Positions 1 to 64,000 of a stretch of 64,000 nucleotides of DNA are shown in pieces. A program made the position numbers and the translations under genes. The notes under the pieces were generated by a model. It was given only the letters and a program-made list of their open reading frames with translations, was not told where the DNA came from and did not search any database. Each line of letters begins with the position of its first letter. Position 1 is the stretch's first letter. Origin of the DNA: an uncultured Vitreoscilla sp. (GTDB lineage Bacteria; Pseudomonadota; Gammaproteobacteria; Burkholderiales; Burkholderiaceae_C); contig CAYQMX010000015.1 in assembly GCA_964418745.1 (NCBI GenBank), forward strand, positions 3,137-67,136, written 5' to 3'.

Positions 1-1
1 C

Positions 2-2395
2 GACGGCGCCTCGGCGCTCTACGGTTCCGACGCCATCGCCGGCGTGGTGAACTTCATCACCAAGAAGAACCTGACAAACGGCGCCGTGTTCGCCAACGTC
101 AGTCGCCCGACGATGGCCGGTGGCGGCAAGTGGAGCGCCGGCATCAGCAAGGGCTTCGGCGACCTGGAGACCGACGGCAACAACCTGCTGCTGTCCTACA
201 GCCACGACGTGCAGAACAAGCTGATGGCCAGCCAGCGCGCCGCCTCCCGGCGCGGCGGCCTGATCAAGTTCACGCTCAACGGGCAGCCGGTGGTCTACGA
301 CCAGACTTCCAGCAATTCGCTGCCGGGCAACGTCTACCTCGACAGCGGCCTGTCGTTCAGCCCGTACTTCAACCTGAACAACAACTGCGGCACCGATCCC
401 GCCGTGTTCGTGTCCGGAACCAAGTGCCGCACCAACTACGCGGCGACGGTGCAGGACATCCCGAGTTCCAAGCGCGACAGCGTCTTCATCACCGACCATT
501 TCAAGGTCAACGCGAACACCACGCTGTTCGCCGAGGCGATGTGGTCGAAGTACGACATGACGGCCGCGTTCGCGCCGTCGGCGCAGCCGATGGGCCTGGG
601 CTCGAACGACCTGCCGGGCCGGCCGCTCGACATCCTGTGGAACAAGTACGTCGTACCCTACGAGACCGCCAACGACGACACCAGCGCCGGCGGCCAGATG
701 CGCTACCGCTCCATGGAAGCCGGCGGCCGCACGGACGAGTGGGAGACGGTGTCGCACCACTACGTGCTCGGCGCCGAAGGCACCGCGTTCGACTGGGACT
801 ACAACGCCAGCCTGACGTTCTCCTCGAACCAGGACAAGGACAAGCTGGCCGGCGGCTACCTCGACTTCACCAAGTTCGTGAACCTGATCTCGACCGGCGC
901 CTACGATCCCCTCGTGCCGATCGCGGGACAGACCCTCGATCCGGCCGTGCTGCACGGCACCTTCCTGCACACCAAGATCTCGCAGAACGTGCTCAGCCTG
1001 CACGGGTCGCGCGACCTGTTCGAGCTGCCCGGTGGCAAGTCGTCGCTGGGCCTGGGCTTCGACTACACGGACCAGCATCTCAAGCAGGACACGAGCGACC
1101 TGGCGCAGTTCGGCAACGGGACCGCCGGCCAGGCGGGCAAGACCGACTACGCCGTCGGCGGCTTCTACGGCTACGTTCCGATGGACGCCAGCCGCCGCAA
1201 CTACGGCGCGTTCGCCGAATTGCTGATGCCGGTGGCGCACAAGGCGGAGGTGACCGCCTCCCTGCGCTTCGACCGCTACGACCGCGTGCACAACGAGATG
1301 CCCTTCACGCAGGTCGCCAACAACCTGACGCCGCTGGGTGCGCAGGATCAAGGCAACAGCTTCAGCAAGCCGACGTTCAAGCTGAGCTTCCGCGCCCAGC
1401 CGGCGGACATGCTGCTGCTGCGCGGCTCCTTCGGCACGGGGTTCAAGGCGCCATCGGTCAACCAGATCGCCGCGCCGCTGGCCTTCAGCACCAACACCTC
1501 GGGCTCGTATGTCTGCCCGTTCCCGACCAGCCCCACCTGCATCGCCAACGGTACGGGCACGCAACAGTGGGACCTGATCTCGGCCGGCAACCCGGCCAAC
1601 GGGGCCGCCGGCCTGAAGGCCGAGACGTCGCAGCAATGGACGCTGGGCGGACGCCTGGAGCCGGCCAAGTCGATCTCGTTCGGCCTCGACTACTGGTCCG
1701 TGCGTCTCAAGAACCAGATCCTGTCGGGCATGCCCGAGAACTATGCGTTCGCCAACGCCGCCTCGCTGCCCGACCTGTTCGTGATCCCCTACCAGGATCC
1801 CGCCGGCTACCCGACGCTGGCCCTCATCCAGAAGCCGTTCAATGCCGGCAAGGCCAACTACCAGGGGCTGGACTGGGAGTTCAACTTCAGCACGCCGACG
1901 CCGATCGGCAAGTTCTCGGCCGACCTGGGCGGCACGCACATGCTCAAGGCGGACTACACGCTTCCTGGCGGCACGCAGAGCGACCTGGGCAAGTTCGGCG
2001 GTGACAACAACGTCGTGTTCCGCGACATCGTCCGCCTGGCACTGGGCCTGCAGACGGGCGACTTCACCAACACGTTCATCGTGAACTACAAGTCGGGCTA
2101 TGCCGACCAGGCGTTCACCGCCGACTCGGCCAACGTGTCGCAGCTCCTGCCCGACGGATCCGAAGGCGATGGCGTGGCCTACGCCGGCCGCGTGCCCTCG
2201 TACACGGTCGCCGATTGGCAGACGCGCTGGCAGGCGTCGAAGGCCCTCCGCGTGACGTTCGGCATCAGCAACCTGTTCAACACGAAGCCGCCGCTGTCGC
2301 TCAAGGTCGTGGGCGGCAACCAGGTCGGGTACGACGGCCGCTATGCCGACCCGACGGGTCGCGCCATTGCCGTGGGCGCGAGCTACAAGTTCTGA
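2..2395 (+). CDS. TonB-dependent outer-membrane receptor (5' end cut by window edge)
   Basis: The frame stays open back to nt 2 (DGASALYGSDAIAGVVNFITKKN, the conserved end-of-plug motif). The body is long and Gly/Tyr/Asn/Asp-rich like a beta-barrel. The C-terminus ...GASYKF ends in an aromatic residue as in OM barrels. A hairpin terminator follows. Confidence 0.88.
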   Translation, partial: DGASALYGSDAIAGVVNFITKKNLTNGAVFANVSRPTMAGGGKWSAGISKGFGDLETDGNNLLLSYSHDVQNKLMASQRAASRRGGLIKFTLNGQPVVYDQTSSNSLPGNVYLDSGLSFSPYFNLNNNCGTDPAVFVSGTKCRTNYAATVQDIPSSKRDSVFITDHFKVNANTTLFAEAMWSKYDMTAAFAPSAQPMGLGSNDLPGRPLDILWNKYVVPYETANDDTSAGGQMRYRSMEAGGRTDEWETVSHHYVLGAEGTAFDWDYNASLTFSSNQDKDKLAGGYLDFTKFVNLISTGAYDPLVPIAGQTLDPAVLHGTFLHTKISQNVLSLHGSRDLFELPGGKSSLGLGFDYTDQHLKQDTSDLAQFGNGTAGQAGKTDYAVGGFYGYVPMDASRRNYGAFAELLMPVAHKAEVTASLRFDRYDRVHNEMPFTQVANNLTPLGAQDQGNSFSKPTFKLSFRAQPADMLLLRGSFGTGFKAPSVNQIAAPLAFSTNTSGSYVCPFPTSPTCIANGTGTQQWDLISAGNPANGAAGLKAETSQQWTLGGRLEPAKSISFGLDYWSVRLKNQILSGMPENYAFANAASLPDLFVIPYQDPAGYPTLALIQKPFNAGKANYQGLDWEFNFSTPTPIGKFSADLGGTHMLKADYTLPGGTQSDLGKFGGDNNVVFRDIVRLALGLQTGDFTNTFIVNYKSGYADQAFTADSANVSQLLPDGSEGDGVAYAGRVPSYTVADWQTRWQASKALRVTFGISNLFNTKPPLSLKVVGGNQVGYDGRYADPTGRAIAVGASYKF

Positions 2396-2431
2396 CGTGG
2401 CAGCGCGTTGCGGCCGCGTGCCGCAACGACG

Positions 2432-2464
2432 ACGCCCCGGCGCGCGAGCGCCCGGGGCGTTTTT
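2432..2464 (+). terminator. Rho-independent terminator after the TonB-dependent receptor
   Basis: ACGCCCCGG (2432-2440) pairs with CCGGGGCGT (2452-2460), with extra inner GC pairs, and is followed by a run of T (2460-2464). Confidence 0.8.
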
Positions 2465-2501
2465 CGTTCAGGGCGACCCGCGCGCGCGGATCGCCGCCGC
2501 C

Positions 2502-4079
2502 TCAGGTGCCCAGCGCCTTGAGCAGCTTGGCGCCGTCGGGCGAACCCCAGCCGGTGCACGCGTCCCAGCCGACCTTGGCGCTGAAGCTGCCGTTGTTGCC
2601 GCTGGTGATGTCGTGCGTCACGCCCTTGCCGGCCAGCGAGCCGTACAGCAGGGGGTTGAGGAAGCCTACCGGGTGGCCCAGCTTCTGGTTCATCAACGCC
2701 ACCAGGCCGGCCCACAGCGGTGCCACGGCGCTGGTGCCGCCGATGACGAAGTTCTGACCGTCCACGCGCACCTCGTAGCCGGTGGCCGGGTCGGCATCGC
2801 CGGCCACGTCGGGCACGCCGCGGCCGGTCTTGCCGCCGGCACCCGCCGGCACGCCGGCCTTGGCCTGGTAGGCGGGCAGGGTGAACTGGTTGCTGACTCC
2901 GCCGCCGGTGGCGCTGGTGGTGGCGCCCTCGTTCCACACCGTCTCCGACGAGATCGCGGTGGCGCTGGCGGCCAGCAGCTTGGTGCCGCCGCAGGCCAGC
3001 ACGTTGGGGCTCGAGGCCGGGAAGTCCACGTGCGGCTTGCCGTCCTGAACGCCGTCGGACGAGCCGTTGTCGCCGGCCGCCGCGCAGATGGTCACGCCCA
3101 TCGCTGCCGCGGCCTGGAAGGCCTGGTCGTACTGGGTCATGGCCTGCGCCGTCCAGTTCTGCTCGGCCGAGCCCCAGCTGATCGAGATCACCGAGGGCTT
3201 GTTGACGGCGTCGTGCACGGCGGTGGTGATGGCGTCGAGGAAGCCGGCCGTGGTGTTGGGCGCGAAATACACCGCCAGCGTCGCCTTCGGCGCCACCGCG
3301 CCGGCCACCTCGATGTCCAGCAGCACCTCGCCATCGGCGCTGTTGGCGTTGGTCGGGTGGTTCTTCGCGTGATCGACCAGCACCGCCTTGACCTTCGGCT
3401 TGGCGATGCCCAGCGCGGCGAAGTAGGCGGCGAGGTCGGCCGGCTTGTAGCCGCCGCCCAGCTCGATGATGCCGATGCATTGCCCGCTGCCGTCGACGTC
3501 CTTGGGGAAGTCGTACAGCTTGGCCAGCGCCGGCGGCGTGAACGACCGGGCGGTGACGGAGCGCATGCCCAGCACCGGGTCGTAGCGCTGGAAGTGCGGG
3601 TCGGCGGCCGGGCGGTCGTCCAGGCCGAACACGCCCTCGACGACGCCCGCGAGGCCGCCCGGCACGCTGAGGCTGCCGGTGCGCCCGCGGTAGGTGCCGC
3701 CGGCGTGCTCGTACTGCTGCAGGCTGACGCCGAAGGCGTCGTTCATCGATTGCGTGGTGCCCGACAGCACGACGCTGCGGCGCGCCGCGTCGGACTCGAC
3801 CACCGTCAAGCCGTGGGCCTGCGCGAAGGCGGCGACCGCGGCAAGGTCGGGGGCGTCGGCCCCGTGGCTGGCAGCGAACTGCTCGCGCGTGAGGTACTTG
3901 CGCTGGCCGGGGTGGGTATCGTCGCCGGCGCCGCCGGCGGCCAGCGCGTGGGCGGCGGGCGTCTTCGCCCGCAGGCGCAGGGTGACCTCGATGCGCTCGT
4001 CGAGCCGGGCGGGGCCGACGGCGCGGGCGCCCTCCAGCGGCTGGCGTTCGCTGCCCGGGATGATGTGTCTGCTGGCCAT
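2502..4079 (-). CDS. S53 family serine-carboxyl peptidase (sedolisin/kumamolisin-like) with pro-domain
   Basis: GGTSAVAPLWAG catalytic-Ser motif. The N-terminal ~170 aa resemble the pro-kumamolisin activation domain. The 525-aa ORF has coding-like composition. No obvious N-terminal signal peptide. Confidence 0.85.
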   Translation of the reverse strand: MASRHIIPGSERQPLEGARAVGPARLDERIEVTLRLRAKTPAAHALAAGGAGDDTHPGQRKYLTREQFAASHGADAPDLAAVAAFAQAHGLTVVESDAARRSVVLSGTTQSMNDAFGVSLQQYEHAGGTYRGRTGSLSVPGGLAGVVEGVFGLDDRPAADPHFQRYDPVLGMRSVTARSFTPPALAKLYDFPKDVDGSGQCIGIIELGGGYKPADLAAYFAALGIAKPKVKAVLVDHAKNHPTNANSADGEVLLDIEVAGAVAPKATLAVYFAPNTTAGFLDAITTAVHDAVNKPSVISISWGSAEQNWTAQAMTQYDQAFQAAAAMGVTICAAAGDNGSSDGVQDGKPHVDFPASSPNVLACGGTKLLAASATAISSETVWNEGATTSATGGGVSNQFTLPAYQAKAGVPAGAGGKTGRGVPDVAGDADPATGYEVRVDGQNFVIGGTSAVAPLWAGLVALMNQKLGHPVGFLNPLLYGSLAGKGVTHDITSGNNGSFSAKVGWDACTGWGSPDGAKLLKALGT

Positions 4080-4341
4080 GGTGCTTCCTTTGCGACGGGG
4101 CCCGCCTTGCTGGCGTCCGCCGATCGTCTGCCTGTCGCCGGACGGCGTCCACCCCTAGCCGGGTAAAAATGGGTTTCCGGATGCGGGGGGTCCACGGCTT
4201 GCCCCGCTGGGCGTTGCACGCTGCAATATTCGACCGCTGCCCTCTTGATGCGCCCGCCGGCCGGCCCCATGTAGCCCGCGAGGTAGCGCCGACTCCGAGA
4301 GAGCATGATGTCGGCGACTCTCCGTCTGAAAGGACACGAAG

Positions 4342-5241
4342 ATGAAACGCAAGATGCTGCTGGCGGCCGCCTGTGCCGCCGCCCTGTGGTCCGCTGCCGC
4401 GATGGCGCTGCCGTCGGCCAACGACGTGCAGGCCGCCGTCAAGGCGGGCGACTATCCCAAGGCCGAGACCATGATGCAGGAGGTCGTGGCCGCGAAGCCG
4501 CAGAGCGCGAAGGCGCACTACCTGTATGCCGAGATCCTGGCGCACGACGCCAAGTTCGGCGCCGCCGCCGCGCAGGCGCGACAGGCGCGCCAGCTCGACC
4601 CGGCGCTGACGTTCACGACCGATCCCGAGAAGTTCCGCAGCTTCGAGCGCCTGCTCGAGCGTGAGCAGGCCGGCCCGGTCGCCACCACGCCGGCGGCGCC
4701 CGCGCGCATGAACGCGGCGCCGGCCGCGCCGATCGCCCCGGTGGCTGCCGCTTCCGGCGGCATCCCCACCTGGGTCTGGGTGGGCGGCCTGGCCGTCGTC
4801 TTGTTCCTGGTCTTCCGCGCGGTGTCGCGCCGCGCCATCGCCAACAACATGGCCAGCGGCGGCGGCTACGCGCCGCAGGGCGGCTACGGCATGAACCCGG
4901 GCATGCCGCAGCCCGGTTACGGCCCCGGCTATGGCCCGGGCTACGGCGCCGCGCCCGGCGGTGGCCTGCTGCGCACCGGCCTGGCGGCCGCGGGTGGCGT
5001 CGCCGGCGGCATGTTGCTGGAAAAGATGCTGGAAGGCGACCGCCACAACGACGGCTACGGCGGCGGCAACAACTACGGCGGCCAGGGCGGCGTGCTCGAC
5101 AACGGCGCCAACCAGGCCGCCAGCGACCTGGAGAACCGGCCGATCGACTTCGGCTCCGGCGGCAACGACTGGGGCAGTGACGGCGGCGGGTCGGACAACT
5201 TCACGCCGTCCGGCGGCGGAGACGACGGCGGCGGCTGGTAG
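4342..5241 (+). CDS. Signal-peptide/TPR-like protein with one TM helix and a Gly/Tyr/Pro/Asn-rich tail
   Basis: Signal peptide MKRKMLLAAACAAALWSAAAMA, a helical TPR-like segment, and a TM helix IPTWVWVGGLAVVLFLVF. The tail is low-complexity (GGGYAPQGGYGMNPGMPQPGYGPGYGPGYG...GGGDDGGGW). AAAGGA lies upstream of the ATG. Confidence 0.7.
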   Translation: MKRKMLLAAACAAALWSAAAMALPSANDVQAAVKAGDYPKAETMMQEVVAAKPQSAKAHYLYAEILAHDAKFGAAAAQARQARQLDPALTFTTDPEKFRSFERLLEREQAGPVATTPAAPARMNAAPAAPIAPVAAASGGIPTWVWVGGLAVVLFLVFRAVSRRAIANNMASGGGYAPQGGYGMNPGMPQPGYGPGYGPGYGAAPGGGLLRTGLAAAGGVAGGMLLEKMLEGDRHNDGYGGGNNYGGQGGVLDNGANQAASDLENRPIDFGSGGNDWGSDGGGSDNFTPSGGGDDGGGW

Positions 5242-5280
5242 GCGACGCCACGGGGCCGCGGCCCCGTGGTCGGTGCGGGC

Positions 5281-5853
5281 TCACCAGCCTTCGCTGCCCG
5301 GCGCGCCCTTGAACGGGCCGGTCAGCTCGGGCGTGATCCAGCCGCCGTAGAAGCCGCCCGGCTGCGGCGTGACGGCGGCGCCGCCGACGCGGCAGTCCAG
5401 CGCGTGGCAGTAGAAGGCCACGTGCCCGCGCAGCAGTTCCGAGCCCGGCAGCGGCTGCGGGTAGCTCCAGGCCACCTTGGCGAGGCGGCGCGCGCCGTCG
5501 ACCAGCGACCAGTAGCGCGCCGGCCCCTTCCATTCGCACAGCGAGCGGCCCTCCGCGGCCTCCAGCACGCCGGGCGCGATGTCCTCCAGCGGAATGTAGA
5601 AGCTGGGCGGATGCGCGGTCTCCAGCGCACGGATCGCGCGCGTGCTGCGCGCCACCTCCACGTCGCCCCAGCGGATGACCACCTCGCGCGGGTCGCGCTC
5701 CAGGCGCGGCGGGCGCGGGTAGTCCCACACGGACTGCTGGCCGGGGGCCGGCGCGACGGCGAATGCGGGTCGCGCCTGGCCGCGCCAGTGCCAGTGGCTG
5801 CGGGCATCCGACAGCGCGTCGGGGCGATCTTGCGAGGGCGGCGTGGAACTCAT
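5281..5853 (-). CDS. DUF427 domain protein
   Basis: WDYPRPP, CEWKGPARYW and HVAFY motifs are typical of DUF427 proteins. 190-aa ORF. Confidence 0.7.
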   Translation of the reverse strand: MSSTPPSQDRPDALSDARSHWHWRGQARPAFAVAPAPGQQSVWDYPRPPRLERDPREVVIRWGDVEVARSTRAIRALETAHPPSFYIPLEDIAPGVLEAAEGRSLCEWKGPARYWSLVDGARRLAKVAWSYPQPLPGSELLRGHVAFYCHALDCRVGGAAVTPQPGGFYGGWITPELTGPFKGAPGSEGW

Positions 5854-5936
5854 GCCCGGAGCTTACGATGGCCACGTGCAGCGCGTGTTGCCGGCGTCGG
5901 TCGCGACCCCGGCGGCACCAAGGCCCGGCGCTTGCC

Positions 5937-6521
5937 ATGTCCCGGACCGCCCACACTGGAGCCCCGATGCCGACGCCACGACCGCTTTCCCTCTCCCTGG
6001 CGCTGGTCGTCGCGCTCGCCGGTTGCGCCAGCGTGCCCGACGGGTTGCAGCCGGTGGCCGTGGTGCCGCACGTCGACCTGCCGCGCTTCATGGGCGACTG
6101 GTACGTGATCGCCAACATTCCCACGTTCCTGGAGAAGGGCGCGCACAACCCCAAGGACAGCTACCGGCTGGACGCCGACGGCACGATCGCGACCACCTTC
6201 AGCTTCAACGCCGATGCCGCCGACGGCCCCGCGAAGCACTACGAGTCGCGCGGCTTCGTGCTGGATCCGGCCAGCAACGCGGTCTGGGGCCAGCAGTACG
6301 TGTGGCCGATCAAGGCCGACTACCGCATCGCCTGGCTGTCGCCCGACTACACCGAGACGGTGATCGCGCGGGACAAGCGCGACTACGTCTGGATCATGGC
6401 GCGCACCCCGACGATCCCCGACGCCGACCTGGCGCGGCTGACCGCGTTCGTCGCGTCCCAGGGCTACGACACGAGCAAGCTGCAGCGGGCGGCGCAGGAC
6501 GGCGCACGCGCGGCGCCCTGA
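5937..6521 (+). CDS. blc: Outer-membrane lipoprotein Blc (bacterial lipocalin)
   Basis: Lipoprotein signal with lipobox LAGC, then DLPRFMGDWYVIANIPTFLEKG and the YRIAWLSPDYTETVIA lipocalin signatures. ATG at 5937 chosen inside the longer track ORF (alternative ATG at 5967). Confidence 0.85.
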   Translation: MSRTAHTGAPMPTPRPLSLSLALVVALAGCASVPDGLQPVAVVPHVDLPRFMGDWYVIANIPTFLEKGAHNPKDSYRLDADGTIATTFSFNADAADGPAKHYESRGFVLDPASNAVWGQQYVWPIKADYRIAWLSPDYTETVIARDKRDYVWIMARTPTIPDADLARLTAFVASQGYDTSKLQRAAQDGARAAP

Positions 6522-6669
6522 CGCGACCGCGGACCGGCGGTGCCACAAAAGGCACAAAATAGCTGAACAGTCGTACCCGGCGCTGCCGATATGGAGGGAC
6601 GCCCCACCTGTCTGCTGGCGACTGACCGCCCGGCCGCCGCCCGCCACCGCCACCAACCTGTCCAGGGAC

Positions 6670-9051
6670 ATGACGCCAGCGCATTCGCCCGTCACCTTCG
6701 TCGCCGACCTCCTGCGCCGCCTGCGCGAACGCTGCATTGGTTCGGAGACGCTGGCGGTCTACAGCGCCGACGACCGCGATTCGGCGGAAATCCGCGCCGC
6801 GCACCTGAACTCGGTGATCCGGCTGACGCCCTACACGATGGCTGCCAACATCGGCAACGGCGCCCTGGTGATCTGGGCCTGGCGCGACGACGCGCCGATC
6901 GGCATGTTCTTCTGGCTGGCGCTGCTGTACATGCTGTGTGCCAGTGCGCTGCTGGGCTGGTGGCGCGGGCGCGACCGGGTGCGCACGATGGCCACGCCGG
7001 CGGCCATCCGCCACGCCAACGTGCAGGCCAACCTGCTGGCCCTGGTGTGGGCGGCGCTGCCGATCTGCTGGTTCGCGCACGCCTCGTCCCAGCAGCAGTT
7101 GCTGGTGACGGCGCTGCTCACCGGCACGCTGGCCGCTGGCGCGTTCGTGCTGAGCCCGCTGCCGGTGGCGGCCGTCGTCTTCGTCGTGATCTTCGCGGCC
7201 TCGGGCATCGTCGCGTGCTGGCAGACGGGCGACCACGTCTTCGTCGCCGTGGGCGTGCTGCAGACGATCTACGCGCTGATCGTGATCCTGGGCACGCTGG
7301 CGGCCTCGCGCAAGGCGACGGCGCTGCTGCGCTCGCAGGCCGAGGCGCGGCGCCAGGAACGCGTGATGACCGTCCTGCTGCACGATTTCGAGCAGAGCGC
7401 GGCCGAGGCGCTGTGGGAGACCGGCCTCGACGGCTGCGTGGCGCACCACTCGCCGCGCCTGGCGATGCTGCTGGGCCTGGACGAGAAGCTGCTGCGCGAG
7501 CGGCCCTTCCTGGACCTGCTGGAGCACATCGGCGCCGACGTCGGCCCGCTGCGCGCCGCGATGGACAGCGAGCGGCCGTTCAAGGAGCTGCGCCTGTCGG
7601 CCCTCGCGGCGCACGGCCCGCGCCACTGGTCGATCAACGGCAAGCGCCTGGTCGACGAGGACGGCCGCACGACGGGCTGGCGCGGCGTGATCGCCGACGT
7701 CACCGAGCAGGTGATGGCGCAGGAGCGCCTCCAGCACCTCGCGCACACCGATTCGCTGACCGGCCTGGCCAACCGCTTCACGCTGCACGGCGCGCTGCGC
7801 GCGGCGATCGCGCAGCGGCGCCTGGTCGCGCTGCTGGCGCTGGACCTGGACCACTTCAAGCTGGTCAACGACACGCTGGGCCACGCGGCCGGCGACCGCC
7901 TGCTGCAGACGGTGGCGGCACGCCTGCTCGCCTGCCGGCGGCCGGCCGACCTCGTCGCCCGGCTGGGCGGCGACGAATTCGCGCTGCTGGTGCTCGACGA
8001 CAGCGACGGCAGCCTCGACGTCGACGTCCTTGCGCAACGGCTGATCGAGGTGCTCGAGGAACCGGTGGAGATCAGCGGCCGCTCGCTGCGCGCCTCGGCC
8101 AGCATCGGCGTGGCGCGTTGCGGCGACGGCGGCGTCAACGCCGACGACCTGCTGGTGCACGCCGACATCGCGCTGTACGCCGCCAAGAAGGCCGGCCGCG
8201 GGCGCTTCGAGAACTACTCGGCCGCACTCGGCGACCGCAACCGCCGCAACGTGGCCATCGAGCACGAACTGCGTCATGCGATCGGGCGCGGCGAACTCGC
8301 CCTGCACTGGCAGCCCAAGGTGGACATCGAGTCCTCGCGCATCGTCGGCGCCGAGGTGCTGCTGCGCTGGCGCCATCCGCAGATGGGCGCCGTCGCGCCG
8401 ATCGAGTTCATCCCGATCGCCGAGCGCTCGGGCATGATCCGCGAGATCGGCATGTGGGTGCTGCGCGAGGCCTGCCGCGTGGCGGCCGCGTCGCTGCCCG
8501 GGTTGACGATCTCGGTCAACGTGTCGCCGGCGCAGCTGCACGACGACGAGTTCACCGCCTGCGTGCGCGACGCGCTGCGCGCGAGCGGGCTGGAGCCGTT
8601 CCGCCTCGAGCTGGAGATCACCGAGTCGGTGTTCATCGACGACGTCGACGGCGCGCTGCAGCGCCTGCACTCGCTGCGCGCGCTGGGCGTGCGCGTCGCG
8701 CTGGACGACTTCGGCACCGGCTACTCGTCGCTCGCCTACCTGCGCCGCTTCCCGTTCGACACGCTCAAGATCGACCGCGCATTCGTCAACGAGCTGATGG
8801 CCAGCATCGACACCCGCGCCATCGTGCAGATGATCACCCAGCTGGCGCAGACGCTGGACATGCGCACCGTCGCCGAAGGCGTCGAGTCGGCCGCGCAGCT
8901 CGACGCCGTCTCGTCGGTGGGCTGCGACGAGATCCAGGGCTGGCTCGTGTCGCCCGCCTGCCCGGTCGACGAGTTCCTGGCGTTCTGGAAGCGCTGGTCG
9001 CAGCGGCCGTTGGCGCTGGTCGAGCAGGTGCGCGCGCTCGGGGCCTCCTGA
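6670..9051 (+). CDS. Membrane-bound GGDEF/EAL c-di-GMP turnover protein
   Basis: N-terminal multi-TM region, a PAS-like linker, a GGDEF domain (RLGGDEFALL) and an EAL-type domain (AEVLLRW, DDFGTGYSSLAYL). Confidence 0.9.
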   Translation: MTPAHSPVTFVADLLRRLRERCIGSETLAVYSADDRDSAEIRAAHLNSVIRLTPYTMAANIGNGALVIWAWRDDAPIGMFFWLALLYMLCASALLGWWRGRDRVRTMATPAAIRHANVQANLLALVWAALPICWFAHASSQQQLLVTALLTGTLAAGAFVLSPLPVAAVVFVVIFAASGIVACWQTGDHVFVAVGVLQTIYALIVILGTLAASRKATALLRSQAEARRQERVMTVLLHDFEQSAAEALWETGLDGCVAHHSPRLAMLLGLDEKLLRERPFLDLLEHIGADVGPLRAAMDSERPFKELRLSALAAHGPRHWSINGKRLVDEDGRTTGWRGVIADVTEQVMAQERLQHLAHTDSLTGLANRFTLHGALRAAIAQRRLVALLALDLDHFKLVNDTLGHAAGDRLLQTVAARLLACRRPADLVARLGGDEFALLVLDDSDGSLDVDVLAQRLIEVLEEPVEISGRSLRASASIGVARCGDGGVNADDLLVHADIALYAAKKAGRGRFENYSAALGDRNRRNVAIEHELRHAIGRGELALHWQPKVDIESSRIVGAEVLLRWRHPQMGAVAPIEFIPIAERSGMIREIGMWVLREACRVAAASLPGLTISVNVSPAQLHDDEFTACVRDALRASGLEPFRLELEITESVFIDDVDGALQRLHSLRALGVRVALDDFGTGYSSLAYLRRFPFDTLKIDRAFVNELMASIDTRAIVQMITQLAQTLDMRTVAEGVESAAQLDAVSSVGCDEIQGWLVSPACPVDEFLAFWKRWSQRPLALVEQVRALGAS

Positions 9052-9105
9052 TCCGCCCGCCTCGGCACCGAATACACTTCCGGTCGTCGATTTCAACCAG
9101 GGTTC

Positions 9106-9753
9106 GTGGCGGTGGGCAGTTTCTCGATGGTGGGTCTGGGTGTGGCGGTGGCGGCGTACCTGCTGGGGTCGCTGAGCTTCGCCGTGATCGTGTCGCGCGC
9201 CATGCACCTGGACGACCCGCGCTCGTACGGCTCTGGCAACCCGGGCGCCACCAACGTGCTGCGCAGCGGCAACAAGCTCGCCGCGATCCTCACGCTGCTG
9301 CTCGATGCGCTCAAGGGCGTGGTCGCCGTGCTCGTCGCCCGCGCGCTGGCCGGCCCGCTGGGCTACGGCGCCAGCACCGTCGCGCTGGCCGGGCTGGCCG
9401 CGTTCCTGGGCCATCTCTACCCGGTGTTCTTCCGCTTCGAGGGCGGCAAGGGCGTGGCCACCGCGGCCGGCGTGCTGCTGGCGCTGGACGGCCGGGTGGG
9501 CCTGGCCGCACTGGGCACCTGGCTGGCGATCGCCGTCGCCACGCGCTACTCGTCGCTGGCTGCGCTGGTCACCGCGGTGCTGGCGCCGATCTATGCGTAT
9601 TGGCTGATCGGCGACCCCGCCGTCGTCGTGCTGGTGGCCGTCATGAGCGTGCTGCTGATCTGGCGCCACCGCGCCAACATCGCCAAGCTGTTGAACGGCA
9701 CCGAATCCAAGCTGGGCAGCAAGGCCGCGAAGCCGGCCGCGCCCGATCAATGA
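9106..9753 (+). CDS. plsY: Glycerol-3-phosphate acyltransferase PlsY
   Basis: [14 protein letters not shown] and [14 protein letters not shown] motifs with about five TM helices. GTG at 9106 starts the track ORF, but ATG at 9127 is an equally plausible start. Confidence 0.92.
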
Positions 9754-9775
9754 TCCCCACTTCCTGGAAATTCCC

Positions 9776-10126
9776 ATGAGCGAACTTCGACGATTCGATA
9801 CCGGTCCCCGCATGTCGGAGATGACCGTGCACAACGGCGTGGCCTACCTGGCCGGCCAGGTGGCCGCCGACGCCACCAAGGACGCGCAAGGCCAGACGGC
9901 CGACGTGCTGGCCCAGATCGACGCGCTGCTGGCGCGCGCCGGCACCGACAAGTCGCGCATCGTGATGGCGCAGATCTTCCTGGCCGACGTCGCCGACTTC
10001 CCGGCGATGAACGCGGCCTGGGACGCCTGGGTGGCCACCGGCCACACGCCGCCGCGCGCCACGGTCGAAGCCCGGCTGGCCAAGCCGGAGTGGAAGGTCG
10101 AGATCGTCGTGAAGGCGGCGGTCTAG
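9776..10126 (+). CDS. RidA/YjgF family protein
   Basis: 116 aa. YLAGQVA...IFLADVADF..MNAAWDAW......PPRATVEARL matches the RidA-fold pattern. Confidence 0.8.
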   Translation: MSELRRFDTGPRMSEMTVHNGVAYLAGQVAADATKDAQGQTADVLAQIDALLARAGTDKSRIVMAQIFLADVADFPAMNAAWDAWVATGHTPPRATVEARLAKPEWKVEIVVKAAV

Positions 10127-10752
10127 GCCTGCAGCCCCAGCAGGGCCGGGTCGCCCCGGCCCGCGCGCACCAGCACCGGCTCGTCGCCGGTGAGGTCCAC
10201 CACGGTCGTCGGCGCCATCGGGCACGCGCCCGCGCAGACGATCGCCTGGATGCTCTTCTCGAAACGGGCCCGGATCTCGTCGGTGTCGTTCAGCGGTTCG
10301 GTCTCGCCGGGCGGGATCAGCGTGGTGGCCAGCAGCGGCTGGCCCAGTTCCTCGAGCAGGCACTGCAGCACCTTGTGGTCGGGCACGCGCAGCCCGATCG
10401 TGCGGCGCGACGGGTGCGACACGCGGCGCGGCACTTCCTTCGTGGCGTCGAGGATGAACGTGAACGGGCCCGGCGTGGCGCCCTTGAGCATGCGGTACTG
10501 GCGGTTGTCGACGCGGGCGTAGTTGGCCAGCTCGGACAGGTCGCGGCACAGCAGCGTCAGGTGGTGCTTGTCGTCGACGCCGCGCACGCGGCGCAGCTTC
10601 TCGACGGCGTCCTTGTCGTCGAGATGGCAGACGAATGCGTAGCTGGAGTCGGTGGGCACCGCGGCGAGCCCGCCGTCGTGCAGGATCTGCGCCGCCTGCC
10701 GCAGCAACCGGACCTGCGGATTGTCGGGGTGGACGTCGAAGAATTGGGACAT
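10123..10752 (-). CDS. yciO: YciO-type Sua5/YciO/YrdC family protein (threonylcarbamoyl-AMP synthase fold)
   Basis: MSQFFDVHPDNPQ...TDSSYAFVC...LLCRDLSELANY...KEVPRR...PTTVVDLT is colinear with my recollection of E. coli YciO. Confidence 0.8.
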   Translation of the reverse strand: MSQFFDVHPDNPQVRLLRQAAQILHDGGLAAVPTDSSYAFVCHLDDKDAVEKLRRVRGVDDKHHLTLLCRDLSELANYARVDNRQYRMLKGATPGPFTFILDATKEVPRRVSHPSRRTIGLRVPDHKVLQCLLEELGQPLLATTLIPPGETEPLNDTDEIRARFEKSIQAIVCAGACPMAPTTVVDLTGDEPVLVRAGRGDPALLGLQA

Positions 10753-10804
10753 GGCGCGATTGTCTCAGCGCGGGCGCGCCCTTGTCATGACAACGCGCAA
10801 GCGG

Positions 10805-11770
10805 CTACTCCGGCAACACATCCACCGCCGCCGCCGGGCTGGCCGCGCCCGGGCGGCGCAGGTTGAGGGCCGCCGACGTCGCCCCACAGGCGGCGATCAC
10901 CGCCATGCCGACCCAGGCCCAGCGGTCGGGCACGTGGTCGAACGCGACGTAGGCGATCAGCGCGGCGAACGCGATCTGCGCGTAGACGAAGGGCATGAGC
11001 GCGGCCGTGCGGGCCTTGCCGAGCGCCAGGATCAGGAACAGGTGGCCGACGGTGCCGAACAGGCCGCACAGGCCCATCATCGGCCACGCGCTGGCCGGCA
11101 GCCCATGCAGCAGGGCCAGCGTGGCATCGACGCCCTGCAGGCCGGCGGCGACCGCCAGCACCGGCCACAGCACCACCGTGCCGACGAAGCCGGTCCAGAA
11201 GTGCGTCGTCAGCGGGTTCTCGGCGCCGGCCAGCCGGCTCGTGAGCACCTGGAAGCTGGCGTAGGCCGCGGCGCCCAGCAGCGGCAGCGCGACGACCGAG
11301 CCGAAGGTGCCCGATCCGGGCCGGATGACCACCAGCGCACCGGCGAAGCCGCCGATGACCAGCGCCCAGCGCAGGCGCGACACCGCCTCGTGCAGCAGCG
11401 CGGCCGCCAGCACCGTCACCAGCAGCGGCGCGAGCATGTTGATCGCGGTGTACTCGGGCACCGGCATGTAGCGCACGGCGAAGAACGAACAGAAGCTGGA
11501 GACCAGCAGCAGGGCGCCGCGCAGCCACTGGAAGCGCGGATGCGCCGAGGCGTAGCCGGCCCGCCCGCGCGGCGCCAGCACGACCGCCATCACCACGGCC
11601 TGCACGGTGTAGCGCAACGTGATGATCAGCAGCACCGGCACGCCCCAGCGGCCGTCGGGCTGGCTCAGGCCGCGCGCGGTCGAGTCGAGCGACGCGAAGC
11701 AGGCGGCGGCCAGCAGGATCAGCAACACGCCCTGCAGCGGCTGCGCGTGCGCTGCGCGGCGGCCCTTCAC
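10805..11770 (-). CDS. EamA/DMT family transporter
   Basis: About 10 TM helices with duplicated EamA-like halves. The GTG start at 11770 overlaps the upstream gene stop (GTGA). The track ORF 10805..12544 reads through into the upstream gene in another frame. Confidence 0.8.
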   Translation of the reverse strand: MKGRRAAHAQPLQGVLLILLAAACFASLDSTARGLSQPDGRWGVPVLLIITLRYTVQAVVMAVVLAPRGRAGYASAHPRFQWLRGALLLVSSFCSFFAVRYMPVPEYTAINMLAPLLVTVLAAALLHEAVSRLRWALVIGGFAGALVVIRPGSGTFGSVVALPLLGAAAYASFQVLTSRLAGAENPLTTHFWTGFVGTVVLWPVLAVAAGLQGVDATLALLHGLPASAWPMMGLCGLFGTVGHLFLILALGKARTAALMPFVYAQIAFAALIAYVAFDHVPDRWAWVGMAVIAACGATSAALNLRRPGAASPAAAVDVLPE

Positions 11771-12690
11771 GAGGCCACGGGCTCGCGACGCAGCTCGGCC
11801 AGCGACCAGCGCGTCCACACCGGCGTCAGGCGCGGCGACAGCGTCGCCTGGCCGGGCAGCAGGCCCAGGTCGAGCCGGCTTTCCTGCGGGTCGTGGAAAT
11901 CGCTGCCGCGCGAGGCCAGCAGGCCGAACTCGAGCGCCATCTCGGTGTACTTGACGATGTCGCCGGCGTGGTGGCTGCCGGTCACCACCTCGACGCCCTC
12001 GCCGCCGTGGGCCTGGAACTCGGAAAACAGCGCGTATTCCTCGGTGGGCGTGAACTTGTAGCGGCCCGGGTGCGCGATGACCGCCACGCCACCGGCGGCG
12101 CGGATCCAGCGCACCGCGTCGCCCAGCTTCGCCCAGCGATGCTGCACGTAGCCCGGCTTGCCCTCGGTGAGGTAGCGCCGGAACACGGCGTGCATGTCGG
12201 GCGCCACGCCGCTCGCGATCAGGAAGCGGCCGAAGTGCGTGCGCGAGACCAGGTGCGGGTTGGGCGCCAGGCCGATCGCACCTTCGTAGGCGCCCTTGAT
12301 GCCCACCTGGGCCAGGCCGTCGCCCATCTGCCTGGCGCGCAGCTCTCGCCCGGCGCGCACCTGCGCGATGCCGGCCTTCAGTTCCTCGTTGGCGGGGTCC
12401 AGGCCGAGGCCGACGATGTGCACCGTGCTGTCGGCGAACGTGACCGAGATCTCGATGCCGTCGATGAACGCCAGTGCCTGCTCGCGCGCCGCGGCGCGCG
12501 CGGCGGCCAGGCCGCCCAGTTCGTCGTGGTCGGTCAGCGCCCACAGCTCGACGCCGTTGGCCTTCGCGCGCGCCGCGAGCTCACGGGGGTCCAGGGTTCC
12601 GTCGGAAGCGGTCGAGTGGCTGTGGAGGTCGGCGTTGAGGGTATTCACCGCAACGATCTTACCGGCGCCGGCGTGCCCGTGCCGCGGCAA
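11767..12690 (-). CDS. yciV: PHP-domain phosphoesterase, YciV/TrpH (RNase AM) family
   Basis: DLHSHSTASDGTL, LTDHD, HIVGLG, AHPGRY and GSDFH metal-ligand motifs are colinear with E. coli YciV as I recall it. The start may be a few codons downstream of 12690. Confidence 0.85.
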   Translation of the reverse strand: MPRHGHAGAGKIVAVNTLNADLHSHSTASDGTLDPRELAARAKANGVELWALTDHDELGGLAAARAAAREQALAFIDGIEISVTFADSTVHIVGLGLDPANEELKAGIAQVRAGRELRARQMGDGLAQVGIKGAYEGAIGLAPNPHLVSRTHFGRFLIASGVAPDMHAVFRRYLTEGKPGYVQHRWAKLGDAVRWIRAAGGVAVIAHPGRYKFTPTEEYALFSEFQAHGGEGVEVVTGSHHAGDIVKYTEMALEFGLLASRGSDFHDPQESRLDLGLLPGQATLSPRLTPVWTRWSLAELRREPVAS

Positions 12691-12779
12691 GTGGGAAGCC
12701 TTGGCCGGTCATTTCGGACCGGTGCGCCGATTCGCCTACCATTGCCGCGCGCACGCGCCGTGCGCCCCAACTATCCCCG

Positions 12780-13145
12780 ATGCACGGACTCCACCTGATC
12801 GCCGACCTGCACGACTGCCGCGGCGCCACACCGCTCGACGACGCCGACGCCCTGCGCACGCTGTGCCTGGATGCGGTCGAGCGCGCGGGCCTGCGCGCCG
12901 TGGGCAGCCTGTTCCATCCTTTCGTGGACGCGCAGGGGCGGCCGCAGGGTGTCACCGGCGTGGTGCTGCTGGTGGAGTCGCACTTGGCGGTGCACACCTG
13001 GCCCGAACTGCGCAGCGTGACGGCCGACGTCTACGTGTGCAATCTCGGGACCGACAACTCGGCGCGCGCCGAGGCGGTGATGGCGCGGCTGGTGGCGGCG
13101 TTCGGGCCGCGCGAGCCGCGCGTGCAGCGCGTCCAGCGCGGTTGA
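12780..13145 (+). CDS. speH: S-adenosylmethionine decarboxylase proenzyme (small pyruvoyl type)
   Basis: VVLLVESHLAVHTWPE contains the Glu-Ser self-cleavage site. DVYVCN is also present. The ~120-aa size is typical of SpeH/SpeD class 1. Confidence 0.88.
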   Translation: MHGLHLIADLHDCRGATPLDDADALRTLCLDAVERAGLRAVGSLFHPFVDAQGRPQGVTGVVLLVESHLAVHTWPELRSVTADVYVCNLGTDNSARAEAVMARLVAAFGPREPRVQRVQRG

Positions 13146-13146
13146 A

Positions 13147-13674
13147 TCAGGCCCGCAGCACGTCGGCGATGAAGCCCGCCTTCGCGCCGCCGTAGGCCGC
13201 GGCGCCTTGCGGGGCGGCCGCTATCCTGACCGCGTTGTAGCGCGCCAGCAGCTGCGCATCGGCGCGCAGCGCGTCGCGAAAGCGCATCAGCGCCTCGTGG
13301 CCGGAGCCCGACTCGATCAGCTGCAGCGTCAGCGCCACGCCGGCGTGCGGCGCGGCGAGGGCGGCGCGGCGGTCGTCGCCGGCCCAATGCGCGTTTGGCA
13401 CGTAGCCGGCCTCGCTCAACACGCCCATCGCCTCGTCGAAGCCTTCGCGCGGCACGGCCACGCAGACGTCGACGCCGCCGCGCGAATACGCCCCGGGGAT
13501 GGCCGATGCGCCCACGTGCTCGATGCGGGCATCGGGCAGGATGGCGGTGAGCAGCAGTTCAGCGTCTTCGTAGGCCGACATGGCCACGTCCTGGTAGTGG
13601 CGGGGGGCGAGCACCGCGACGGGATCGGCGGTGTCGAGGCGGCTGTCGTGCACGTCGGGGAAGGCCAGGCTCAT
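13147..13674 (-). CDS. GrpB family protein
   Basis: IEHVGASAIPG...VDVCV pattern and ~175-aa length resemble GrpB/UPF0157. This is motif-level evidence only. Confidence 0.55.
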   Translation of the reverse strand: MSLAFPDVHDSRLDTADPVAVLAPRHYQDVAMSAYEDAELLLTAILPDARIEHVGASAIPGAYSRGGVDVCVAVPREGFDEAMGVLSEAGYVPNAHWAGDDRRAALAAPHAGVALTLQLIESGSGHEALMRFRDALRADAQLLARYNAVRIAAAPQGAAAYGGAKAGFIADVLRA

Positions 13675-13770
13675 GGTCTGGGTCGGCGCGGGCGCGCGGC
13701 GGTCGGGATGGCGCGATTGTGCCGTGCCCGCCAGGGTATGCGCATCGGCGCAGACCCTGGCGGTGTCGTG

Positions 13771-15072
13771 TCAGCGCCGCACCGGCCTGCGCAGGGCCAG
13801 CACCGCCGCGGCGCCCAGCACCATCAGGGCGGCCAGCATGTGCAGGCCGGCGTCGGTGGAGTGCGTGGCGTCGCGGATCAGGCCGATGATCCAGGGAATG
13901 GCGAAGCCGGCAAGGTTGCCCACCGAGTTGATGAACGCGATGCCCATCGCCGCGGCGGTGCCGCCGAGGATCGCGGTGGGGTTGCTCCAGAAGACGGGCA
14001 GGGCGGACATGATGCCCATCGTGCACAGGGTCAGGCCCGCCATGGCCAGCATCACGTCGGCATGGAAGGCGACGCTGACCAGCAGACCCGCCGCGCCGGC
14101 CAGGCACGCCAGCGCGGTGTGCCAGCGATGCTCCAGCCGCCGGTCGGCGCTGTGCGCGACGACGATCATCGCGACGACCCCGAACGACCACGGGATCGCG
14201 CTGATGAAGCCCACCTGCAGCGGATCGGCCACGCCCATCGCCTTGATGATGGTGGGCAGCCAGAACGACACGCCGTACAGGCCCGAGACGATGGCGAAGT
14301 ACACGAACGCGAGCAGCCACACCTTGCCGTTGCCCAGCACGCTGGCGAGGCCGCCGTCGGCCTTGACCGACTCCTCCGCGGCGATGTCGCGCGCGATCAG
14401 CGCGCGCTCCTGCGGCGTGAGCCATTGCGCGTTCTTCACCCGGTCCTCGAGGAAGAACCAGGCGAGCACGCCCAGCACCAGCGACGGCACGGCCTCCAGC
14501 AGGAACAGCCACTGCCAGCCCTGCCAGCCGTTGACGCCGGCCAGCGCATGCAGGATCCAGCCCGAAGCCGGTCCGCCGACGATGCCGGCGACGGCCACCG
14601 CGGTGAGGAACAGCGACGTCGCCCGTCCGCGCCGCGCCGCGGGGAACCAGTACGTCAGGTACAGGATGATGCCGGGGAAGAATCCGGCCTCGGCCACGCC
14701 CAGCAGGAAGCGCACGAGGTAGAAGCTCGGTGCCGAGTCCACGAACATCGTCGCGGCCGACAGCACGGCCCAGGTGACCATGATGCGCGCGATCCAGCGC
14801 CCCGCGCCCACCTTGTGCAGCAGCACGTTGCTGGGGATCTCGAAGATGAAGTAGCCGATGAAGAAGATGCCCGCGCCGAAGCCGTAGACGGCATCGCTGA
14901 AGTGCAGCGCCTGCTGCATCTGCAGCTTCGCGAAGCCGACGTTCACGCGGTCGAGGTAGGCGGCGATGTAGCACAGGAACAGCAGCGGGATCAGGCGCCG
15001 CGCGACCTTGCGGTAGACCGCATCGGCGGCGGCGTCCGACGCGGGTGTCGGCGTCGCGGTGGGCGTGTTCAT
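13771..15072 (-). CDS. MFS transporter (anion:cation symporter-like)
   Basis: 12 TM helices and the YLDRVNVGFAKLQM motif typical of ACS-family MFS. ATG at 15072 is preceded by GGAGAA. The track ORF start at 15174 is rejected because its extension is Arg-rich and unlike coding sequence. Confidence 0.85.
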   Translation of the reverse strand: MNTPTATPTPASDAAADAVYRKVARRLIPLLFLCYIAAYLDRVNVGFAKLQMQQALHFSDAVYGFGAGIFFIGYFIFEIPSNVLLHKVGAGRWIARIMVTWAVLSAATMFVDSAPSFYLVRFLLGVAEAGFFPGIILYLTYWFPAARRGRATSLFLTAVAVAGIVGGPASGWILHALAGVNGWQGWQWLFLLEAVPSLVLGVLAWFFLEDRVKNAQWLTPQERALIARDIAAEESVKADGGLASVLGNGKVWLLAFVYFAIVSGLYGVSFWLPTIIKAMGVADPLQVGFISAIPWSFGVVAMIVVAHSADRRLEHRWHTALACLAGAAGLLVSVAFHADVMLAMAGLTLCTMGIMSALPVFWSNPTAILGGTAAAMGIAFINSVGNLAGFAIPWIIGLIRDATHSTDAGLHMLAALMVLGAAAVLALRRPVRR

Positions 15073-15410
15073 CGTTCTTCTCCGGTGCAGTCGTGCGATG
15101 GTGCGGCTTCGCCACTGGCCGGCGCAGCGGGGAAACACGCATGGCCCTGGCGCGCGTGGGTGCATTCGGCGCACCGCTGCGACGACTCGCGGCCGGTCGT
15201 GCCGGCGCGGCGAATGCGCGGGTCCTTGACGGGTGTCAACGTCGATCCGGTGCCTTCTCCGTATGGTGTCCCCTGGGGTTCATTTCGCCGTCTTCGGGCT
15301 GTTGCATCGAGGCGCTGCCGCAATCTCCGGACAGCGCTGGCGAAGGAGCGGGCGGTGGCCGCCGCTCGCGCCAACCCTCGCCAATCCGCCGCCAGGCCCG
15401 ACCCTATCCC

Positions 15411-16658
15411 ATGCAATTCACCGACACCGAATTCCCGCCGGCCGACCCGGCCGCCGACGCCGAGCACCTGATGAGCGGGCTCGCCGCCGCCCGCTTGCGA
15501 CCCCTCGTGCTGCGCGGCCATCGCGCACTGCTGCCGATCGTCCAGGGCGGCATGGGCGTGGGCGTCTCGGCGCATCGCCTGGCCGGCAGCGTCGCGGGAC
15601 TCGGGGCCATGGGCACCATCGCCTCGGTCGACCTGCGCCGGCACCACCCCGACCTGATGGCGCGCACGGGCACCCTGGAGGCCGGCGAGAGCGCGACGAT
15701 CGCCGCCAAGGCGGCCATCAACGCGGCCAATCTCGAAGCGCTGGAACGGGAGATCCGGCACGCACAGGCGCTGGCTGGAGGGCGCGGGCCGATAGCTCTG
15801 AACATCATGCGGGCCGTGGGCGAATACGCGCCGACGGTGGCCCGCGCCCTGGCATGCGGCATCGACGCCCTCGTCGTCGGCGCCGGTCTGCCGCTCGACC
15901 TGCCCGACCTGGCCAGCGACCACCCGGACGCGCTGCTGGTGCCCATCCTGTCCGATGCGCGCGGCATCCAGTTGCTGGTGCGCAAGTGGGAGCGCAAGAA
16001 GCGCATGCCCGATGCCATCGTGATCGAGCATCCCCGCTTCGCCGGCGGGCACCTGGGCGCGGCGCGAGTCGCCGACCTGGCCGACCCCCGCTTCGATTTC
16101 GAGAACGTGATTCCGCAGGCGCTGGAATTCCTGCGCGGCGCCGGGCTGGAAGGGCAGGTGCCGCTGATCGCCGCGGGCGGCATCCGCTGCCACGCCGACA
16201 TCGCGCGGCTGCAGGGCCTCGGCGCGGCGGCGGTGCAACTGGGAACGCCGTTCGCCGTGACCCTCGAATGCGATGCCCACGAGGACTTCAAGCGGGTGCT
16301 CGCCGATGCGCGCGACGAGGACCTGGTCGAGTTCACGAGCGTGGCCGGCCTGCCGGCGCGTGCCGTGCTGACGCCGTGGCTGCGCAACTACCTGAAGGCC
16401 GAGGACAAGCTCAAGAGCGTGGCCCACGTGAAGCCGCGCTGCACGCTGGCGTTCGACTGCCTGGCCCAGTGCGGCCTGCGCGACGGCACGGTCGCCTGGG
16501 GCCAGTTCTGCATCGACAAGCAACTGGCTTCAGCCCTGCGCGGCGACGTCCGCAAGGGGCTGTTCTTCCGCGGCGTCGGCGCGCTGCCGTTCGGTGCCGA
16601 GATCCGCAGCGTGCGCGAGCTGATGGCGCGGATGCTCACCGCGACCGCGCACGGCTGA
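15411..16658 (+). CDS. NAD(P)H-dependent flavin oxidoreductase, nitronate monooxygenase family
   Basis: LPIVQGGMGVGVS, IAAGGI and a TIM-barrel FMN pattern. ATG at 15411 chosen within the longer track ORF. Confidence 0.75.
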   Translation: MQFTDTEFPPADPAADAEHLMSGLAAARLRPLVLRGHRALLPIVQGGMGVGVSAHRLAGSVAGLGAMGTIASVDLRRHHPDLMARTGTLEAGESATIAAKAAINAANLEALEREIRHAQALAGGRGPIALNIMRAVGEYAPTVARALACGIDALVVGAGLPLDLPDLASDHPDALLVPILSDARGIQLLVRKWERKKRMPDAIVIEHPRFAGGHLGAARVADLADPRFDFENVIPQALEFLRGAGLEGQVPLIAAGGIRCHADIARLQGLGAAAVQLGTPFAVTLECDAHEDFKRVLADARDEDLVEFTSVAGLPARAVLTPWLRNYLKAEDKLKSVAHVKPRCTLAFDCLAQCGLRDGTVAWGQFCIDKQLASALRGDVRKGLFFRGVGALPFGAEIRSVRELMARMLTATAHG

Positions 16659-16696
16659 CGTCCCGCCCGGGTCGACCGCACGGCCCGGCCAGTGGC

Positions 16697-17914
16697 TCAA
16701 TCCGACTGCAGCGGCGGCCTGGGATCCAGCCTGAAACTGCTCGTGGTCGACTTCAGCAGTTCGACCTTGGATGCGTAGAGCGAGCGCTGCCTGGCGCTCG
16801 GGCTGTTGGCTTCGGCCTGGAGAAGATGCGCCATCGCCCGCCCGCGGTCGCCCAGGTTGAGGTAGATGACCGCCAGCCGGTAGTGCAGTTCGTGGTTGTC
16901 GCTCGCCGATCGCAGCGCACGCTCGAACAGGTCGCGTGCGCGCGCGTCGTCGCCGGATTCACTGGCCTGGATGCCTTCGGCCATGGCCGCTGCCAGCGAT
17001 GCCGCCCTCGAACGAGGGTGCTCCCGCTCGATGGCCGCTGCCAGTTCGGCGCGCCCGTCGCGCCGCAGCACGGCGGCCAGGTTGTGCCAGGATTCCTGGC
17101 TGTCGGGTTCCAGTGAAAGCGCGAAGCGCAACGCCGCCTCCGCCTGGGGCAGCAGGCCCTTGCGCAGGTACGTCACGCCCAGCGTGTTGTACAGGCTGAA
17201 GAGCGACGGGTCCAGCGCGACGCCGCCTCGGACCCACCAGTAGGCGTCGTCGATGCGCTTCTGCCCCAGCGCCTCGGCGGCCCGGTTGTTCATGAACATC
17301 GCGGCGATGCGGGACTCGGAGATCGGTCGCGTCACCTGGCCCTTGATTTCCGAGGGCGGCAGGAAGTCGACCGTCCACCAGTCCGACGCGAAGCCCCAGG
17401 TACGCAGCTTGGGAAGCGGCATCCCGACCGAGACGTTCACGTGCCCGACGAGCTCCATGAGATCGCCGTCGCGTTCCCAATGCTCGCTGGTCTCGACGGA
17501 TTGGTAGCGCACGGACAGTCCCAGTTCCTTGGCCATGGCACCGGTCACGATGGCCAGGGAGAGACAGTTGCCCGCGCGTGCCTCGAACGCCTGCGCGGCG
17601 GTGCGCGTGAATTCCGCGTCGTAGGCAAGCTGCAGGCGGCGATCCGTGAACAACGCTTCCATCAGCCCGTGCGCCTGGCCATGCTTGCCGACTTCCTCGG
17701 CGACCCGGGAGCCCAGGTAGGCACGCATCTCCGGGCTCACCCTGAAGATGTCCGCGGCATCGACCGGCTGGGACGGCGGGGCGAAGCTCGAATCGGAAAA
17801 GATCGGCTCGCTCGCGGCGACAGGGGCCGGTGCATGCGCGCAGGACGCCAGCGCCAGGCAGAGGAACAGCGCCCAGGACGGTCTCGTCATGTCGATTCTC
17901 AACGCCGGGCTCAT
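16697..17914 (-). CDS. Transglutaminase-like/TPR lipoprotein
   Basis: Lipoprotein signal ...LCLALASC, a transglutaminase-like core (AGNCLSLA, ELVGHVNV), and C-terminal TPR repeats. AGGAGG lies 6 nt upstream of ATG 17914 (alternative ATG at 17890). Confidence 0.7.
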   Translation of the reverse strand: MSPALRIDMTRPSWALFLCLALASCAHAPAPVAASEPIFSDSSFAPPSQPVDAADIFRVSPEMRAYLGSRVAEEVGKHGQAHGLMEALFTDRRLQLAYDAEFTRTAAQAFEARAGNCLSLAIVTGAMAKELGLSVRYQSVETSEHWERDGDLMELVGHVNVSVGMPLPKLRTWGFASDWWTVDFLPPSEIKGQVTRPISESRIAAMFMNNRAAEALGQKRIDDAYWWVRGGVALDPSLFSLYNTLGVTYLRKGLLPQAEAALRFALSLEPDSQESWHNLAAVLRRDGRAELAAAIEREHPRSRAASLAAAMAEGIQASESGDDARARDLFERALRSASDNHELHYRLAVIYLNLGDRGRAMAHLLQAEANSPSARQRSLYASKVELLKSTTSSFRLDPRPPLQSD

Positions 17915-18120
17915 GGACATCCTCCTGGAGGATCCAGGAATTCTGTTGGCTGCCGACCTCGCATCATGCCCCGCGGCCGACGCCGCACGGGCCCGCCGTC
18001 GTCGCGCCCGCAGATCATGGGACGAACAGGAATGTACTGCGACCGGCGCGGTCTTGTCCACGCGCACCGCGACACCGGCGGGACGCGTCGCCGGCCCGGC
18101 CCCTGCAGGGCTGCATGACG

Positions 18121-18156
18121 CAGAAAGGGCCCGCAAGCCGAAGCCTGCGGGCCCTT
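18121..18156 (-). terminator. Rho-independent terminator of the OmpA-like gene
   Basis: The minus-strand RNA forms GGGCCCGCAGGC-UUCG-GCUUGCGGGCCC (12-bp stem, UUCG tetraloop) followed by UUUCUG. Confidence 0.8.
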
Positions 18157-18180
18157 CGAACGATCAGACGGGAAGTCGGA

Positions 18181-19272
18181 TCAGTTCACTTGCCTGGTGA
18201 ACGTCACCGGTTCGATCTCGACGCGGCGGTTCGGCTCCAGGCACTTGATCAGCGCCGGGCGCTTCTTCTCGTCCTTGCACTCGACCACCGGATCGGCTTC
18301 GCCCTTGCCGACCGCGGTCAGGCGATTGGCGGCGACGCCCTTGCCCTGCAGGTAGGCCTTGACGGAGTTCGCGCGCTGTTCGGACAGCTTCTGGTTGTAG
18401 GCGTTGCTGCCGAGGCGGTCGGTGTAGCCGACGATGGTCACGCTGGCGATGTCGGCGTTGGCGTTCATCGTCGAGGCGACTTCATCGAGCTTGGGCTGGT
18501 TCGGGCCCAGCTTGGCGCTGTCGAAGCCGAACAGCTCGCTGGCCGACAGCGTGTACTTCTTCATCACCGGGGCGGGCGGCGGCGGGGGCGGCGCGATGAC
18601 CACCGGGGCGGGCGGCGGCGGCGGCGGGGTCGTGGCGACCGTCGTCTCCGTCGTGCGCGTGCTCGTGACCACCGGCACCACGGGCGGGGCCGGCGGGCCG
18701 CCGAACGCCCAGGTCAGGCCGACGTTGGCGTAGGTGTTGGCCGCGTGCTTCATGTCGTACTGGTTGATGCGGTCGCGGTAGAACGAGGCGACTTCGCGGA
18801 CGTCGGCCTGCAGGCCCAGCGTCGGCGTGATCTTGTACTGGAAGCCCAGGCCCAGGTTCGCGTAGGGCGCGGTGCGGCGGAAGCTGCCCACGCTCGGGTC
18901 GGTGATGCCGTCGCGCGACACGCCGACGCCGGCCAGCACGAACGGACGGAAGCCCGCCGGCGTGAACAGGTACAGCGCGTCGACACCTGCCAGGTACTCG
19001 TGCATCTTGATGCCGTTGTTCTTGGACTGGGCGTAGTTGCCGCCGATCTGCAGGTCCCAGCTGGGCGACAGCGGGATGCCGAACTTGATGCCGCCGCCAT
19101 AGCCGATCTTGTCCTCGGGGAACTTCGAATCGGGCTTGATGGCGCTGCCATTGAGCAGGATGTAGTCCGAGGGGTTGTAGGTCTCGTTGGTCTGCGCGGC
19201 GGCGGTACCGATGAACGCGAGGGCGGCGGCGGCTGCCAGCGCGTTGATCGCGAGCGACTTGTGTTGAATCAT
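18181..19272 (-). CDS. OmpA family outer-membrane protein (beta-barrel + Pro-rich hinge + OmpA_C peptidoglycan-binding domain)
   Basis: Signal peptide MIQHKSLAINALAAAAALAFIGTAAAQ, an 8-strand-like barrel, a PPPPPPAPVVIAPPPPPPAP hinge, and VGYTDRLGSNAYNQKLSEQRANSV. AGGAG lies upstream of ATG 19272. Confidence 0.92.
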   Translation of the reverse strand: MIQHKSLAINALAAAAALAFIGTAAAQTNETYNPSDYILLNGSAIKPDSKFPEDKIGYGGGIKFGIPLSPSWDLQIGGNYAQSKNNGIKMHEYLAGVDALYLFTPAGFRPFVLAGVGVSRDGITDPSVGSFRRTAPYANLGLGFQYKITPTLGLQADVREVASFYRDRINQYDMKHAANTYANVGLTWAFGGPPAPPVVPVVTSTRTTETTVATTPPPPPPAPVVIAPPPPPPAPVMKKYTLSASELFGFDSAKLGPNQPKLDEVASTMNANADIASVTIVGYTDRLGSNAYNQKLSEQRANSVKAYLQGKGVAANRLTAVGKGEADPVVECKDEKKRPALIKCLEPNRRVEIEPVTFTRQVN

Positions 19273-19656
19273 TGACTCACTCCTGAGGTGGTTTTGTGAA
19301 GGGCTGTCACGCGGTCCGGCGAGCTGTTGCATGGAGGGATGCTCGCCCTGGAAGGACCTTACGTCGCCCGGAACCGTCGTTGTTGAACCGTCGCTGACAG
19401 GTGCGGAAGAGTTCCTCCGTCCGGTGCGGCTCGGCAACGACGGCCGGGCATGGTGTGCATCGTGGCAAGCGTCATGCCCGCGGGCATCCTGTACGTCGCG
19501 TCACGATTTGTTGCCGGTCTTGCGGCCTCGTTGCTCGGGGCCGCGCGCCGGCGCATTCGCCACGCGACGTAACGAGTCGTCAGGCGCGATCGGCACCGGA
19601 CGTGCGGCAATCGCGTCGCAGCGTGTTGCTGACGGGTAAAGCCGCGCGGCGCGTGG

Positions 19657-21267
19657 CTAGGCGGCCACGCGTCCCAGCGCTCGTGCCGCGCGGCGGCCGG
19701 CGTCGTCGCCGCGCGTGAACGCCTCCTCGAACACCGAGTAGGCCGACAGGTCGGCATGGGCGAAGCTGATGCGCCGCGCGGCCTCGGGCAGCGCGGCCAG
19801 CGCCGCGCTCGAACGCAGGCCCGGCGCCGGGATAGCCATCGCATGGCCGTGGCGCACGATGTCCACCTGCTGCAGTCGTTCGGACAGGTCGGGGTGCACC
19901 GCGCGCAGGTCGTCGAGGACCAACTGGGTGGCGTCCTGCCAGGACAGCGCCAGCAGCCGCGCACGATCGCGGTCCGGGAACGCCCAGTACGCCGTGAGCA
20001 GGCGCGGTCCGACCACGCGCGCCAGGCTCTGGTGCTGCGCGTCGACGTAACCCAGCGACGGGCTGCCGTGGATCACGTTGTCCCATGACAGCGGCGCGCC
20101 GACGCGGTCCAGCGGCAGGGCGTCCAACCGCAGGTTGGCCACCATCCACGGCGCGCGGCGCTGCATGCGGGCGACCGCGACGAGCGCGGGCGGCGGCGCG
20201 GCGAGCACGCGCGCGGCGACGAACAGCGGCGTGGCAACGATCACGTGGCGCGCCGTCCAGCGTTCGACATCGGCGCCGGCGAAGGCCCAGGCGGTGACGT
20301 CCTGCAGGCCCTCGTCGATGCGGAACGCGGCGCGCCCGGCCTGCACGCGATCGGCGAACGGCTGGCGCAGCGCCTGCACCAGCGGCGCGTTGCCGTCGGG
20401 CCAGGTGAGCACCGGGTCGCGGTCGTTGCTGTCGTCGCCGGGGGCCGCGAAGCCGTGGCGACTCGCGAAGTAGTGCACCAGGGCCCAGGCCGAGACGGTG
20501 TCGGCGCCCGCGCCGTAGTCGTCGCGGCAGCAATAGTCGAGGTAGGCCAGCACCAGCGGATCGACGATGCCCTGGGCGCGCAACCAGTGTGCGGCGGTGA
20601 CGGCGTCGAGCGCGGCATGCGCGGGCGTCCAGGGCGCGCGCGCGGTGGGCAGCGCGAAGCCGAGCCGGCCGGCATCCGCGATGGCCCGGGCCAGCAGTCG
20701 GTACTGGGCCTGCGTGGCCGAGGCGGGCGCGACGGCGGGCAGCAGGCCGTCCTGCCAGCGCCCGCCGATGAACAGGCGCTCCTGCGGGCTGTGGCACAGC
20801 TGGCGCTCGTCCCACTTCGGGCCGGACGGGGTCTGCCGCGCGAGGCCGATCTCCACCAGCCAGGCCTGGATGTCGGCTGCGGCCGGACCTGGCAGCGGCA
20901 GGTAGTGCGCGCCGAGCGGACAGCGCAGCCCCTGCATCTCATGGCCGCGGCTGTTGCCGCCGGCAGCGTCCTCCAGCTCCAGCACCACGAAGTCCTCGAT
21001 GCCCGCGCGCTGCAGCGCGCGCCCCGCCGCCAGACCGGCGATGCCGGCGCCGACCACCAGTACGTCGCAGCGCCGCGCGCGGGCGCCCGCCGGCGGGTGC
21101 GCGGCCGCGTCCCGCACGCGATGGCCCAGGGCCGCGTTGTCGCCGATCCAGCGGCCGTCGACACGCGTGCGCCAGTCGTCGGGCTTCGCGCAGCCGCTCA
21201 CCAGGGCCGGCGCGGCCAGCGCGGCACCGAGAAATCCACGGCGCGTGGCCGATGGCGTCCGGGGCAT
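19657..21267 (-). CDS. FAD-dependent amine-oxidase-like oxidoreductase, Tat-exported lipoprotein
   Basis: Twin-arginine motif TRRGFLGAALAAPA followed by lipobox LVSGC. Dinucleotide fold DVLVVGAGIAGLAAGRAL...LELEDAAGGN. ATG at 21267 chosen inside the track ORF. Confidence 0.8.
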   Translation of the reverse strand: MPRTPSATRRGFLGAALAAPALVSGCAKPDDWRTRVDGRWIGDNAALGHRVRDAAAHPPAGARARRCDVLVVGAGIAGLAAGRALQRAGIEDFVVLELEDAAGGNSRGHEMQGLRCPLGAHYLPLPGPAAADIQAWLVEIGLARQTPSGPKWDERQLCHSPQERLFIGGRWQDGLLPAVAPASATQAQYRLLARAIADAGRLGFALPTARAPWTPAHAALDAVTAAHWLRAQGIVDPLVLAYLDYCCRDDYGAGADTVSAWALVHYFASRHGFAAPGDDSNDRDPVLTWPDGNAPLVQALRQPFADRVQAGRAAFRIDEGLQDVTAWAFAGADVERWTARHVIVATPLFVAARVLAAPPPALVAVARMQRRAPWMVANLRLDALPLDRVGAPLSWDNVIHGSPSLGYVDAQHQSLARVVGPRLLTAYWAFPDRDRARLLALSWQDATQLVLDDLRAVHPDLSERLQQVDIVRHGHAMAIPAPGLRSSAALAALPEAARRISFAHADLSAYSVFEEAFTRGDDAGRRAARALGRVAA

Positions 21268-21409
21268 GGCGGGGTCGGGATGACGCGTTGCCGCCGCCGG
21301 CGCGGATCCGCCGGCACCGCCATCCAAGGGAGCGCGGGATCCGGCTCCGCCGGGCCCGTCGCGGAGCTCCCCCCCGGGGGGCAGCGAGCGCCAGCGAGCG
21401 TGGGGGCCG

Positions 21410-22990
21410 TCAATCATGAACCTTGCCCCATTCCTCTTCGAACGTCCGGACGAGGGTCTGGTTCGACAGCCGGTTCGGCTCCGCCGGCACCCGCGCCATG
21501 TCCGGCGGGAAGTCGAGCAGCGCCTGCAGGCCGGGCAGGGTCAGGAAGCGCAGGCCGGCGGGCAGGGCGCGCGGCGGCACCCACGGCCGGTGGCTGGCGA
21601 TGATGAAGCCCCATTCGCCGAAGCTGGGCACGTGCACGTGGTACGGCACGATGTGCAGGCCCGCGGTCTCCAGCGTCGTCGCCACGGTCCAGAAGCTGCG
21701 CCGCGCCACCAGCGGCGAGGTGGTCTGCACGACGGCGTAGCCGCTCGCGGCCAGGTGCAGGTCCACCAGCTCGTAGAAGCTCGTGGAGTACAGCTTGCCG
21801 AGCGCGTAGTTGCTCGGGTCGGGGAAGTCCACCACGATGACGTCGTACTGGTCGTCGTGCTGCTCCAGCCAGGCGAAGGCGTCGGCGTTGACGATGCGCA
21901 CCCTGGGCGAGGCCAACGCGTGGCGGTTCAGCGCCACCAGCGCCGGCTCGGTGGAGAATAGCCGGGTCATCTCCGGATCGAGCTCGACCTGCGTGACCTG
22001 TTCCACCGACGGGTACTTCAGGATCTCGCGGATCGCCAGCCCGTCGCCGCCGCCCAGCACCAGCACGCGCCGCGGCGCGCCGTAGCCGGCCATCGCGGGG
22101 TGCACCAGCGCCTCGTGGTAGCGGTACTCGTCCTTCGAGTTGAACTGCAGGTTGCCGTTGAGGAACAGCCGCAGCGTGTCGCCCTGCGAGGTGACGACGA
22201 TGCGCTGGTAGGGCGTGGACTCGTGCAGCACCACCCCGGGGCCGTAGAAGCGGTCCTCCGACCAGGTGGTGAGCAGGTCGCCGGCGGCCATCGCGGCCAC
22301 CAGCAGCGCGAAGATCGCGCCGCACTGCGCGCCGAGCCGGCGCCAGTGCGGGATGTCGGCGCGGAACAGCCACAGCGACCAGATCGCCACCAGCGTGTTG
22401 AGCAGGCCGAAGAAGATGCCCGAGCGCACGATGCCCAGGTGCGGCACCAGCAGCAGCGGGAACGCCACCGAGACCACCAGCGCGCCGAGGTAGTCGAAGG
22501 TGAGCACCTGCGACACCAGCGTGGACAGGCTGTCGCGCCCCTTCAGGTGACGGTCGAGCAGGCGCAGCACGATGGGGATCTCGAGCCCGACGCCGATGCC
22601 CACCAGCGTGACCAGGCCGTACAGCAGCACCTTGAACGACAGCAGGCTGGCCGCCGGCAGCGTGGCGTGCGCGGCGAACAGCGCAGCGGGCATCAGCCCG
22701 CCGATCACGCCGACGATCAGCTCGACCCGCACGAACATCGTCGCCAGCCCGGCGTGCACATGGCGCGAGGCCCACGAGCCCAGGCCCATCGCGAACAGGT
22801 AGGTGCCGATGACGGTGGAGAACTGCAGCACCGAGTCGCCCAGCAGGTAGCTGGCGAGTGCGCCGGCGCACAGCTCGTAGACCAGGCCGCAGGCGGCCAC
22901 CACGAACACCGAGGCGAGCAGCGCGAGCTCGCCCGGGCCGACGCGCGGCGCCGCGGCCGCCCGCCCGCCGTCCCCGGAGCCCAGCTCCAT
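21410..22990 (-). CDS. Polyamine aminopropyltransferase (spermidine-synthase-like) fused to an N-terminal polytopic membrane domain
   Basis: The N-terminal ~210 aa carry about 7 TM helices. The SpeE fold follows (VLVLGGGDGLAIREILKY, DVIVVDFPDPSN). The ATG at 22990 shares one nucleotide with the DUF350 stop codon (TGATG). Confidence 0.88.
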   Translation of the reverse strand: MELGSGDGGRAAAAPRVGPGELALLASVFVVAACGLVYELCAGALASYLLGDSVLQFSTVIGTYLFAMGLGSWASRHVHAGLATMFVRVELIVGVIGGLMPAALFAAHATLPAASLLSFKVLLYGLVTLVGIGVGLEIPIVLRLLDRHLKGRDSLSTLVSQVLTFDYLGALVVSVAFPLLLVPHLGIVRSGIFFGLLNTLVAIWSLWLFRADIPHWRRLGAQCGAIFALLVAAMAAGDLLTTWSEDRFYGPGVVLHESTPYQRIVVTSQGDTLRLFLNGNLQFNSKDEYRYHEALVHPAMAGYGAPRRVLVLGGGDGLAIREILKYPSVEQVTQVELDPEMTRLFSTEPALVALNRHALASPRVRIVNADAFAWLEQHDDQYDVIVVDFPDPSNYALGKLYSTSFYELVDLHLAASGYAVVQTTSPLVARRSFWTVATTLETAGLHIVPYHVHVPSFGEWGFIIASHRPWVPPRALPAGLRFLTLPGLQALLDFPPDMARVPAEPNRLSNQTLVRTFEEEWGKVHD

Positions 22991-23214
22991 CAACCGTGGA
23001 TCGCCGCGGCGATGATCATGCCGAGCGCGATGAACATCGAGCCGACCATGATGGCCAGCGCGATGTTCTTCTCCTCGACGATCTGCTCCCACAGCTTGTA
23101 GGGCGTGATCTTGTCGATGACGACGAAGGCCATCCACAACACGACGACGCCGATCACGGCGTAGAGCACCGTGCCGCCGATCACGTCGGGCCTGAGCCAT
23201 TCGGGTGTTGTCAT
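22990..23214 (-). CDS. DUF350 (YjfL-like) small membrane protein
   Basis: 74 aa, two to three TM helices (VLYAVIGVVVLWMAFVVIDKITPY...NIALAIMVGSMFIALGMIIAAAIHG). AAGGAG RBS upstream of ATG 23214. Confidence 0.8.
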   Translation of the reverse strand: MTTPEWLRPDVIGGTVLYAVIGVVVLWMAFVVIDKITPYKLWEQIVEEKNIALAIMVGSMFIALGMIIAAAIHG

Positions 23215-23257
23215 TGCCTGCTCCTTCGATTGAATGTCGCGATGGTGCCGCAACGGG

Positions 23258-24862
23258 CTACTTGTGCCCGCCGCCGCCGGAGGAATATCCGCCCCAGGCG
23301 CCGCCGGTGCCGTAGTAGGCACCTGTTCCGGCGGCCGCGCGTGACTTGCACTGCTGGTACTCCAGGCTGTTCGATCCGAACGCGCGCCGCACGTCGCTGC
23401 AGGAATCGTGGCTGCACATCGCCAGCAGCAGGATCACCACGATCAGCAGCACCAGCAGCACGGGCCAGGAGATCATCCGGCCGGGCCCGACGAGCGAGCC
23501 GAGCGACGGCGGGCCGCCGGCGCGCTGCAACTGCGCCGCCTGCTCGGTGCCGAGGCCGAACACGCTCGCGACCATCGCCGCGGGAATCGATTCGCCGGCC
23601 GACCAGGTGGTCTCGCTGGCCGTGCTCTCCTTGCTCAGGAATGCGCGGTGGCCGCTGGCCGAGCCTTCGTAGTCCTCGTGCTGCGTGCGCTGCCGGGCCT
23701 CGACCTTCCAGTAGAACTCGCCCAGCACGTAGGTGGTCTCGGACGCGTAGGTCCAGCGCCGCCGATACGTGGTGCCGTACCACTTCGCCGTGTCGCCGGC
23801 GACCTCGGGCGCGCCGGTGAGCACGCGCACCACGCTCCACCCCTCGTTGGTGTCGACGAGGAAGGCGAAGCCTTCGGTGCGGTTGTAGAGCAGGTATTCG
23901 CGCCAGGCCTCGGCCTCGTCGCCGCCGCCCATCAGCTCCATGCGCTCCGTGTAGCCCACCACCTGCCACGGCAGCGCCGCCGCGCCGCTGGGGATCGGCA
24001 GCGTGCCGGTGCGGCCCAGCGGGATGCCCGGCTCCATGCGGTTGAGCTGTGCGTAGTGCGCCATGTCCGGGCCGATGCCCTTGGACAGGTCCACCACCGA
24101 CTTGCAGCTGTCGCACACCACCGACTGCGTCGTCGCCAACGTGATCTTCAGTGGCGCGCCGCAATTGGGGCAGGGCGGCGACTGCGCCTGGATCGTCTTC
24201 TCGCCCGCGCCGGCGATGCCGGCCTCGCGCAGGCCGGCCATCTTGAGGTCGGCCAGGCGCACCGAACGGCCGATGGACCAGGTCAGGGTCGCGGCGTCGA
24301 CGGCCTCCAGCGTGGCCACCTCGTCGGCGGTGTTGCGCAGGTCGCAGACGACGATCGCGCGGCCGGCCGGCGGCGGCTGAACCAGTTCGCCCTGCGCGGC
24401 CAGCAGCTTCGCCTGGACGACGGAGGCGACGCTCCAGGGCCGCCCGTCGACGGTGACGCGCGCGCCGGCCTGCAGCCGCTCGGGTCGCGGCGCGTCCGCG
24501 GGTGCGGGGGCGTCGAACGCGAACACGTAGCGGCCGTTGTCCTCCGACAGCCAGCCGCTGCGGCCGTTGTCGAACAGCGCGTGCCACTCGTTCCAGGGCC
24601 CGTCATCGGTGCCGAACTGCAGGCGGCCGACGAGCATGAAGGCCGTGCCCTGGTAGCTGCCGCTGGCGCCGATCGCCAGCGGCGTGAAGTCGTCGAAGAC
24701 CTCGGCGCTGGTGCCGATCTTGCGCAGCGCCTCGCCGTCGCGCACCAGCGTGCTGCGGCAGAAGCCGCACACCGCGCTGGCCGATGCCGAGGACAGGAAC
24801 TCGACCGGCGCGCCGCAGTTCGGACACGCCGCACGCCAGGCGCGCTGCGGGGCGGTGGCCAT
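23258..24862 (-). CDS. Tandem zinc-ribbon/DUF4178 protein with C-terminal TM helix and Cys/Gly-rich tail
   Basis: Two repeats of CPNCGAP...C..C followed by DUF4178-like beta-rich modules. Then a TM helix WPVLLVLLIVVILLLAM and a tail ending ...GGAWGGYSSGGGGHK. Confidence 0.75.
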   Translation of the reverse strand: MATAPQRAWRAACPNCGAPVEFLSSASASAVCGFCRSTLVRDGEALRKIGTSAEVFDDFTPLAIGASGSYQGTAFMLVGRLQFGTDDGPWNEWHALFDNGRSGWLSEDNGRYVFAFDAPAPADAPRPERLQAGARVTVDGRPWSVASVVQAKLLAAQGELVQPPPAGRAIVVCDLRNTADEVATLEAVDAATLTWSIGRSVRLADLKMAGLREAGIAGAGEKTIQAQSPPCPNCGAPLKITLATTQSVVCDSCKSVVDLSKGIGPDMAHYAQLNRMEPGIPLGRTGTLPIPSGAAALPWQVVGYTERMELMGGGDEAEAWREYLLYNRTEGFAFLVDTNEGWSVVRVLTGAPEVAGDTAKWYGTTYRRRWTYASETTYVLGEFYWKVEARQRTQHEDYEGSASGHRAFLSKESTASETTWSAGESIPAAMVASVFGLGTEQAAQLQRAGGPPSLGSLVGPGRMISWPVLLVLLIVVILLLAMCSHDSCSDVRRAFGSNSLEYQQCKSRAAAGTGAYYGTGGAWGGYSSGGGGHK

Positions 24863-24949
24863 CAGGCGACCACCTTCGCACGCCGCTCACGAGCGTGCGT
24901 GCTCACGCGCGACGCCCGCCGGTAGCGCCGAGGATGGCGACACGGGCCA

Positions 24950-25984
24950 TCACAGCTTCTTCAGCAGCTCGGTCTTCTTGGCCTGGAACTCTTCCTCGGT
25001 GAGGATGCCCTTGGCCTTCAGGTCGCCCAGCTTCTCGATCAGCGCCATCACGTCCTGCACCGGCGGGTGTTCGCCGCTGGCCGCCGCGGCCGTGGCGATG
25101 CCCGTGCCCAGGCCTTGCGCGATGTTGCCCGCGAGCACCTGGCCGAGGGCCACGCCCGCGCCCAGGCCCATCGCGCTGCCGGCGATGCCGCCGCCGCCTT
25201 CGCCCGCGCTCTCCGCGAACTTCGGAATCGACTGCGCGGTCTGGTACTGCATGAACGCGCCCATGTTCTGGCCGACCATGCCCATGCCGATCTTCTGGTC
25301 GAGGATCTTCTGCAGTTCGTCGGGCAGCGAGACGTTCTGCACCGTCACGGTGTCCAGGGCCAGGCCCAGGGCCGTGAACGCCGGCCCGACGGCGGCCTTG
25401 ATCTGCGTGGCGAACTCCACCTGGTTGGCGGCCAGGTCCAGGAACGGGATGCCGCTCTGGGCGACCGCGTCGGACAGGTGCTGCAGCACGAGCCCGCGCA
25501 GCTGGCCATCGATCTCCTCGGCGGTGTAGCGGTCGCGCGTGCCCGAGACCTGCTGCTGGAACAGCTTGGGGTCGGCGACGCGCCACGAGTAGTTGCCGAA
25601 CGCGCGGATGCGGATCGCGCCGAAATCCTTGTCGCGCAGCGTGACGGGCTGCGGCGTGCCCCAGCGCTGGTCGACCTGCAGCCGGGTGCTGAAGAAGTAG
25701 ACGTCGCTCTTGAACGGGGACGCGAACAGCTTGTCCCAGTTCATCAGGTTGGTGAGCAGCGGCAGCGTGTGCGTGTTCAGCGTGTACAGGCCGGGCCCGA
25801 ACGCGTCGGCCGCGCGGCCCTCGTTGACGAACAACGCGGCCTGCGACTCTCGCACCGTCAGCCGGGCGCCGTTCTGGATCTCGTTGTCCTGCATCGGATA
25901 GCGCCATGCGAGGATGCCGTCGCCCGGCTCCTGCCACTCGATGACGTCGATGAACTGTTTCTTGATGAACCCCATCAATGACAT
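24950..25984 (-). CDS. SPFH (Band-7-like) domain protein with C-terminal SHOCT domain
   Basis: MSLMGFIKKQFIDVIEW...FVNEG...YTLNT N-terminus is typical of the SPFH/virion-core-like family. The C-terminal DVMALIEKLGDLKAKGILTEEEFQAKKTELLKKL is a SHOCT motif. GGAGG lies 5 nt upstream of ATG 25984. Confidence 0.82.
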   Translation of the reverse strand: MSLMGFIKKQFIDVIEWQEPGDGILAWRYPMQDNEIQNGARLTVRESQAALFVNEGRAADAFGPGLYTLNTHTLPLLTNLMNWDKLFASPFKSDVYFFSTRLQVDQRWGTPQPVTLRDKDFGAIRIRAFGNYSWRVADPKLFQQQVSGTRDRYTAEEIDGQLRGLVLQHLSDAVAQSGIPFLDLAANQVEFATQIKAAVGPAFTALGLALDTVTVQNVSLPDELQKILDQKIGMGMVGQNMGAFMQYQTAQSIPKFAESAGEGGGGIAGSAMGLGAGVALGQVLAGNIAQGLGTGIATAAAASGEHPPVQDVMALIEKLGDLKAKGILTEEEFQAKKTELLKKL

Positions 25985-26196
25985 GGCTGCCTCCACTGGC
26001 TGCTGTTGCATTCAGGGCGGATCATAGACGCTGGCGGGGGGCGGCGGACGCGCCGGCGTCGCGCGCGCTTCGAACGGGGGATGGAAGGCCGGGCCGGCGG
26101 CCATGGCGTGCGGGCGGCTCCAGGGCGAATGCCGGTCGCGCGAGGGCAGGGGACGATCCTGCTAGATTCCGTGGGTCGCATCGACAGGAAGCCCCG

Positions 26197-26694
26197 ATGT
26201 CCGCCTACGAACTCGCCCAGCTCAACATCGCCACCCTGACCGAGCCGCTGGAGTCCCCCGGGATGGCGGACTTCGTGGCCAACCTCGACCGCATCAACGC
26301 CTTGGCGGAGAGCGCGCCGGGGTTCGTCTGGCGCCTGCAGACCGAAGAGGGCGACGCCACGGCCTTTCGGCCGATGGGCGACGACGTGCTGGTCAACATG
26401 TCGGTCTGGCGCGACGTGGCGTCGCTGGACCAGTACGTCTACGGGTCGGCGCACGTCGAGATCATGCGGCGCCGCAAGGAGTGGTTCCTGCGCATGAAGG
26501 ACGCCTACGTGGTGCTCTGGTGGGTACCCCAGGGCCGCCGCCCGTCGGTGGAGGAGGCCATCGCGAAACTGGAACGCCTGCGCCGGGACGGGCCGACCGA
26601 GGCGGCCTTCACCTTCCGCAGCGCGTTCCCGCCACCGGACGCGCCGCAGGCCGGGACGTCGTTCGGGGTGGGGAGCGAGTGCCCGGCGACGTGA
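26197..26694 (+). CDS. DUF3291 domain protein
   Basis: LAQLNIATL..PL.SP.MADFV.NLD.IN.LAE.APGFVWRL pattern typical of DUF3291. ATG at 26197 chosen inside the track ORF. Confidence 0.65.
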   Translation: MSAYELAQLNIATLTEPLESPGMADFVANLDRINALAESAPGFVWRLQTEEGDATAFRPMGDDVLVNMSVWRDVASLDQYVYGSAHVEIMRRRKEWFLRMKDAYVVLWWVPQGRRPSVEEAIAKLERLRRDGPTEAAFTFRSAFPPPDAPQAGTSFGVGSECPAT

Positions 26695-26789
26695 TGGGTG
26701 GGAATTCGGGCGGCGAGGGGGTGCATGCCTCGTCGAAGGCTTCCGCTTCCAGCCTGCGCCGAGCCCTCCACTGCCCCAGGCCAATCTCG

Positions 26790-27216
26790 GCACCCGTTCG
26801 AAATCCTGCAGCAGATCGGACGACTCTTCGAGACCGACCGAAATCCGGATCATCCCGTTCGCGATGTCCATGTCGCGCCGGACCTCGGGCCCGGCCTCCC
26901 AGGAGATCGTCGGCGCGACCGGAATGATCAACGTCCGCGTGTCGCCCAATCCGGTGGCCTTGACAGGGATGCGCAGGGCATCGATCGCGCTGGGGACCTC
27001 CAGTCGCATCGGCGGATTCGAGAAGGCGTTCTCGACGGCTTCCGAGACATCCGCGTCGGCAGTGGCGCCGCGTGAATACTTGCTGGTCGCCGATGACGAT
27101 TTTCGGGCGGTCTGCCCGGAAGCTTCCGTTGCAGGGTCAAGGTACGTTTCGTCGCCAGCGGTCGCCCTTTTCGCAGCAGCAAGTTCGGTCAGGACACGCA
27201 GCCGCACCTTCGACAT
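26790..27216 (-). pseudogene. 3' remnant of a Cys/Met-metabolism PLP enzyme (cystathionine gamma-synthase / O-acylhomoserine sulfhydrylase family)
   Basis: AIDALRIPVKATGLGDTRTLIIPVAPT...PEVRRDMDIANGMIRISVGLEESSDLLQDFE aligns with the conserved C-terminal ~70 aa of this family (..LGG.ESLI.HPA..TH....R...GI.DGLIRLSVGIED..DLI.DL). The PLP-lysine region is absent and the HPA motif is degraded. The reading frame then runs on antisense to the neighbouring gene. Confidence 0.5.
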
Positions 27217-27225
27217 GATGGCCCC

Positions 27226-28104
27226 ATGGACAGCACGTCACCTATCGCCAGCGACCCGTTCCCAGCCGTCGTCGCCTGGATCGAGCAGCAGCTCGACCAA
27301 CCGTTGACGCTTGAACAGGTCGCAGCGCGGGCCGGCTTGTCGCCGTATCACTTCTCGCGGCTGTTCACCGCGCGCATGGGCCGCAGCGTCATGGCCCACG
27401 TGCGCGGCCGCCGGCTTGTTCGCGGGGCGCGACGGCTCTGCGACGAGCCCGACCTCCAGCTCGTCGACCTGGCGTTCGATTGCGGCTTTGAGTCCCAGGA
27501 GGCGTTTACACGCGCGTTCAAGCGCTTGTTCGGCGTCTCACCTGGGCGATTCCGCAGCGGATTCGCCGTCGAACCCATTGAAGGGCAATATCCCATGACG
27601 CTCCCTCCCGCGCAAAGCACGCCCGTCGTCCGCCTACCCGGGTCCGTCGCGATCGCCGCATTCAGCGTGGCCGGACCAGCGCGCCGGTTCGATGAGGTCA
27701 CCAAGGCCGAGATTCCGCAGCTGTGGTCCGCGCTGGTTGGCGCTCTGCCGTTCGCTGGTCAGGTCGCGAGTTGGGCAACCTATGGGGTCGTCTCCGGCAT
27801 CGACCGCGCCGAAGGTTCCTTCCAATACATGGCTGGTGTCGGCGTCGCGCCCGCGTGTGACCCTCCGCCCGGCTTCGTAACGATGGAGATCCCGGCCGCG
27901 ATCTACGTGGTGTTCCGCATTGCGCTCAACGGCACCGCGCTGCATCCGCAGCTCAAGCATGCCATGGCGCACATCTGGGGCGAACTGATTCCGGCATCCG
28001 GCTTGAAGGTCGCCGATGGGCCTGACTTTGAACTCTACGATGGTCGCTTCGATCCGCAGAAGGCGGGTTCCTTCATCGACTTCCACGTTCCAATCGAAGC
28101 ATGA
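27226..28104 (+). CDS. AraC family transcriptional regulator with GyrI-like effector-binding domain
   Basis: N-terminal HTH_18 pattern (LTLEQVAARAGLSPYHFSRLF...DLAFDCGFESQEAFTRAFKRLFGVSPGRFR) and a C-terminal GyrI-like half. G+C is visibly lower than in neighbours. Confidence 0.88.
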   Translation: MDSTSPIASDPFPAVVAWIEQQLDQPLTLEQVAARAGLSPYHFSRLFTARMGRSVMAHVRGRRLVRGARRLCDEPDLQLVDLAFDCGFESQEAFTRAFKRLFGVSPGRFRSGFAVEPIEGQYPMTLPPAQSTPVVRLPGSVAIAAFSVAGPARRFDEVTKAEIPQLWSALVGALPFAGQVASWATYGVVSGIDRAEGSFQYMAGVGVAPACDPPPGFVTMEIPAAIYVVFRIALNGTALHPQLKHAMAHIWGELIPASGLKVADGPDFELYDGRFDPQKAGSFIDFHVPIEA

Positions 28105-28464
28105 ACCAGCTCAACGGAGCATCGCCAGCGGCCACAAGCCGCGGTCACCCATGACCGCATTCCGGCAGGCTACCTGACCAGCCACTGCGGTGTAGGACAT
28201 GACGCGCCTTTCGGCAGTTCGGCTCCCGCTCCGTTGACCAATGGCGAGCGACATGAACCGTCCTTCGCGAGCGCCTGCCATTCGGTGGTACCGATCACGA
28301 CAGTGCTGGCGACCACTTTGCGACAGGCGATCAGAGTGTTCGAATGAAGTGAATCAGGACGATATTGAGCGAGAGTGGAAGTTGGCTCGAGACTTCCTGG
28401 CGCGTTGGCGGGATGCAAGGAGGCCCGGCCGGGCGGTAGCAGGTGACCGGCAGGAAGGCGCGCT

Positions 28465-31377
28465 TCACTGGCCGGCGCACGGCCCCCGAGCGCGGGGCGG
28501 CTCGAGCAGCAGGACCGAAGGCACCCCCTGCGGATCGGCCAGGCGAAGCAGCCCGTATCCGATGCCCGCCAGTCCGGCCATCAGGCCCAGCGAGGTGACG
28601 CCGTCACCGGGGCCGCTGCGGCCGCCTGACACGTCGATCTCGTGCAGCACGCCCGCCGCCCGCCGGCGAACGGGCTGCTCAAAGTGCGGGCACAGCCCCT
28701 GCAGCCGGGCCTGAAGCCCGATCTCCAGGTTGCCGAGCGCGCCGTGGCAAAGGCCGTGGCCGGCGGTCGGCGAACGCCGAAGGCTCACGCGCAACGCCGT
28801 CTCGATTTCCTCGCGCGTGCCCGGGTCGTCCTGGATGTCGAGGGAGCCCAGGAGTGCCATGCCGATGCCGGGCGCACCGTGGCACCAGTGGCCGGAACAC
28901 CGCCATTCGAGGCGACCGTGCCGCTCGGCGGGCGCGGCGCGCAGGTCGCGCCAGTTGCCGCGCGCGGGATCGAACAGGCTGCGCTCGTAGGCCAGCGCCT
29001 GCGTGGCCACCTGCCGGAATCGGCGCGATCCGGTCGCGCGTTCGAGCGCGAGCAGCGCCATCGCCATGCCCGACACGCCGTGTGACAGCCCGCCGAGCGG
29101 CGCGGTCGCGGCGCTGGTCGACCAGGCCACGCCCACGGCCTGCGGCTGCGCGGCGCGCAGCAGGCGTTCCCCGCAGGCCGTCGCGAGTTGCAGGCTGCGT
29201 GGACTCCGGCCCGCATGATGCAGGCTGAGCAGCGCCATCAGGCATCCCGCGCTGCCTGAGACGAGGTCGAACGACACGTCCGACTCGATGAGCCGTGGCA
29301 GCGCGTCGAGCCGGGCCTCGGCCTCGGACAGGAGGTCCGCGCGCTGCCAGAGGCTGGCGAGGTGCGCGAGCACGTAGAGGCTGCCGCCCCAGCCCACGAA
29401 GGCCCCGATGGCGCGATCCTGATGACCCCATGGGCGCTCGGCGACCAGCCAGGCCTGCAACGCCGCCTCGGCCAGCGTGCGCAGGCCGTGGTCCGGCCTG
29501 AGGCGGTCCATCTGCGCCAGGAACAGGATCACGCCGGGCAGGCCGTCGTAGACATCGACGCCCAGGGGCAGGACGTCCGCCCGGCCATCGGCGCCCGCAA
29601 CCCGGTCCAGCCAGGTCGCTTGCCCATCGTCGTGGAAGGCTTGCCGTTGCAGCGTCCGGGCGGCGCGCCAGGCCAGGTCCAGCGGGGTCGCCGAGGCAGC
29701 GCGTACCGCCGCGGCTGCACGAGCCCGCGGCGCGCGGGCGCGCGTGACGGCAGGCATGACGGTACGCGTGGCACCGGGCGGGGTCAGCGTGGCCAGCGAC
29801 GCGCGGAGGACCCCCTGTTGTCGTGCCAGGTCGTCCTCGCCCAGGTCGCCGATCCTGCGCAGCACGCGGTCCAGCGGTGCCTCGGCAAGGAAGCCGCGCA
29901 CGATGGTCCGCGGTCCCGCGAGCAGATCGCGCGTCGTCACCTGCACATGGAAGAGGGGGATGTCGCCGCGTTCCAGCGACTGGCGTTCCGCCTCGACCTG
30001 GCCATCGGCCGGCCCGACGCCTGGCGTTGCCCTGCCCAGGCTCTTCCACACCGCATCGCGCGCCGCGGAGCAGCGCAGGAAGTCGGGATGCCGGCAGGTC
30101 TCCAGCAGGTCGAAGTAGAACTGCGACGGTCGCAGCACGACGCGGATGGCATCGTCGGCGAACGCGTGGATCGGACCGTCCGGCGCCCGCAGCGCGGTGC
30201 GTTCGCGCAGCAGCAGCCGATAGGCCTCGTCGAAGCCCGCCGCGATCTCGTCGACGTGGTCGCCCGCTGGCGACGGGCGGCCAGCGCCCGTGGGCAGGTG
30301 GCCCGCGCCGCCGATGGGCACGTGCCGGCGCACGAAATGCAGGTCGAGGTCGGCATTCCATTCGGGCACCAGCACCGGCGCCGCGGACGTCTGTCCAGCC
30401 GGGGCGCTGAGGCCGCCGACGTCCATCAGGGGTCCGTCGGCGCCCGCGCGCAGCCGCCACGGCAGGAGGCCCAGGCGCAGCACCGAGTCGCGCATCGCGC
30501 GTGTTCCGATGTCGCGCTGGCGGGTCTCCGCCTGGCCCGCGAGGTCCGGATGGAACAAGGCCTCGAGATCCACGAGCACCGGGTGCTCGCCGGCGGCGAC
30601 GATGTTCTCGAAGTGCAAGTCCGCGGCATCAATGGCGTGCAGGATTGCCAGCAGCCGCCCCTGGCGCCGGTAGAAGCGCGTCAGTTCGCCGGGCTCTCGG
30701 CACGGCCGCGCCTCGATGAATTCCGACCAGGAATGGTCGCCGGCATGGAGGGTGTGCGGCGTGCGGAAATTCCACCCGGGTGAGCGCGCCTCGATCCAGC
30801 GCAGGAGGGCCGCAAAATGCACGTCCAGCGCGCCCGGACGCGGCTTGTAGACGATGCGGCGCCCCGATTCGAATCGCAGGACCAGCACGACGCTGCCGCC
30901 CGCGTGCGGATCGCCGCCGGTGGCCGCGATGTCGACCAGGCGATCGTCGTGGCAATGGCCCGGCATTCCATCCGCCAGACGCGACTGGTCTCCCTTGAGG
31001 TGAGCCAGGAACCGCGCCACGAATCGGGCCCAGTCGTCGACCGCGCCGTCGACGCGCTCGAGCAGCAACGGATATTCGTCGAACAGCGCAGACCTGCGCG
31101 CCGGCTCGGCCAGGCGCGTGACGAACGCGCACAGTCGATCGCCCGGTCCGACGTCGTTCAATTGCCCTTGCAGGCGCGCGGCGGCCAGTTCCAGCGCCAG
31201 CACCCGCGCGCCGCTGGCGACAAGGCGATCGGCGAGCGTGGCGCGCAGCGAAGGCCAGGCGCGCGCGTCGTCGACATGCGCGTCGCACGCCGCCCACGCC
31301 GTGCGCACGCGGGCGAGGCCACGTTCCATCCAGGGGCCCAGCGCCGTCGCCACTCCCTCGCGAAGCGAGATCGACAT
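28465..31377 (-). CDS. lanM: Class II lanthipeptide synthetase LanM (dehydratase + LanC-like cyclase)
   Basis: 970 aa. N-terminal LanM dehydratase motifs (RIVYKPRPGALDVHF, DLHFENIVAAGEHPVLVDLEALF). C-terminal LanC-like motifs including the Zn ligands (SGSAGC, GLSHGVSGM, WCHGAPGIG, GLCHGALGN). Confidence 0.95.
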   Translation of the reverse strand: MSISLREGVATALGPWMERGLARVRTAWAACDAHVDDARAWPSLRATLADRLVASGARVLALELAAARLQGQLNDVGPGDRLCAFVTRLAEPARRSALFDEYPLLLERVDGAVDDWARFVARFLAHLKGDQSRLADGMPGHCHDDRLVDIAATGGDPHAGGSVVLVLRFESGRRIVYKPRPGALDVHFAALLRWIEARSPGWNFRTPHTLHAGDHSWSEFIEARPCREPGELTRFYRRQGRLLAILHAIDAADLHFENIVAAGEHPVLVDLEALFHPDLAGQAETRQRDIGTRAMRDSVLRLGLLPWRLRAGADGPLMDVGGLSAPAGQTSAAPVLVPEWNADLDLHFVRRHVPIGGAGHLPTGAGRPSPAGDHVDEIAAGFDEAYRLLLRERTALRAPDGPIHAFADDAIRVVLRPSQFYFDLLETCRHPDFLRCSAARDAVWKSLGRATPGVGPADGQVEAERQSLERGDIPLFHVQVTTRDLLAGPRTIVRGFLAEAPLDRVLRRIGDLGEDDLARQQGVLRASLATLTPPGATRTVMPAVTRARAPRARAAAAVRAASATPLDLAWRAARTLQRQAFHDDGQATWLDRVAGADGRADVLPLGVDVYDGLPGVILFLAQMDRLRPDHGLRTLAEAALQAWLVAERPWGHQDRAIGAFVGWGGSLYVLAHLASLWQRADLLSEAEARLDALPRLIESDVSFDLVSGSAGCLMALLSLHHAGRSPRSLQLATACGERLLRAAQPQAVGVAWSTSAATAPLGGLSHGVSGMAMALLALERATGSRRFRQVATQALAYERSLFDPARGNWRDLRAAPAERHGRLEWRCSGHWCHGAPGIGMALLGSLDIQDDPGTREEIETALRVSLRRSPTAGHGLCHGALGNLEIGLQARLQGLCPHFEQPVRRRAAGVLHEIDVSGGRSGPGDGVTSLGLMAGLAGIGYGLLRLADPQGVPSVLLLEPPRARGPCAGQ

Positions 31378-31420
31378 GGGATGTCATCCTCCTGGAGCTG
31401 TACTGTGCGCAATGCATGGT

Positions 31421-31451
31421 GCCCGGCGCCCGCTCGCGCGCGCGGCCGGGC
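31421..31451 (-). promoter_or_regulatory. GC-rich stem-loop in the lanA-lanM spacer (possible attenuator or processing site)
   Basis: GCCCGGC(GCC)CGC ... GCGGCCGGGC inverted repeat within the 83-nt spacer. No U-tract follows on the transcribed strand. Confidence 0.3.
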
Positions 31452-31460
31452 GGGTCGACG

Positions 31461-31676
31461 TCACATGCCGCCGCAGGCCGGCTGATTGATCATGAACGTC
31501 GGGCAGTGGTTGATCAGCGTGAGCGGCCGCATGCCGCCGCCGACCAGGTCGGTCTCGGTGTCGTGCAGCACCACCGTGCCGGACGGATGCGCGGGAAGGG
31601 CGCTGCGTTCGGTGTCGCTGAGGCTCGCGCGATAGGCTTCGTCCTTCCACGCACGGACGATATCGATCTGCTTCAT
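31461..31676 (-). CDS. lanA: Lanthipeptide precursor LanA (71 aa; mersacidin-like leader, Gly-Gly processing site, 23-24 aa core)
   Basis: MKQIDIVRAWKDEAYRASLSDTERSALPAHPSGTVVLHDTETDLVGGG-MRPLTLINHCPTFMINQPACGGM. AAGGAG RBS lies 7 nt upstream of ATG 31676. The gene sits immediately upstream of lanM on the same strand. It is only the 3' tail of track ORF 31461..32345. Confidence 0.85.
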   Translation of the reverse strand: MKQIDIVRAWKDEAYRASLSDTERSALPAHPSGTVVLHDTETDLVGGGMRPLTLINHCPTFMINQPACGGM

Positions 31677-31926
31677 GAGGAACTCCTTGGGTTGATTTGG
31701 GGGCGATCGAGTCATGGCGCGCGGTCGTTCGGCCCCTGTTCGAATCCGGCCCGCGTCCCGAACCTGATCTCGGGCGAACTCCATTGGGATCGCAAGCCCG
31801 CGACGGCACATCGACTGGATGGCATAGGCGCCGGCGCCGAATGGCAGATGCGCGGGCCCGTGGTGGCCGGCTAGAGTCTTCCCGTCGCACCCCAAGTTGT
31901 GCACGCGCCGACCGGAGGACCACCCG
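31677..31926. promoter_or_regulatory. Divergent promoter region between lanA-lanM and the export genes
   Basis: 250-bp non-coding spacer between two divergently oriented start codons. No promoter motif could be assigned with confidence. Confidence 0.4.
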
Positions 31927-32445
31927 ATGGCCATGTTCGAGTTCCGCAAGCAGGCCCTGGCCGCGCGCTGCGCGACCAGCGCGCAGGTCGTGCCCACGCT
32001 GGACTGCCGCACGCCGCCGTGGCTGACGGCCGCGGTGGCCGGCCTGGCGCTCGCCTTCCTCTGCATCGCGTTCGGTGTCGACGTCACGCGCAGCGCGCGC
32101 GTGCAGGGCGTCCTTGTGCCCGGTACCGCGTCGGACGAATGGCTGGCCCGGCTGACGGTGCCGGAACGCGCGGCGCGCTTCCTCCGGAAGGGCGAGACGT
32201 TCCGCCTGCGCGTGCCGGGCCGCGCAGGTCCGGACCCCGGGGCGCTCGTCGGCACGGTGCTGCAGCGAGGGCTGGGGGTGGCGGCGCCGGGCATGGAACT
32301 GCTGGTCGTTCGCCTGTCCAGCCCGCTGCGCCCCGGCGCCGGCACAACGGACGGCAGGCCATTCGACGGGGAGCTCGAATTTGGATCGCGGAGCCTGACC
32401 GCCTGGCTGCTCCGGGCGGCGGAACGCCCAAGCGAAGGGGCCTGA
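31927..32445 (+). CDS. Truncated HlyD-family bacteriocin-export accessory protein (about 172 aa)
   Basis: The N-terminus MFEFRKQALAAR resembles the MFRQDAL start of CvaA-type membrane-fusion proteins. A TM helix (WLTAAVAGLALAFLCIAF) and SARVQGVLVP follow, then only a short beta-rich C-terminal segment. The stop lies 2 nt before the lanT ATG. Confidence 0.6.
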   Translation: MAMFEFRKQALAARCATSAQVVPTLDCRTPPWLTAAVAGLALAFLCIAFGVDVTRSARVQGVLVPGTASDEWLARLTVPERAARFLRKGETFRLRVPGRAGPDPGALVGTVLQRGLGVAAPGMELLVVRLSSPLRPGAGTTDGRPFDGELEFGSRSLTAWLLRAAERPSEGA

Positions 32446-32447
32446 CC

Positions 32448-34547
32448 ATGGGCCTGCTACCCATAGGGCGCACGCGCACGCCCCTCATCCTGCAGACCGA
32501 GGCGGCCGAATGCGGGCTCGCCTGCATGGCCATGGTGGCCGCGCATCACGGCAACCACGTGGGCCTGGCGGCGCTTCGCGAGAACCATTCCGCGTCGCTG
32601 AGGGGAACCTCGCTGACCGACCTGCGGCGCCTGGCCGCGGGACTGCAGCTGGCCAGCCGTGCGCTGCGCGCCGAGCTCCACCACCTGGCGTCGTTGCGAC
32701 TGCCTTGCATCCTGCACTGGGACTTCAACCACTTCGTGGTCCTGACCGCGATCGGCCGCCGCCGCCTCACGCTGCACGACCCCGTGCGCGGGCAGTCCCG
32801 GATGAGTCTGGCCGAGGCGTCGACGCATTTCACGGGCGTGGTCCTCGAGCTCGCACCCGCGGCGCAGTTCGCGTTGCGCCGCAAGGAGCCAGGCGCGTCG
32901 CTGCGCAGGATCATCGGACCCCTGCATGCCCTTTACTGGCGCGTGGCGCAGGCCGCCGCGCTGGCGCTGGCGCTGGAGATCCTCACGCTGGCCGGGCCGT
33001 TGCTGATGCAGTGGGTGGTCGACGAATCGGCGACCGACTCGGACCGGCATTTCGTCACTGCGCTGTGCCAGGGCTTCCTCGCGTTGACGCTGCTGCAGTG
33101 CGGCCTCGCCATGCTGCGGTCCTGGCTGCTGGCCACCGTCGGCTCGACGCTCAACCTGCAACTGGCCGTCAACCTGTTCCATCACCTGGTTGGCCTGCCG
33201 ATGCAGTGGTTCTTCAAGCGCCAGGCGAGCGACGTGTTGTCCCGCTTCGACTCGCTGAAGGCCATCGAGAGGACGCTGACGCGGGGCTCGCTGGAGGCCA
33301 TCTTCGATGGCTGCATGGCGCTGACGACGCTGGTGGCGATGGTGGCGCTGGCGCCCGGCCTGGCCGGCCTCGGGCTCGCGGCTGCGCTGGCCTACGCGGC
33401 GCTGCGAGGGGCGCTCCTGGTCCCCACGCAACGCGCCACGGAGTCCGAGATCGAGCAGTCGGCACGCGAAGGCAACCACCTGCTCGAGACGGTGCGCGGG
33501 ATGCAGAGCATCAAGGTATTGGGCATGGCAGGCCAGCGCGCCACGCACTGGCAGGCCCTCGCCACGCAGCGCGCCAACGCGGGGCTTCGCCGCGAATGGC
33601 TGGGGACGTTGCGCCAGGCCGGCCAAGGCGTCATTTTCGGCGTGGAGAACATCGCCGCCCTCTGGCTCGCGTCGCGCATGGTGGGCAGCGGCTCGCCCGG
33701 TCACGCGCTGTCGGTGGGGATGCTCCTGACGTTCATCGCCTACAAGATGCAGTTCACGCAGCGCACCGTCTCGTTCATCGACAAGGCGATGGATTTCCGG
33801 ATGCTGGCGCTGCACCGCGACCGGGTCGGCGACGTTCTGCAGGCCACGCCGGAGGAAGACACAACCGCGCCATGCGCCCGCCCCACGGACTTCGATGCGA
33901 GCCTCGCCGTGCACGGCCTGTCGTACCGCTACTCGGAGAACGACCCCTACATCATCGAGGACCTGTCGTTCACGATCCGCGCGGGCGAATCGGTCGCCAT
34001 CGTCGGCCCGTCCGGGTGCGGCAAGTCGACGCTCGTGAGGCTGATGCTCGGACTGCTCCAGCCGACGCAAGGCAGCGTGGAAGCCGGGGGCCATCCGCTG
34101 CGCCGGCTGGGCCTGCGCCACTACCGATCGGCCGTGGCCTCCGTGATGCAGGACGACCGGATATTCGCCGGCTCCATCGTCGACAACATCTGTCTCTTCG
34201 AGGCCCGGCCGGACCGCAACCGCGCGGCACGTTGCGCGCGCCTGGCCTGCCTGGACGACGACATCGAGCGCATGCCGATGGGATACGAGACGCTGGTCGG
34301 CGACATGGGCGCCGCGCTCTCGGGCGGCCAGTTGCAGCGCTTGCTCATCGCCCGCGCACTCTATCGTCGCCCGCGCCTGCTCTTCCTCGACGAGGCGACC
34401 AGTCACCTGGACCTGGCCCGCGAGGAGGCTGTGAATGCATCGATCCGCGCCCTGGGCCTGACGCGGATCATCGTCGCGCATCGTCCGCAGACGATCGCCA
34501 GCGCCGACCGCGTGATCCGACTCGACGGCCGGGGGCGGATCCGATGA
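32448..34547 (+). CDS. lanT: Peptidase-C39 / ABC transporter for leader cleavage and export (LanT/SunT type)
   Basis: C39 domain (QTEAAECGLACMAMVAAHHG catalytic Cys, NHFVVL His), a 6-TM ABC membrane domain, Walker A GPSGCGKST, signature LSGGQLQRL, and Walker B LLFLDEATSHLD. Confidence 0.93.
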   Translation: MGLLPIGRTRTPLILQTEAAECGLACMAMVAAHHGNHVGLAALRENHSASLRGTSLTDLRRLAAGLQLASRALRAELHHLASLRLPCILHWDFNHFVVLTAIGRRRLTLHDPVRGQSRMSLAEASTHFTGVVLELAPAAQFALRRKEPGASLRRIIGPLHALYWRVAQAAALALALEILTLAGPLLMQWVVDESATDSDRHFVTALCQGFLALTLLQCGLAMLRSWLLATVGSTLNLQLAVNLFHHLVGLPMQWFFKRQASDVLSRFDSLKAIERTLTRGSLEAIFDGCMALTTLVAMVALAPGLAGLGLAAALAYAALRGALLVPTQRATESEIEQSAREGNHLLETVRGMQSIKVLGMAGQRATHWQALATQRANAGLRREWLGTLRQAGQGVIFGVENIAALWLASRMVGSGSPGHALSVGMLLTFIAYKMQFTQRTVSFIDKAMDFRMLALHRDRVGDVLQATPEEDTTAPCARPTDFDASLAVHGLSYRYSENDPYIIEDLSFTIRAGESVAIVGPSGCGKSTLVRLMLGLLQPTQGSVEAGGHPLRRLGLRHYRSAVASVMQDDRIFAGSIVDNICLFEARPDRNRAARCARLACLDDDIERMPMGYETLVGDMGAALSGGQLQRLLIARALYRRPRLLFLDEATSHLDLAREEAVNASIRALGLTRIIVAHRPQTIASADRVIRLDGRGRIR

Positions 34548-34550
34548 ACC

Positions 34551-34970
34551 CTAGCGCGGCGCCCGAGACGTCTCGACCAGGCTGCGCTCGAACATCACCG
34601 CCGCCTCCGTGCGGTTGCGGGCGTTCAGGACACGCAGGATGGCCCCGACATGGCAACGGACCGTGCCCGGCTCGAGCACGAGCGTCCGGGCGATCTCCTT
34701 GTTGGACTGGCCTTGCGCCAGCAGCCGCAGCACGTCGCGCATGCGCGGCGTGAGGCTTCCGTGAGGAATGACCGCTGGCCCCGCCGATGGACTTTTTGGC
34801 GGCTCGACCGGGTGGACACCTGCCCACGGGTCGCCGCCGTCGTCGCCGGCGCGCAGCGCGACGAGCAATGCCTGGCTCTGCGCGAGCAGGCGGGCAACGG
34901 CCTCCATGCCCTCGGCGCCCTGCACGATCCCGCCGGGCGAAACAAGATCGTTGCTGTTGAATCCGCTCAT
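34551..34970 (-). CDS. LuxR/FixJ-type HTH transcriptional regulator without receiver or autoinducer domain
   Basis: C-terminal SLTPRMRDVLRLLAQGQSNKEIARTLVLEPGTVRCHVGAILRVLNARNRTEAAV. The N-terminal ~75 aa are too short for a REC or LuxR signal domain. Confidence 0.8.
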   Translation of the reverse strand: MSGFNSNDLVSPGGIVQGAEGMEAVARLLAQSQALLVALRAGDDGGDPWAGVHPVEPPKSPSAGPAVIPHGSLTPRMRDVLRLLAQGQSNKEIARTLVLEPGTVRCHVGAILRVLNARNRTEAAVMFERSLVETSRAPR

Positions 34971-35337
34971 GGATCTCTCCCCTTGCCGGACGCCCCACGG
35001 CGCCTTCGACCATTCAGCGGATTTCCGTGTGGCCGCAGATCACGGGCAGGCGAATTGCGCTGAGATCGTTCGATTTGAGGGGGTCATGGACGTGGGGACG
35101 CCCAACCAGTCAGCGCGGCCCGCGTCGTCACCCTGGCGTTCGATGGACAGGCCGCCACCTCGCACGCACGCGTCCAACCCGGTCCGCAGCAGGCGCGTGT
35201 CGGCCGGGACGTGATCCCGGCCGACCGCAGCTCGGCGGCACCCGCCCTGCAGCGCTCGCTTGCGACGGGCCGCGGCCGACCCCGGGGCGACTCGCCGTCA
35301 AGTCGCGCGGGATTGTGCCGATGTACGAGGGGACGGC

Positions 35338-39732
<4,395 letters not shown>

Positions 39733-39894
39733 TCCTTGGGCAGTCCTGCGTGAGCCGGGCAGATCCAGCGCTGCGGTCGGCGGCTGACTTGCGGGAGCAC
39801 CGCAGCGCGTGGCCTGCCTGACGCGACGGCGATCCGCCGTCGAAGGCCAACGGGCTCCCGGGCCGACGAACAGGGCGGGTGCATGTCGGCTGTT

Positions 39895-39940
39895 CAATCG
39901 ATCTAAAACATCCAAAACGTCTAAATTATTGATTCCACGG
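39895..39940 (+). promoter_or_regulatory. AT-rich phased A-tract element upstream of the chemosensory operon
   Basis: ATCTAAAACATCCAAAACGTCTAAATTATTGATTCC has A-runs spaced about 9-10 bp apart. It is the only strongly AT-rich patch in the window and lies about 50-90 bp upstream of ATG 39989. Confidence 0.35.
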
Positions 39941-39988
39941 GTCGAAAAGCCTCCATCGACTTTGTCATCACCGAACAGACCACGCCCA

Positions 39989-40441
39989 ATGACCACCAGC
40001 CATCAGCAGACTTCCCGCGGTGCCGGCCTTCAGGCCGCCCCGACGGTACGCCGGTCCGGCCGCGCGCTGCGTGCCCTCCTGGTAGACGACGACAAGCTCA
40101 TGCTGGCCGTGCTGACCGACCTGCTGAAGGACCTGGGAACACACGACGTCAAGACGGCCGCCAGCGGCGCCGAGGCGGCGACAGCCTTCGATCGCATGCT
40201 TCCACCGCCCGATCTGATCCTGTGCGACCTGAAGATGCCCGACGGCGACGGCTTCCAGTTCATGGAGATGCTGGCATCGCGAAAGTTCGCCGGCGCCGTG
40301 GTGCTGGTCTCGGGCATGGAGGCCCGGGTGATGAACTCGGCTTCGTTGATGGCCCGCTTCCACCGCCTGAGCGTGCTGGCCACGTTGAGCAAGCCCGTCA
40401 GCGCGGCGGCCCTGGGTGCCGCCATGGCCAAGTTGACCTGA
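39989..40441 (+). CDS. Single-domain response regulator (receiver only)
   Basis: ALLVDDDKLML...DLILCDLKMPDGDG...VVLVSG...LSKP is a canonical receiver pattern. Confidence 0.85.
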   Translation: MTTSHQQTSRGAGLQAAPTVRRSGRALRALLVDDDKLMLAVLTDLLKDLGTHDVKTAASGAEAATAFDRMLPPPDLILCDLKMPDGDGFQFMEMLASRKFAGAVVLVSGMEARVMNSASLMARFHRLSVLATLSKPVSAAALGAAMAKLT

Positions 40442-42790
40442 GTGTCGACGCTGATGCCCACCCCAGCTGCCATGCGCGCCGAAGACGCGCGACAGCCCAC
40501 CCTGCTCGTCGTCGACGACCAGGCCGTGAACATCCAGGTACTGCATCGTGCGTTCTGCGCCGATCACCAGGTGCTGATGGCAACCAGCGGCGCGCAGGCA
40601 TTGCGCATGTGCCGAAGCCACCGGATCGACCTCGTCCTCCTCGACGTGGCGATGCCCGGGATGGGCGGCCACGAGGTCTGCCGCCAGCTCAAGAGCGACC
40701 CCGCCACGTGCGACATCCCGGTGGTCTTCGTCACGGCGCACGATGACCCCGACATGGAGGCCTTCGGGCTCGAACTGGGTGCCGTGGACTTCATCGTCAA
40801 GCCGATCAAGCCGGCCGTGGTGCGGGCACGCGTCAAGACCCACCTGGGCCTGGCGCGCGCCAGCGCGCTCGTTGGCGCGACGCTGGAATGTACCGCCGCA
40901 GGCATCCTGGCGACGGACGTCCTGGGTCGGGTCAGCCACTTCAACAGGCCGTTCCTGGCCATGTGGGACATCGACCCCGAACTGATGGGCCCGTGCCGCG
41001 ACCACCCCGCGGTCTTCGACCTGATGCACGCGCGCACGCTCCACCCCGACAGCTACCGCAACGCCCTGGGCGCCGCGCTGGCACGCCACGACACGACGGA
41101 CGGCTTCGACGCTGTCGAGCTGCCGGGCGACCGACATCTCGAGCAGCAGGTCCATCCCTTCTGCATCAATGGCAAGCAGGTCGGGCACGTCCTCAGCTTC
41201 CGCGACGTCACCGAGCACCGGCGTGCTGCCGTGCAGCTGCGCTCGCTCAACGAGACGCTCGAGTCGCGCATCCTGGATCGCACGCTCGAACTCGAAGCCT
41301 CAGTGCAGCGCGCCGATGCGGCCAGCCAGGCCAAGAGCCAGTTCCTGTCGAACATGAGCCACGAGATCCGCACGCCGCTCAATGGCGTGATCGGGATGGT
41401 CCACCTGGCGTTGAAGGCGGAATCCGACGAGCGCCAGCGCCACCGCCTGCAGCAGATCCAGGGCTCGGGCCAGCACCTGCTGGGCATCGTCAACGACATC
41501 CTCGACTTTTCCAGGATCGAGGCTGGCAAGCTGCAACTGGAGGAGACCGATTTCAGCTTGGCCGACTTGCTGGTCACGTTGGCCGACCAGACGAACGCGG
41601 CAGCCCGGGAAAAGGGGCTGGAACTCGCTTTCCAGGCCGATCCCGGCCTCGCCGAGTTCTATCGCGGCGACGTGCTGCGCATCCGCCAGGTACTGTTGAA
41701 CTTCATCGGCAATGCCATCAAGTTCAGTACGCGTGGCGAAGTGTGCGTGCGCGCGATGGGCCTGCCGGAACATGGCTTGCGGTTCGAGGTCCAGGACCAG
41801 GGGCCCGGAATGACGGCGCAACAGTTGGCCGGACTGTTCCAGTCCTTTCACCAGGCCGACGCGTCCATGACACGCCGCTACGGCGGCAGCGGGCTGGGAC
41901 TGGCCATCAGTCGGCAGTTGGCCGCCTTGATGGGCGGCGAGGTCGGCGTGCGCAGCGAGCCCGGGGTCGGCAGCCTGTTCTGGCTCGACGCGCCGTTGTC
42001 TGCCGTGGTTCCCTGCGCCCCGCCCCGCGCCGCCGCGCCCGACCTGGACGTGCTCCGAGGGGCGCGCATCCTCGTGGCGGAGGACAACCCGCTGAACCAG
42101 CGGGTCGCGGTGGACCTGCTGGAGGATGTCGGTGCGCGGGTGCACGTGGCTGCCGACGGAGCGCAAGCCATCGACCTGATGCGACTGCACGCATTCGACT
42201 GCGTGTTGATGGACATGCAGATGCCGGTCCTCGATGGCCTGGAGGCCACGCGATGGATCCGGGCCGCGCCGCGATTCTGCGCGATTCCGGTGATCGCCGT
42301 CACGGCCAATGCCAGCGAGGACGACCGTGCGCGATGCCTCGCTGCGGGCATGGTGGACTTCGTCAGCAAGCCCTTCGATCCGGCGCACCTGCACGCCACC
42401 GTGGCACGCTGGCTGACCAAGGCGCCGCCGCCTGCAGAGAAGGAATCTGCCCGCGGCCCGGCGTTCGACGTGACCGTGCTGTCGCACAACTCGGCAGGCA
42501 ATCCGGAGCGCATGCGTCGCTATGCCGCGATCTTCAACGACGACATCGCGCAGGCGCTGCGCGACCTGCAGCGCGCCCTGGCACAAGGCGACCTGCCCGC
42601 GTTGGCCGACCTGGCCCACCGACTGAAGTCCTCGGCCCGCATGGTGGGCGCGACCCGCTTCGCCACGCTGTGCGAGGCGCTGGAGGCCCTGCGCGTCGGC
42701 GGCTCCATCGAGCAGGCAAGCGCCATCGTCCAGGTCATGCCGGCCATGTTGGCGCAGGTGTCGGCCGGCATCGACAAGGAGTTCGCATGA
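40442..42790 (+). CDS. Hybrid histidine kinase REC-PAS-HisKA-HATPase-REC-Hpt
   Basis: N-terminal REC ([10 protein letters not shown]...[14 protein letters not shown]), H-box [15 protein letters not shown]2 [13 protein letters not shown], second REC ([10 protein letters not shown]...[14 protein letters not shown]), and Hpt [13 protein letters not shown]. The GTG start abuts the upstream TGA. Confidence 0.9.
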
Positions 42791-43920
42791 ACATCATTCG
42801 CCGCACCTTGCATCCGGGGCTGGCCCTGGTTGCCTCGTCGTTTGCCGCGCTGCCACTGCTCGGTGAACATGTCGGCGCGCTGGAGATGGTCGCGGCGGCG
42901 GGGGCGACCGTCGCCATCGGATGCCTTGCATGGCGAGCCCGCGCCGGCGTCGCTGCAGGCCAGGGCCCCCCGGATACGGACGAAGCGCCCGAGCCCGCCG
43001 AAGAGCTCGCGCCGCTGCTCCTGGGCGTCCTGCCGGTATGGCGCCAGCACGTGGCAGCCGTCAAGGGGCAGACCGAGGAGGCGGTCGTGGGGCTTGCACA
43101 CAGCTTCGCGGCGATCACCGAGCAGTTCGAGGCTGCCGGCTTCAAGGGAACGAACGCCTCGTCCGTCGACAGTGATGTGGCCACGATGAGCCTGCTCGTA
43201 CTCTGCGAGCGGGAACTTCAGCCCATGGTGGGTGCCATGAAGGACATCCTCGGCAGCAAGCGCGCACTCGTGTCCAGCGTGCACGATCTGGCGCGCGCCA
43301 CGACCGAGTTGCAGAGCATGGCCAGCGGTGTCGGTCACATCGCCGCGCAGACCAACCTGCTGGCCATCAATGCCGCCATCGAGGCCGCCCGCGTGGGCGA
43401 GGCCGGACGCGGGTTTGCGGTCATTGCCAAGGAGATCCGCAGCCTGTCGCAGGAATCCGCGCAGACGGGAAAGCTGATCACCGATCGGATGGCGCAGGTC
43501 GCGCAGATCATGCAGGACACGATGCAGGTCGCCAACAGGGCATCGGAGCACGACCAGGGCGCCATCGAGCTGTCGGGCAACGTGATCGAGGACGTGCTCG
43601 CCCACATGCGCGAGCTGAACGACCGCGCCGATTGCATGCATGCGCAGGGCGCGGTGATCCGCTCCGAGATCGACAGCCTGATGATCAGCCTGCAGTTCCA
43701 GGATCGCGTGAGCCAGCTCATCTCGGTCATCGACGCCGACATCGGTCGCCTGAACGATGGCCTCGTGCAGGCCCGGCCGATGCCACCGGCGCAGGCCTGG
43801 CTGGACGAACTGCAGAGCCACTACACGATGCCCGACCAGCGCCGAACCCACACGCTGGTCGGAGCCGCAAGCCCCTCCGCCGCGGCAACGCCGTCAGGCG
43901 CCCGCGCAATCTTCTTCTAG
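42787..43920 (+). CDS. Short methyl-accepting chemotaxis protein lacking a recognisable sensor or HAMP domain
   Basis: Two N-terminal hydrophobic segments, then the MCP signalling core ([36 protein letters not shown]). ATGA overlap with the upstream kinase stop. Confidence 0.85.
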
Positions 43921-43941
43921 ACGGCCGCAAAGGCACTCCCC

Positions 43942-44313
43942 ATGGCAAAGACCATATTGATCGTCGATGACTCCAGTTCGCTGCGCGCGGTCGTCAAGCT
44001 GGCGCTGGTGCGCGCCGGCTACGCCGTGATCGAGGCGGGCGACGGCAAGGAAGGCCTGCTGCAGCTCGACAAGGCTCCGAAGGTGCACCTGATCGTCAGC
44101 GACGTGAACATGCCCAACATGGACGGCATCACGTTCGTCAGCCAGCTCAAGCAGCAGGTGCGGTTCAAGTTCACTCCGGTGGTCATGCTGACCACGGAGA
44201 ACCAGGACGCGAAGGTCGCGCAGGCACGCGCGGCCGGGGCCAAGGCCTGGCTGACCAAGCCGTTCGATCCAGCGCAATTGCTCGACGCCGTCTCACGCCT
44301 CGTCCTGCCCTAG
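43942..44313 (+). CDS. cheY: CheY-like response regulator
   Basis: ILIVDDSSSLR...HLIVSDVNMPNMDG...VVMLTTEN...WLTKPF. 123 aa. Confidence 0.9.
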   Translation: MAKTILIVDDSSSLRAVVKLALVRAGYAVIEAGDGKEGLLQLDKAPKVHLIVSDVNMPNMDGITFVSQLKQQVRFKFTPVVMLTTENQDAKVAQARAAGAKAWLTKPFDPAQLLDAVSRLVLP

Positions 44314-44321
44314 GAGCCGCC

Positions 44322-44618
44322 ATGCAGAACCCCATTTCATTGCCCTCCGAGCTGACGATCTATTCCGTCGGCGAATGGGCGCCACGGCTGCGAGCGCACC
44401 TTGCCGAAGCGTCCGACGCGGACAATCTCGACGGCTTGCGCATCGATGCGACGACGGTGGAGGAGGTCGACGCCGCGGGCGTGCAGCTGCTGGTGTCACT
44501 GGCCAACACGCTGGCGCGCGACCGGCGCATGCTGCAGTTGGTGGCGCCAAGCGCGCCGCTGGTGCGCGCGTGCGCCGCGCTCGGCGTCCCGGAACTGCTG
44601 GCCGGAGCGGCGGCATGA
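44322..44618 (+). CDS. STAS domain protein (anti-sigma-antagonist fold) inside the che operon
   Basis: 98 aa. LDGLRIDATTVEEVDAAGVQLLVSLANTLARDRRMLQLV matches the STAS pattern. The stop overlaps the cheA start (ATGA). Confidence 0.7.
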   Translation: MQNPISLPSELTIYSVGEWAPRLRAHLAEASDADNLDGLRIDATTVEEVDAAGVQLLVSLANTLARDRRMLQLVAPSAPLVRACAALGVPELLAGAAA

Positions 44619-46735
44619 ACCGCTCGCAGAGCGACGAGAGCTTCGTGGTCGAAGCGCTTCCGGCCTTCATCAGCGAAGCGAACGAACAGGTCGAGACGCT
44701 GGAGCAGTTGCTGCTGCAACTGGAAGAGGTACCCGACGACCGCGAGCTGCTGGATGCCCTGTTCCGCTGCGCGCACACCCTCAAGGGGTCGGCCGGCGTG
44801 TTCGGGCTGGACGCCATCGTGGCTTTCACCCACCACGTCGAGACGCTGCTGGAACGCGTGCGCGCCGGCGAGACGAGGCTGACGCCTGCGTTGAGCACGC
44901 TGCTGCTGCAGAGCAACGACGAGGTGCGCAGCCTGGTGCGCGCCGCCCAGACCGGCGAGGCCGAGCCCCCCGACGTCGACGCCCGGCGCGCGGCCATCGT
45001 CGAACGTCTTCGAGCTGCCTCTGGCGATACCCGGCACGTTGCCGCGCCGCCCGCCATCGGTACCGTCGCCACGGCGGATGCCGCCCTGAGCGGCGAGCAG
45101 CGGTGGTCGGTGGCCGTGAGCTTCGGCGCCGACACCTATCGCAACGGCATGGATCCGTCGACCATCCTCGACTACTTGCGGGGCCTGGGCACGGTGAGCG
45201 ACCTGGCCTGCGACTGCGCGGCGGTGCCGGGTCTCGACGCCGTCGATCCGGAATCCTGCCATCTGGCGTTCGCATTCAGCCTGGTCACCGCGGCCAGCCG
45301 CGCCGACATCGAGCGCGCCTTCGCCTTCGTGCGTGACGACTGCGCGCTGGACCTGCGCGAACACGATGTCGGTGTCCAGGCCGGCGTGGCGACGCCCGTG
45401 TCCGTGCCGGCTCCGCAGCCGCGTGACTGCGCAAGCCCGGCCGGTCCGGCTGACGAGAGTCGCTTCATCCGCGTCCACGCCGATCGGCTCGACGAGGTGA
45501 TCAACCTGCTCGGCGAACTCGTCATCGCCGGCGCCGGCGCGTCGATGCTGGCGCGGCAGACGCGCCAGCGCAGCCTGGTCGAGGCCACGCAGCAGATCGC
45601 GCGGCTGATCGAGGGCGTGCGCAACAACACGCTGCAACTGCGCATGGTGGCCATCGGCGACACCTTCTCGCGCTTTCGTCGCGTCGTGCGCGACACCGCA
45701 TCCGAGCTCGGGAAGGACGTCGTTCTCGAGATTTCGGGGGGTGACACGGAGCTCGACAAGGCGATGGTCGACCGCATTGCCGACCCGCTGATGCACCTGG
45801 TTCGCAACGCGCTGGACCACGGGCTGGAGACGCCGCAGGAGCGCGTGGCCGCGGGCAAGCAGGCGCAGGGCAGGCTCACGCTGGGCGCGCGCCACGAGTC
45901 GGGCAGCATCCTGATCCACATCGGCGACGACGGGCGCGGCATCCAGCGCGACAAGGTGCTCGCGCGGGCCTGGGAGCGCGGGCTCCTGGAGCCGGGATCC
46001 GAACCGCCCGAGGACGAGATCCTGAAGCTGGTATTCGAACCCGGCTTCTCGACCGCGGACAAGGTCACCAACCTGAGCGGCCGCGGCGTCGGCATGGATG
46101 TCGTGCGCCGCAATATCGAGGCCTTGCGCGGCACGGTCGCCATCGCGAGCCGGCAAGGGCAGGGCTCGACGATCTCGATCCGCCTGCCCCTGACCCTGGC
46201 CATCATCGACGGCTTCCTGGTCGCCGTCGGCCCGTCGAAGTTCATCTTTCCGCTGGACGCGGTCGTCGAGGTCGTCGCCAACCGTCCGACCACGACGGCG
46301 CTGGATGCGCACGGCCGCAGCTGTGTCGAATTGCGCGGCCAGGTGCTGCCGGTACTGAGTCTTCGCCAGATCTACGCCCTGGACTCGCCGCAGCCGGAGC
46401 GCTGCAGCATCGTCGTGATCCGCGGTGGCTCCGCACGCTATGGCGTCATGGTGGACGTGCTGCTCGGCCAGCACCAGACCGTCATCAAGCCCATGAGCCC
46501 GATGCTGCGCAGCCTGCGCGGCGTGTCGGGCTCGTCCATCCTCGGCACGGGCGAGGTGGCGTTGATCTTCGATGTCGCCGCGCTGGGCGCGCTGGCCATC
46601 TCCGGCAGGCCGACCCGCCCCGTATCGACGGGCACGCCCCGCACCCGAATCACCCCCCCGCAGCCAGACAACCCGGGCCCACGCGATCGCGTGTTTCCCA
46701 CCAACGCACCGCAAACGCAAGAGGCCTCCACGTGA
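44615..46735 (+). CDS. cheA: Chemotaxis histidine kinase CheA
   Basis: Hpt [13 protein letters not shown], dimerisation region [16 protein letters not shown], HATPase ([25 protein letters not shown]), and a C-terminal CheW-like domain. No C-terminal receiver. Confidence 0.93.
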
Positions 46736-49560
46736 AGCTCGACAACCTGAAGATTTCCACCCGGCTGGCACTCGCCTTCGGCACCATGCTGCTGCTGATG
46801 GTGGGCCTGGCCTTGAATGGCTACCGCAACCTGGCGGCGCTGGACGACGCCCTCCTCGTCGTGACGCAGGACCGATTGCCCAAGCTGCTGGAAGCGGGCG
46901 ACTGGGAGCGCGACGTCATCGTCGCCGGCCGCCACATGCGCAACATCCTGCTCCTGCCCGAGCCGGGCGAGGTGAAGCAGCAACTGGCCCAGTGGGCCGA
47001 GGTCAACAAGGAGATCGACGCCAACGTCGGCAAGTTGACGAAGACGGTGCGCAGCGAGGACGGTCAGGCCGTACTGAAGGCGGCGCTGGACAGCCGCGCC
47101 GTGTATGCCGCCACCGAAGAGGATTTCATGCGACTGGCCGGCAGCGGCGACTTCGCCGGCGCGCGCAAGCTGCTCCTGGAGCGGGCCCGCCAGCAGCAGA
47201 AGGACTACGTCGCCGCCATCCACAGTGTCTCCGAATGGCAGAGAGCGCACGTGGATGATGCCGCCAAGGATGCGGCCGCAACGATGTCCGCCGCGCGCAA
47301 CGCGATGTTCGCACTGACGGCCCTGGCGGTGGCCATCGGCGCCGGCGTGGCCCTGTGGCTGTCGCGCGGGCTGACGCGCCGCCTCGCAACGTTGCTGGGC
47401 ATCGCTCGCAGCGTGGCTGCCGGCAAGCTCGACAATGTCATCGACGCCGATGGCCGCGACGAAACCGGCCAGGTGATGGCCGCGATGGCCCGCATGCAGG
47501 TCGACCTGCTGGCCCGCGAGACGGTGGATGCCGACTCGCGCGGCCAGATCGCCGCCGTCGGCAAGGCACAGGCCGTGATCGAATTCGGCCTCGACGGCAC
47601 CGTGCTGGCGGCCAACGACAACTTCTGCAGCGCGCTCGGCTACACCGCGCAGGAGATCGTCGGCAAGCACCACAGCATGTTCGCCGAGCCTGCCTACGCG
47701 GCGAGTCCGGAGTACCGTCACTTCTGGGACAAGCTCAACCGCGGCGAATACGACGCCAGCCAATACAAGCGCATCGGCAAGGGCGGGCGCGAGGTCTGGA
47801 TCCAGGCCAGCTACAACCCGATCCTGAACAAGGAAGGCAAGCCGTTCAAGGTCGTCAAGTACGCCACCGACATCACCGCGGACAAGCTGAGGGCGGCCGA
47901 CTCCGAAGGCCAGCTCAAGGCGATCAACAAGGCGCAGGCCGTGATCGAATTCGGGCTCGACGGCAAGGTGCTGACGGCCAACGAGAACTTCCTGCAGGTG
48001 CTCGGCTACTCGCTGGGCGACATCGTCGGGCAGCACCACTCGATATTCGTCGACCCGAGCGCTCGCAACGGCGTGGACTATCGCCTGTTCTGGGAAAAGC
48101 TCGGCCGCGGGGAATACGACGCCGGGCAGTACAAGCGCATCGGCAAGGGTGGCAAGGAGGCCTGGATCCAGGCCAGCTACAACCCGATCATGGACATGAA
48201 CGGCAAGCCGTTCAAGGTGGTCAAGTACGCCACGGACGTCACCGCGGAGGTCAACGCCGGCAGGATGCTGCGTGAGGCCGTCGAGCAGACCCAGGCCGTC
48301 ACGGCGGCCGCCAAGGAAGGTGACCTGACACGGCGCGTTTCGCTGGAAGGAAAGAGCGGCCCGATCGAGGCACTCTGCGCGGGCGTCAACGCGCTGGTGG
48401 AGACCACGTCCGTCATCTTCGACGACGTGGGCCGGATCTTCGGTGCGCTGGCGGCGGGCGACCTGTCGCAGCGGGTCACGCGCGAATACGCCGGCACGTT
48501 CGGCCAGGTGAAGAACGACGCCAACGAGACCAGCGAGAAGCTGGCCGCGATCATCGAGGACGTCGGTCGTGTCTTCTCCGGCATGGCCGAGGGCGACCTC
48601 ACGCAGCGCATCACGCGGGATGCCGAGGGCGTGTTCGACCAGGTCAAGCAGGACGCCAATACCAGCTCGGACAAGCTCGCCAGCGTCATCGAGGAAGTCC
48701 GGGCCGCGGCCGGTGCCCTGACCGGCGCAGCCAACCAGGTCAGTGCGACGGCGCAGTCGCTGTCGCAATCGGCCAGCGAACAGGCGTCATCGGTGGAGGA
48801 GACGACCTCGTCGGTGGAGCTGATGTCGGCCTCGATCTCGCAGAACAGCGACAACGCCAAGGTCACGGACAACATGGCGACCAAGGCCAGCAAGGAAGCC
48901 GCCGACGGTGGCCAGGCCGTGACCCTGACGGTGAGCGCGATGAAGCAGATCGCGCACAAGATCGGCATCATCGACGACATCGCCTACCAGACCAACCTGC
49001 TGGCGCTGAACGCGGCTATCGAAGCGGCGCGCGCCGGCGAACATGGCAAGGGTTTCGCGGTGGTGGCCGACGAGGTGCGCAAGCTCGCCGAGCGCAGCCA
49101 GGAAGCGGCCAAGGAGATCGGCGACCTGGCCGGCAACAGCGTGTCCACCGCCGAGCGCGCGGGCAAGCTGCTCGACGAGATCGTGCCGTCGATCCAGAAG
49201 ACGTCGGAGCTGGTGCAGGAGATCGCGGCGGCCTCGCAGGAGCAGAGCCAGACCGTCACGCAGATCGGCGGCGCGATGGGCCAGTTGAGCAAGGCGACGC
49301 AGCAGAATGCATCGGCGTCGGAGGAGCTGGCGGCCACGTCGGAGGAGCTCTCCGGGCAGGCCGAACAGCTGCAGCAGGCGGTTGCCTTCTTCACGCTCGG
49401 CAACGAGAACGTACCGGCGGCTCGCGGTCGGGCCGGCGCGCCGGTCATGCCCGAGCGCCGGGCACCCAACTCGCCGCTGCGCAGCAGCGCCAAGCCGGTT
49501 GCCGTAGCCGCCCGGGCGGTCGCGGCGACCGGCGCGCGCGGCAATTTCCGCCCTTACTGA
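46732..49560 (+). CDS. Methyl-accepting chemotaxis protein with 4HB-like sensor, two tandem PAS domains and repeated HAMP units
   Basis: The N-terminus [17 protein letters not shown] is typical of 4HB_MCP. Two near-identical PAS units follow, then three GDL(T/S)(R/Q)R(V/I) HAMP-like repeats. Signalling core [44 protein letters not shown] overlap with cheA. Confidence 0.92.
47545..48246 (+). repeat. Tandem in-frame duplication (2 x about 366 bp) encoding two PAS domains
   Basis: CAGGCCGTGATCGAATTCGG(C/G)CTCGACGGC occurs at 47569 and 47935 (offset 366 bp = 122 codons). The protein units [17 protein letters not shown]...[24 protein letters not shown]...[12 protein letters not shown] are almost identical. 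Confidence 0.85.
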
Positions 49561-49569
49561 GCGCACGCG

Positions 49570-50097
49570 ATGAGCAAGCACTCGACGCCGGCCGCGGGCC
49601 AGGCAGCGGCCGGCGACATGCCGGCGCAATTTCTCACCTTCTACCTGGGCGAGGAGGTGTTCGGCATGGACATCCGCGGCGTGCGCGAAATCATCCAGTG
49701 CGCACCGATGACGGCGCTGCCGCTGATGCCCGGCTTCGTGCGCGGCGTGATCAACCTGCGCGGCGCGGTCGTCCCGGTGATCGACATGCACGCACGCTTC
49801 GGCCGGCCGGCCGCCGTCATCGGCAAGAAGAGCTGCATCGTCATCGTCGACAGCATGCGGGACGGCGAGCGCGGCGAACTGGGCCTGCTGGTCGATTCGG
49901 TGAGCGAAGTGATCAAGATCGCGGCCGGGCAGATCGAGCCGCCACCGGATTTCGGCAATGCGATGCGGCGCGACTTCATCCGCGGCATGGGCAAGGTCGG
50001 CCAGCGATTCGTCGTGCTGATCGATCCTGACCGCGCGCTGGACGTGCAGGAGATGGCCGGCCTGTGCGATGCGGCGCAGACTGCGCTGGCGGCCTGA
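49570..50097 (+). CDS. cheW: Chemotaxis coupling protein CheW
   Basis: QFLTFYLGEEVFGMDIRGVREI...VINLRGAVVPVIDM...LLVDSVSEV pattern. Confidence 0.92.
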   Translation: MSKHSTPAAGQAAAGDMPAQFLTFYLGEEVFGMDIRGVREIIQCAPMTALPLMPGFVRGVINLRGAVVPVIDMHARFGRPAAVIGKKSCIVIVDSMRDGERGELGLLVDSVSEVIKIAAGQIEPPPDFGNAMRRDFIRGMGKVGQRFVVLIDPDRALDVQEMAGLCDAAQTALAA

Positions 50098-50098
50098 C

Positions 50099-50914
50099 GT
50101 GCCGACTCTTCGCGACGACACCTTCAGCGCGCTCGCCGCCCTGATGTACTCGGCGATCGGCCTGTCGTTCAACGACAGCAAGAAGGCGCTGGTGTCCTCG
50201 CGCCTGGCGTTGCGGATCCAGCGGCTGGGCCTGGACAGCTTCGAGGACTACCTGGCGCTCATTTCCGCCGGCGACGACGCCGGGGAGTTCCAGATGGCGG
50301 TGGACCTGCTGACCACCAACGAGACCTACTTCTTTCGCGAACCCGCGCACTACGACCTGCTGGAGCGCGAGTTGCGGGCCGAGCGGCCGCGCTCGATGGC
50401 AGTATGGAGCGCCGCCTCGTCGTTCGGCGACGAGGCCTACAGCACGGCGATGCTGCTCGCGGACCTGCAGCTGCAGGGCGCCATCGGCAACGCCTGGACC
50501 GTGCTGGGCACCGACATCAGCGACCGGGTGCTGCGCAGCGCCTGCACCGCGGTCTATCCGCAGGATCGCCTTCGCAACGTCACGCCGCAGCGCCTGAAGC
50601 GGCATTGCCTGCGCGGGGAGGGCGAGTCCGAAGGAATGGTCAAGATGCATCCCGACTTGAGCGAGCGCGTTCGCTTCGGACAGATGAACCTGTGTCAGCC
50701 CATCGAGGCGATCGGCCCCTTCGACGTGGTCTTCCTGCGCAACGTGCTGATCTATTTCGACGCTCCGACCAAGCGCGCGGTCGTCGACCGGGTGCTGACC
50801 CAACTGCGCCCGGGCGGCCTGTTCTTCATCGGCACGGCCGAAGGCCGCGTGCCCTGCGAGACTGCGCTGGAGCCCCTTGCTCCAGGCGCGTTCCGCAAGA
50901 AGGTGACCCGGTGA
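50099..50914 (+). CDS. cheR: Chemotaxis protein methyltransferase CheR
   Basis: TTNETYFFRE, VWSAASSFGDEAYS and VFLRNVLIYFD motifs. The GTG at 50099 lies 1 nt after the cheW stop (the track ORF start at 50069 would overlap cheW). Confidence 0.9.
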   Translation: MPTLRDDTFSALAALMYSAIGLSFNDSKKALVSSRLALRIQRLGLDSFEDYLALISAGDDAGEFQMAVDLLTTNETYFFREPAHYDLLERELRAERPRSMAVWSAASSFGDEAYSTAMLLADLQLQGAIGNAWTVLGTDISDRVLRSACTAVYPQDRLRNVTPQRLKRHCLRGEGESEGMVKMHPDLSERVRFGQMNLCQPIEAIGPFDVVFLRNVLIYFDAPTKRAVVDRVLTQLRPGGLFFIGTAEGRVPCETALEPLAPGAFRKKVTR

Positions 50915-51384
50915 ATGCCAAGGGCGGCGACGTCATCCACACGCTGCACCCCGGGGACCTGGCGTTCGCCACGCGCGGCGAACGGCTGGCCACGCTGCTT
51001 GGCTCCTGCGTGGCCATCGTGCTCACGGACCCGCGCCGCACGGTCGGCGTGATGTGCCACATCGTGCATGCACGGCCGGCCCCCAAGGCAGCGGCACCCA
51101 GTGCGGCGTACGCCGACGTGGCGCTGGCCGGCATGTACCGGCTCCTGCGCGACAACGCGATCTCGCCATCGCTCTGCGAGGCCTACGTCTACGGCGGAGG
51201 CAATATGTTTCCCGATCTCGTCCAGTCCTCCAGCGTCGGAGACGACAACTCGGCGTGGGCCTTCGAGGCGCTGGCCGCCGACGGGATACCGGTGCTGGCG
51301 CACGACGTCGGCGGACCGGTCTACCGGCGCCTGCGCTGGACCGTCGGCCCGTCGGCCCCGCATGCGAGCGCCGTGCGGGTCTGA
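50911..51384 (+). CDS. cheD: Chemoreceptor glutamine deamidase CheD
   Basis: LATLLGSCVAIVL (catalytic Cys), GVMCHIVH and VYGGGNMF motifs. The GTG start overlaps the cheR stop (GTGA). Confidence 0.85.
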   Translation: MNAKGGDVIHTLHPGDLAFATRGERLATLLGSCVAIVLTDPRRTVGVMCHIVHARPAPKAAAPSAAYADVALAGMYRLLRDNAISPSLCEAYVYGGGNMFPDLVQSSSVGDDNSAWAFEALAADGIPVLAHDVGGPVYRRLRWTVGPSAPHASAVRV

Positions 51385-51387
51385 TCC

Positions 51388-52446
51388 ATGGTGATCAAGG
51401 TCTACGTCGTCGACGACTCCGCCGTGGTGCGGCAGGCCTTCGTGCACCTGCTCCAGGGCGACCCCGAGATCGTCCTGATGGGCAGCGCCCCCAATCCCCT
51501 GATCGCCGGTCCGGTGATCCGCCGCACGCCGCCCGACGTGCTCCTGCTGGACATCGAGATGCCGGGCATGGACGGCCTGACCTTCCTGCGCCAGTTGATG
51601 AGCGAGACGCCGATCCCGACCGTCATCTGCTCGACGCTGAGCACGCACGGCAGCCGGGTGGCCCTGGAGGCCCTGGCTGCCGGCGCGGTGTCCGTGATCG
51701 CCAAGCCGCGCCTGGGGCTGAAGCAGTTCCTGGAGGATTCTCGGCGCGAACTGGTGCAGGCGCTGAAGGCTGCGGCGCGCTCGCGCCCGCGCAGCGTGGC
51801 GACCGCGCGTTCGGCGCCGTGCGCAGCGCCGAGCGGGCCGCATCCTGCGCCAGGGGGCCTGCACGCGCTGGCCATGAACAAGCCCGTGGTGCTGGGCAGT
51901 TCCACCGGCGGCACCCAAGCCATCGAATCGGTCCTGATGGCCTTGCCGCGCGACTGTCCGGGCATCGCGATCGTGCAGCACATGCCCGAGAAGTTCACCG
52001 AGGCCTACGCGCAACGCCTGGACCGGTCCTGCGCGATGCGCGTGCGCGAGGCGCGCGACGGCGACCGCCTGGAGCGCGGCCTGGTGCTGATCGCGCCGGG
52101 CGGACGCCACCTGCAACTGCGCAAGGCCGGCGGCCAGTATTACGCGGTGGTGGCCGACGGTCCGCCGGTCAATCGCCACAGGCCGTCGGTGGACGTGCTG
52201 TTCCGCTCGGCCGCCGCGTGCGCCGACCGCGACGTTCTGGCCATCCTGCTCACCGGCATGGGCGACGACGGCGCCCGCGGCATGAAGTTGCTGCACGACT
52301 GCGGCGCCTTCACCGTGGCCCAGGACGAGGCCAGTTGCGTCGTCTTCGGCATGCCCATGGAAGCGATTCGCCTGGGGGCCGTCGACGAGGTGCTGGGCCT
52401 GGCGAAGATCGCCCAGGCGATCCGGGACTTCGATGCGAGAGGCTGA
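51388..52446 (+). CDS. cheB: Chemotaxis response regulator protein-glutamate methylesterase CheB
   Basis: REC (VYVVDDSAVVRQ...DVLLLDIEMPGMDG) plus methylesterase motifs (GSSTGGTQA, QHMP, GMGDDGA). Confidence 0.93.
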   Translation: MVIKVYVVDDSAVVRQAFVHLLQGDPEIVLMGSAPNPLIAGPVIRRTPPDVLLLDIEMPGMDGLTFLRQLMSETPIPTVICSTLSTHGSRVALEALAAGAVSVIAKPRLGLKQFLEDSRRELVQALKAAARSRPRSVATARSAPCAAPSGPHPAPGGLHALAMNKPVVLGSSTGGTQAIESVLMALPRDCPGIAIVQHMPEKFTEAYAQRLDRSCAMRVREARDGDRLERGLVLIAPGGRHLQLRKAGGQYYAVVADGPPVNRHRPSVDVLFRSAAACADRDVLAILLTGMGDDGARGMKLLHDCGAFTVAQDEASCVVFGMPMEAIRLGAVDEVLGLAKIAQAIRDFDARG

Positions 52447-52474
52447 CGAGGGCGTCGAATAGAATTATTGGAAC

Positions 52475-53113
52475 GTGCCCAGTGAAATACGCGCCTACAC
52501 CACCGTCGACGTCGCCAGGCGCCTGGACGTCTCGCTTCAGACAGTTCAACGCTGGGTGGATGCCGGCATCCTCACGGGCTGGAAGACACCGGGCGGGCAT
52601 CGGCGCATCGACGCGGCGAGCGCCGAGCGACTCTTCGCGCAAGGCAGGGCGCGCACGATGCCAGTGGTCGTCGTCATCGACAACAAGCCGACCGCACGCG
52701 AGCGACTGGTGGCGCTGATCCGCCAAGCCTTGCCGGGGGCCGAAGTTGCAGCGGTCGAAGATGGTTTCCAAGGCCTGGTCGCCATCGGTCGAGTCGACCC
52801 CGACATCATCGTCACCGAGGTGAGGATGCCGCATATGGACGGCATCGAGATGTTGCGCAGCCTGGTCGGCGCAGCGTTGCCCAAGCCACGGGCGTTCATC
52901 GCCGTCACTGGACTGACGGAGCCCGAACTGACTGCGCTTGGCCCTCTGCCGCGCAATGTCCTGCTGCTCAGGAAGCCGCCGAACGCCGAGGAGTTCATCG
53001 CTGCGCTCCAGGACCGGGCTGGCTGCATGAAGCCCACGGCCGCATCGCCTTCCATGGTTTCCGCGCCGGAGAAGCGAAAAACGCGCGGGCGGCATGTGCA
53101 GGGCAGCGAATGA
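52475..53113 (+). CDS. HTH (excisionase/MerR-like) - receiver-domain regulator with Glu at the phospho-acceptor position
   Basis: N-terminal YTTVDVARRLDVSLQTVQRWVDAGIL...GGHRRI HTH. The C-terminal receiver-like fold aligns DIIVTEVRMPHMDG with HLIVSDVNMPNMDG of the local CheY. GTG start. Confidence 0.75.
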   Translation: MPSEIRAYTTVDVARRLDVSLQTVQRWVDAGILTGWKTPGGHRRIDAASAERLFAQGRARTMPVVVVIDNKPTARERLVALIRQALPGAEVAAVEDGFQGLVAIGRVDPDIIVTEVRMPHMDGIEMLRSLVGAALPKPRAFIAVTGLTEPELTALGPLPRNVLLLRKPPNAEEFIAALQDRAGCMKPTAASPSMVSAPEKRKTRGRHVQGSE

Positions 53114-53190
53114 CGTAAAAAAGGGCCGGCCCGCTTGACGCGATCCGGCGCGATGCGCCTGCCCGCACGCGGGCGGCGCGGCTCCAGAAA

Positions 53191-53397
53191 TCAGTTGGCG
53201 GCGATCGTGGCCTGGGCGACGACCTGCGCGTCGGCCGCCGACGACGACGTGTAGATGGTGGTGCCGTCGGCCGCGGCGACGGTGGCCCAGCGGCCGGCGT
53301 CGTGCGACAGGGCGTTCCCGCCGAAGGCCTCGAGCGCCAGCACGGCGGCCAGCAGCAGGGTGGACGGGGCGATCTTGGAAGTCTTGGTCTTGGTCAT
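53191..53397 (-). CDS. Small secreted hypothetical protein (68 aa)
   Basis: Signal-peptide-like N-terminus MTKTKTSKIAPSTLLLAAVLALEAFG. GGAGGG lies upstream of ATG 53397. No recognisable family. Confidence 0.4.
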   Translation of the reverse strand: MTKTKTSKIAPSTLLLAAVLALEAFGGNALSHDAGRWATVAAADGTTIYTSSSAADAQVVAQATIAAN

Positions 53398-53642
53398 GTG
53401 TATCCCTCCGGAACTGGGTGCCGACGGTGCCACGGGCGGGCGGTCGGTCAGCGCCGCGCTTCCGACGGAAGCCACTTGATCAGCGCGAGCCCATCGTAGG
53501 GGCGACGCCGGCCGCGCGGATCACTTCGGCCCCCGTAACCGGCGCGCGCCGCGTCGAATACATCACGGTTACAAGATGTTTCCGAGGCGATTTCGCCTTC
53601 AGGCGCCGCCGCGCGGGCCGATAAGCGCCGTTGGAGCCTTCG

Positions 53643-53663
53643 AAAAAGGCGTGCCGCGCCTTT
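53643..53663 (-). terminator. Rho-independent terminator directly after dadA (bidirectional shape)
   Basis: AAAGGCG-TGCCG-CGCCTTT hairpin (53645-53663) flanked by an A-run on the plus strand. On the minus-strand RNA the hairpin is followed by UUUUU. Confidence 0.65.
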
Positions 53664-53665
53664 GT

Positions 53666-54922
53666 TCAGGCGTCGTAGCGCGCGGCCGTGAGGCCGTCGA
53701 AATCGATCTCGGGGGGACGCCCGCTCAGCAGGTCGGCGATCGCGCGGCCGGTGCCGGCGGCCATCGTCCAGCCCAGCGTGCCGTGGCCGGTGGCCAGCGT
53801 CAGGTTCTCCAGCTTCGTGGCGCCCATCACCGGCGTACCGTCGGGGGTCATCGGGCGCAGCCCGGTCCAGAACGTCGTCTTGCGCAGGTCGCCGGCGTCG
53901 GGGAACAGGTCGGTCAGCACGAATTCGAGCGTCTTGCGGCGCGCGTCGTCCAGCTTCAGGTCGTAGCCCGAGAGCTGGGCCATGCCGCCGACGCGGATGC
54001 GGTCGCCCAGGCGCGTGACGGCCACCTTGTGGGTCTCGTCCATGATGGTGGATTCGGGCGCAGCGGCGGCGTCCTTGATCGGCACCGTGATCGAGAACCC
54101 CTTGACCGGATAGACCGGGATGCGGATGCCCAGCGGTTCGAGCCAGCGCGGCGAATAGCTGCCCAGCGCCAGCACCACCTGGTCGGCGACCAGCCGGCCG
54201 GCGTCGGTGTCGACGCCGGTGACGCGCCTGCCGTCGCTGGCCAACCCGCGGATCTCGACGCCGAAGCGGAACTTCGCACCGAGCTCCTCGGCCATCCTGG
54301 CCAGCCGCTGCGTGAACAGGAAGCAGTCGCCGGTCTCGTCGCCGGGCAGGCGCAGCGCGCCGACGAACTTGTGCCTGACGGCCGCCAGCGCGGGCTCGTA
54401 CTGCAGGTAGCCGGCGGTGTCGAGGACCTGGTAGGGCACGCCGTACTGGTCCAGGATCTCGGTGTCCTTGTGCACCCCATCGAGCTGCTTTTGCGTGCGA
54501 AAGAGCTGCAGCGTGCCTTGGGCGCGGTCGTCGTAGGCGATGCCCGTCTCGGCGCGCAGTTCCTTGAGGCAGTCGCGGCTGTATTCGGCCACGCGCACCA
54601 TGCGCGCCTTGTTGACCCGGTAGCGCGCCTCGGTGCAGTTGCGCAGCATCGAGAAGCCCCAGCGCCACATCGAGGCCTCCAGCATCGGCTTGATGATCAG
54701 CGGGCTGTGGTTCATCAGCAGCCACTTGATGGCCTTGACCGGCACGCCGGGCCCGGCCCAGGGCGAGGCGTAGCCCGGCGAGACCTCGCCGGCGTTGCCG
54801 AAGCTCGTCTCCAGCGCGGGCCCGGGCTGGCGGTCGACGACGGTGACGTCGTGGCCCGCGCGGGCCAGGTAGTAGGCGATCGAGGTGCCGATCACGCCGC
54901 TGCCGAGGACGAGGATGGTCAT
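53666..54922 (-). CDS. dadA: D-amino acid dehydrogenase small subunit DadA
   Basis: [23 protein letters not shown] fold, [20 protein letters not shown](F/Y)S, and [13 protein letters not shown]-terminal motif. ATG at 54922 chosen inside the track ORF. Confidence 0.92.
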
Positions 54923-55031
54923 GGGAGGACGCCTTCTCAAGGGTGCGCCAACTATCGCACGGCCGGCGCCGCCGACGGAACCATCGGCGCCGGGCGGGCT
55001 CCCAGACCTTCCGCCCCCGCGGCATGCCAAG

Positions 55032-57776
<2,745 letters not shown>

Positions 57777-58007
57777 TTGGACGAGGACCTGCCGCCGCTG
57801 CCGCCCGCCGAGCCCGGCCGCTACCGCCACTACAAGGGTGGCGAGTACGAACTGGTGGGCGTGGCGCGCCACAGCGAGACGCTGGAGCCGCTGGTGATCT
57901 ACCGGCCGCTGTACAACGCCACCGGTCTGTGGGCGCGCCCGCACGCGATGTTCTTCGGCGAGCTCGAGGTCGACGGCCGGCTGCAGCCGCGTTTCGTCCG
58001 CCTCTAG
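57777..58007 (+). CDS. DUF1653 domain protein
   Basis: GRYRHYKGGEYELVGVARHSETLEPLVIYRPLY...WARP..MF is the DUF1653 signature. The only in-frame start candidate is TTG 57777, immediately after the M16 TAG stop. Confidence 0.75.
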   Translation: MDEDLPPLPPAEPGRYRHYKGGEYELVGVARHSETLEPLVIYRPLYNATGLWARPHAMFFGELEVDGRLQPRFVRL

Positions 58008-58182
58008 CGCGCCCCGCGGCGCCGCCCGGTCGCGCCGCCGCGCCGTCGATTCGCGTCCGGAAATCGACGGTCGGTCGCCTCGGCGACCCGCACCGGGCCC
58101 GGTGCCGATATGCTTGCGCCTTTCGAGTCCGCCGTTGCGGACTCGCCAGTGTTGCCAAAAGAATCCCAGAGGAGCCAGTCAG

Positions 58183-59352
58183 ATGACGCTGTCCCGCCGC
58201 TTCGCCGTGCCCCGTTCGACCCCCATCGCCGTCGCGCTCGCGCTGGTCCTGGCCGCCGGCCTGCTCGCCGGCTGCAACCGGCCCGGCGCGGCCGCCGCCG
58301 CCGGGGCCGCATCGGCGCCGGCCGCGTCGCTGCTGATCGCGGCCGAGGACGTGCGCACGGTCGGACTGCAGACACATGCGTCCGGCCCGGTCATCACCGG
58401 CTCCATCCAGCCCGAGCGCCGCGCCGACCTGCGCGCCGAGATCTCGGCGGTGGTGCTGCAGGTGCTCAAGGACAACGGCGAGCCGGTGCACAAGGGCGAC
58501 CTGCTGGTGCGCCTGGACGACACCGCGATCCGCGACAGCCTGCAGTCGGCCGAGGAGGCCGGCCGTGCCGCCGCCCAGGCGCTGGACCAGGCGCAGCGCC
58601 AGTACGCCCGCGTGAAGACGCTGCAGGCCGAGGGCATGAGCTCGCAGCAGGCGCTCGACGACGCCGAGGTGCGCCGCAACACCGCGCAGAGCGAGCGCGT
58701 GGCCGCCGACTCGCGCACCGTCGCCGCGCGCCAGCAGCGCACCCGCACCGAGGTGCGGGCGCCGTTCGACGGTGTGGTCAGCGACCGCAAGGTCTCGGCC
58801 GGCGACACCGCCGCCATCGGCAAGGAACTGCTCAAGGTGATCGACCCGGCCAGCATGCGCTTCGAGGGCCTGGTGTCGGCCGACCGCATGGGCGACATCC
58901 ACGTCGGCCAGGTGGTGCAGTTCCGCATCAACGGCTTCGACCGGACCGACTTCACGGGCAAGGTGCGCCACGTCGATGCGACCGCCGACGCTCTCACGCG
59001 CCAGGTGGCCGTGATCGTCGACTTCGCACCTGGCACCGCACCCAAGGTGGCCGGCCTCTACGCCGAGGGCCGCATCTCGTCCGACAGTGCCCAGGCCATC
59101 CTGCTGCCCGAGGCCGCGGTGGTCAAGGAAGGCGACAGCACCTACGTCTGGCGCCTGGTGGGCACCACGCTGGCCAAGACCCCGGTCAAGCTCGGCGAGC
59201 GCGATGCGCGCCTGGGCAACGTGGTGGTGCTGTCGGGTATCGCCACGGGCGACCGCGTGCTGCGCACGCCGGGCTCCACGCTGGCCAACGGACAGAAGTT
59301 CGAGATGGCGAAGCCGGTGGCGCCGGCCGCCTCGGTGGCGCCGGGCGCCTGA
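58183..59352 (+). CDS. Efflux RND transporter periplasmic adaptor subunit (lipoprotein)
   Basis: Lipobox LLAGC, a biotinyl-lipoyl-like GDLLVRLDD, a coiled-coil segment, APFDGVVSDRKVSAGD, and beta-barrel/MP domains. GAGGAG RBS upstream of ATG 58183. Confidence 0.9.
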   Translation: MTLSRRFAVPRSTPIAVALALVLAAGLLAGCNRPGAAAAAGAASAPAASLLIAAEDVRTVGLQTHASGPVITGSIQPERRADLRAEISAVVLQVLKDNGEPVHKGDLLVRLDDTAIRDSLQSAEEAGRAAAQALDQAQRQYARVKTLQAEGMSSQQALDDAEVRRNTAQSERVAADSRTVAARQQRTRTEVRAPFDGVVSDRKVSAGDTAAIGKELLKVIDPASMRFEGLVSADRMGDIHVGQVVQFRINGFDRTDFTGKVRHVDATADALTRQVAVIVDFAPGTAPKVAGLYAEGRISSDSAQAILLPEAAVVKEGDSTYVWRLVGTTLAKTPVKLGERDARLGNVVVLSGIATGDRVLRTPGSTLANGQKFEMAKPVAPAASVAPGA

Positions 59353-59365
59353 ACGGGAGCGAACG

Positions 59366-62300
59366 ATGTTTCTTTCCGACTTCAGCATCAAGCGGCCGGT
59401 GGCCGCGATCGTCATCATCATCACGCTGATGGGGCTGGGCCTGATCGCCCTCAACAAGCTTCGCGTCAACCAGATCCCCGACGTCGAGCAGCCCGTGATG
59501 GTGGTCAGCATCACCTACCCGGGCGCGTCGCCCGACACCGTCGAGCGCGAGATCGTCAATCGCATCGAGCGCGCGCTGCAGGGCATCGAAGGGGTCGACC
59601 AGACGCGCTCGTCGTCCACCGCCAGCGAGGGCAACGCCCAGTTCGTGCTGGTGTTCGACTTCCACAAGAACATGGTGCAGGCCTCCGACGAGGTGCGCAA
59701 CGCCATCGGCACGGTACGCTACAAGCTGCCCACCGAGATGCGCGAGCCGGTGCTCACCCGCATCGATCCGTCGGCCCAGCCCATCATGCAGATCGCGCTG
59801 GCCTCGTCCACGCTGTCGCACGCCGAGATCTCGCGCCTGGCCGAGGACCAGCTGGCCGACCGCTTCCGCGCGCTGCCCGGCGTGGCCACGGTCAACGTCA
59901 ACGGCTCGCTCACTCGCGAGCTGAGCGTGCTGCTGCACGCGCAGAAGCTGCGCGAATTCGGCGTCTCGGTCACCGAGGTGGTCAACGCGCTGCGCGCGCA
60001 GAACGCCACCGCGCCGGTGGGCAAGGTGCGCGGCGCGCTGGAAGACCAGAGCATCCGCCTGGTCGGCCGCTTCGAGTCGCCCGCCGAGTTCAACCAGATG
60101 CTGATCAAGCGCAGCGGCGACAACCTGATCCGCCTGGGCCAGGTCGCCACCGTGCAGGACGGCTTCGCCGAGATGGGCGGCTACAACGAGCACAACGGCC
60201 AGCCCAACGTGGGCATCTCGGTCACCCGCACCCGCGACGGCAGCACCGTGACCATCGCCAAGGAGGTGCGCGACCTGGTCGAGACGATCAACAAGGAACA
60301 GGCCGGCAAGGCCAAGCTCGACGTCACCCAGGACGGTGGCAACGACGCGCAGAGCAGCCTCGACAACGTCGTGCATTCGCTCTTCTTCGGCGCCGGCCTG
60401 ACGATCCTGGTGGTCTACGTGTTCCTGAACTCGTGGCGCTCGACGCTGATCACGGGCCTGAGCCTGCCCACTTCGGTCATCACCGCCTTCATCGCGGTGT
60501 GGCTGTGCGGCTTCACGCTCAACTTCATGAGCCTGCTGGGCCTGTCGCTGGCCATCGGGGTGCTGATCGACGACGCGATCGTGGTGCGCGAGAACATCGT
60601 GCGCCACATGCAGCGCGGCGAGGATCGGCGCACTGCGGCACTCAACGGCACGGCCGAGATCGGCATGGCGGTGGCCTCGACCACGTTCTCCATCGTCGCG
60701 GTGTTCGCGCCGGTGGCGTTCATCCCCGGCATCACCGGCGAGTGGTTCCGGCCGTTCGGACTGACCGTGGTCGCCTCGGTGATCGTCAGCCTGTTCATCT
60801 CGTTCACGCTCGATCCGATGCTGTCGGCCTATTGGGGCGACCCGGTGGACCTGCACAACGCGCCGCGCAAGGGCATCGGCCGCATCCTGCAGCGCTTCAA
60901 CGACTGGTTCGACCACCAGGCCGACCGCTACGGCCGCGTCATCGAGTGGGCGCTGCACCACCGCTGGTACATGGGCTGGGCGGCGTTCCTGAGCTTCGTG
61001 CTGGCGCTGGCGCTGCAGGGCGCGCTCGGCGGCTCCGACTTCCTGCCCAAGTCCGACAGCGGCACGCTGGCGGTCGACGTGCGCATGCCGCCCAGCAGCA
61101 GCCTGGACTACGCGCGCATGAAGCTCGAGGCCGGCATGGCGCTGGCCAAGACGCTGCCCGAGACGGTGGCCACCAACGGCTTCATCAACGCCAACCAGGG
61201 CCGCATCTACATCGACATCGGCAAGAGCACGCAGCGCAAGCGCAGCGCGACCGAGGTCGGCATCGACCTGCGCAAGCAGATGGCGCGGCTCGTCGGCGCC
61301 GAGTACACCGTGATCGACGACCTCAGCAACGGCGCCCAGAAGCCGGTGCAGATCCGCTTCCACGGCACCGATTCGCGGCGCCTGCTGGCCATCACCAACG
61401 ACTTCATGGACAAGCTGCGCCAGGTCAAGGGCGCGGTGGACGTCGGCCTGTCCGAGCAGGATCCGCAGCAGGAACTGCGCATCGACCTGGATCGCGGGCT
61501 GGCCAACTCGATGGGCGTGTCCGTCAACGACGCCGCGCAGTCGCTGCGCGTGGCGTTCGCCGGCGTGGAGGCCGGCGACTGGGTCGACCCGACCGGCGAG
61601 GCGCGCGACGTGGCGGTGCGGCTGGCCCCGGAAGACCGGGTCGACGCGAGCAACATCGAGCGCCTGCCGATCGCCGTGGCCGGCAGCGACCGCATGGTGC
61701 CGCTGGAGCAGATCGCCACCGTGACGATGGGCAAGGCGCCGTCCAAGATCCAGCACGCGAACTCCAAGCGCATGGTGGTGGTCACCGCCAACGCGCAGGG
61801 CCGTTCGTCCGGCGAAGTGACGACCGACGCGTTGAAGATCGCCAACGCGATCCAGTTCCCGCCGGGCTTCGGCATCGAGCTGACCGGCGCGTCGCAGAGC
61901 CAGCAGGAGGTGTTCAGCAACCTGGGCATCGCGCTGATCTCGGGCGTGCTGCTGATGTACCTGGTGCTGGTGATGCAGTTCGGCTCGTTCACCGCGCCGA
62001 TCCCCGTGATGATCTCGTTGCCGCTGAGCCTGATCGGCGTGGTGATCGCGCTGGTGTCCACCCACGGCACGCTCAACCTGATGAGCATCATCGGGGTGAT
62101 CATGCTGATGGGCCTGGTGGCCAAGAACGCCATCCTGCTGCTGGACGCCGCCCGCGCCGAGGAGCGCGAGGGCATGGATCGCGAGGAGGCGCTGATGCAC
62201 GCCGGCCGCAAGCGCCTGCGCCCGATCATGATGACCACCTTCGCGCTGATCGCCGGCATGATGCCGGTGGCCATCGGCCTGGGCGAGGGCGGCGAGTTCT

Positions 62301-62614
62301 ATCGCCCCATGGCGGTCACCATCATCGGCGGCACGATCACGTCGACGATGCTGACGCTGCTGGTGATCCCGTGCTTCTACGATTCCATCGAGATGATGCG
62401 CGAACGCCTGGTCCTCAAGTTCAACCGGCGCTCGGAGCGCTGGACCGCGGTCGGCGGCTTCGTGCTGACGCTGCTCGAGTTCGTCGCCTTCCTGACCACG
62501 CTGCGCTTCTTCTGGCGCCTGGGTCGGCGCGCGCTGGGCCTGCCGACCGGCGGCCTGTGGCGCAAGGAGGCGCCCGCGGCCCCGCACGGCGGGCAACCGG
62601 TGTTCAATCCCTGA
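59366..62614 (+). CDS. Efflux RND transporter permease (AcrB/HAE family)
   Basis: MFLSDFSIKRPVAAIVIIITLMGLGLIALNKL N-terminus, 12 TM helices with two large periplasmic loops, about 1080 aa. Confidence 0.93.
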   Translation: MFLSDFSIKRPVAAIVIIITLMGLGLIALNKLRVNQIPDVEQPVMVVSITYPGASPDTVEREIVNRIERALQGIEGVDQTRSSSTASEGNAQFVLVFDFHKNMVQASDEVRNAIGTVRYKLPTEMREPVLTRIDPSAQPIMQIALASSTLSHAEISRLAEDQLADRFRALPGVATVNVNGSLTRELSVLLHAQKLREFGVSVTEVVNALRAQNATAPVGKVRGALEDQSIRLVGRFESPAEFNQMLIKRSGDNLIRLGQVATVQDGFAEMGGYNEHNGQPNVGISVTRTRDGSTVTIAKEVRDLVETINKEQAGKAKLDVTQDGGNDAQSSLDNVVHSLFFGAGLTILVVYVFLNSWRSTLITGLSLPTSVITAFIAVWLCGFTLNFMSLLGLSLAIGVLIDDAIVVRENIVRHMQRGEDRRTAALNGTAEIGMAVASTTFSIVAVFAPVAFIPGITGEWFRPFGLTVVASVIVSLFISFTLDPMLSAYWGDPVDLHNAPRKGIGRILQRFNDWFDHQADRYGRVIEWALHHRWYMGWAAFLSFVLALALQGALGGSDFLPKSDSGTLAVDVRMPPSSSLDYARMKLEAGMALAKTLPETVATNGFINANQGRIYIDIGKSTQRKRSATEVGIDLRKQMARLVGAEYTVIDDLSNGAQKPVQIRFHGTDSRRLLAITNDFMDKLRQVKGAVDVGLSEQDPQQELRIDLDRGLANSMGVSVNDAAQSLRVAFAGVEAGDWVDPTGEARDVAVRLAPEDRVDASNIERLPIAVAGSDRMVPLEQIATVTMGKAPSKIQHANSKRMVVVTANAQGRSSGEVTTDALKIANAIQFPPGFGIELTGASQSQQEVFSNLGIALISGVLLMYLVLVMQFGSFTAPIPVMISLPLSLIGVVIALVSTHGTLNLMSIIGVIMLMGLVAKNAILLLDAARAEEREGMDREEALMHAGRKRLRPIMMTTFALIAGMMPVAIGLGEGGEFYRPMAVTIIGGTITSTMLTLLVIPCFYDSIEMMRERLVLKFNRRSERWTAVGGFVLTLLEFVAFLTTLRFFWRLGRRALGLPTGGLWRKEAPAAPHGGQPVFNP

Positions 62615-62627
62615 GGAGGGTGCGGCG

Positions 62628-63500
62628 GTGACCCCACGGACCCTGGTCCCGGCCCACACGCTGGCCGAGCCTGACCTGCACGCGGCCACGGTGGCCGCCT
62701 TCGCCGACTATCTGGTCGGCCCGTTCCAGATGGCGTTGGCGCAGTTCCCGTCGTTCGTCGGCCGCCAGGGCATCGACCTGGCGCGCAGCCGGGTGGCGGT
62801 GCGCGACGGCGCGATCGGCGCCTTCGCGTTCGTGTGCCCGCGGCCGGAGGTCGGTCGCTGGCGCCTGGGCGTCATGGGCGCACTGCCGGCCGCGCGCGGC
62901 AGCGGTGCCGCGCCGGCCCTGCTCGACGACTTCATCGCCCGCGCCGCCGCCGCCGGGCTGCCGGCGGTGGAACTGGAATGCTTCGCGGAGAACGAGCGCG
63001 CGCTGCGGCTGTATCGCAGCCGCGGCTTCGAGCTGGTGTGCGCGCTCAACGGCTGGCAGGCGCCCGCTGCTGGCGCGGGCGTCCCCGGGGACGCGCCGTC
63101 GGGCGACGTGCGCGCGGTCGAGCGCGCCACCGCGTTCGCGTGGCTGGCGTCCGCCAACCTGCGCTTCGACGGCCTGCCGTTCCCCAACACCGACCGCTCG
63201 CTGGCGGCGCAGACGCGGTCGCTCTCGTTCTGGCAGTACGGCAGCGCGCAGCTCGCGTTCAGCGTCGCCGACGGCACGCCCCCGCAGATCCACAGCCTGG
63301 TCGACCTCGACCCGGCGCTGCGCGACGCCGAGGTGCTGGCCCGGGCGGTGCGCGCGGCGCATCCGGACGTGTTCGCCCCGCCCATCCTGCGCGACGACGT
63401 GGGCGGCGCGGCGCTGCGCCGCGCCGGCTTCGCGCCGCACGGCATGAGCCAGGTACTGATGCAGCGCCGGCTTCAGGCGTCCGACCGCGCCAGCGCCTGA
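62628..63500 (+). CDS. GNAT family N-acetyltransferase
   Basis: GVMGALPAARGSGAAPALLDDFI...VELECFAENERALRLYRSRGFE is the acetyl-CoA-binding motif A region. GTG start. Confidence 0.7.
   Translation: MTPRTLVPAHTLAEPDLHAATVAAFADYLVGPFQMALAQFPSFVGRQGIDLARSRVAVRDGAIGAFAFVCPRPEVGRWRLGVMGALPAARGSGAAPALLDDFIARAAAAGLPAVELECFAENERALRLYRSRGFELVCALNGWQAPAAGAGVPGDAPSGDVRAVERATAFAWLASANLRFDGLPFPNTDRSLAAQTRSLSFWQYGSAQLAFSVADGTPPQIHSLVDLDPALRDAEVLARAVRAAHPDVFAPPILRDDVGGAALRRAGFAPHGMSQVLMQRRLQASDRASA

Positions 63501-64000: not shown

What the first reader, a model, noticed from the sequence alone, without database searches (positions are those of the whole stretch)
19657..25984. SPFH/SHOCT - DUF4178 - DUF350 - membrane SpeE-like - periplasmic amine-oxidase gene string: an uncharacterised polyamine-linked envelope module
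Seen: five co-directional genes on the minus strand. The DUF350 stop and the SpeE-like start share a nucleotide (TGATG), and the other gaps are 43-142 bp. Three of the five products are membrane-embedded, one is a Tat-exported lipoprotein, and the first is an SPFH (Band-7/flotillin-like) scaffold with a SHOCT tail. Established, from my recollection and to be verified: the E. coli yjfIJKLMC operon links a PspA/IM30 protein with DUF350 (YjfL) and a glutathionylspermidine-synthase homologue. Comparative genomics of the Psp network has also noted DUF350/DUF4178/spermidine-synthase neighbourhoods. None of these modules has a demonstrated function. Inference: here an SPFH scaffold takes the place PspA holds in yjf-type operons. 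That suggests a membrane-stress or membrane-microdomain system that makes or senses a polyamine at the membrane and oxidises it in the periplasm.
Basis: partly seen in the sequence, partly recalled or inferred. Interest (0 to 1): 0.7.

Follow-up and report, generated by a model that had tools for sequence, protein, structure and literature searches.

The report
Membrane aminopropyltransferase envelope module, already catalogued

Summary
Five co-directional minus-strand genes lie at 19657-25984: SPFH/SHOCT, Zn-ribbon/2xDUF4178, DUF350, a 7TM-aminopropyltransferase and a Tat-lipoprotein flavin amine oxidase. The TGATG overlap and the 43-142 bp gaps are as stated.

The set is not a chance grouping. 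Relatives keep it in 43-74 of 47-74 loci with enough flank. It recurs, in a different gene order, in Ralstonia, Burkholderia and a Gemmatimonadota plasmid.

It is not new. Ravi et al. 2024 (mSystems) already describe the variant in which a band-7/SHOCT protein replaces the PspA-CesT pair, together with AdoMetDC and a polyamine oxidase.

Three things are added here:
- **Missing AdoMetDC.** It lies at 12780-13145 (+), 6.5 kb away.
- **Predicted topology.** Seven helices and a strong positive-inside bias place the aminopropyltransferase domain in the periplasm, alongside the oxidase.
- **Conserved tail.** The DUF4178 protein carries a periplasmic Gly/Ser/aromatic tail ending in His-Lys-COOH in 79 of 79 relatives. 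In Ralstonia and Burkholderia this tail is a separate small ORF.

Most likely function: local, dcSAM-dependent aminopropylation and oxidation of an envelope amine, not bulk spermidine synthesis. The acceptor is unknown, and the tail lysine is a speculative candidate. This is a new member of a known, uncharacterised kind.

The parts
24950..25984 (-). SPFH (Band_7_1) protein, 344 aa, with a Gly/Ala-rich C-terminal segment and a SHOCT tail. It is the first gene of the string.
   Evidence: Pfam PF13421 E 6e-76, PF01145 E 6e-16, PF09851 E 1e-8. The start codon and GGAGG ribosome-binding site are conserved in five relatives. Present upstream of DUF4178 in 68/69 related loci. No segment passes a Kyte-Doolittle transmembrane threshold.
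25985..26031 (-). Conserved block upstream of the SPFH gene, containing a TATGAT (-10-like) hexamer about 40 nt before the ATG. Probable promoter and 5'UTR of the string.
   Evidence: Nearly invariant in six aligned relatives while the rest of the intergenic region is not. The generic sigma-70 scan did not call it, so function is inferred.
23258..24862 (-). DUF4178 protein, 534 aa: two CxxC...CxxC zinc ribbons, each followed by an all-beta DUF4178 domain, then one transmembrane helix and a tail.
   Evidence: Pfam PF13785 E 5e-26 with two stretches, plus sub-threshold zinc-ribbon hits. AlphaFold2 pLDDT 75.7, beta-rich domains at 60-210 and 285-426, helix 466-483. No significant PDB match by sequence or by fold. 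2562 cluster representatives at E<=1e-3.
23261..23476 (-). C-terminal element of the DUF4178 protein (residues 463-534): transmembrane helix, Cys-containing stretch, then a Gly/Ser/aromatic tail ...GGAWGGYSSGGGGHK-COOH. Predicted periplasmic. Candidate substrate or recognition tail.
   Evidence: K534, G520, G524 and G529 are invariant and H533 is kept in >=90% of 56 homologues. All 79 homologues in L001-L080 end in HK. 41 of 148 distant representatives end in HK or GK. The same element is a separate 50-61 aa ORF in Ralstonia and Burkholderia. A comparable small ORF is present in Tritonibacter and Gemmatirosa.
22990..23214 (-). DUF350 (YjfL family) half-size membrane protein, 74 aa, two transmembrane helices. 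Its stop overlaps the SpeE start (TGATG).
   Evidence: Pfam PF03994 E 1e-15, matching positions 6-66 of a 133-position model. Sequence read. Hydropathy. Present in 74/74 related loci. The Ralstonia orthologue is 132 aa.
21410..22990 (-). 7TM-aminopropyltransferase, 526 aa. Seven N-terminal helices carry invariant membrane-embedded acidic residues. The C-terminal spermidine-synthase fold has an intact dcSAM and catalytic motif set.
   Evidence: NCBIfam NF002956 662.6 bits against a cut-off of 472. TIGR00417 speE 125.7 bits, below its cut-off of 249.55. AlphaFold2 pLDDT 82.6 with helices 19-50, 53-77, 82-110, 116-149, 154-185, 187-208 and 216-235. Foldseek top hits are 1UIR/3ANX, 6BQ2 and 7XIF. 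K+R per loop is 1.7/1.9/4.2/3.2 in odd loops and 0/0/0 in even loops. Motifs GGGDG, (E/D)LD and DxPDP, and E39, E137, D166, N198 and R143, are conserved across four lineages.
19657..21267 (-). Tat-exported flavin amine oxidase lipoprotein, 536 aa from ATG 21267. An alternative ATG at 21417 overlaps the SpeE stop by 8 nt.
   Evidence: Pfam PF01593 E 8e-15 over residues 76-520. All 28 orthologues scanned hit PF01593. The profile's best PDB match is putrescine oxidase 2YG6, E 5e-13, followed by PPOX and MAO-B. RR motif in 45/47 orthologues and lipobox Cys in 40/47. The public gene call is 586 aa.
12780..13145 (+). [quoted passage not shown] It is the module's dcSAM supplier, detached here and convergent with the string.
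   Evidence: Pfam PF02675 E 1.4e-27. The ...VESHLAVHTWPE... self-processing motif and the YVCN cysteine are present. Orthologues abut the oxidase gene in L030 and L077, and lie within 10 kb in 10 relatives. It lies inside the operon in Ralstonia, Burkholderia, Gemmatirosa and Alteromonas.

Best explanation
This is one copy of a conserved envelope module whose chemical core is a membrane-anchored, dcSAM-dependent aminopropyltransferase.

**Proposed working**
1. The cytoplasmic class 1b AdoMetDC (12780-13145) makes decarboxylated SAM. This is inferred from the family and its intact processing motif.
2. The 7TM-aminopropyltransferase transfers the aminopropyl group to an amine acceptor that is not the bulk putrescine pool. 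The intact catalytic motifs are shown. The acceptor is unknown.
3. By topology prediction, the catalytic domain lies on the periplasmic side. The seven-helix domain has invariant buried Glu/Asp residues and would then pass a cation across or into the membrane. That cation could be dcSAM or the acceptor. This step is inferred.
4. The Tat-exported flavin amine oxidase is always encoded directly downstream. It oxidises the aminopropylated product, or trims it back, in the same compartment. Its location is well supported, but its substrate is inferred.
5. The SPFH-SHOCT protein, the membrane-anchored Zn-ribbon/DUF4178 protein and DUF350 form the sub-membrane platform that holds or regulates the enzyme. 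They occupy the place of the PspA-CesT pair in sister operons. This is inferred from gene context only.

My favoured acceptor is the invariant C-terminal lysine of the periplasmic Gly-rich tail of the DUF4178 protein. I give it roughly a one-in-three chance, conditional on the rest being right.
For: **Family assignments and intact motifs:**

**Conserved linkage.** Within Sphaerotilaceae-type Burkholderiales the partner genes are present in 68/69, 74/74, 45/47 and 43/47 loci. All six families cluster with a different gene order in Ralstonia wenshanensis and Burkholderia cenocepacia. They form one contiguous co-directional array in Gemmatirosa, phylum Gemmatimonadota. A PspA/TelA-type sister operon with 7TM-SpeE, speD, DUF4178 and DUF350 is present in Alteromonas.

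**Published description of this variant:** PMC11237479.

**Not bulk spermidine synthesis.**
- The protein fails the speE equivalog cut-off.
- Its closest solved relatives are the Thermus triamine/agmatine aminopropyltransferase and thermospermine synthase.
- R. pseudosolanacearum, which carries the module, has no detectable spermidine (PMC12802222).
- R. pickettii makes putrescine and 2-hydroxyputrescine (PMC7857480).

**Topology.** AlphaFold2 gives seven helices. K+R totals about 11 in the odd loops and 0 in the even loops across 49 homologues. The same pattern holds at 35-56% identity in four other lineages. Buried E39, E137, D166 and N198 are invariant.

**Oxidase export signal is conserved:**

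**Tail:**
Against: - No experiment on any member of this variant was found. Only one held paper even contains 'DUF4178'.
- A periplasmic dcSAM-dependent enzyme has no precedent that I know of, and dcSAM is made in the cytoplasm. The topology rests on helix counting and the positive-inside rule, not on data.
- The second Asp of the DxPDP motif binds the distal amine of a diamine in canonical enzymes. It is conserved here, which argues for a polyamine-like acceptor rather than a protein lysine.
- The oxidase resembles amine oxidases only moderately: best PDB profile hit E 5e-13, covering two thirds of the protein.
- In 23 relatives the two halves are separated by unrelated opposite-strand genes. 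In R. solanacearum they are separated by IS elements and an ABC transporter operon. Tight co-translation is therefore not required.
- The roles of the SPFH, DUF4178 and DUF350 proteins are inferred from context alone.
Confidence: 0.5

Rival explanations
1. Free-polyamine route. The 7TM enzyme is an ordinary cytoplasm-facing aminopropyltransferase. It makes a free polyamine such as spermidine, an aminopropyl derivative of 2-hydroxyputrescine, or a longer polyamine. The membrane domain exports the product to the cell surface. The periplasmic oxidase keeps its level low. The product coats or stabilises the envelope, as reported for surface spermidine in Pseudomonas aeruginosa.
For: - The protein passes NCBI's polyamine aminopropyltransferase model.
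- All catalytic and dcSAM-binding motifs are kept, including the distal-amine-binding Asp.
- dcSAM is cytoplasmic.
- The oxidase profile is closest to putrescine oxidase.
- Buried acidic residues fit a polyamine channel.
- A P. aeruginosa precedent appears in the reference list seen (Johnson et al. 2012).
Against: - Seven helices with a K+R bias of 11 to 0 predict the catalytic domain outside.
- No spermidine is detectable in module-bearing R. pseudosolanacearum.
- From memory, because the paper is not held: Li et al. 2019 found that such membrane fusions do not complement an E. coli speE mutant.
- This reading does not explain the invariant ...HK tail.
Confidence: 0.25
2. Lipid or glycan modification. 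The acceptor is an amine-bearing envelope lipid or polymer, for example phosphatidylethanolamine, ornithine lipid, aminoarabinose-lipid A or peptidoglycan. The module tunes membrane surface charge, and the SPFH or PspA scaffolds handle the resulting membrane remodelling.
For: - The enzyme is fused to a membrane domain.
- Across variants it is repeatedly coupled to membrane-remodelling scaffolds (PspA, SPFH) and to extracytoplasmic lipoproteins.
- Ravi et al. raise 'aminopropylation of other substrates'.
- No free product is known.
- The oxidase also gives weak hits to HpnE/CrtI-type lipid desaturases.
Against: - No lipid-handling domain is recognisable.
- The conserved distal-amine-binding Asp suggests a substrate with a second cationic group.
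- The oxidase profile ranks amine oxidases first.
- No lipidomic evidence exists.
Confidence: 0.1
3. Two unrelated units that are merely neighbours. SpeE-oxidase is a polyamine metabolism pair. SPFH-DUF4178-DUF350 is an independent membrane-stress unit.
For: - Opposite-strand insertions separate the two halves in 23 relatives.
- IS elements and an ABC transporter operon separate them by 15 kb in R. solanacearum.
- Tritonibacter has DUF4178-DUF350-SpeE without SPFH or the oxidase.
Against: - The halves stay adjacent or nearby in three Burkholderiales families and in Gemmatimonadota despite rearrangement.
- DUF350 and SpeE overlap by one base here.
- DUF4178 and DUF350 accompany 7TM-SpeE and speD in the PspA-type sister operons too.
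- speD sits in the SPFH half in Ralstonia, while its consumer SpeE sits in the other half.
Confidence: 0.05
4. An anti-phage defence or toxin system that uses SPFH/SHOCT proteins.
For: SPFH and SHOCT domains occur in some candidate defence loci (general knowledge). A lanthipeptide cluster lies 2.5 kb upstream.
Against: PADLOC gave no relevant hit for any of the six proteins. It returned only a generic methyltransferase-fold match and an FAD-fold match. Flanking genes are not conserved with the module, and no mobile-element signature was seen.
Confidence: 0.02

Closest known systems
Band-7 + 2TM + SHOCT variant of the PspA-CesT/polyamine operons (Ravi et al. 2024, mSystems 9:e00847-23, PMC11237479)
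   Same: The gene families match. [quoted passage not shown] DUF4178 and the 7TM-spermine-synthase fusion are described for the neighbouring operon group.
   Different: - The paper gives about two sentences, with no experiments.
- It has no statement that I found on the orientation of the synthase domain, and none on the C-terminal HK tail.
- It calls DUF4178 intracellular.
- In this window the AdoMetDC is detached by 6.5 kb.
E. coli yjfIJKLMC (and tolC-ygiBC)
   Same: A DUF350 membrane protein is linked to a polyamine-conjugating enzyme, a sub-membrane scaffold and an exported protein with a Gly-rich C-terminal tail.
   Different: - The scaffold is PspA-family YjfJ, not SPFH.
- The enzyme is an ATP-grasp peptide--spermidine ligase (YjfC/YgiC), not an aminopropyltransferase.
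- There is no DUF4178, AdoMetDC or oxidase.
- The tails of YjfM and YgiB end in Gly-Gly, not His-Lys.
PspA/TelA-type 7TM-SpeE operon (Shewanella-type in Ravi et al.; Alteromonas mediterranea plasmid MCP49-600 here)
   Same: It has 7TM-SpeE, speD, DUF4178 and DUF350 in one operon. The same loop charge pattern and catalytic motifs are present.
   Different: It carries a 'toxic anion resistance'/PspA-like protein and a 510-aa lipoprotein ending ...SSGK, instead of SPFH. It has no oxidase, DUF4178 is single-domain (185 aa), and DUF350 is 8TM-size.
Membrane (MFS-like)-SpdSyn fusions with AdoMetDC (Li, Kurihara, Kim, Liang & Michael 2019, Biochem J 476:2579)
   Same: From memory and from its citation: AdoMetDC is clustered with a membrane-fused spermidine-synthase-like protein and DUF350; the hosts lack spermidine; and the fusion does not complement E. 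coli speE.
   Different: The paper could not be read here. The window protein scores below NCBI's 'fused MFS/spermidine synthase' cut-off (28.3 against 40) and well above PRK03612. Identity with the proteins they tested is therefore unverified.
Mycobacterium tuberculosis Rv2597-Rv2601 (DUF4178, DUF2617, DUF4247, DUF350, membrane SpeE)
   Same: The same core of DUF4178 + DUF350 + membrane SpeE. Ravi et al. cite its DUF4247 and DUF2617 proteins as the other PspA-free variant. Rv2601 is annotated speE.
   Different: The front end is DUF4247/DUF2617 instead of SPFH, with no oxidase. The locus-tag mapping is from my memory and was not checked with a tool.
Thermus thermophilus triamine/agmatine aminopropyltransferase (1UIR/3ANX) and plant thermospermine synthase (6BQ2)
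   Same: These are the closest solved catalytic domains (phmmer E 2e-36; Foldseek E 2e-18, TM-score 0.73-0.78 on the target). They share the D-x-x-D-P catalytic motif.
   Different: They are soluble cytoplasmic enzymes acting on free polyamines, with no membrane domain. Identity is 26-32%.
Diatom silaffin lysine aminopropylation
   Same: A precedent for aminopropyl units on protein lysine epsilon-amines in Gly/Ser/Lys-rich peptides (PMC4557024). It is relevant only to the tail hypothesis.
   Different: It is eukaryotic and intracellular-vesicular. The enzymes are not established and there is no sequence relationship. This is a functional analogy only.

Membership tests
Band-7/SHOCT variant of PspA-free polyamine operons (Ravi et al. 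2024) | Band-7/SPFH protein with a C-terminal SHOCT domain at the head of the cluster | tested here: met
   PF13421 E 6e-76 and PF09851 E 1e-8.
Band-7/SHOCT variant of PspA-free polyamine operons (Ravi et al. 2024) | Two transmembrane segments between the band-7 and SHOCT domains | tested here: inconclusive
   A Gly/Ala-rich segment at about residues 264-305 is present. No 19-residue window reaches a Kyte-Doolittle mean of 1.6, and no structure was predicted.
Band-7/SHOCT variant of PspA-free polyamine operons (Ravi et al. 2024) | YjfL/DUF350 membrane protein in the cluster | tested here: met
   PF03994 E 1e-15. Present in 74/74 relatives.
Band-7/SHOCT variant of PspA-free polyamine operons (Ravi et al. 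2024) | AdoMet decarboxylase encoded with the cluster | tested here: met
   PF02675 E 1.4e-27 at 12780-13145 (+). Here it is detached by 6.5 kb. It is adjacent or in the operon in relatives.
Band-7/SHOCT variant of PspA-free polyamine operons (Ravi et al. 2024) | Polyamine oxidase encoded with the cluster | tested here: met
   PF01593 in 28/28 orthologues. Best PDB profile hit is putrescine oxidase. Polyamine specificity itself is untested.
Band-7/SHOCT variant of PspA-free polyamine operons (Ravi et al. 2024) | No PspA or CesT/Tir gene in the cluster | tested here: met
   No PspA or CesT family appeared among the ORFs of the window that were scanned with Pfam. A few small ORFs elsewhere in the window were not scanned.
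Polyamine aminopropyltransferase, membrane-fused type (NCBIfam NF002956 / PRK03612) | Whole-protein score above the curated cut-off | tested here: met
   662.6 bits against a cut-off of 472, with full-length alignment 20-523 to model positions 18-520 of 522.
Polyamine aminopropyltransferase, membrane-fused type (NCBIfam NF002956 / PRK03612) | dcSAM-binding and catalytic motifs (GGGDG, acidic ribose binder, D-x-x-D-P) | tested here: met
   VLGGGDG, VELDPE and VVDFPDP are conserved in six lineages and aligned to 1UIR.
Polyamine aminopropyltransferase, membrane-fused type (NCBIfam NF002956 / PRK03612) | Aminopropyl transfer from dcSAM to a defined amine | not testable with these tools
   This needs an enzyme assay. 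The acceptor is unknown.
Spermidine synthase sensu stricto (TIGR00417 speE; NF002010) | Score above the equivalog cut-off | tested here: not met
   TIGR00417 125.7 bits against 249.55, and NF002010 160.4 against 260.
Fused MFS/spermidine synthase (NCBIfam NF037959) | Score above the subfamily cut-off | tested here: not met
   28.3 bits against 40, although the alignment spans both the membrane and catalytic parts (residues 32-441).
Class 1b AdoMetDC (PF02675) | Pfam match plus the Glu-Ser-His self-processing site and the active-site Cys | tested here: met
   E 1.4e-27. ...LLVESHLAVHTWPE... and ...DVYVCN... are present. Processing and activity are not testable here.
Tat-exported lipoprotein | Twin-arginine motif (S/T-R-R-x-F-L) followed by a hydrophobic stretch and a lipobox Cys | tested here: met
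   TRRGFLGAALAAPALVSGC. RR in 45/47 orthologues and lipobox in 40/47. The Ralstonia and Burkholderia orthologues keep RR but lack the Cys.
E. coli yjfIJKLMC-type module | PspA-family protein, ATP-grasp GSP-synthetase homologue, and DUF1190, DUF2491 and DUF2170 proteins | tested here: not met
   Only DUF350 is shared. None of the other families is found in the window's scanned ORFs. This is a sister system, not a member.

The most novel reading that the evidence does not exclude
The module is a periplasmic protein-tail aminopropylation system.

The 7TM domain would deliver dcSAM, or hold the tail, so that the outward-facing aminopropyltransferase converts a C-terminal lysine into N-epsilon-aminopropyl-lysine, a protein-bound spermidine mimic. 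That lysine ends the conserved Gly/Ser/aromatic tail (...GGYSSGGGGHK-COOH). The tail is either fused to DUF4178 or encoded as a separate small membrane protein. The Tat oxidase would then remove the modification or convert it to a reactive aldehyde.

The sister modules with ATP-grasp peptide--spermidine ligases (YjfC, YgiC) would reach an equivalent end product by amidating the Gly-Gly-COOH tails of their partner lipoproteins (YjfM, YgiB) with spermidine. If so, a whole superfamily of DUF350-linked operons would install a polyamine on the C-terminus of an envelope protein. That would give the first extracytoplasmic dcSAM-dependent reaction, and an answer to the 'polyamine-independent role of AdoMetDC'.
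Probability: 0.15. Interest if true: 0.85.

Novelty: new member of a known kind. Interest (0 to 1): 0.45.

Why it matters
The membrane-fused spermidine-synthase-like proteins and their partner AdoMetDC occur in many bacteria that make no spermidine, and what they aminopropylate is an open question in polyamine biology. The DUF4178 family alone has 2562 cluster representatives. The core genes also occur in M. tuberculosis (locus mapping from memory) and, shown here, in Ralstonia and Burkholderia.

The same operons are repeatedly wired to membrane-stress scaffolds (PspA or SPFH). Solving one variant would therefore also say what these scaffolds organise.

This window does not add a new kind of system. 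The analysis does turn a vague 'polyamine-linked envelope module' into three concrete, cheap tests in culturable organisms such as Scleromatobacter, Ralstonia wenshanensis and Burkholderia cenocepacia:
- the orientation of the catalytic domain;
- the mass of the conserved HK tail;
- the substrate range of the periplasmic oxidase.

Tried and rejected
- **Anti-phage defence.** A PADLOC scan of all six proteins gave only generic fold hits. Rejected.
- **OmpA-family gene (18181-19272) and transglutaminase/TPR lipoprotein (16697-17776) as module members.** OmpA follows the oxidase only in the four closest relatives, and the TPR gene in none. Rejected.
- **DUF3291, AraC/GyrI and the lanthipeptide genes upstream.** They are not conserved with the module.
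- **Fold of DUF4178.** There was no PDB sequence hit. No Foldseek hit reached E<1e-3. The weak top hits are small closed beta-barrels (DUF3598, lipocalins, Cap15), which is suggestive of a ligand-binding barrel but not significant.
- **Fold of the 7TM domain.** Foldseek returned only matches to the catalytic domain.
- **Generic promoter and terminator scan.** It found nothing above the shuffle expectation inside the string.
- **The search for homologous proteins for DUF4178 and SpeE.** It returned only close relatives (>=53% and >=68% identity). Diversity had to come from the plasmid/chromid collection and the representative library.
- **Papers not held.** Li et al. 2019 and Pederick et al. 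2023 are not in the library. What I say of their content rests on memory or on citing papers.
- **B. ambifaria 'spermidine synthase-like' quorum-sensing gene (PMC3633348).** It lies on chromosome 1 and could not be tied to this module.
- **Polyamine papers from the Michael laboratory.** They held no description of the membrane fusion.

Full report
**1. What is in the sequence**

The window is about 70% G+C. Its closest relatives are Rubrivivax/Sphaerotilaceae-type Burkholderiales. The closest named genome is Scleromatobacter humisilvae, at 85% identity on the DUF4178 protein.

Five genes lie on the minus strand between 25984 and 19657:
- an SPFH (Band_7_1) protein with a SHOCT tail;
- a 534-aa protein with two zinc ribbons and two DUF4178 domains;
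- a 74-aa DUF350 protein;
- a 526-aa protein with a membrane domain fused to a spermidine-synthase fold;
- a flavin amine oxidase with a twin-arginine signal and a lipobox.

The gaps are 87 bp, 43 bp, a one-base overlap (TGATG at 22990) and 142 bp.

One detail is open. The oxidase could also start at the ATG at 21417, which overlaps the SpeE stop by 8 nt. The public gene call uses that start, and the extra N-terminal stretch is partly conserved in the closest relative.

A block upstream of the SPFH start, including a TATGAT hexamer and the GGAGG ribosome-binding site, is nearly invariant in six relatives. This fixes the start at 25984 and suggests that the string has its own promoter. Generic promoter and terminator scans found nothing above chance inside the string.

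**2. Is the grouping more than chance?**

A scan of one genome per species found 540 relatives of the DUF4178 protein, and the best 80 loci were kept. I counted only loci with enough flanking DNA. On the same strand and in the same order, SPFH is present in 68/69, DUF350 in 74/74, the membrane SpeE in 45/47 and the oxidase in 43/47.

These loci are all one bacterial group, so I looked further afield in the plasmid/chromid collection:
- In Ralstonia wenshanensis and Burkholderia cenocepacia the same families are arranged as two divergent units. One is oxidase<-SpeE. The other is DUF350->SPFH->DUF4178->small ORF->speD.
- In Gemmatirosa kalamazoonensis (phylum Gemmatimonadota) they form one contiguous co-directional array: SPFH, AdoMetDC, DUF4178, a small ORF, DUF350, SpeE, oxidase.

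Conservation through rearrangement and across phyla is good evidence of functional linkage.

The linkage is not strictly operonic. In 23 of the 80 loci, opposite-strand genes such as a histidine phosphatase or a chemoreceptor are inserted between DUF350 and SpeE. In R. solanacearum, IS elements and an ABC transporter operon separate the halves by about 15 kb. SpeE-oxidase is the tightest pair.

**3. A missed component: AdoMetDC**

Clustering all ORFs of the related loci revealed a 120-150 aa family with the motif ...ESHLAVHTWPE... in ten loci, convergent with the oxidase gene. In loci L030 and L077 it abuts that gene directly.

The window has its orthologue at 12780-13145 on the plus strand. 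It is 75-77% identical to the closest relatives and matches Pfam AdoMet_dc at E 1.4e-27. It lies 6.5 kb beyond the oxidase, separated from it by OmpA, transglutaminase/TPR, nitronate monooxygenase-like, MFS and GrpB genes. The enzyme that supplies decarboxylated SAM therefore belongs to the module.

**4. What is already known**

Only one held paper contains the word DUF4178: Ravi et al. 2024, mSystems (PMC11237479). It describes three things:
- operons that join a CesT/Tir-PspA dyad to a 7TM-spermine-synthase fusion, YjfL/DUF350, DUF4178 and a lipoprotein;
- operons that join the dyad to an ATP-grasp glutathionylspermidine-synthetase homologue, which is the E. coli yjf type;

The last is this module. 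[quoted passage not shown]

However, YjfC and its paralogue YgiC are now annotated as peptide--spermidine ligases. The source is Pederick et al. 2023, as cited in PMC11762307 and PMC12568646, and the physiological substrate is unknown.

Li et al. 2019 (Biochem J 476:2579) could not be read here. From memory, it reports that membrane-fused SpdSyn-like proteins cluster with AdoMetDC and DUF350, occur in bacteria without spermidine, and do not complement an E. coli speE mutant.

Two held papers are consistent with that. R. pseudosolanacearum GMI1000 has no detectable spermidine (PMC12802222). R. pickettii makes putrescine and 2-hydroxyputrescine (PMC7857480).

**5. The enzyme**

The protein passes NCBI's model for membrane-type polyamine aminopropyltransferases (662.6 bits, cut-off 472). 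It fails the speE equivalog models and the 'fused MFS/spermidine synthase' model.

The closest solved structures, by sequence and by fold, are the following:
- Thermus thermophilus triamine/agmatine aminopropyltransferase;
- plant thermospermine synthase;
- a Pyrobaculum enzyme.

All three accept amines larger than putrescine.

The dcSAM-binding and catalytic motifs are intact: LNGNLQ, DEYRYHE, GGGDG, VELD, NADA and VDFPDP. They are conserved in homologues at 35-56% identity from Burkholderia, Ralstonia, Alteromonas, Gemmatirosa and Tritonibacter. The enzyme is very probably active.

**6. Topology**

AlphaFold2 predicts seven long helices before the catalytic fold (pLDDT 82.6). The mean K+R counts across 49 homologues are:

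| Segment | Mean K+R |
|---|---|
| N-terminus | 1.7 |
| Loop 2-3 | 1.9 |
| Loop 4-5 | 4.2 |
| Loop 6-7 | 3.2 |
| Loops 1-2, 3-4 and 5-6 | 0.0 each |

The five distant homologues show the same alternation. By the positive-inside rule the N-terminus is cytoplasmic. With seven helices, the catalytic domain is then periplasmic.

That is the compartment of the Tat-exported oxidase. It is also, necessarily, the compartment of the tail of the DUF4178 protein. That protein's zinc-ribbon domains must be cytoplasmic, and only one helix separates them from the tail.

The membrane domain carries invariant buried Glu39, Glu137, Asp166 and Asn198, and Glu90 in five of six lineages, as expected of a path for a cation.

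This prediction creates a real difficulty, because dcSAM is made in the cytoplasm. Either the seven-helix domain or DUF350 conducts it outward, or the prediction is wrong. No data decide this.

**7. The oxidase**

All 28 orthologues tested match Pfam Amino_oxidase. A profile of them is closest to Rhodococcus putrescine oxidase (E 5e-13 over two thirds of the length), then protoporphyrinogen oxidase and monoamine oxidases. The label 'amine oxidase' is reasonable. 'Polyamine oxidase' is inferred from context.

Export is the most secure feature: the twin arginine is kept in 45/47 orthologues and the lipobox Cys in 40/47. The twin arginine is also kept in the Ralstonia and Burkholderia orthologues at 40% identity.

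**8. A conserved tail**

The DUF4178 protein ends with a transmembrane helix, a stretch with three conserved cysteines, and a Gly/Ser/aromatic tail: ...GGAWGGYSSGGGGHK.
- Lys534 and three glycines are invariant, and His533 is nearly so, in 56 homologues.
- All 79 homologues in the related loci end in His-Lys.
- Of 148 cluster representatives down to about 31% identity, 38 end in HK and 3 in GK with the same kind of tail.

In Ralstonia and Burkholderia the DUF4178 protein lacks the tail. Instead, a separate 50-61 aa ORF between DUF4178 and speD encodes an N-terminal transmembrane helix followed by ...GGSSGGSGYGGGFSGGHK or ...SGYSSYGSHK.

Comparable elements occur elsewhere:
- In Gemmatirosa and Tritonibacter, small membrane ORFs ending ...RFRHGK and ...GSGGGGYLNSNRVK sit just upstream of DUF350.
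- The Alteromonas lipoprotein ends ...GPSSGK.
- The DUF1190 lipoproteins next to the E. coli peptide--spermidine ligases have similar Gly/Ser/aromatic tails, but these end in Gly-Gly: YjfM ...RGGYGRSSSARGHWGG and YgiB ...SSRSMGG.

One reading fits both chemistries. A ligase needs a C-terminal carboxylate, as with the glycine of glutathione. An aminopropyltransferase needs an amine, such as a lysine side chain, which once aminopropylated is a spermidine look-alike.

Aminopropylated protein lysines are known from diatom silaffins (PMC4557024).

This is a hypothesis with several caveats:
- The distant small ORFs were found by a scan that also gives false positives.
- The E. coli examples are two paralogous pairs.
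- The conserved distal-amine-binding Asp argues for a diamine-like acceptor.

**9. The scaffold proteins**

The DUF4178 domains are all-beta. They have no significant structural neighbour; the weak top hits are small closed barrels. SPFH has no sequence relative in the PDB. Their roles as a platform, regulator or sensor rest on gene context and on the analogy with PspA-CesT.

**10. Verdict**

The instance is a new member of a known, computationally described and experimentally unsolved kind. Its interest lies in the open question it embodies and in the three testable features added here: the detached AdoMetDC, the outward-facing enzyme, and the invariant HK tail.

Noticed in passing
window 28465-34547 (lanM 28465-31377 minus; candidate lanA 31461-31676 minus; lanT 31875-34547 plus): A class II lanthipeptide cluster in a betaproteobacterium. 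It comprises a LanM synthetase (DUF4135 + LANC_like), a C39-peptidase ABC exporter, and a 71-aa candidate precursor: MKQIDIV...TETDLVGG|GMRPLTLINHCPTFMINQPACGGM. The precursor has a double-glycine cleavage site and a Cys/Thr-rich core.
   Followed up: partly
L009 4683-5537, L012 14051-14767, L015 12003-12758 (and 20 other relatives): In 23 of 80 related loci, opposite-strand genes are inserted between DUF350 and SpeE. The insert is usually a histidine phosphatase (LYLVRHGQASF motif) and sometimes a methyl-accepting chemotaxis protein. These insertions split the module into two transcription units.
   Followed up: partly
L091 7388-8026 (E. coli yjfM) and L092 2245-2916 (E. coli ygiB): Both DUF1190 lipoproteins lie next to the E. 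coli peptide--spermidine ligases YjfC and YgiC. Both end in Gly/Ser/aromatic tails that terminate in Gly-Gly (...ARGHWGG, ...SSRSMGG). They may be the unknown physiological substrates of those ligases.
   Followed up: partly
L090 (R. solanacearum MAFF 211472 megaplasmid) 6468-19377: A branched-chain amino-acid ABC transporter operon and at least five IS5/IS3 transposase genes lie between speE1-oxidase and DUF350-SPFH-DUF4178-speD. In R. wenshanensis these two units are directly divergent neighbours.
   Followed up: yes
window 21268-21417: The oxidase ORF extends 50 codons upstream of the Tat motif, to an ATG that overlaps the SpeE stop (ATGATTGA). The first about 30 of these codons are conserved in the closest relative, L001. 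The true start, and possible translational coupling with SpeE, are unresolved.
   Followed up: partly
window 18181-19272 and 16697-17776: An OmpA-family outer-membrane protein (beta-barrel + OmpA domain, with a Pro-rich linker) and a transglutaminase-like/TPR lipoprotein follow the oxidase on the same strand. OmpA is kept there only in the four closest relatives.
   Followed up: yes
window 35215-52446: Two large hybrid histidine kinases (multiple PAS domains, HisKA, HATPase, receiver, Hpt) are followed by a CheA-CheW/CheB-type chemosensory cluster. They are unrelated to the finding.
   Followed up: no
window 53666-63500: This stretch holds a DAO-family FAD oxidoreductase, an M16 peptidase, and an RND efflux pair (HlyD-family adaptor + AcrB-family pump) followed by a GNAT acetyltransferase. 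The called ORFs overlap at 54876-55240 and 59015-59352, so some starts are probably further downstream.
   Followed up: no
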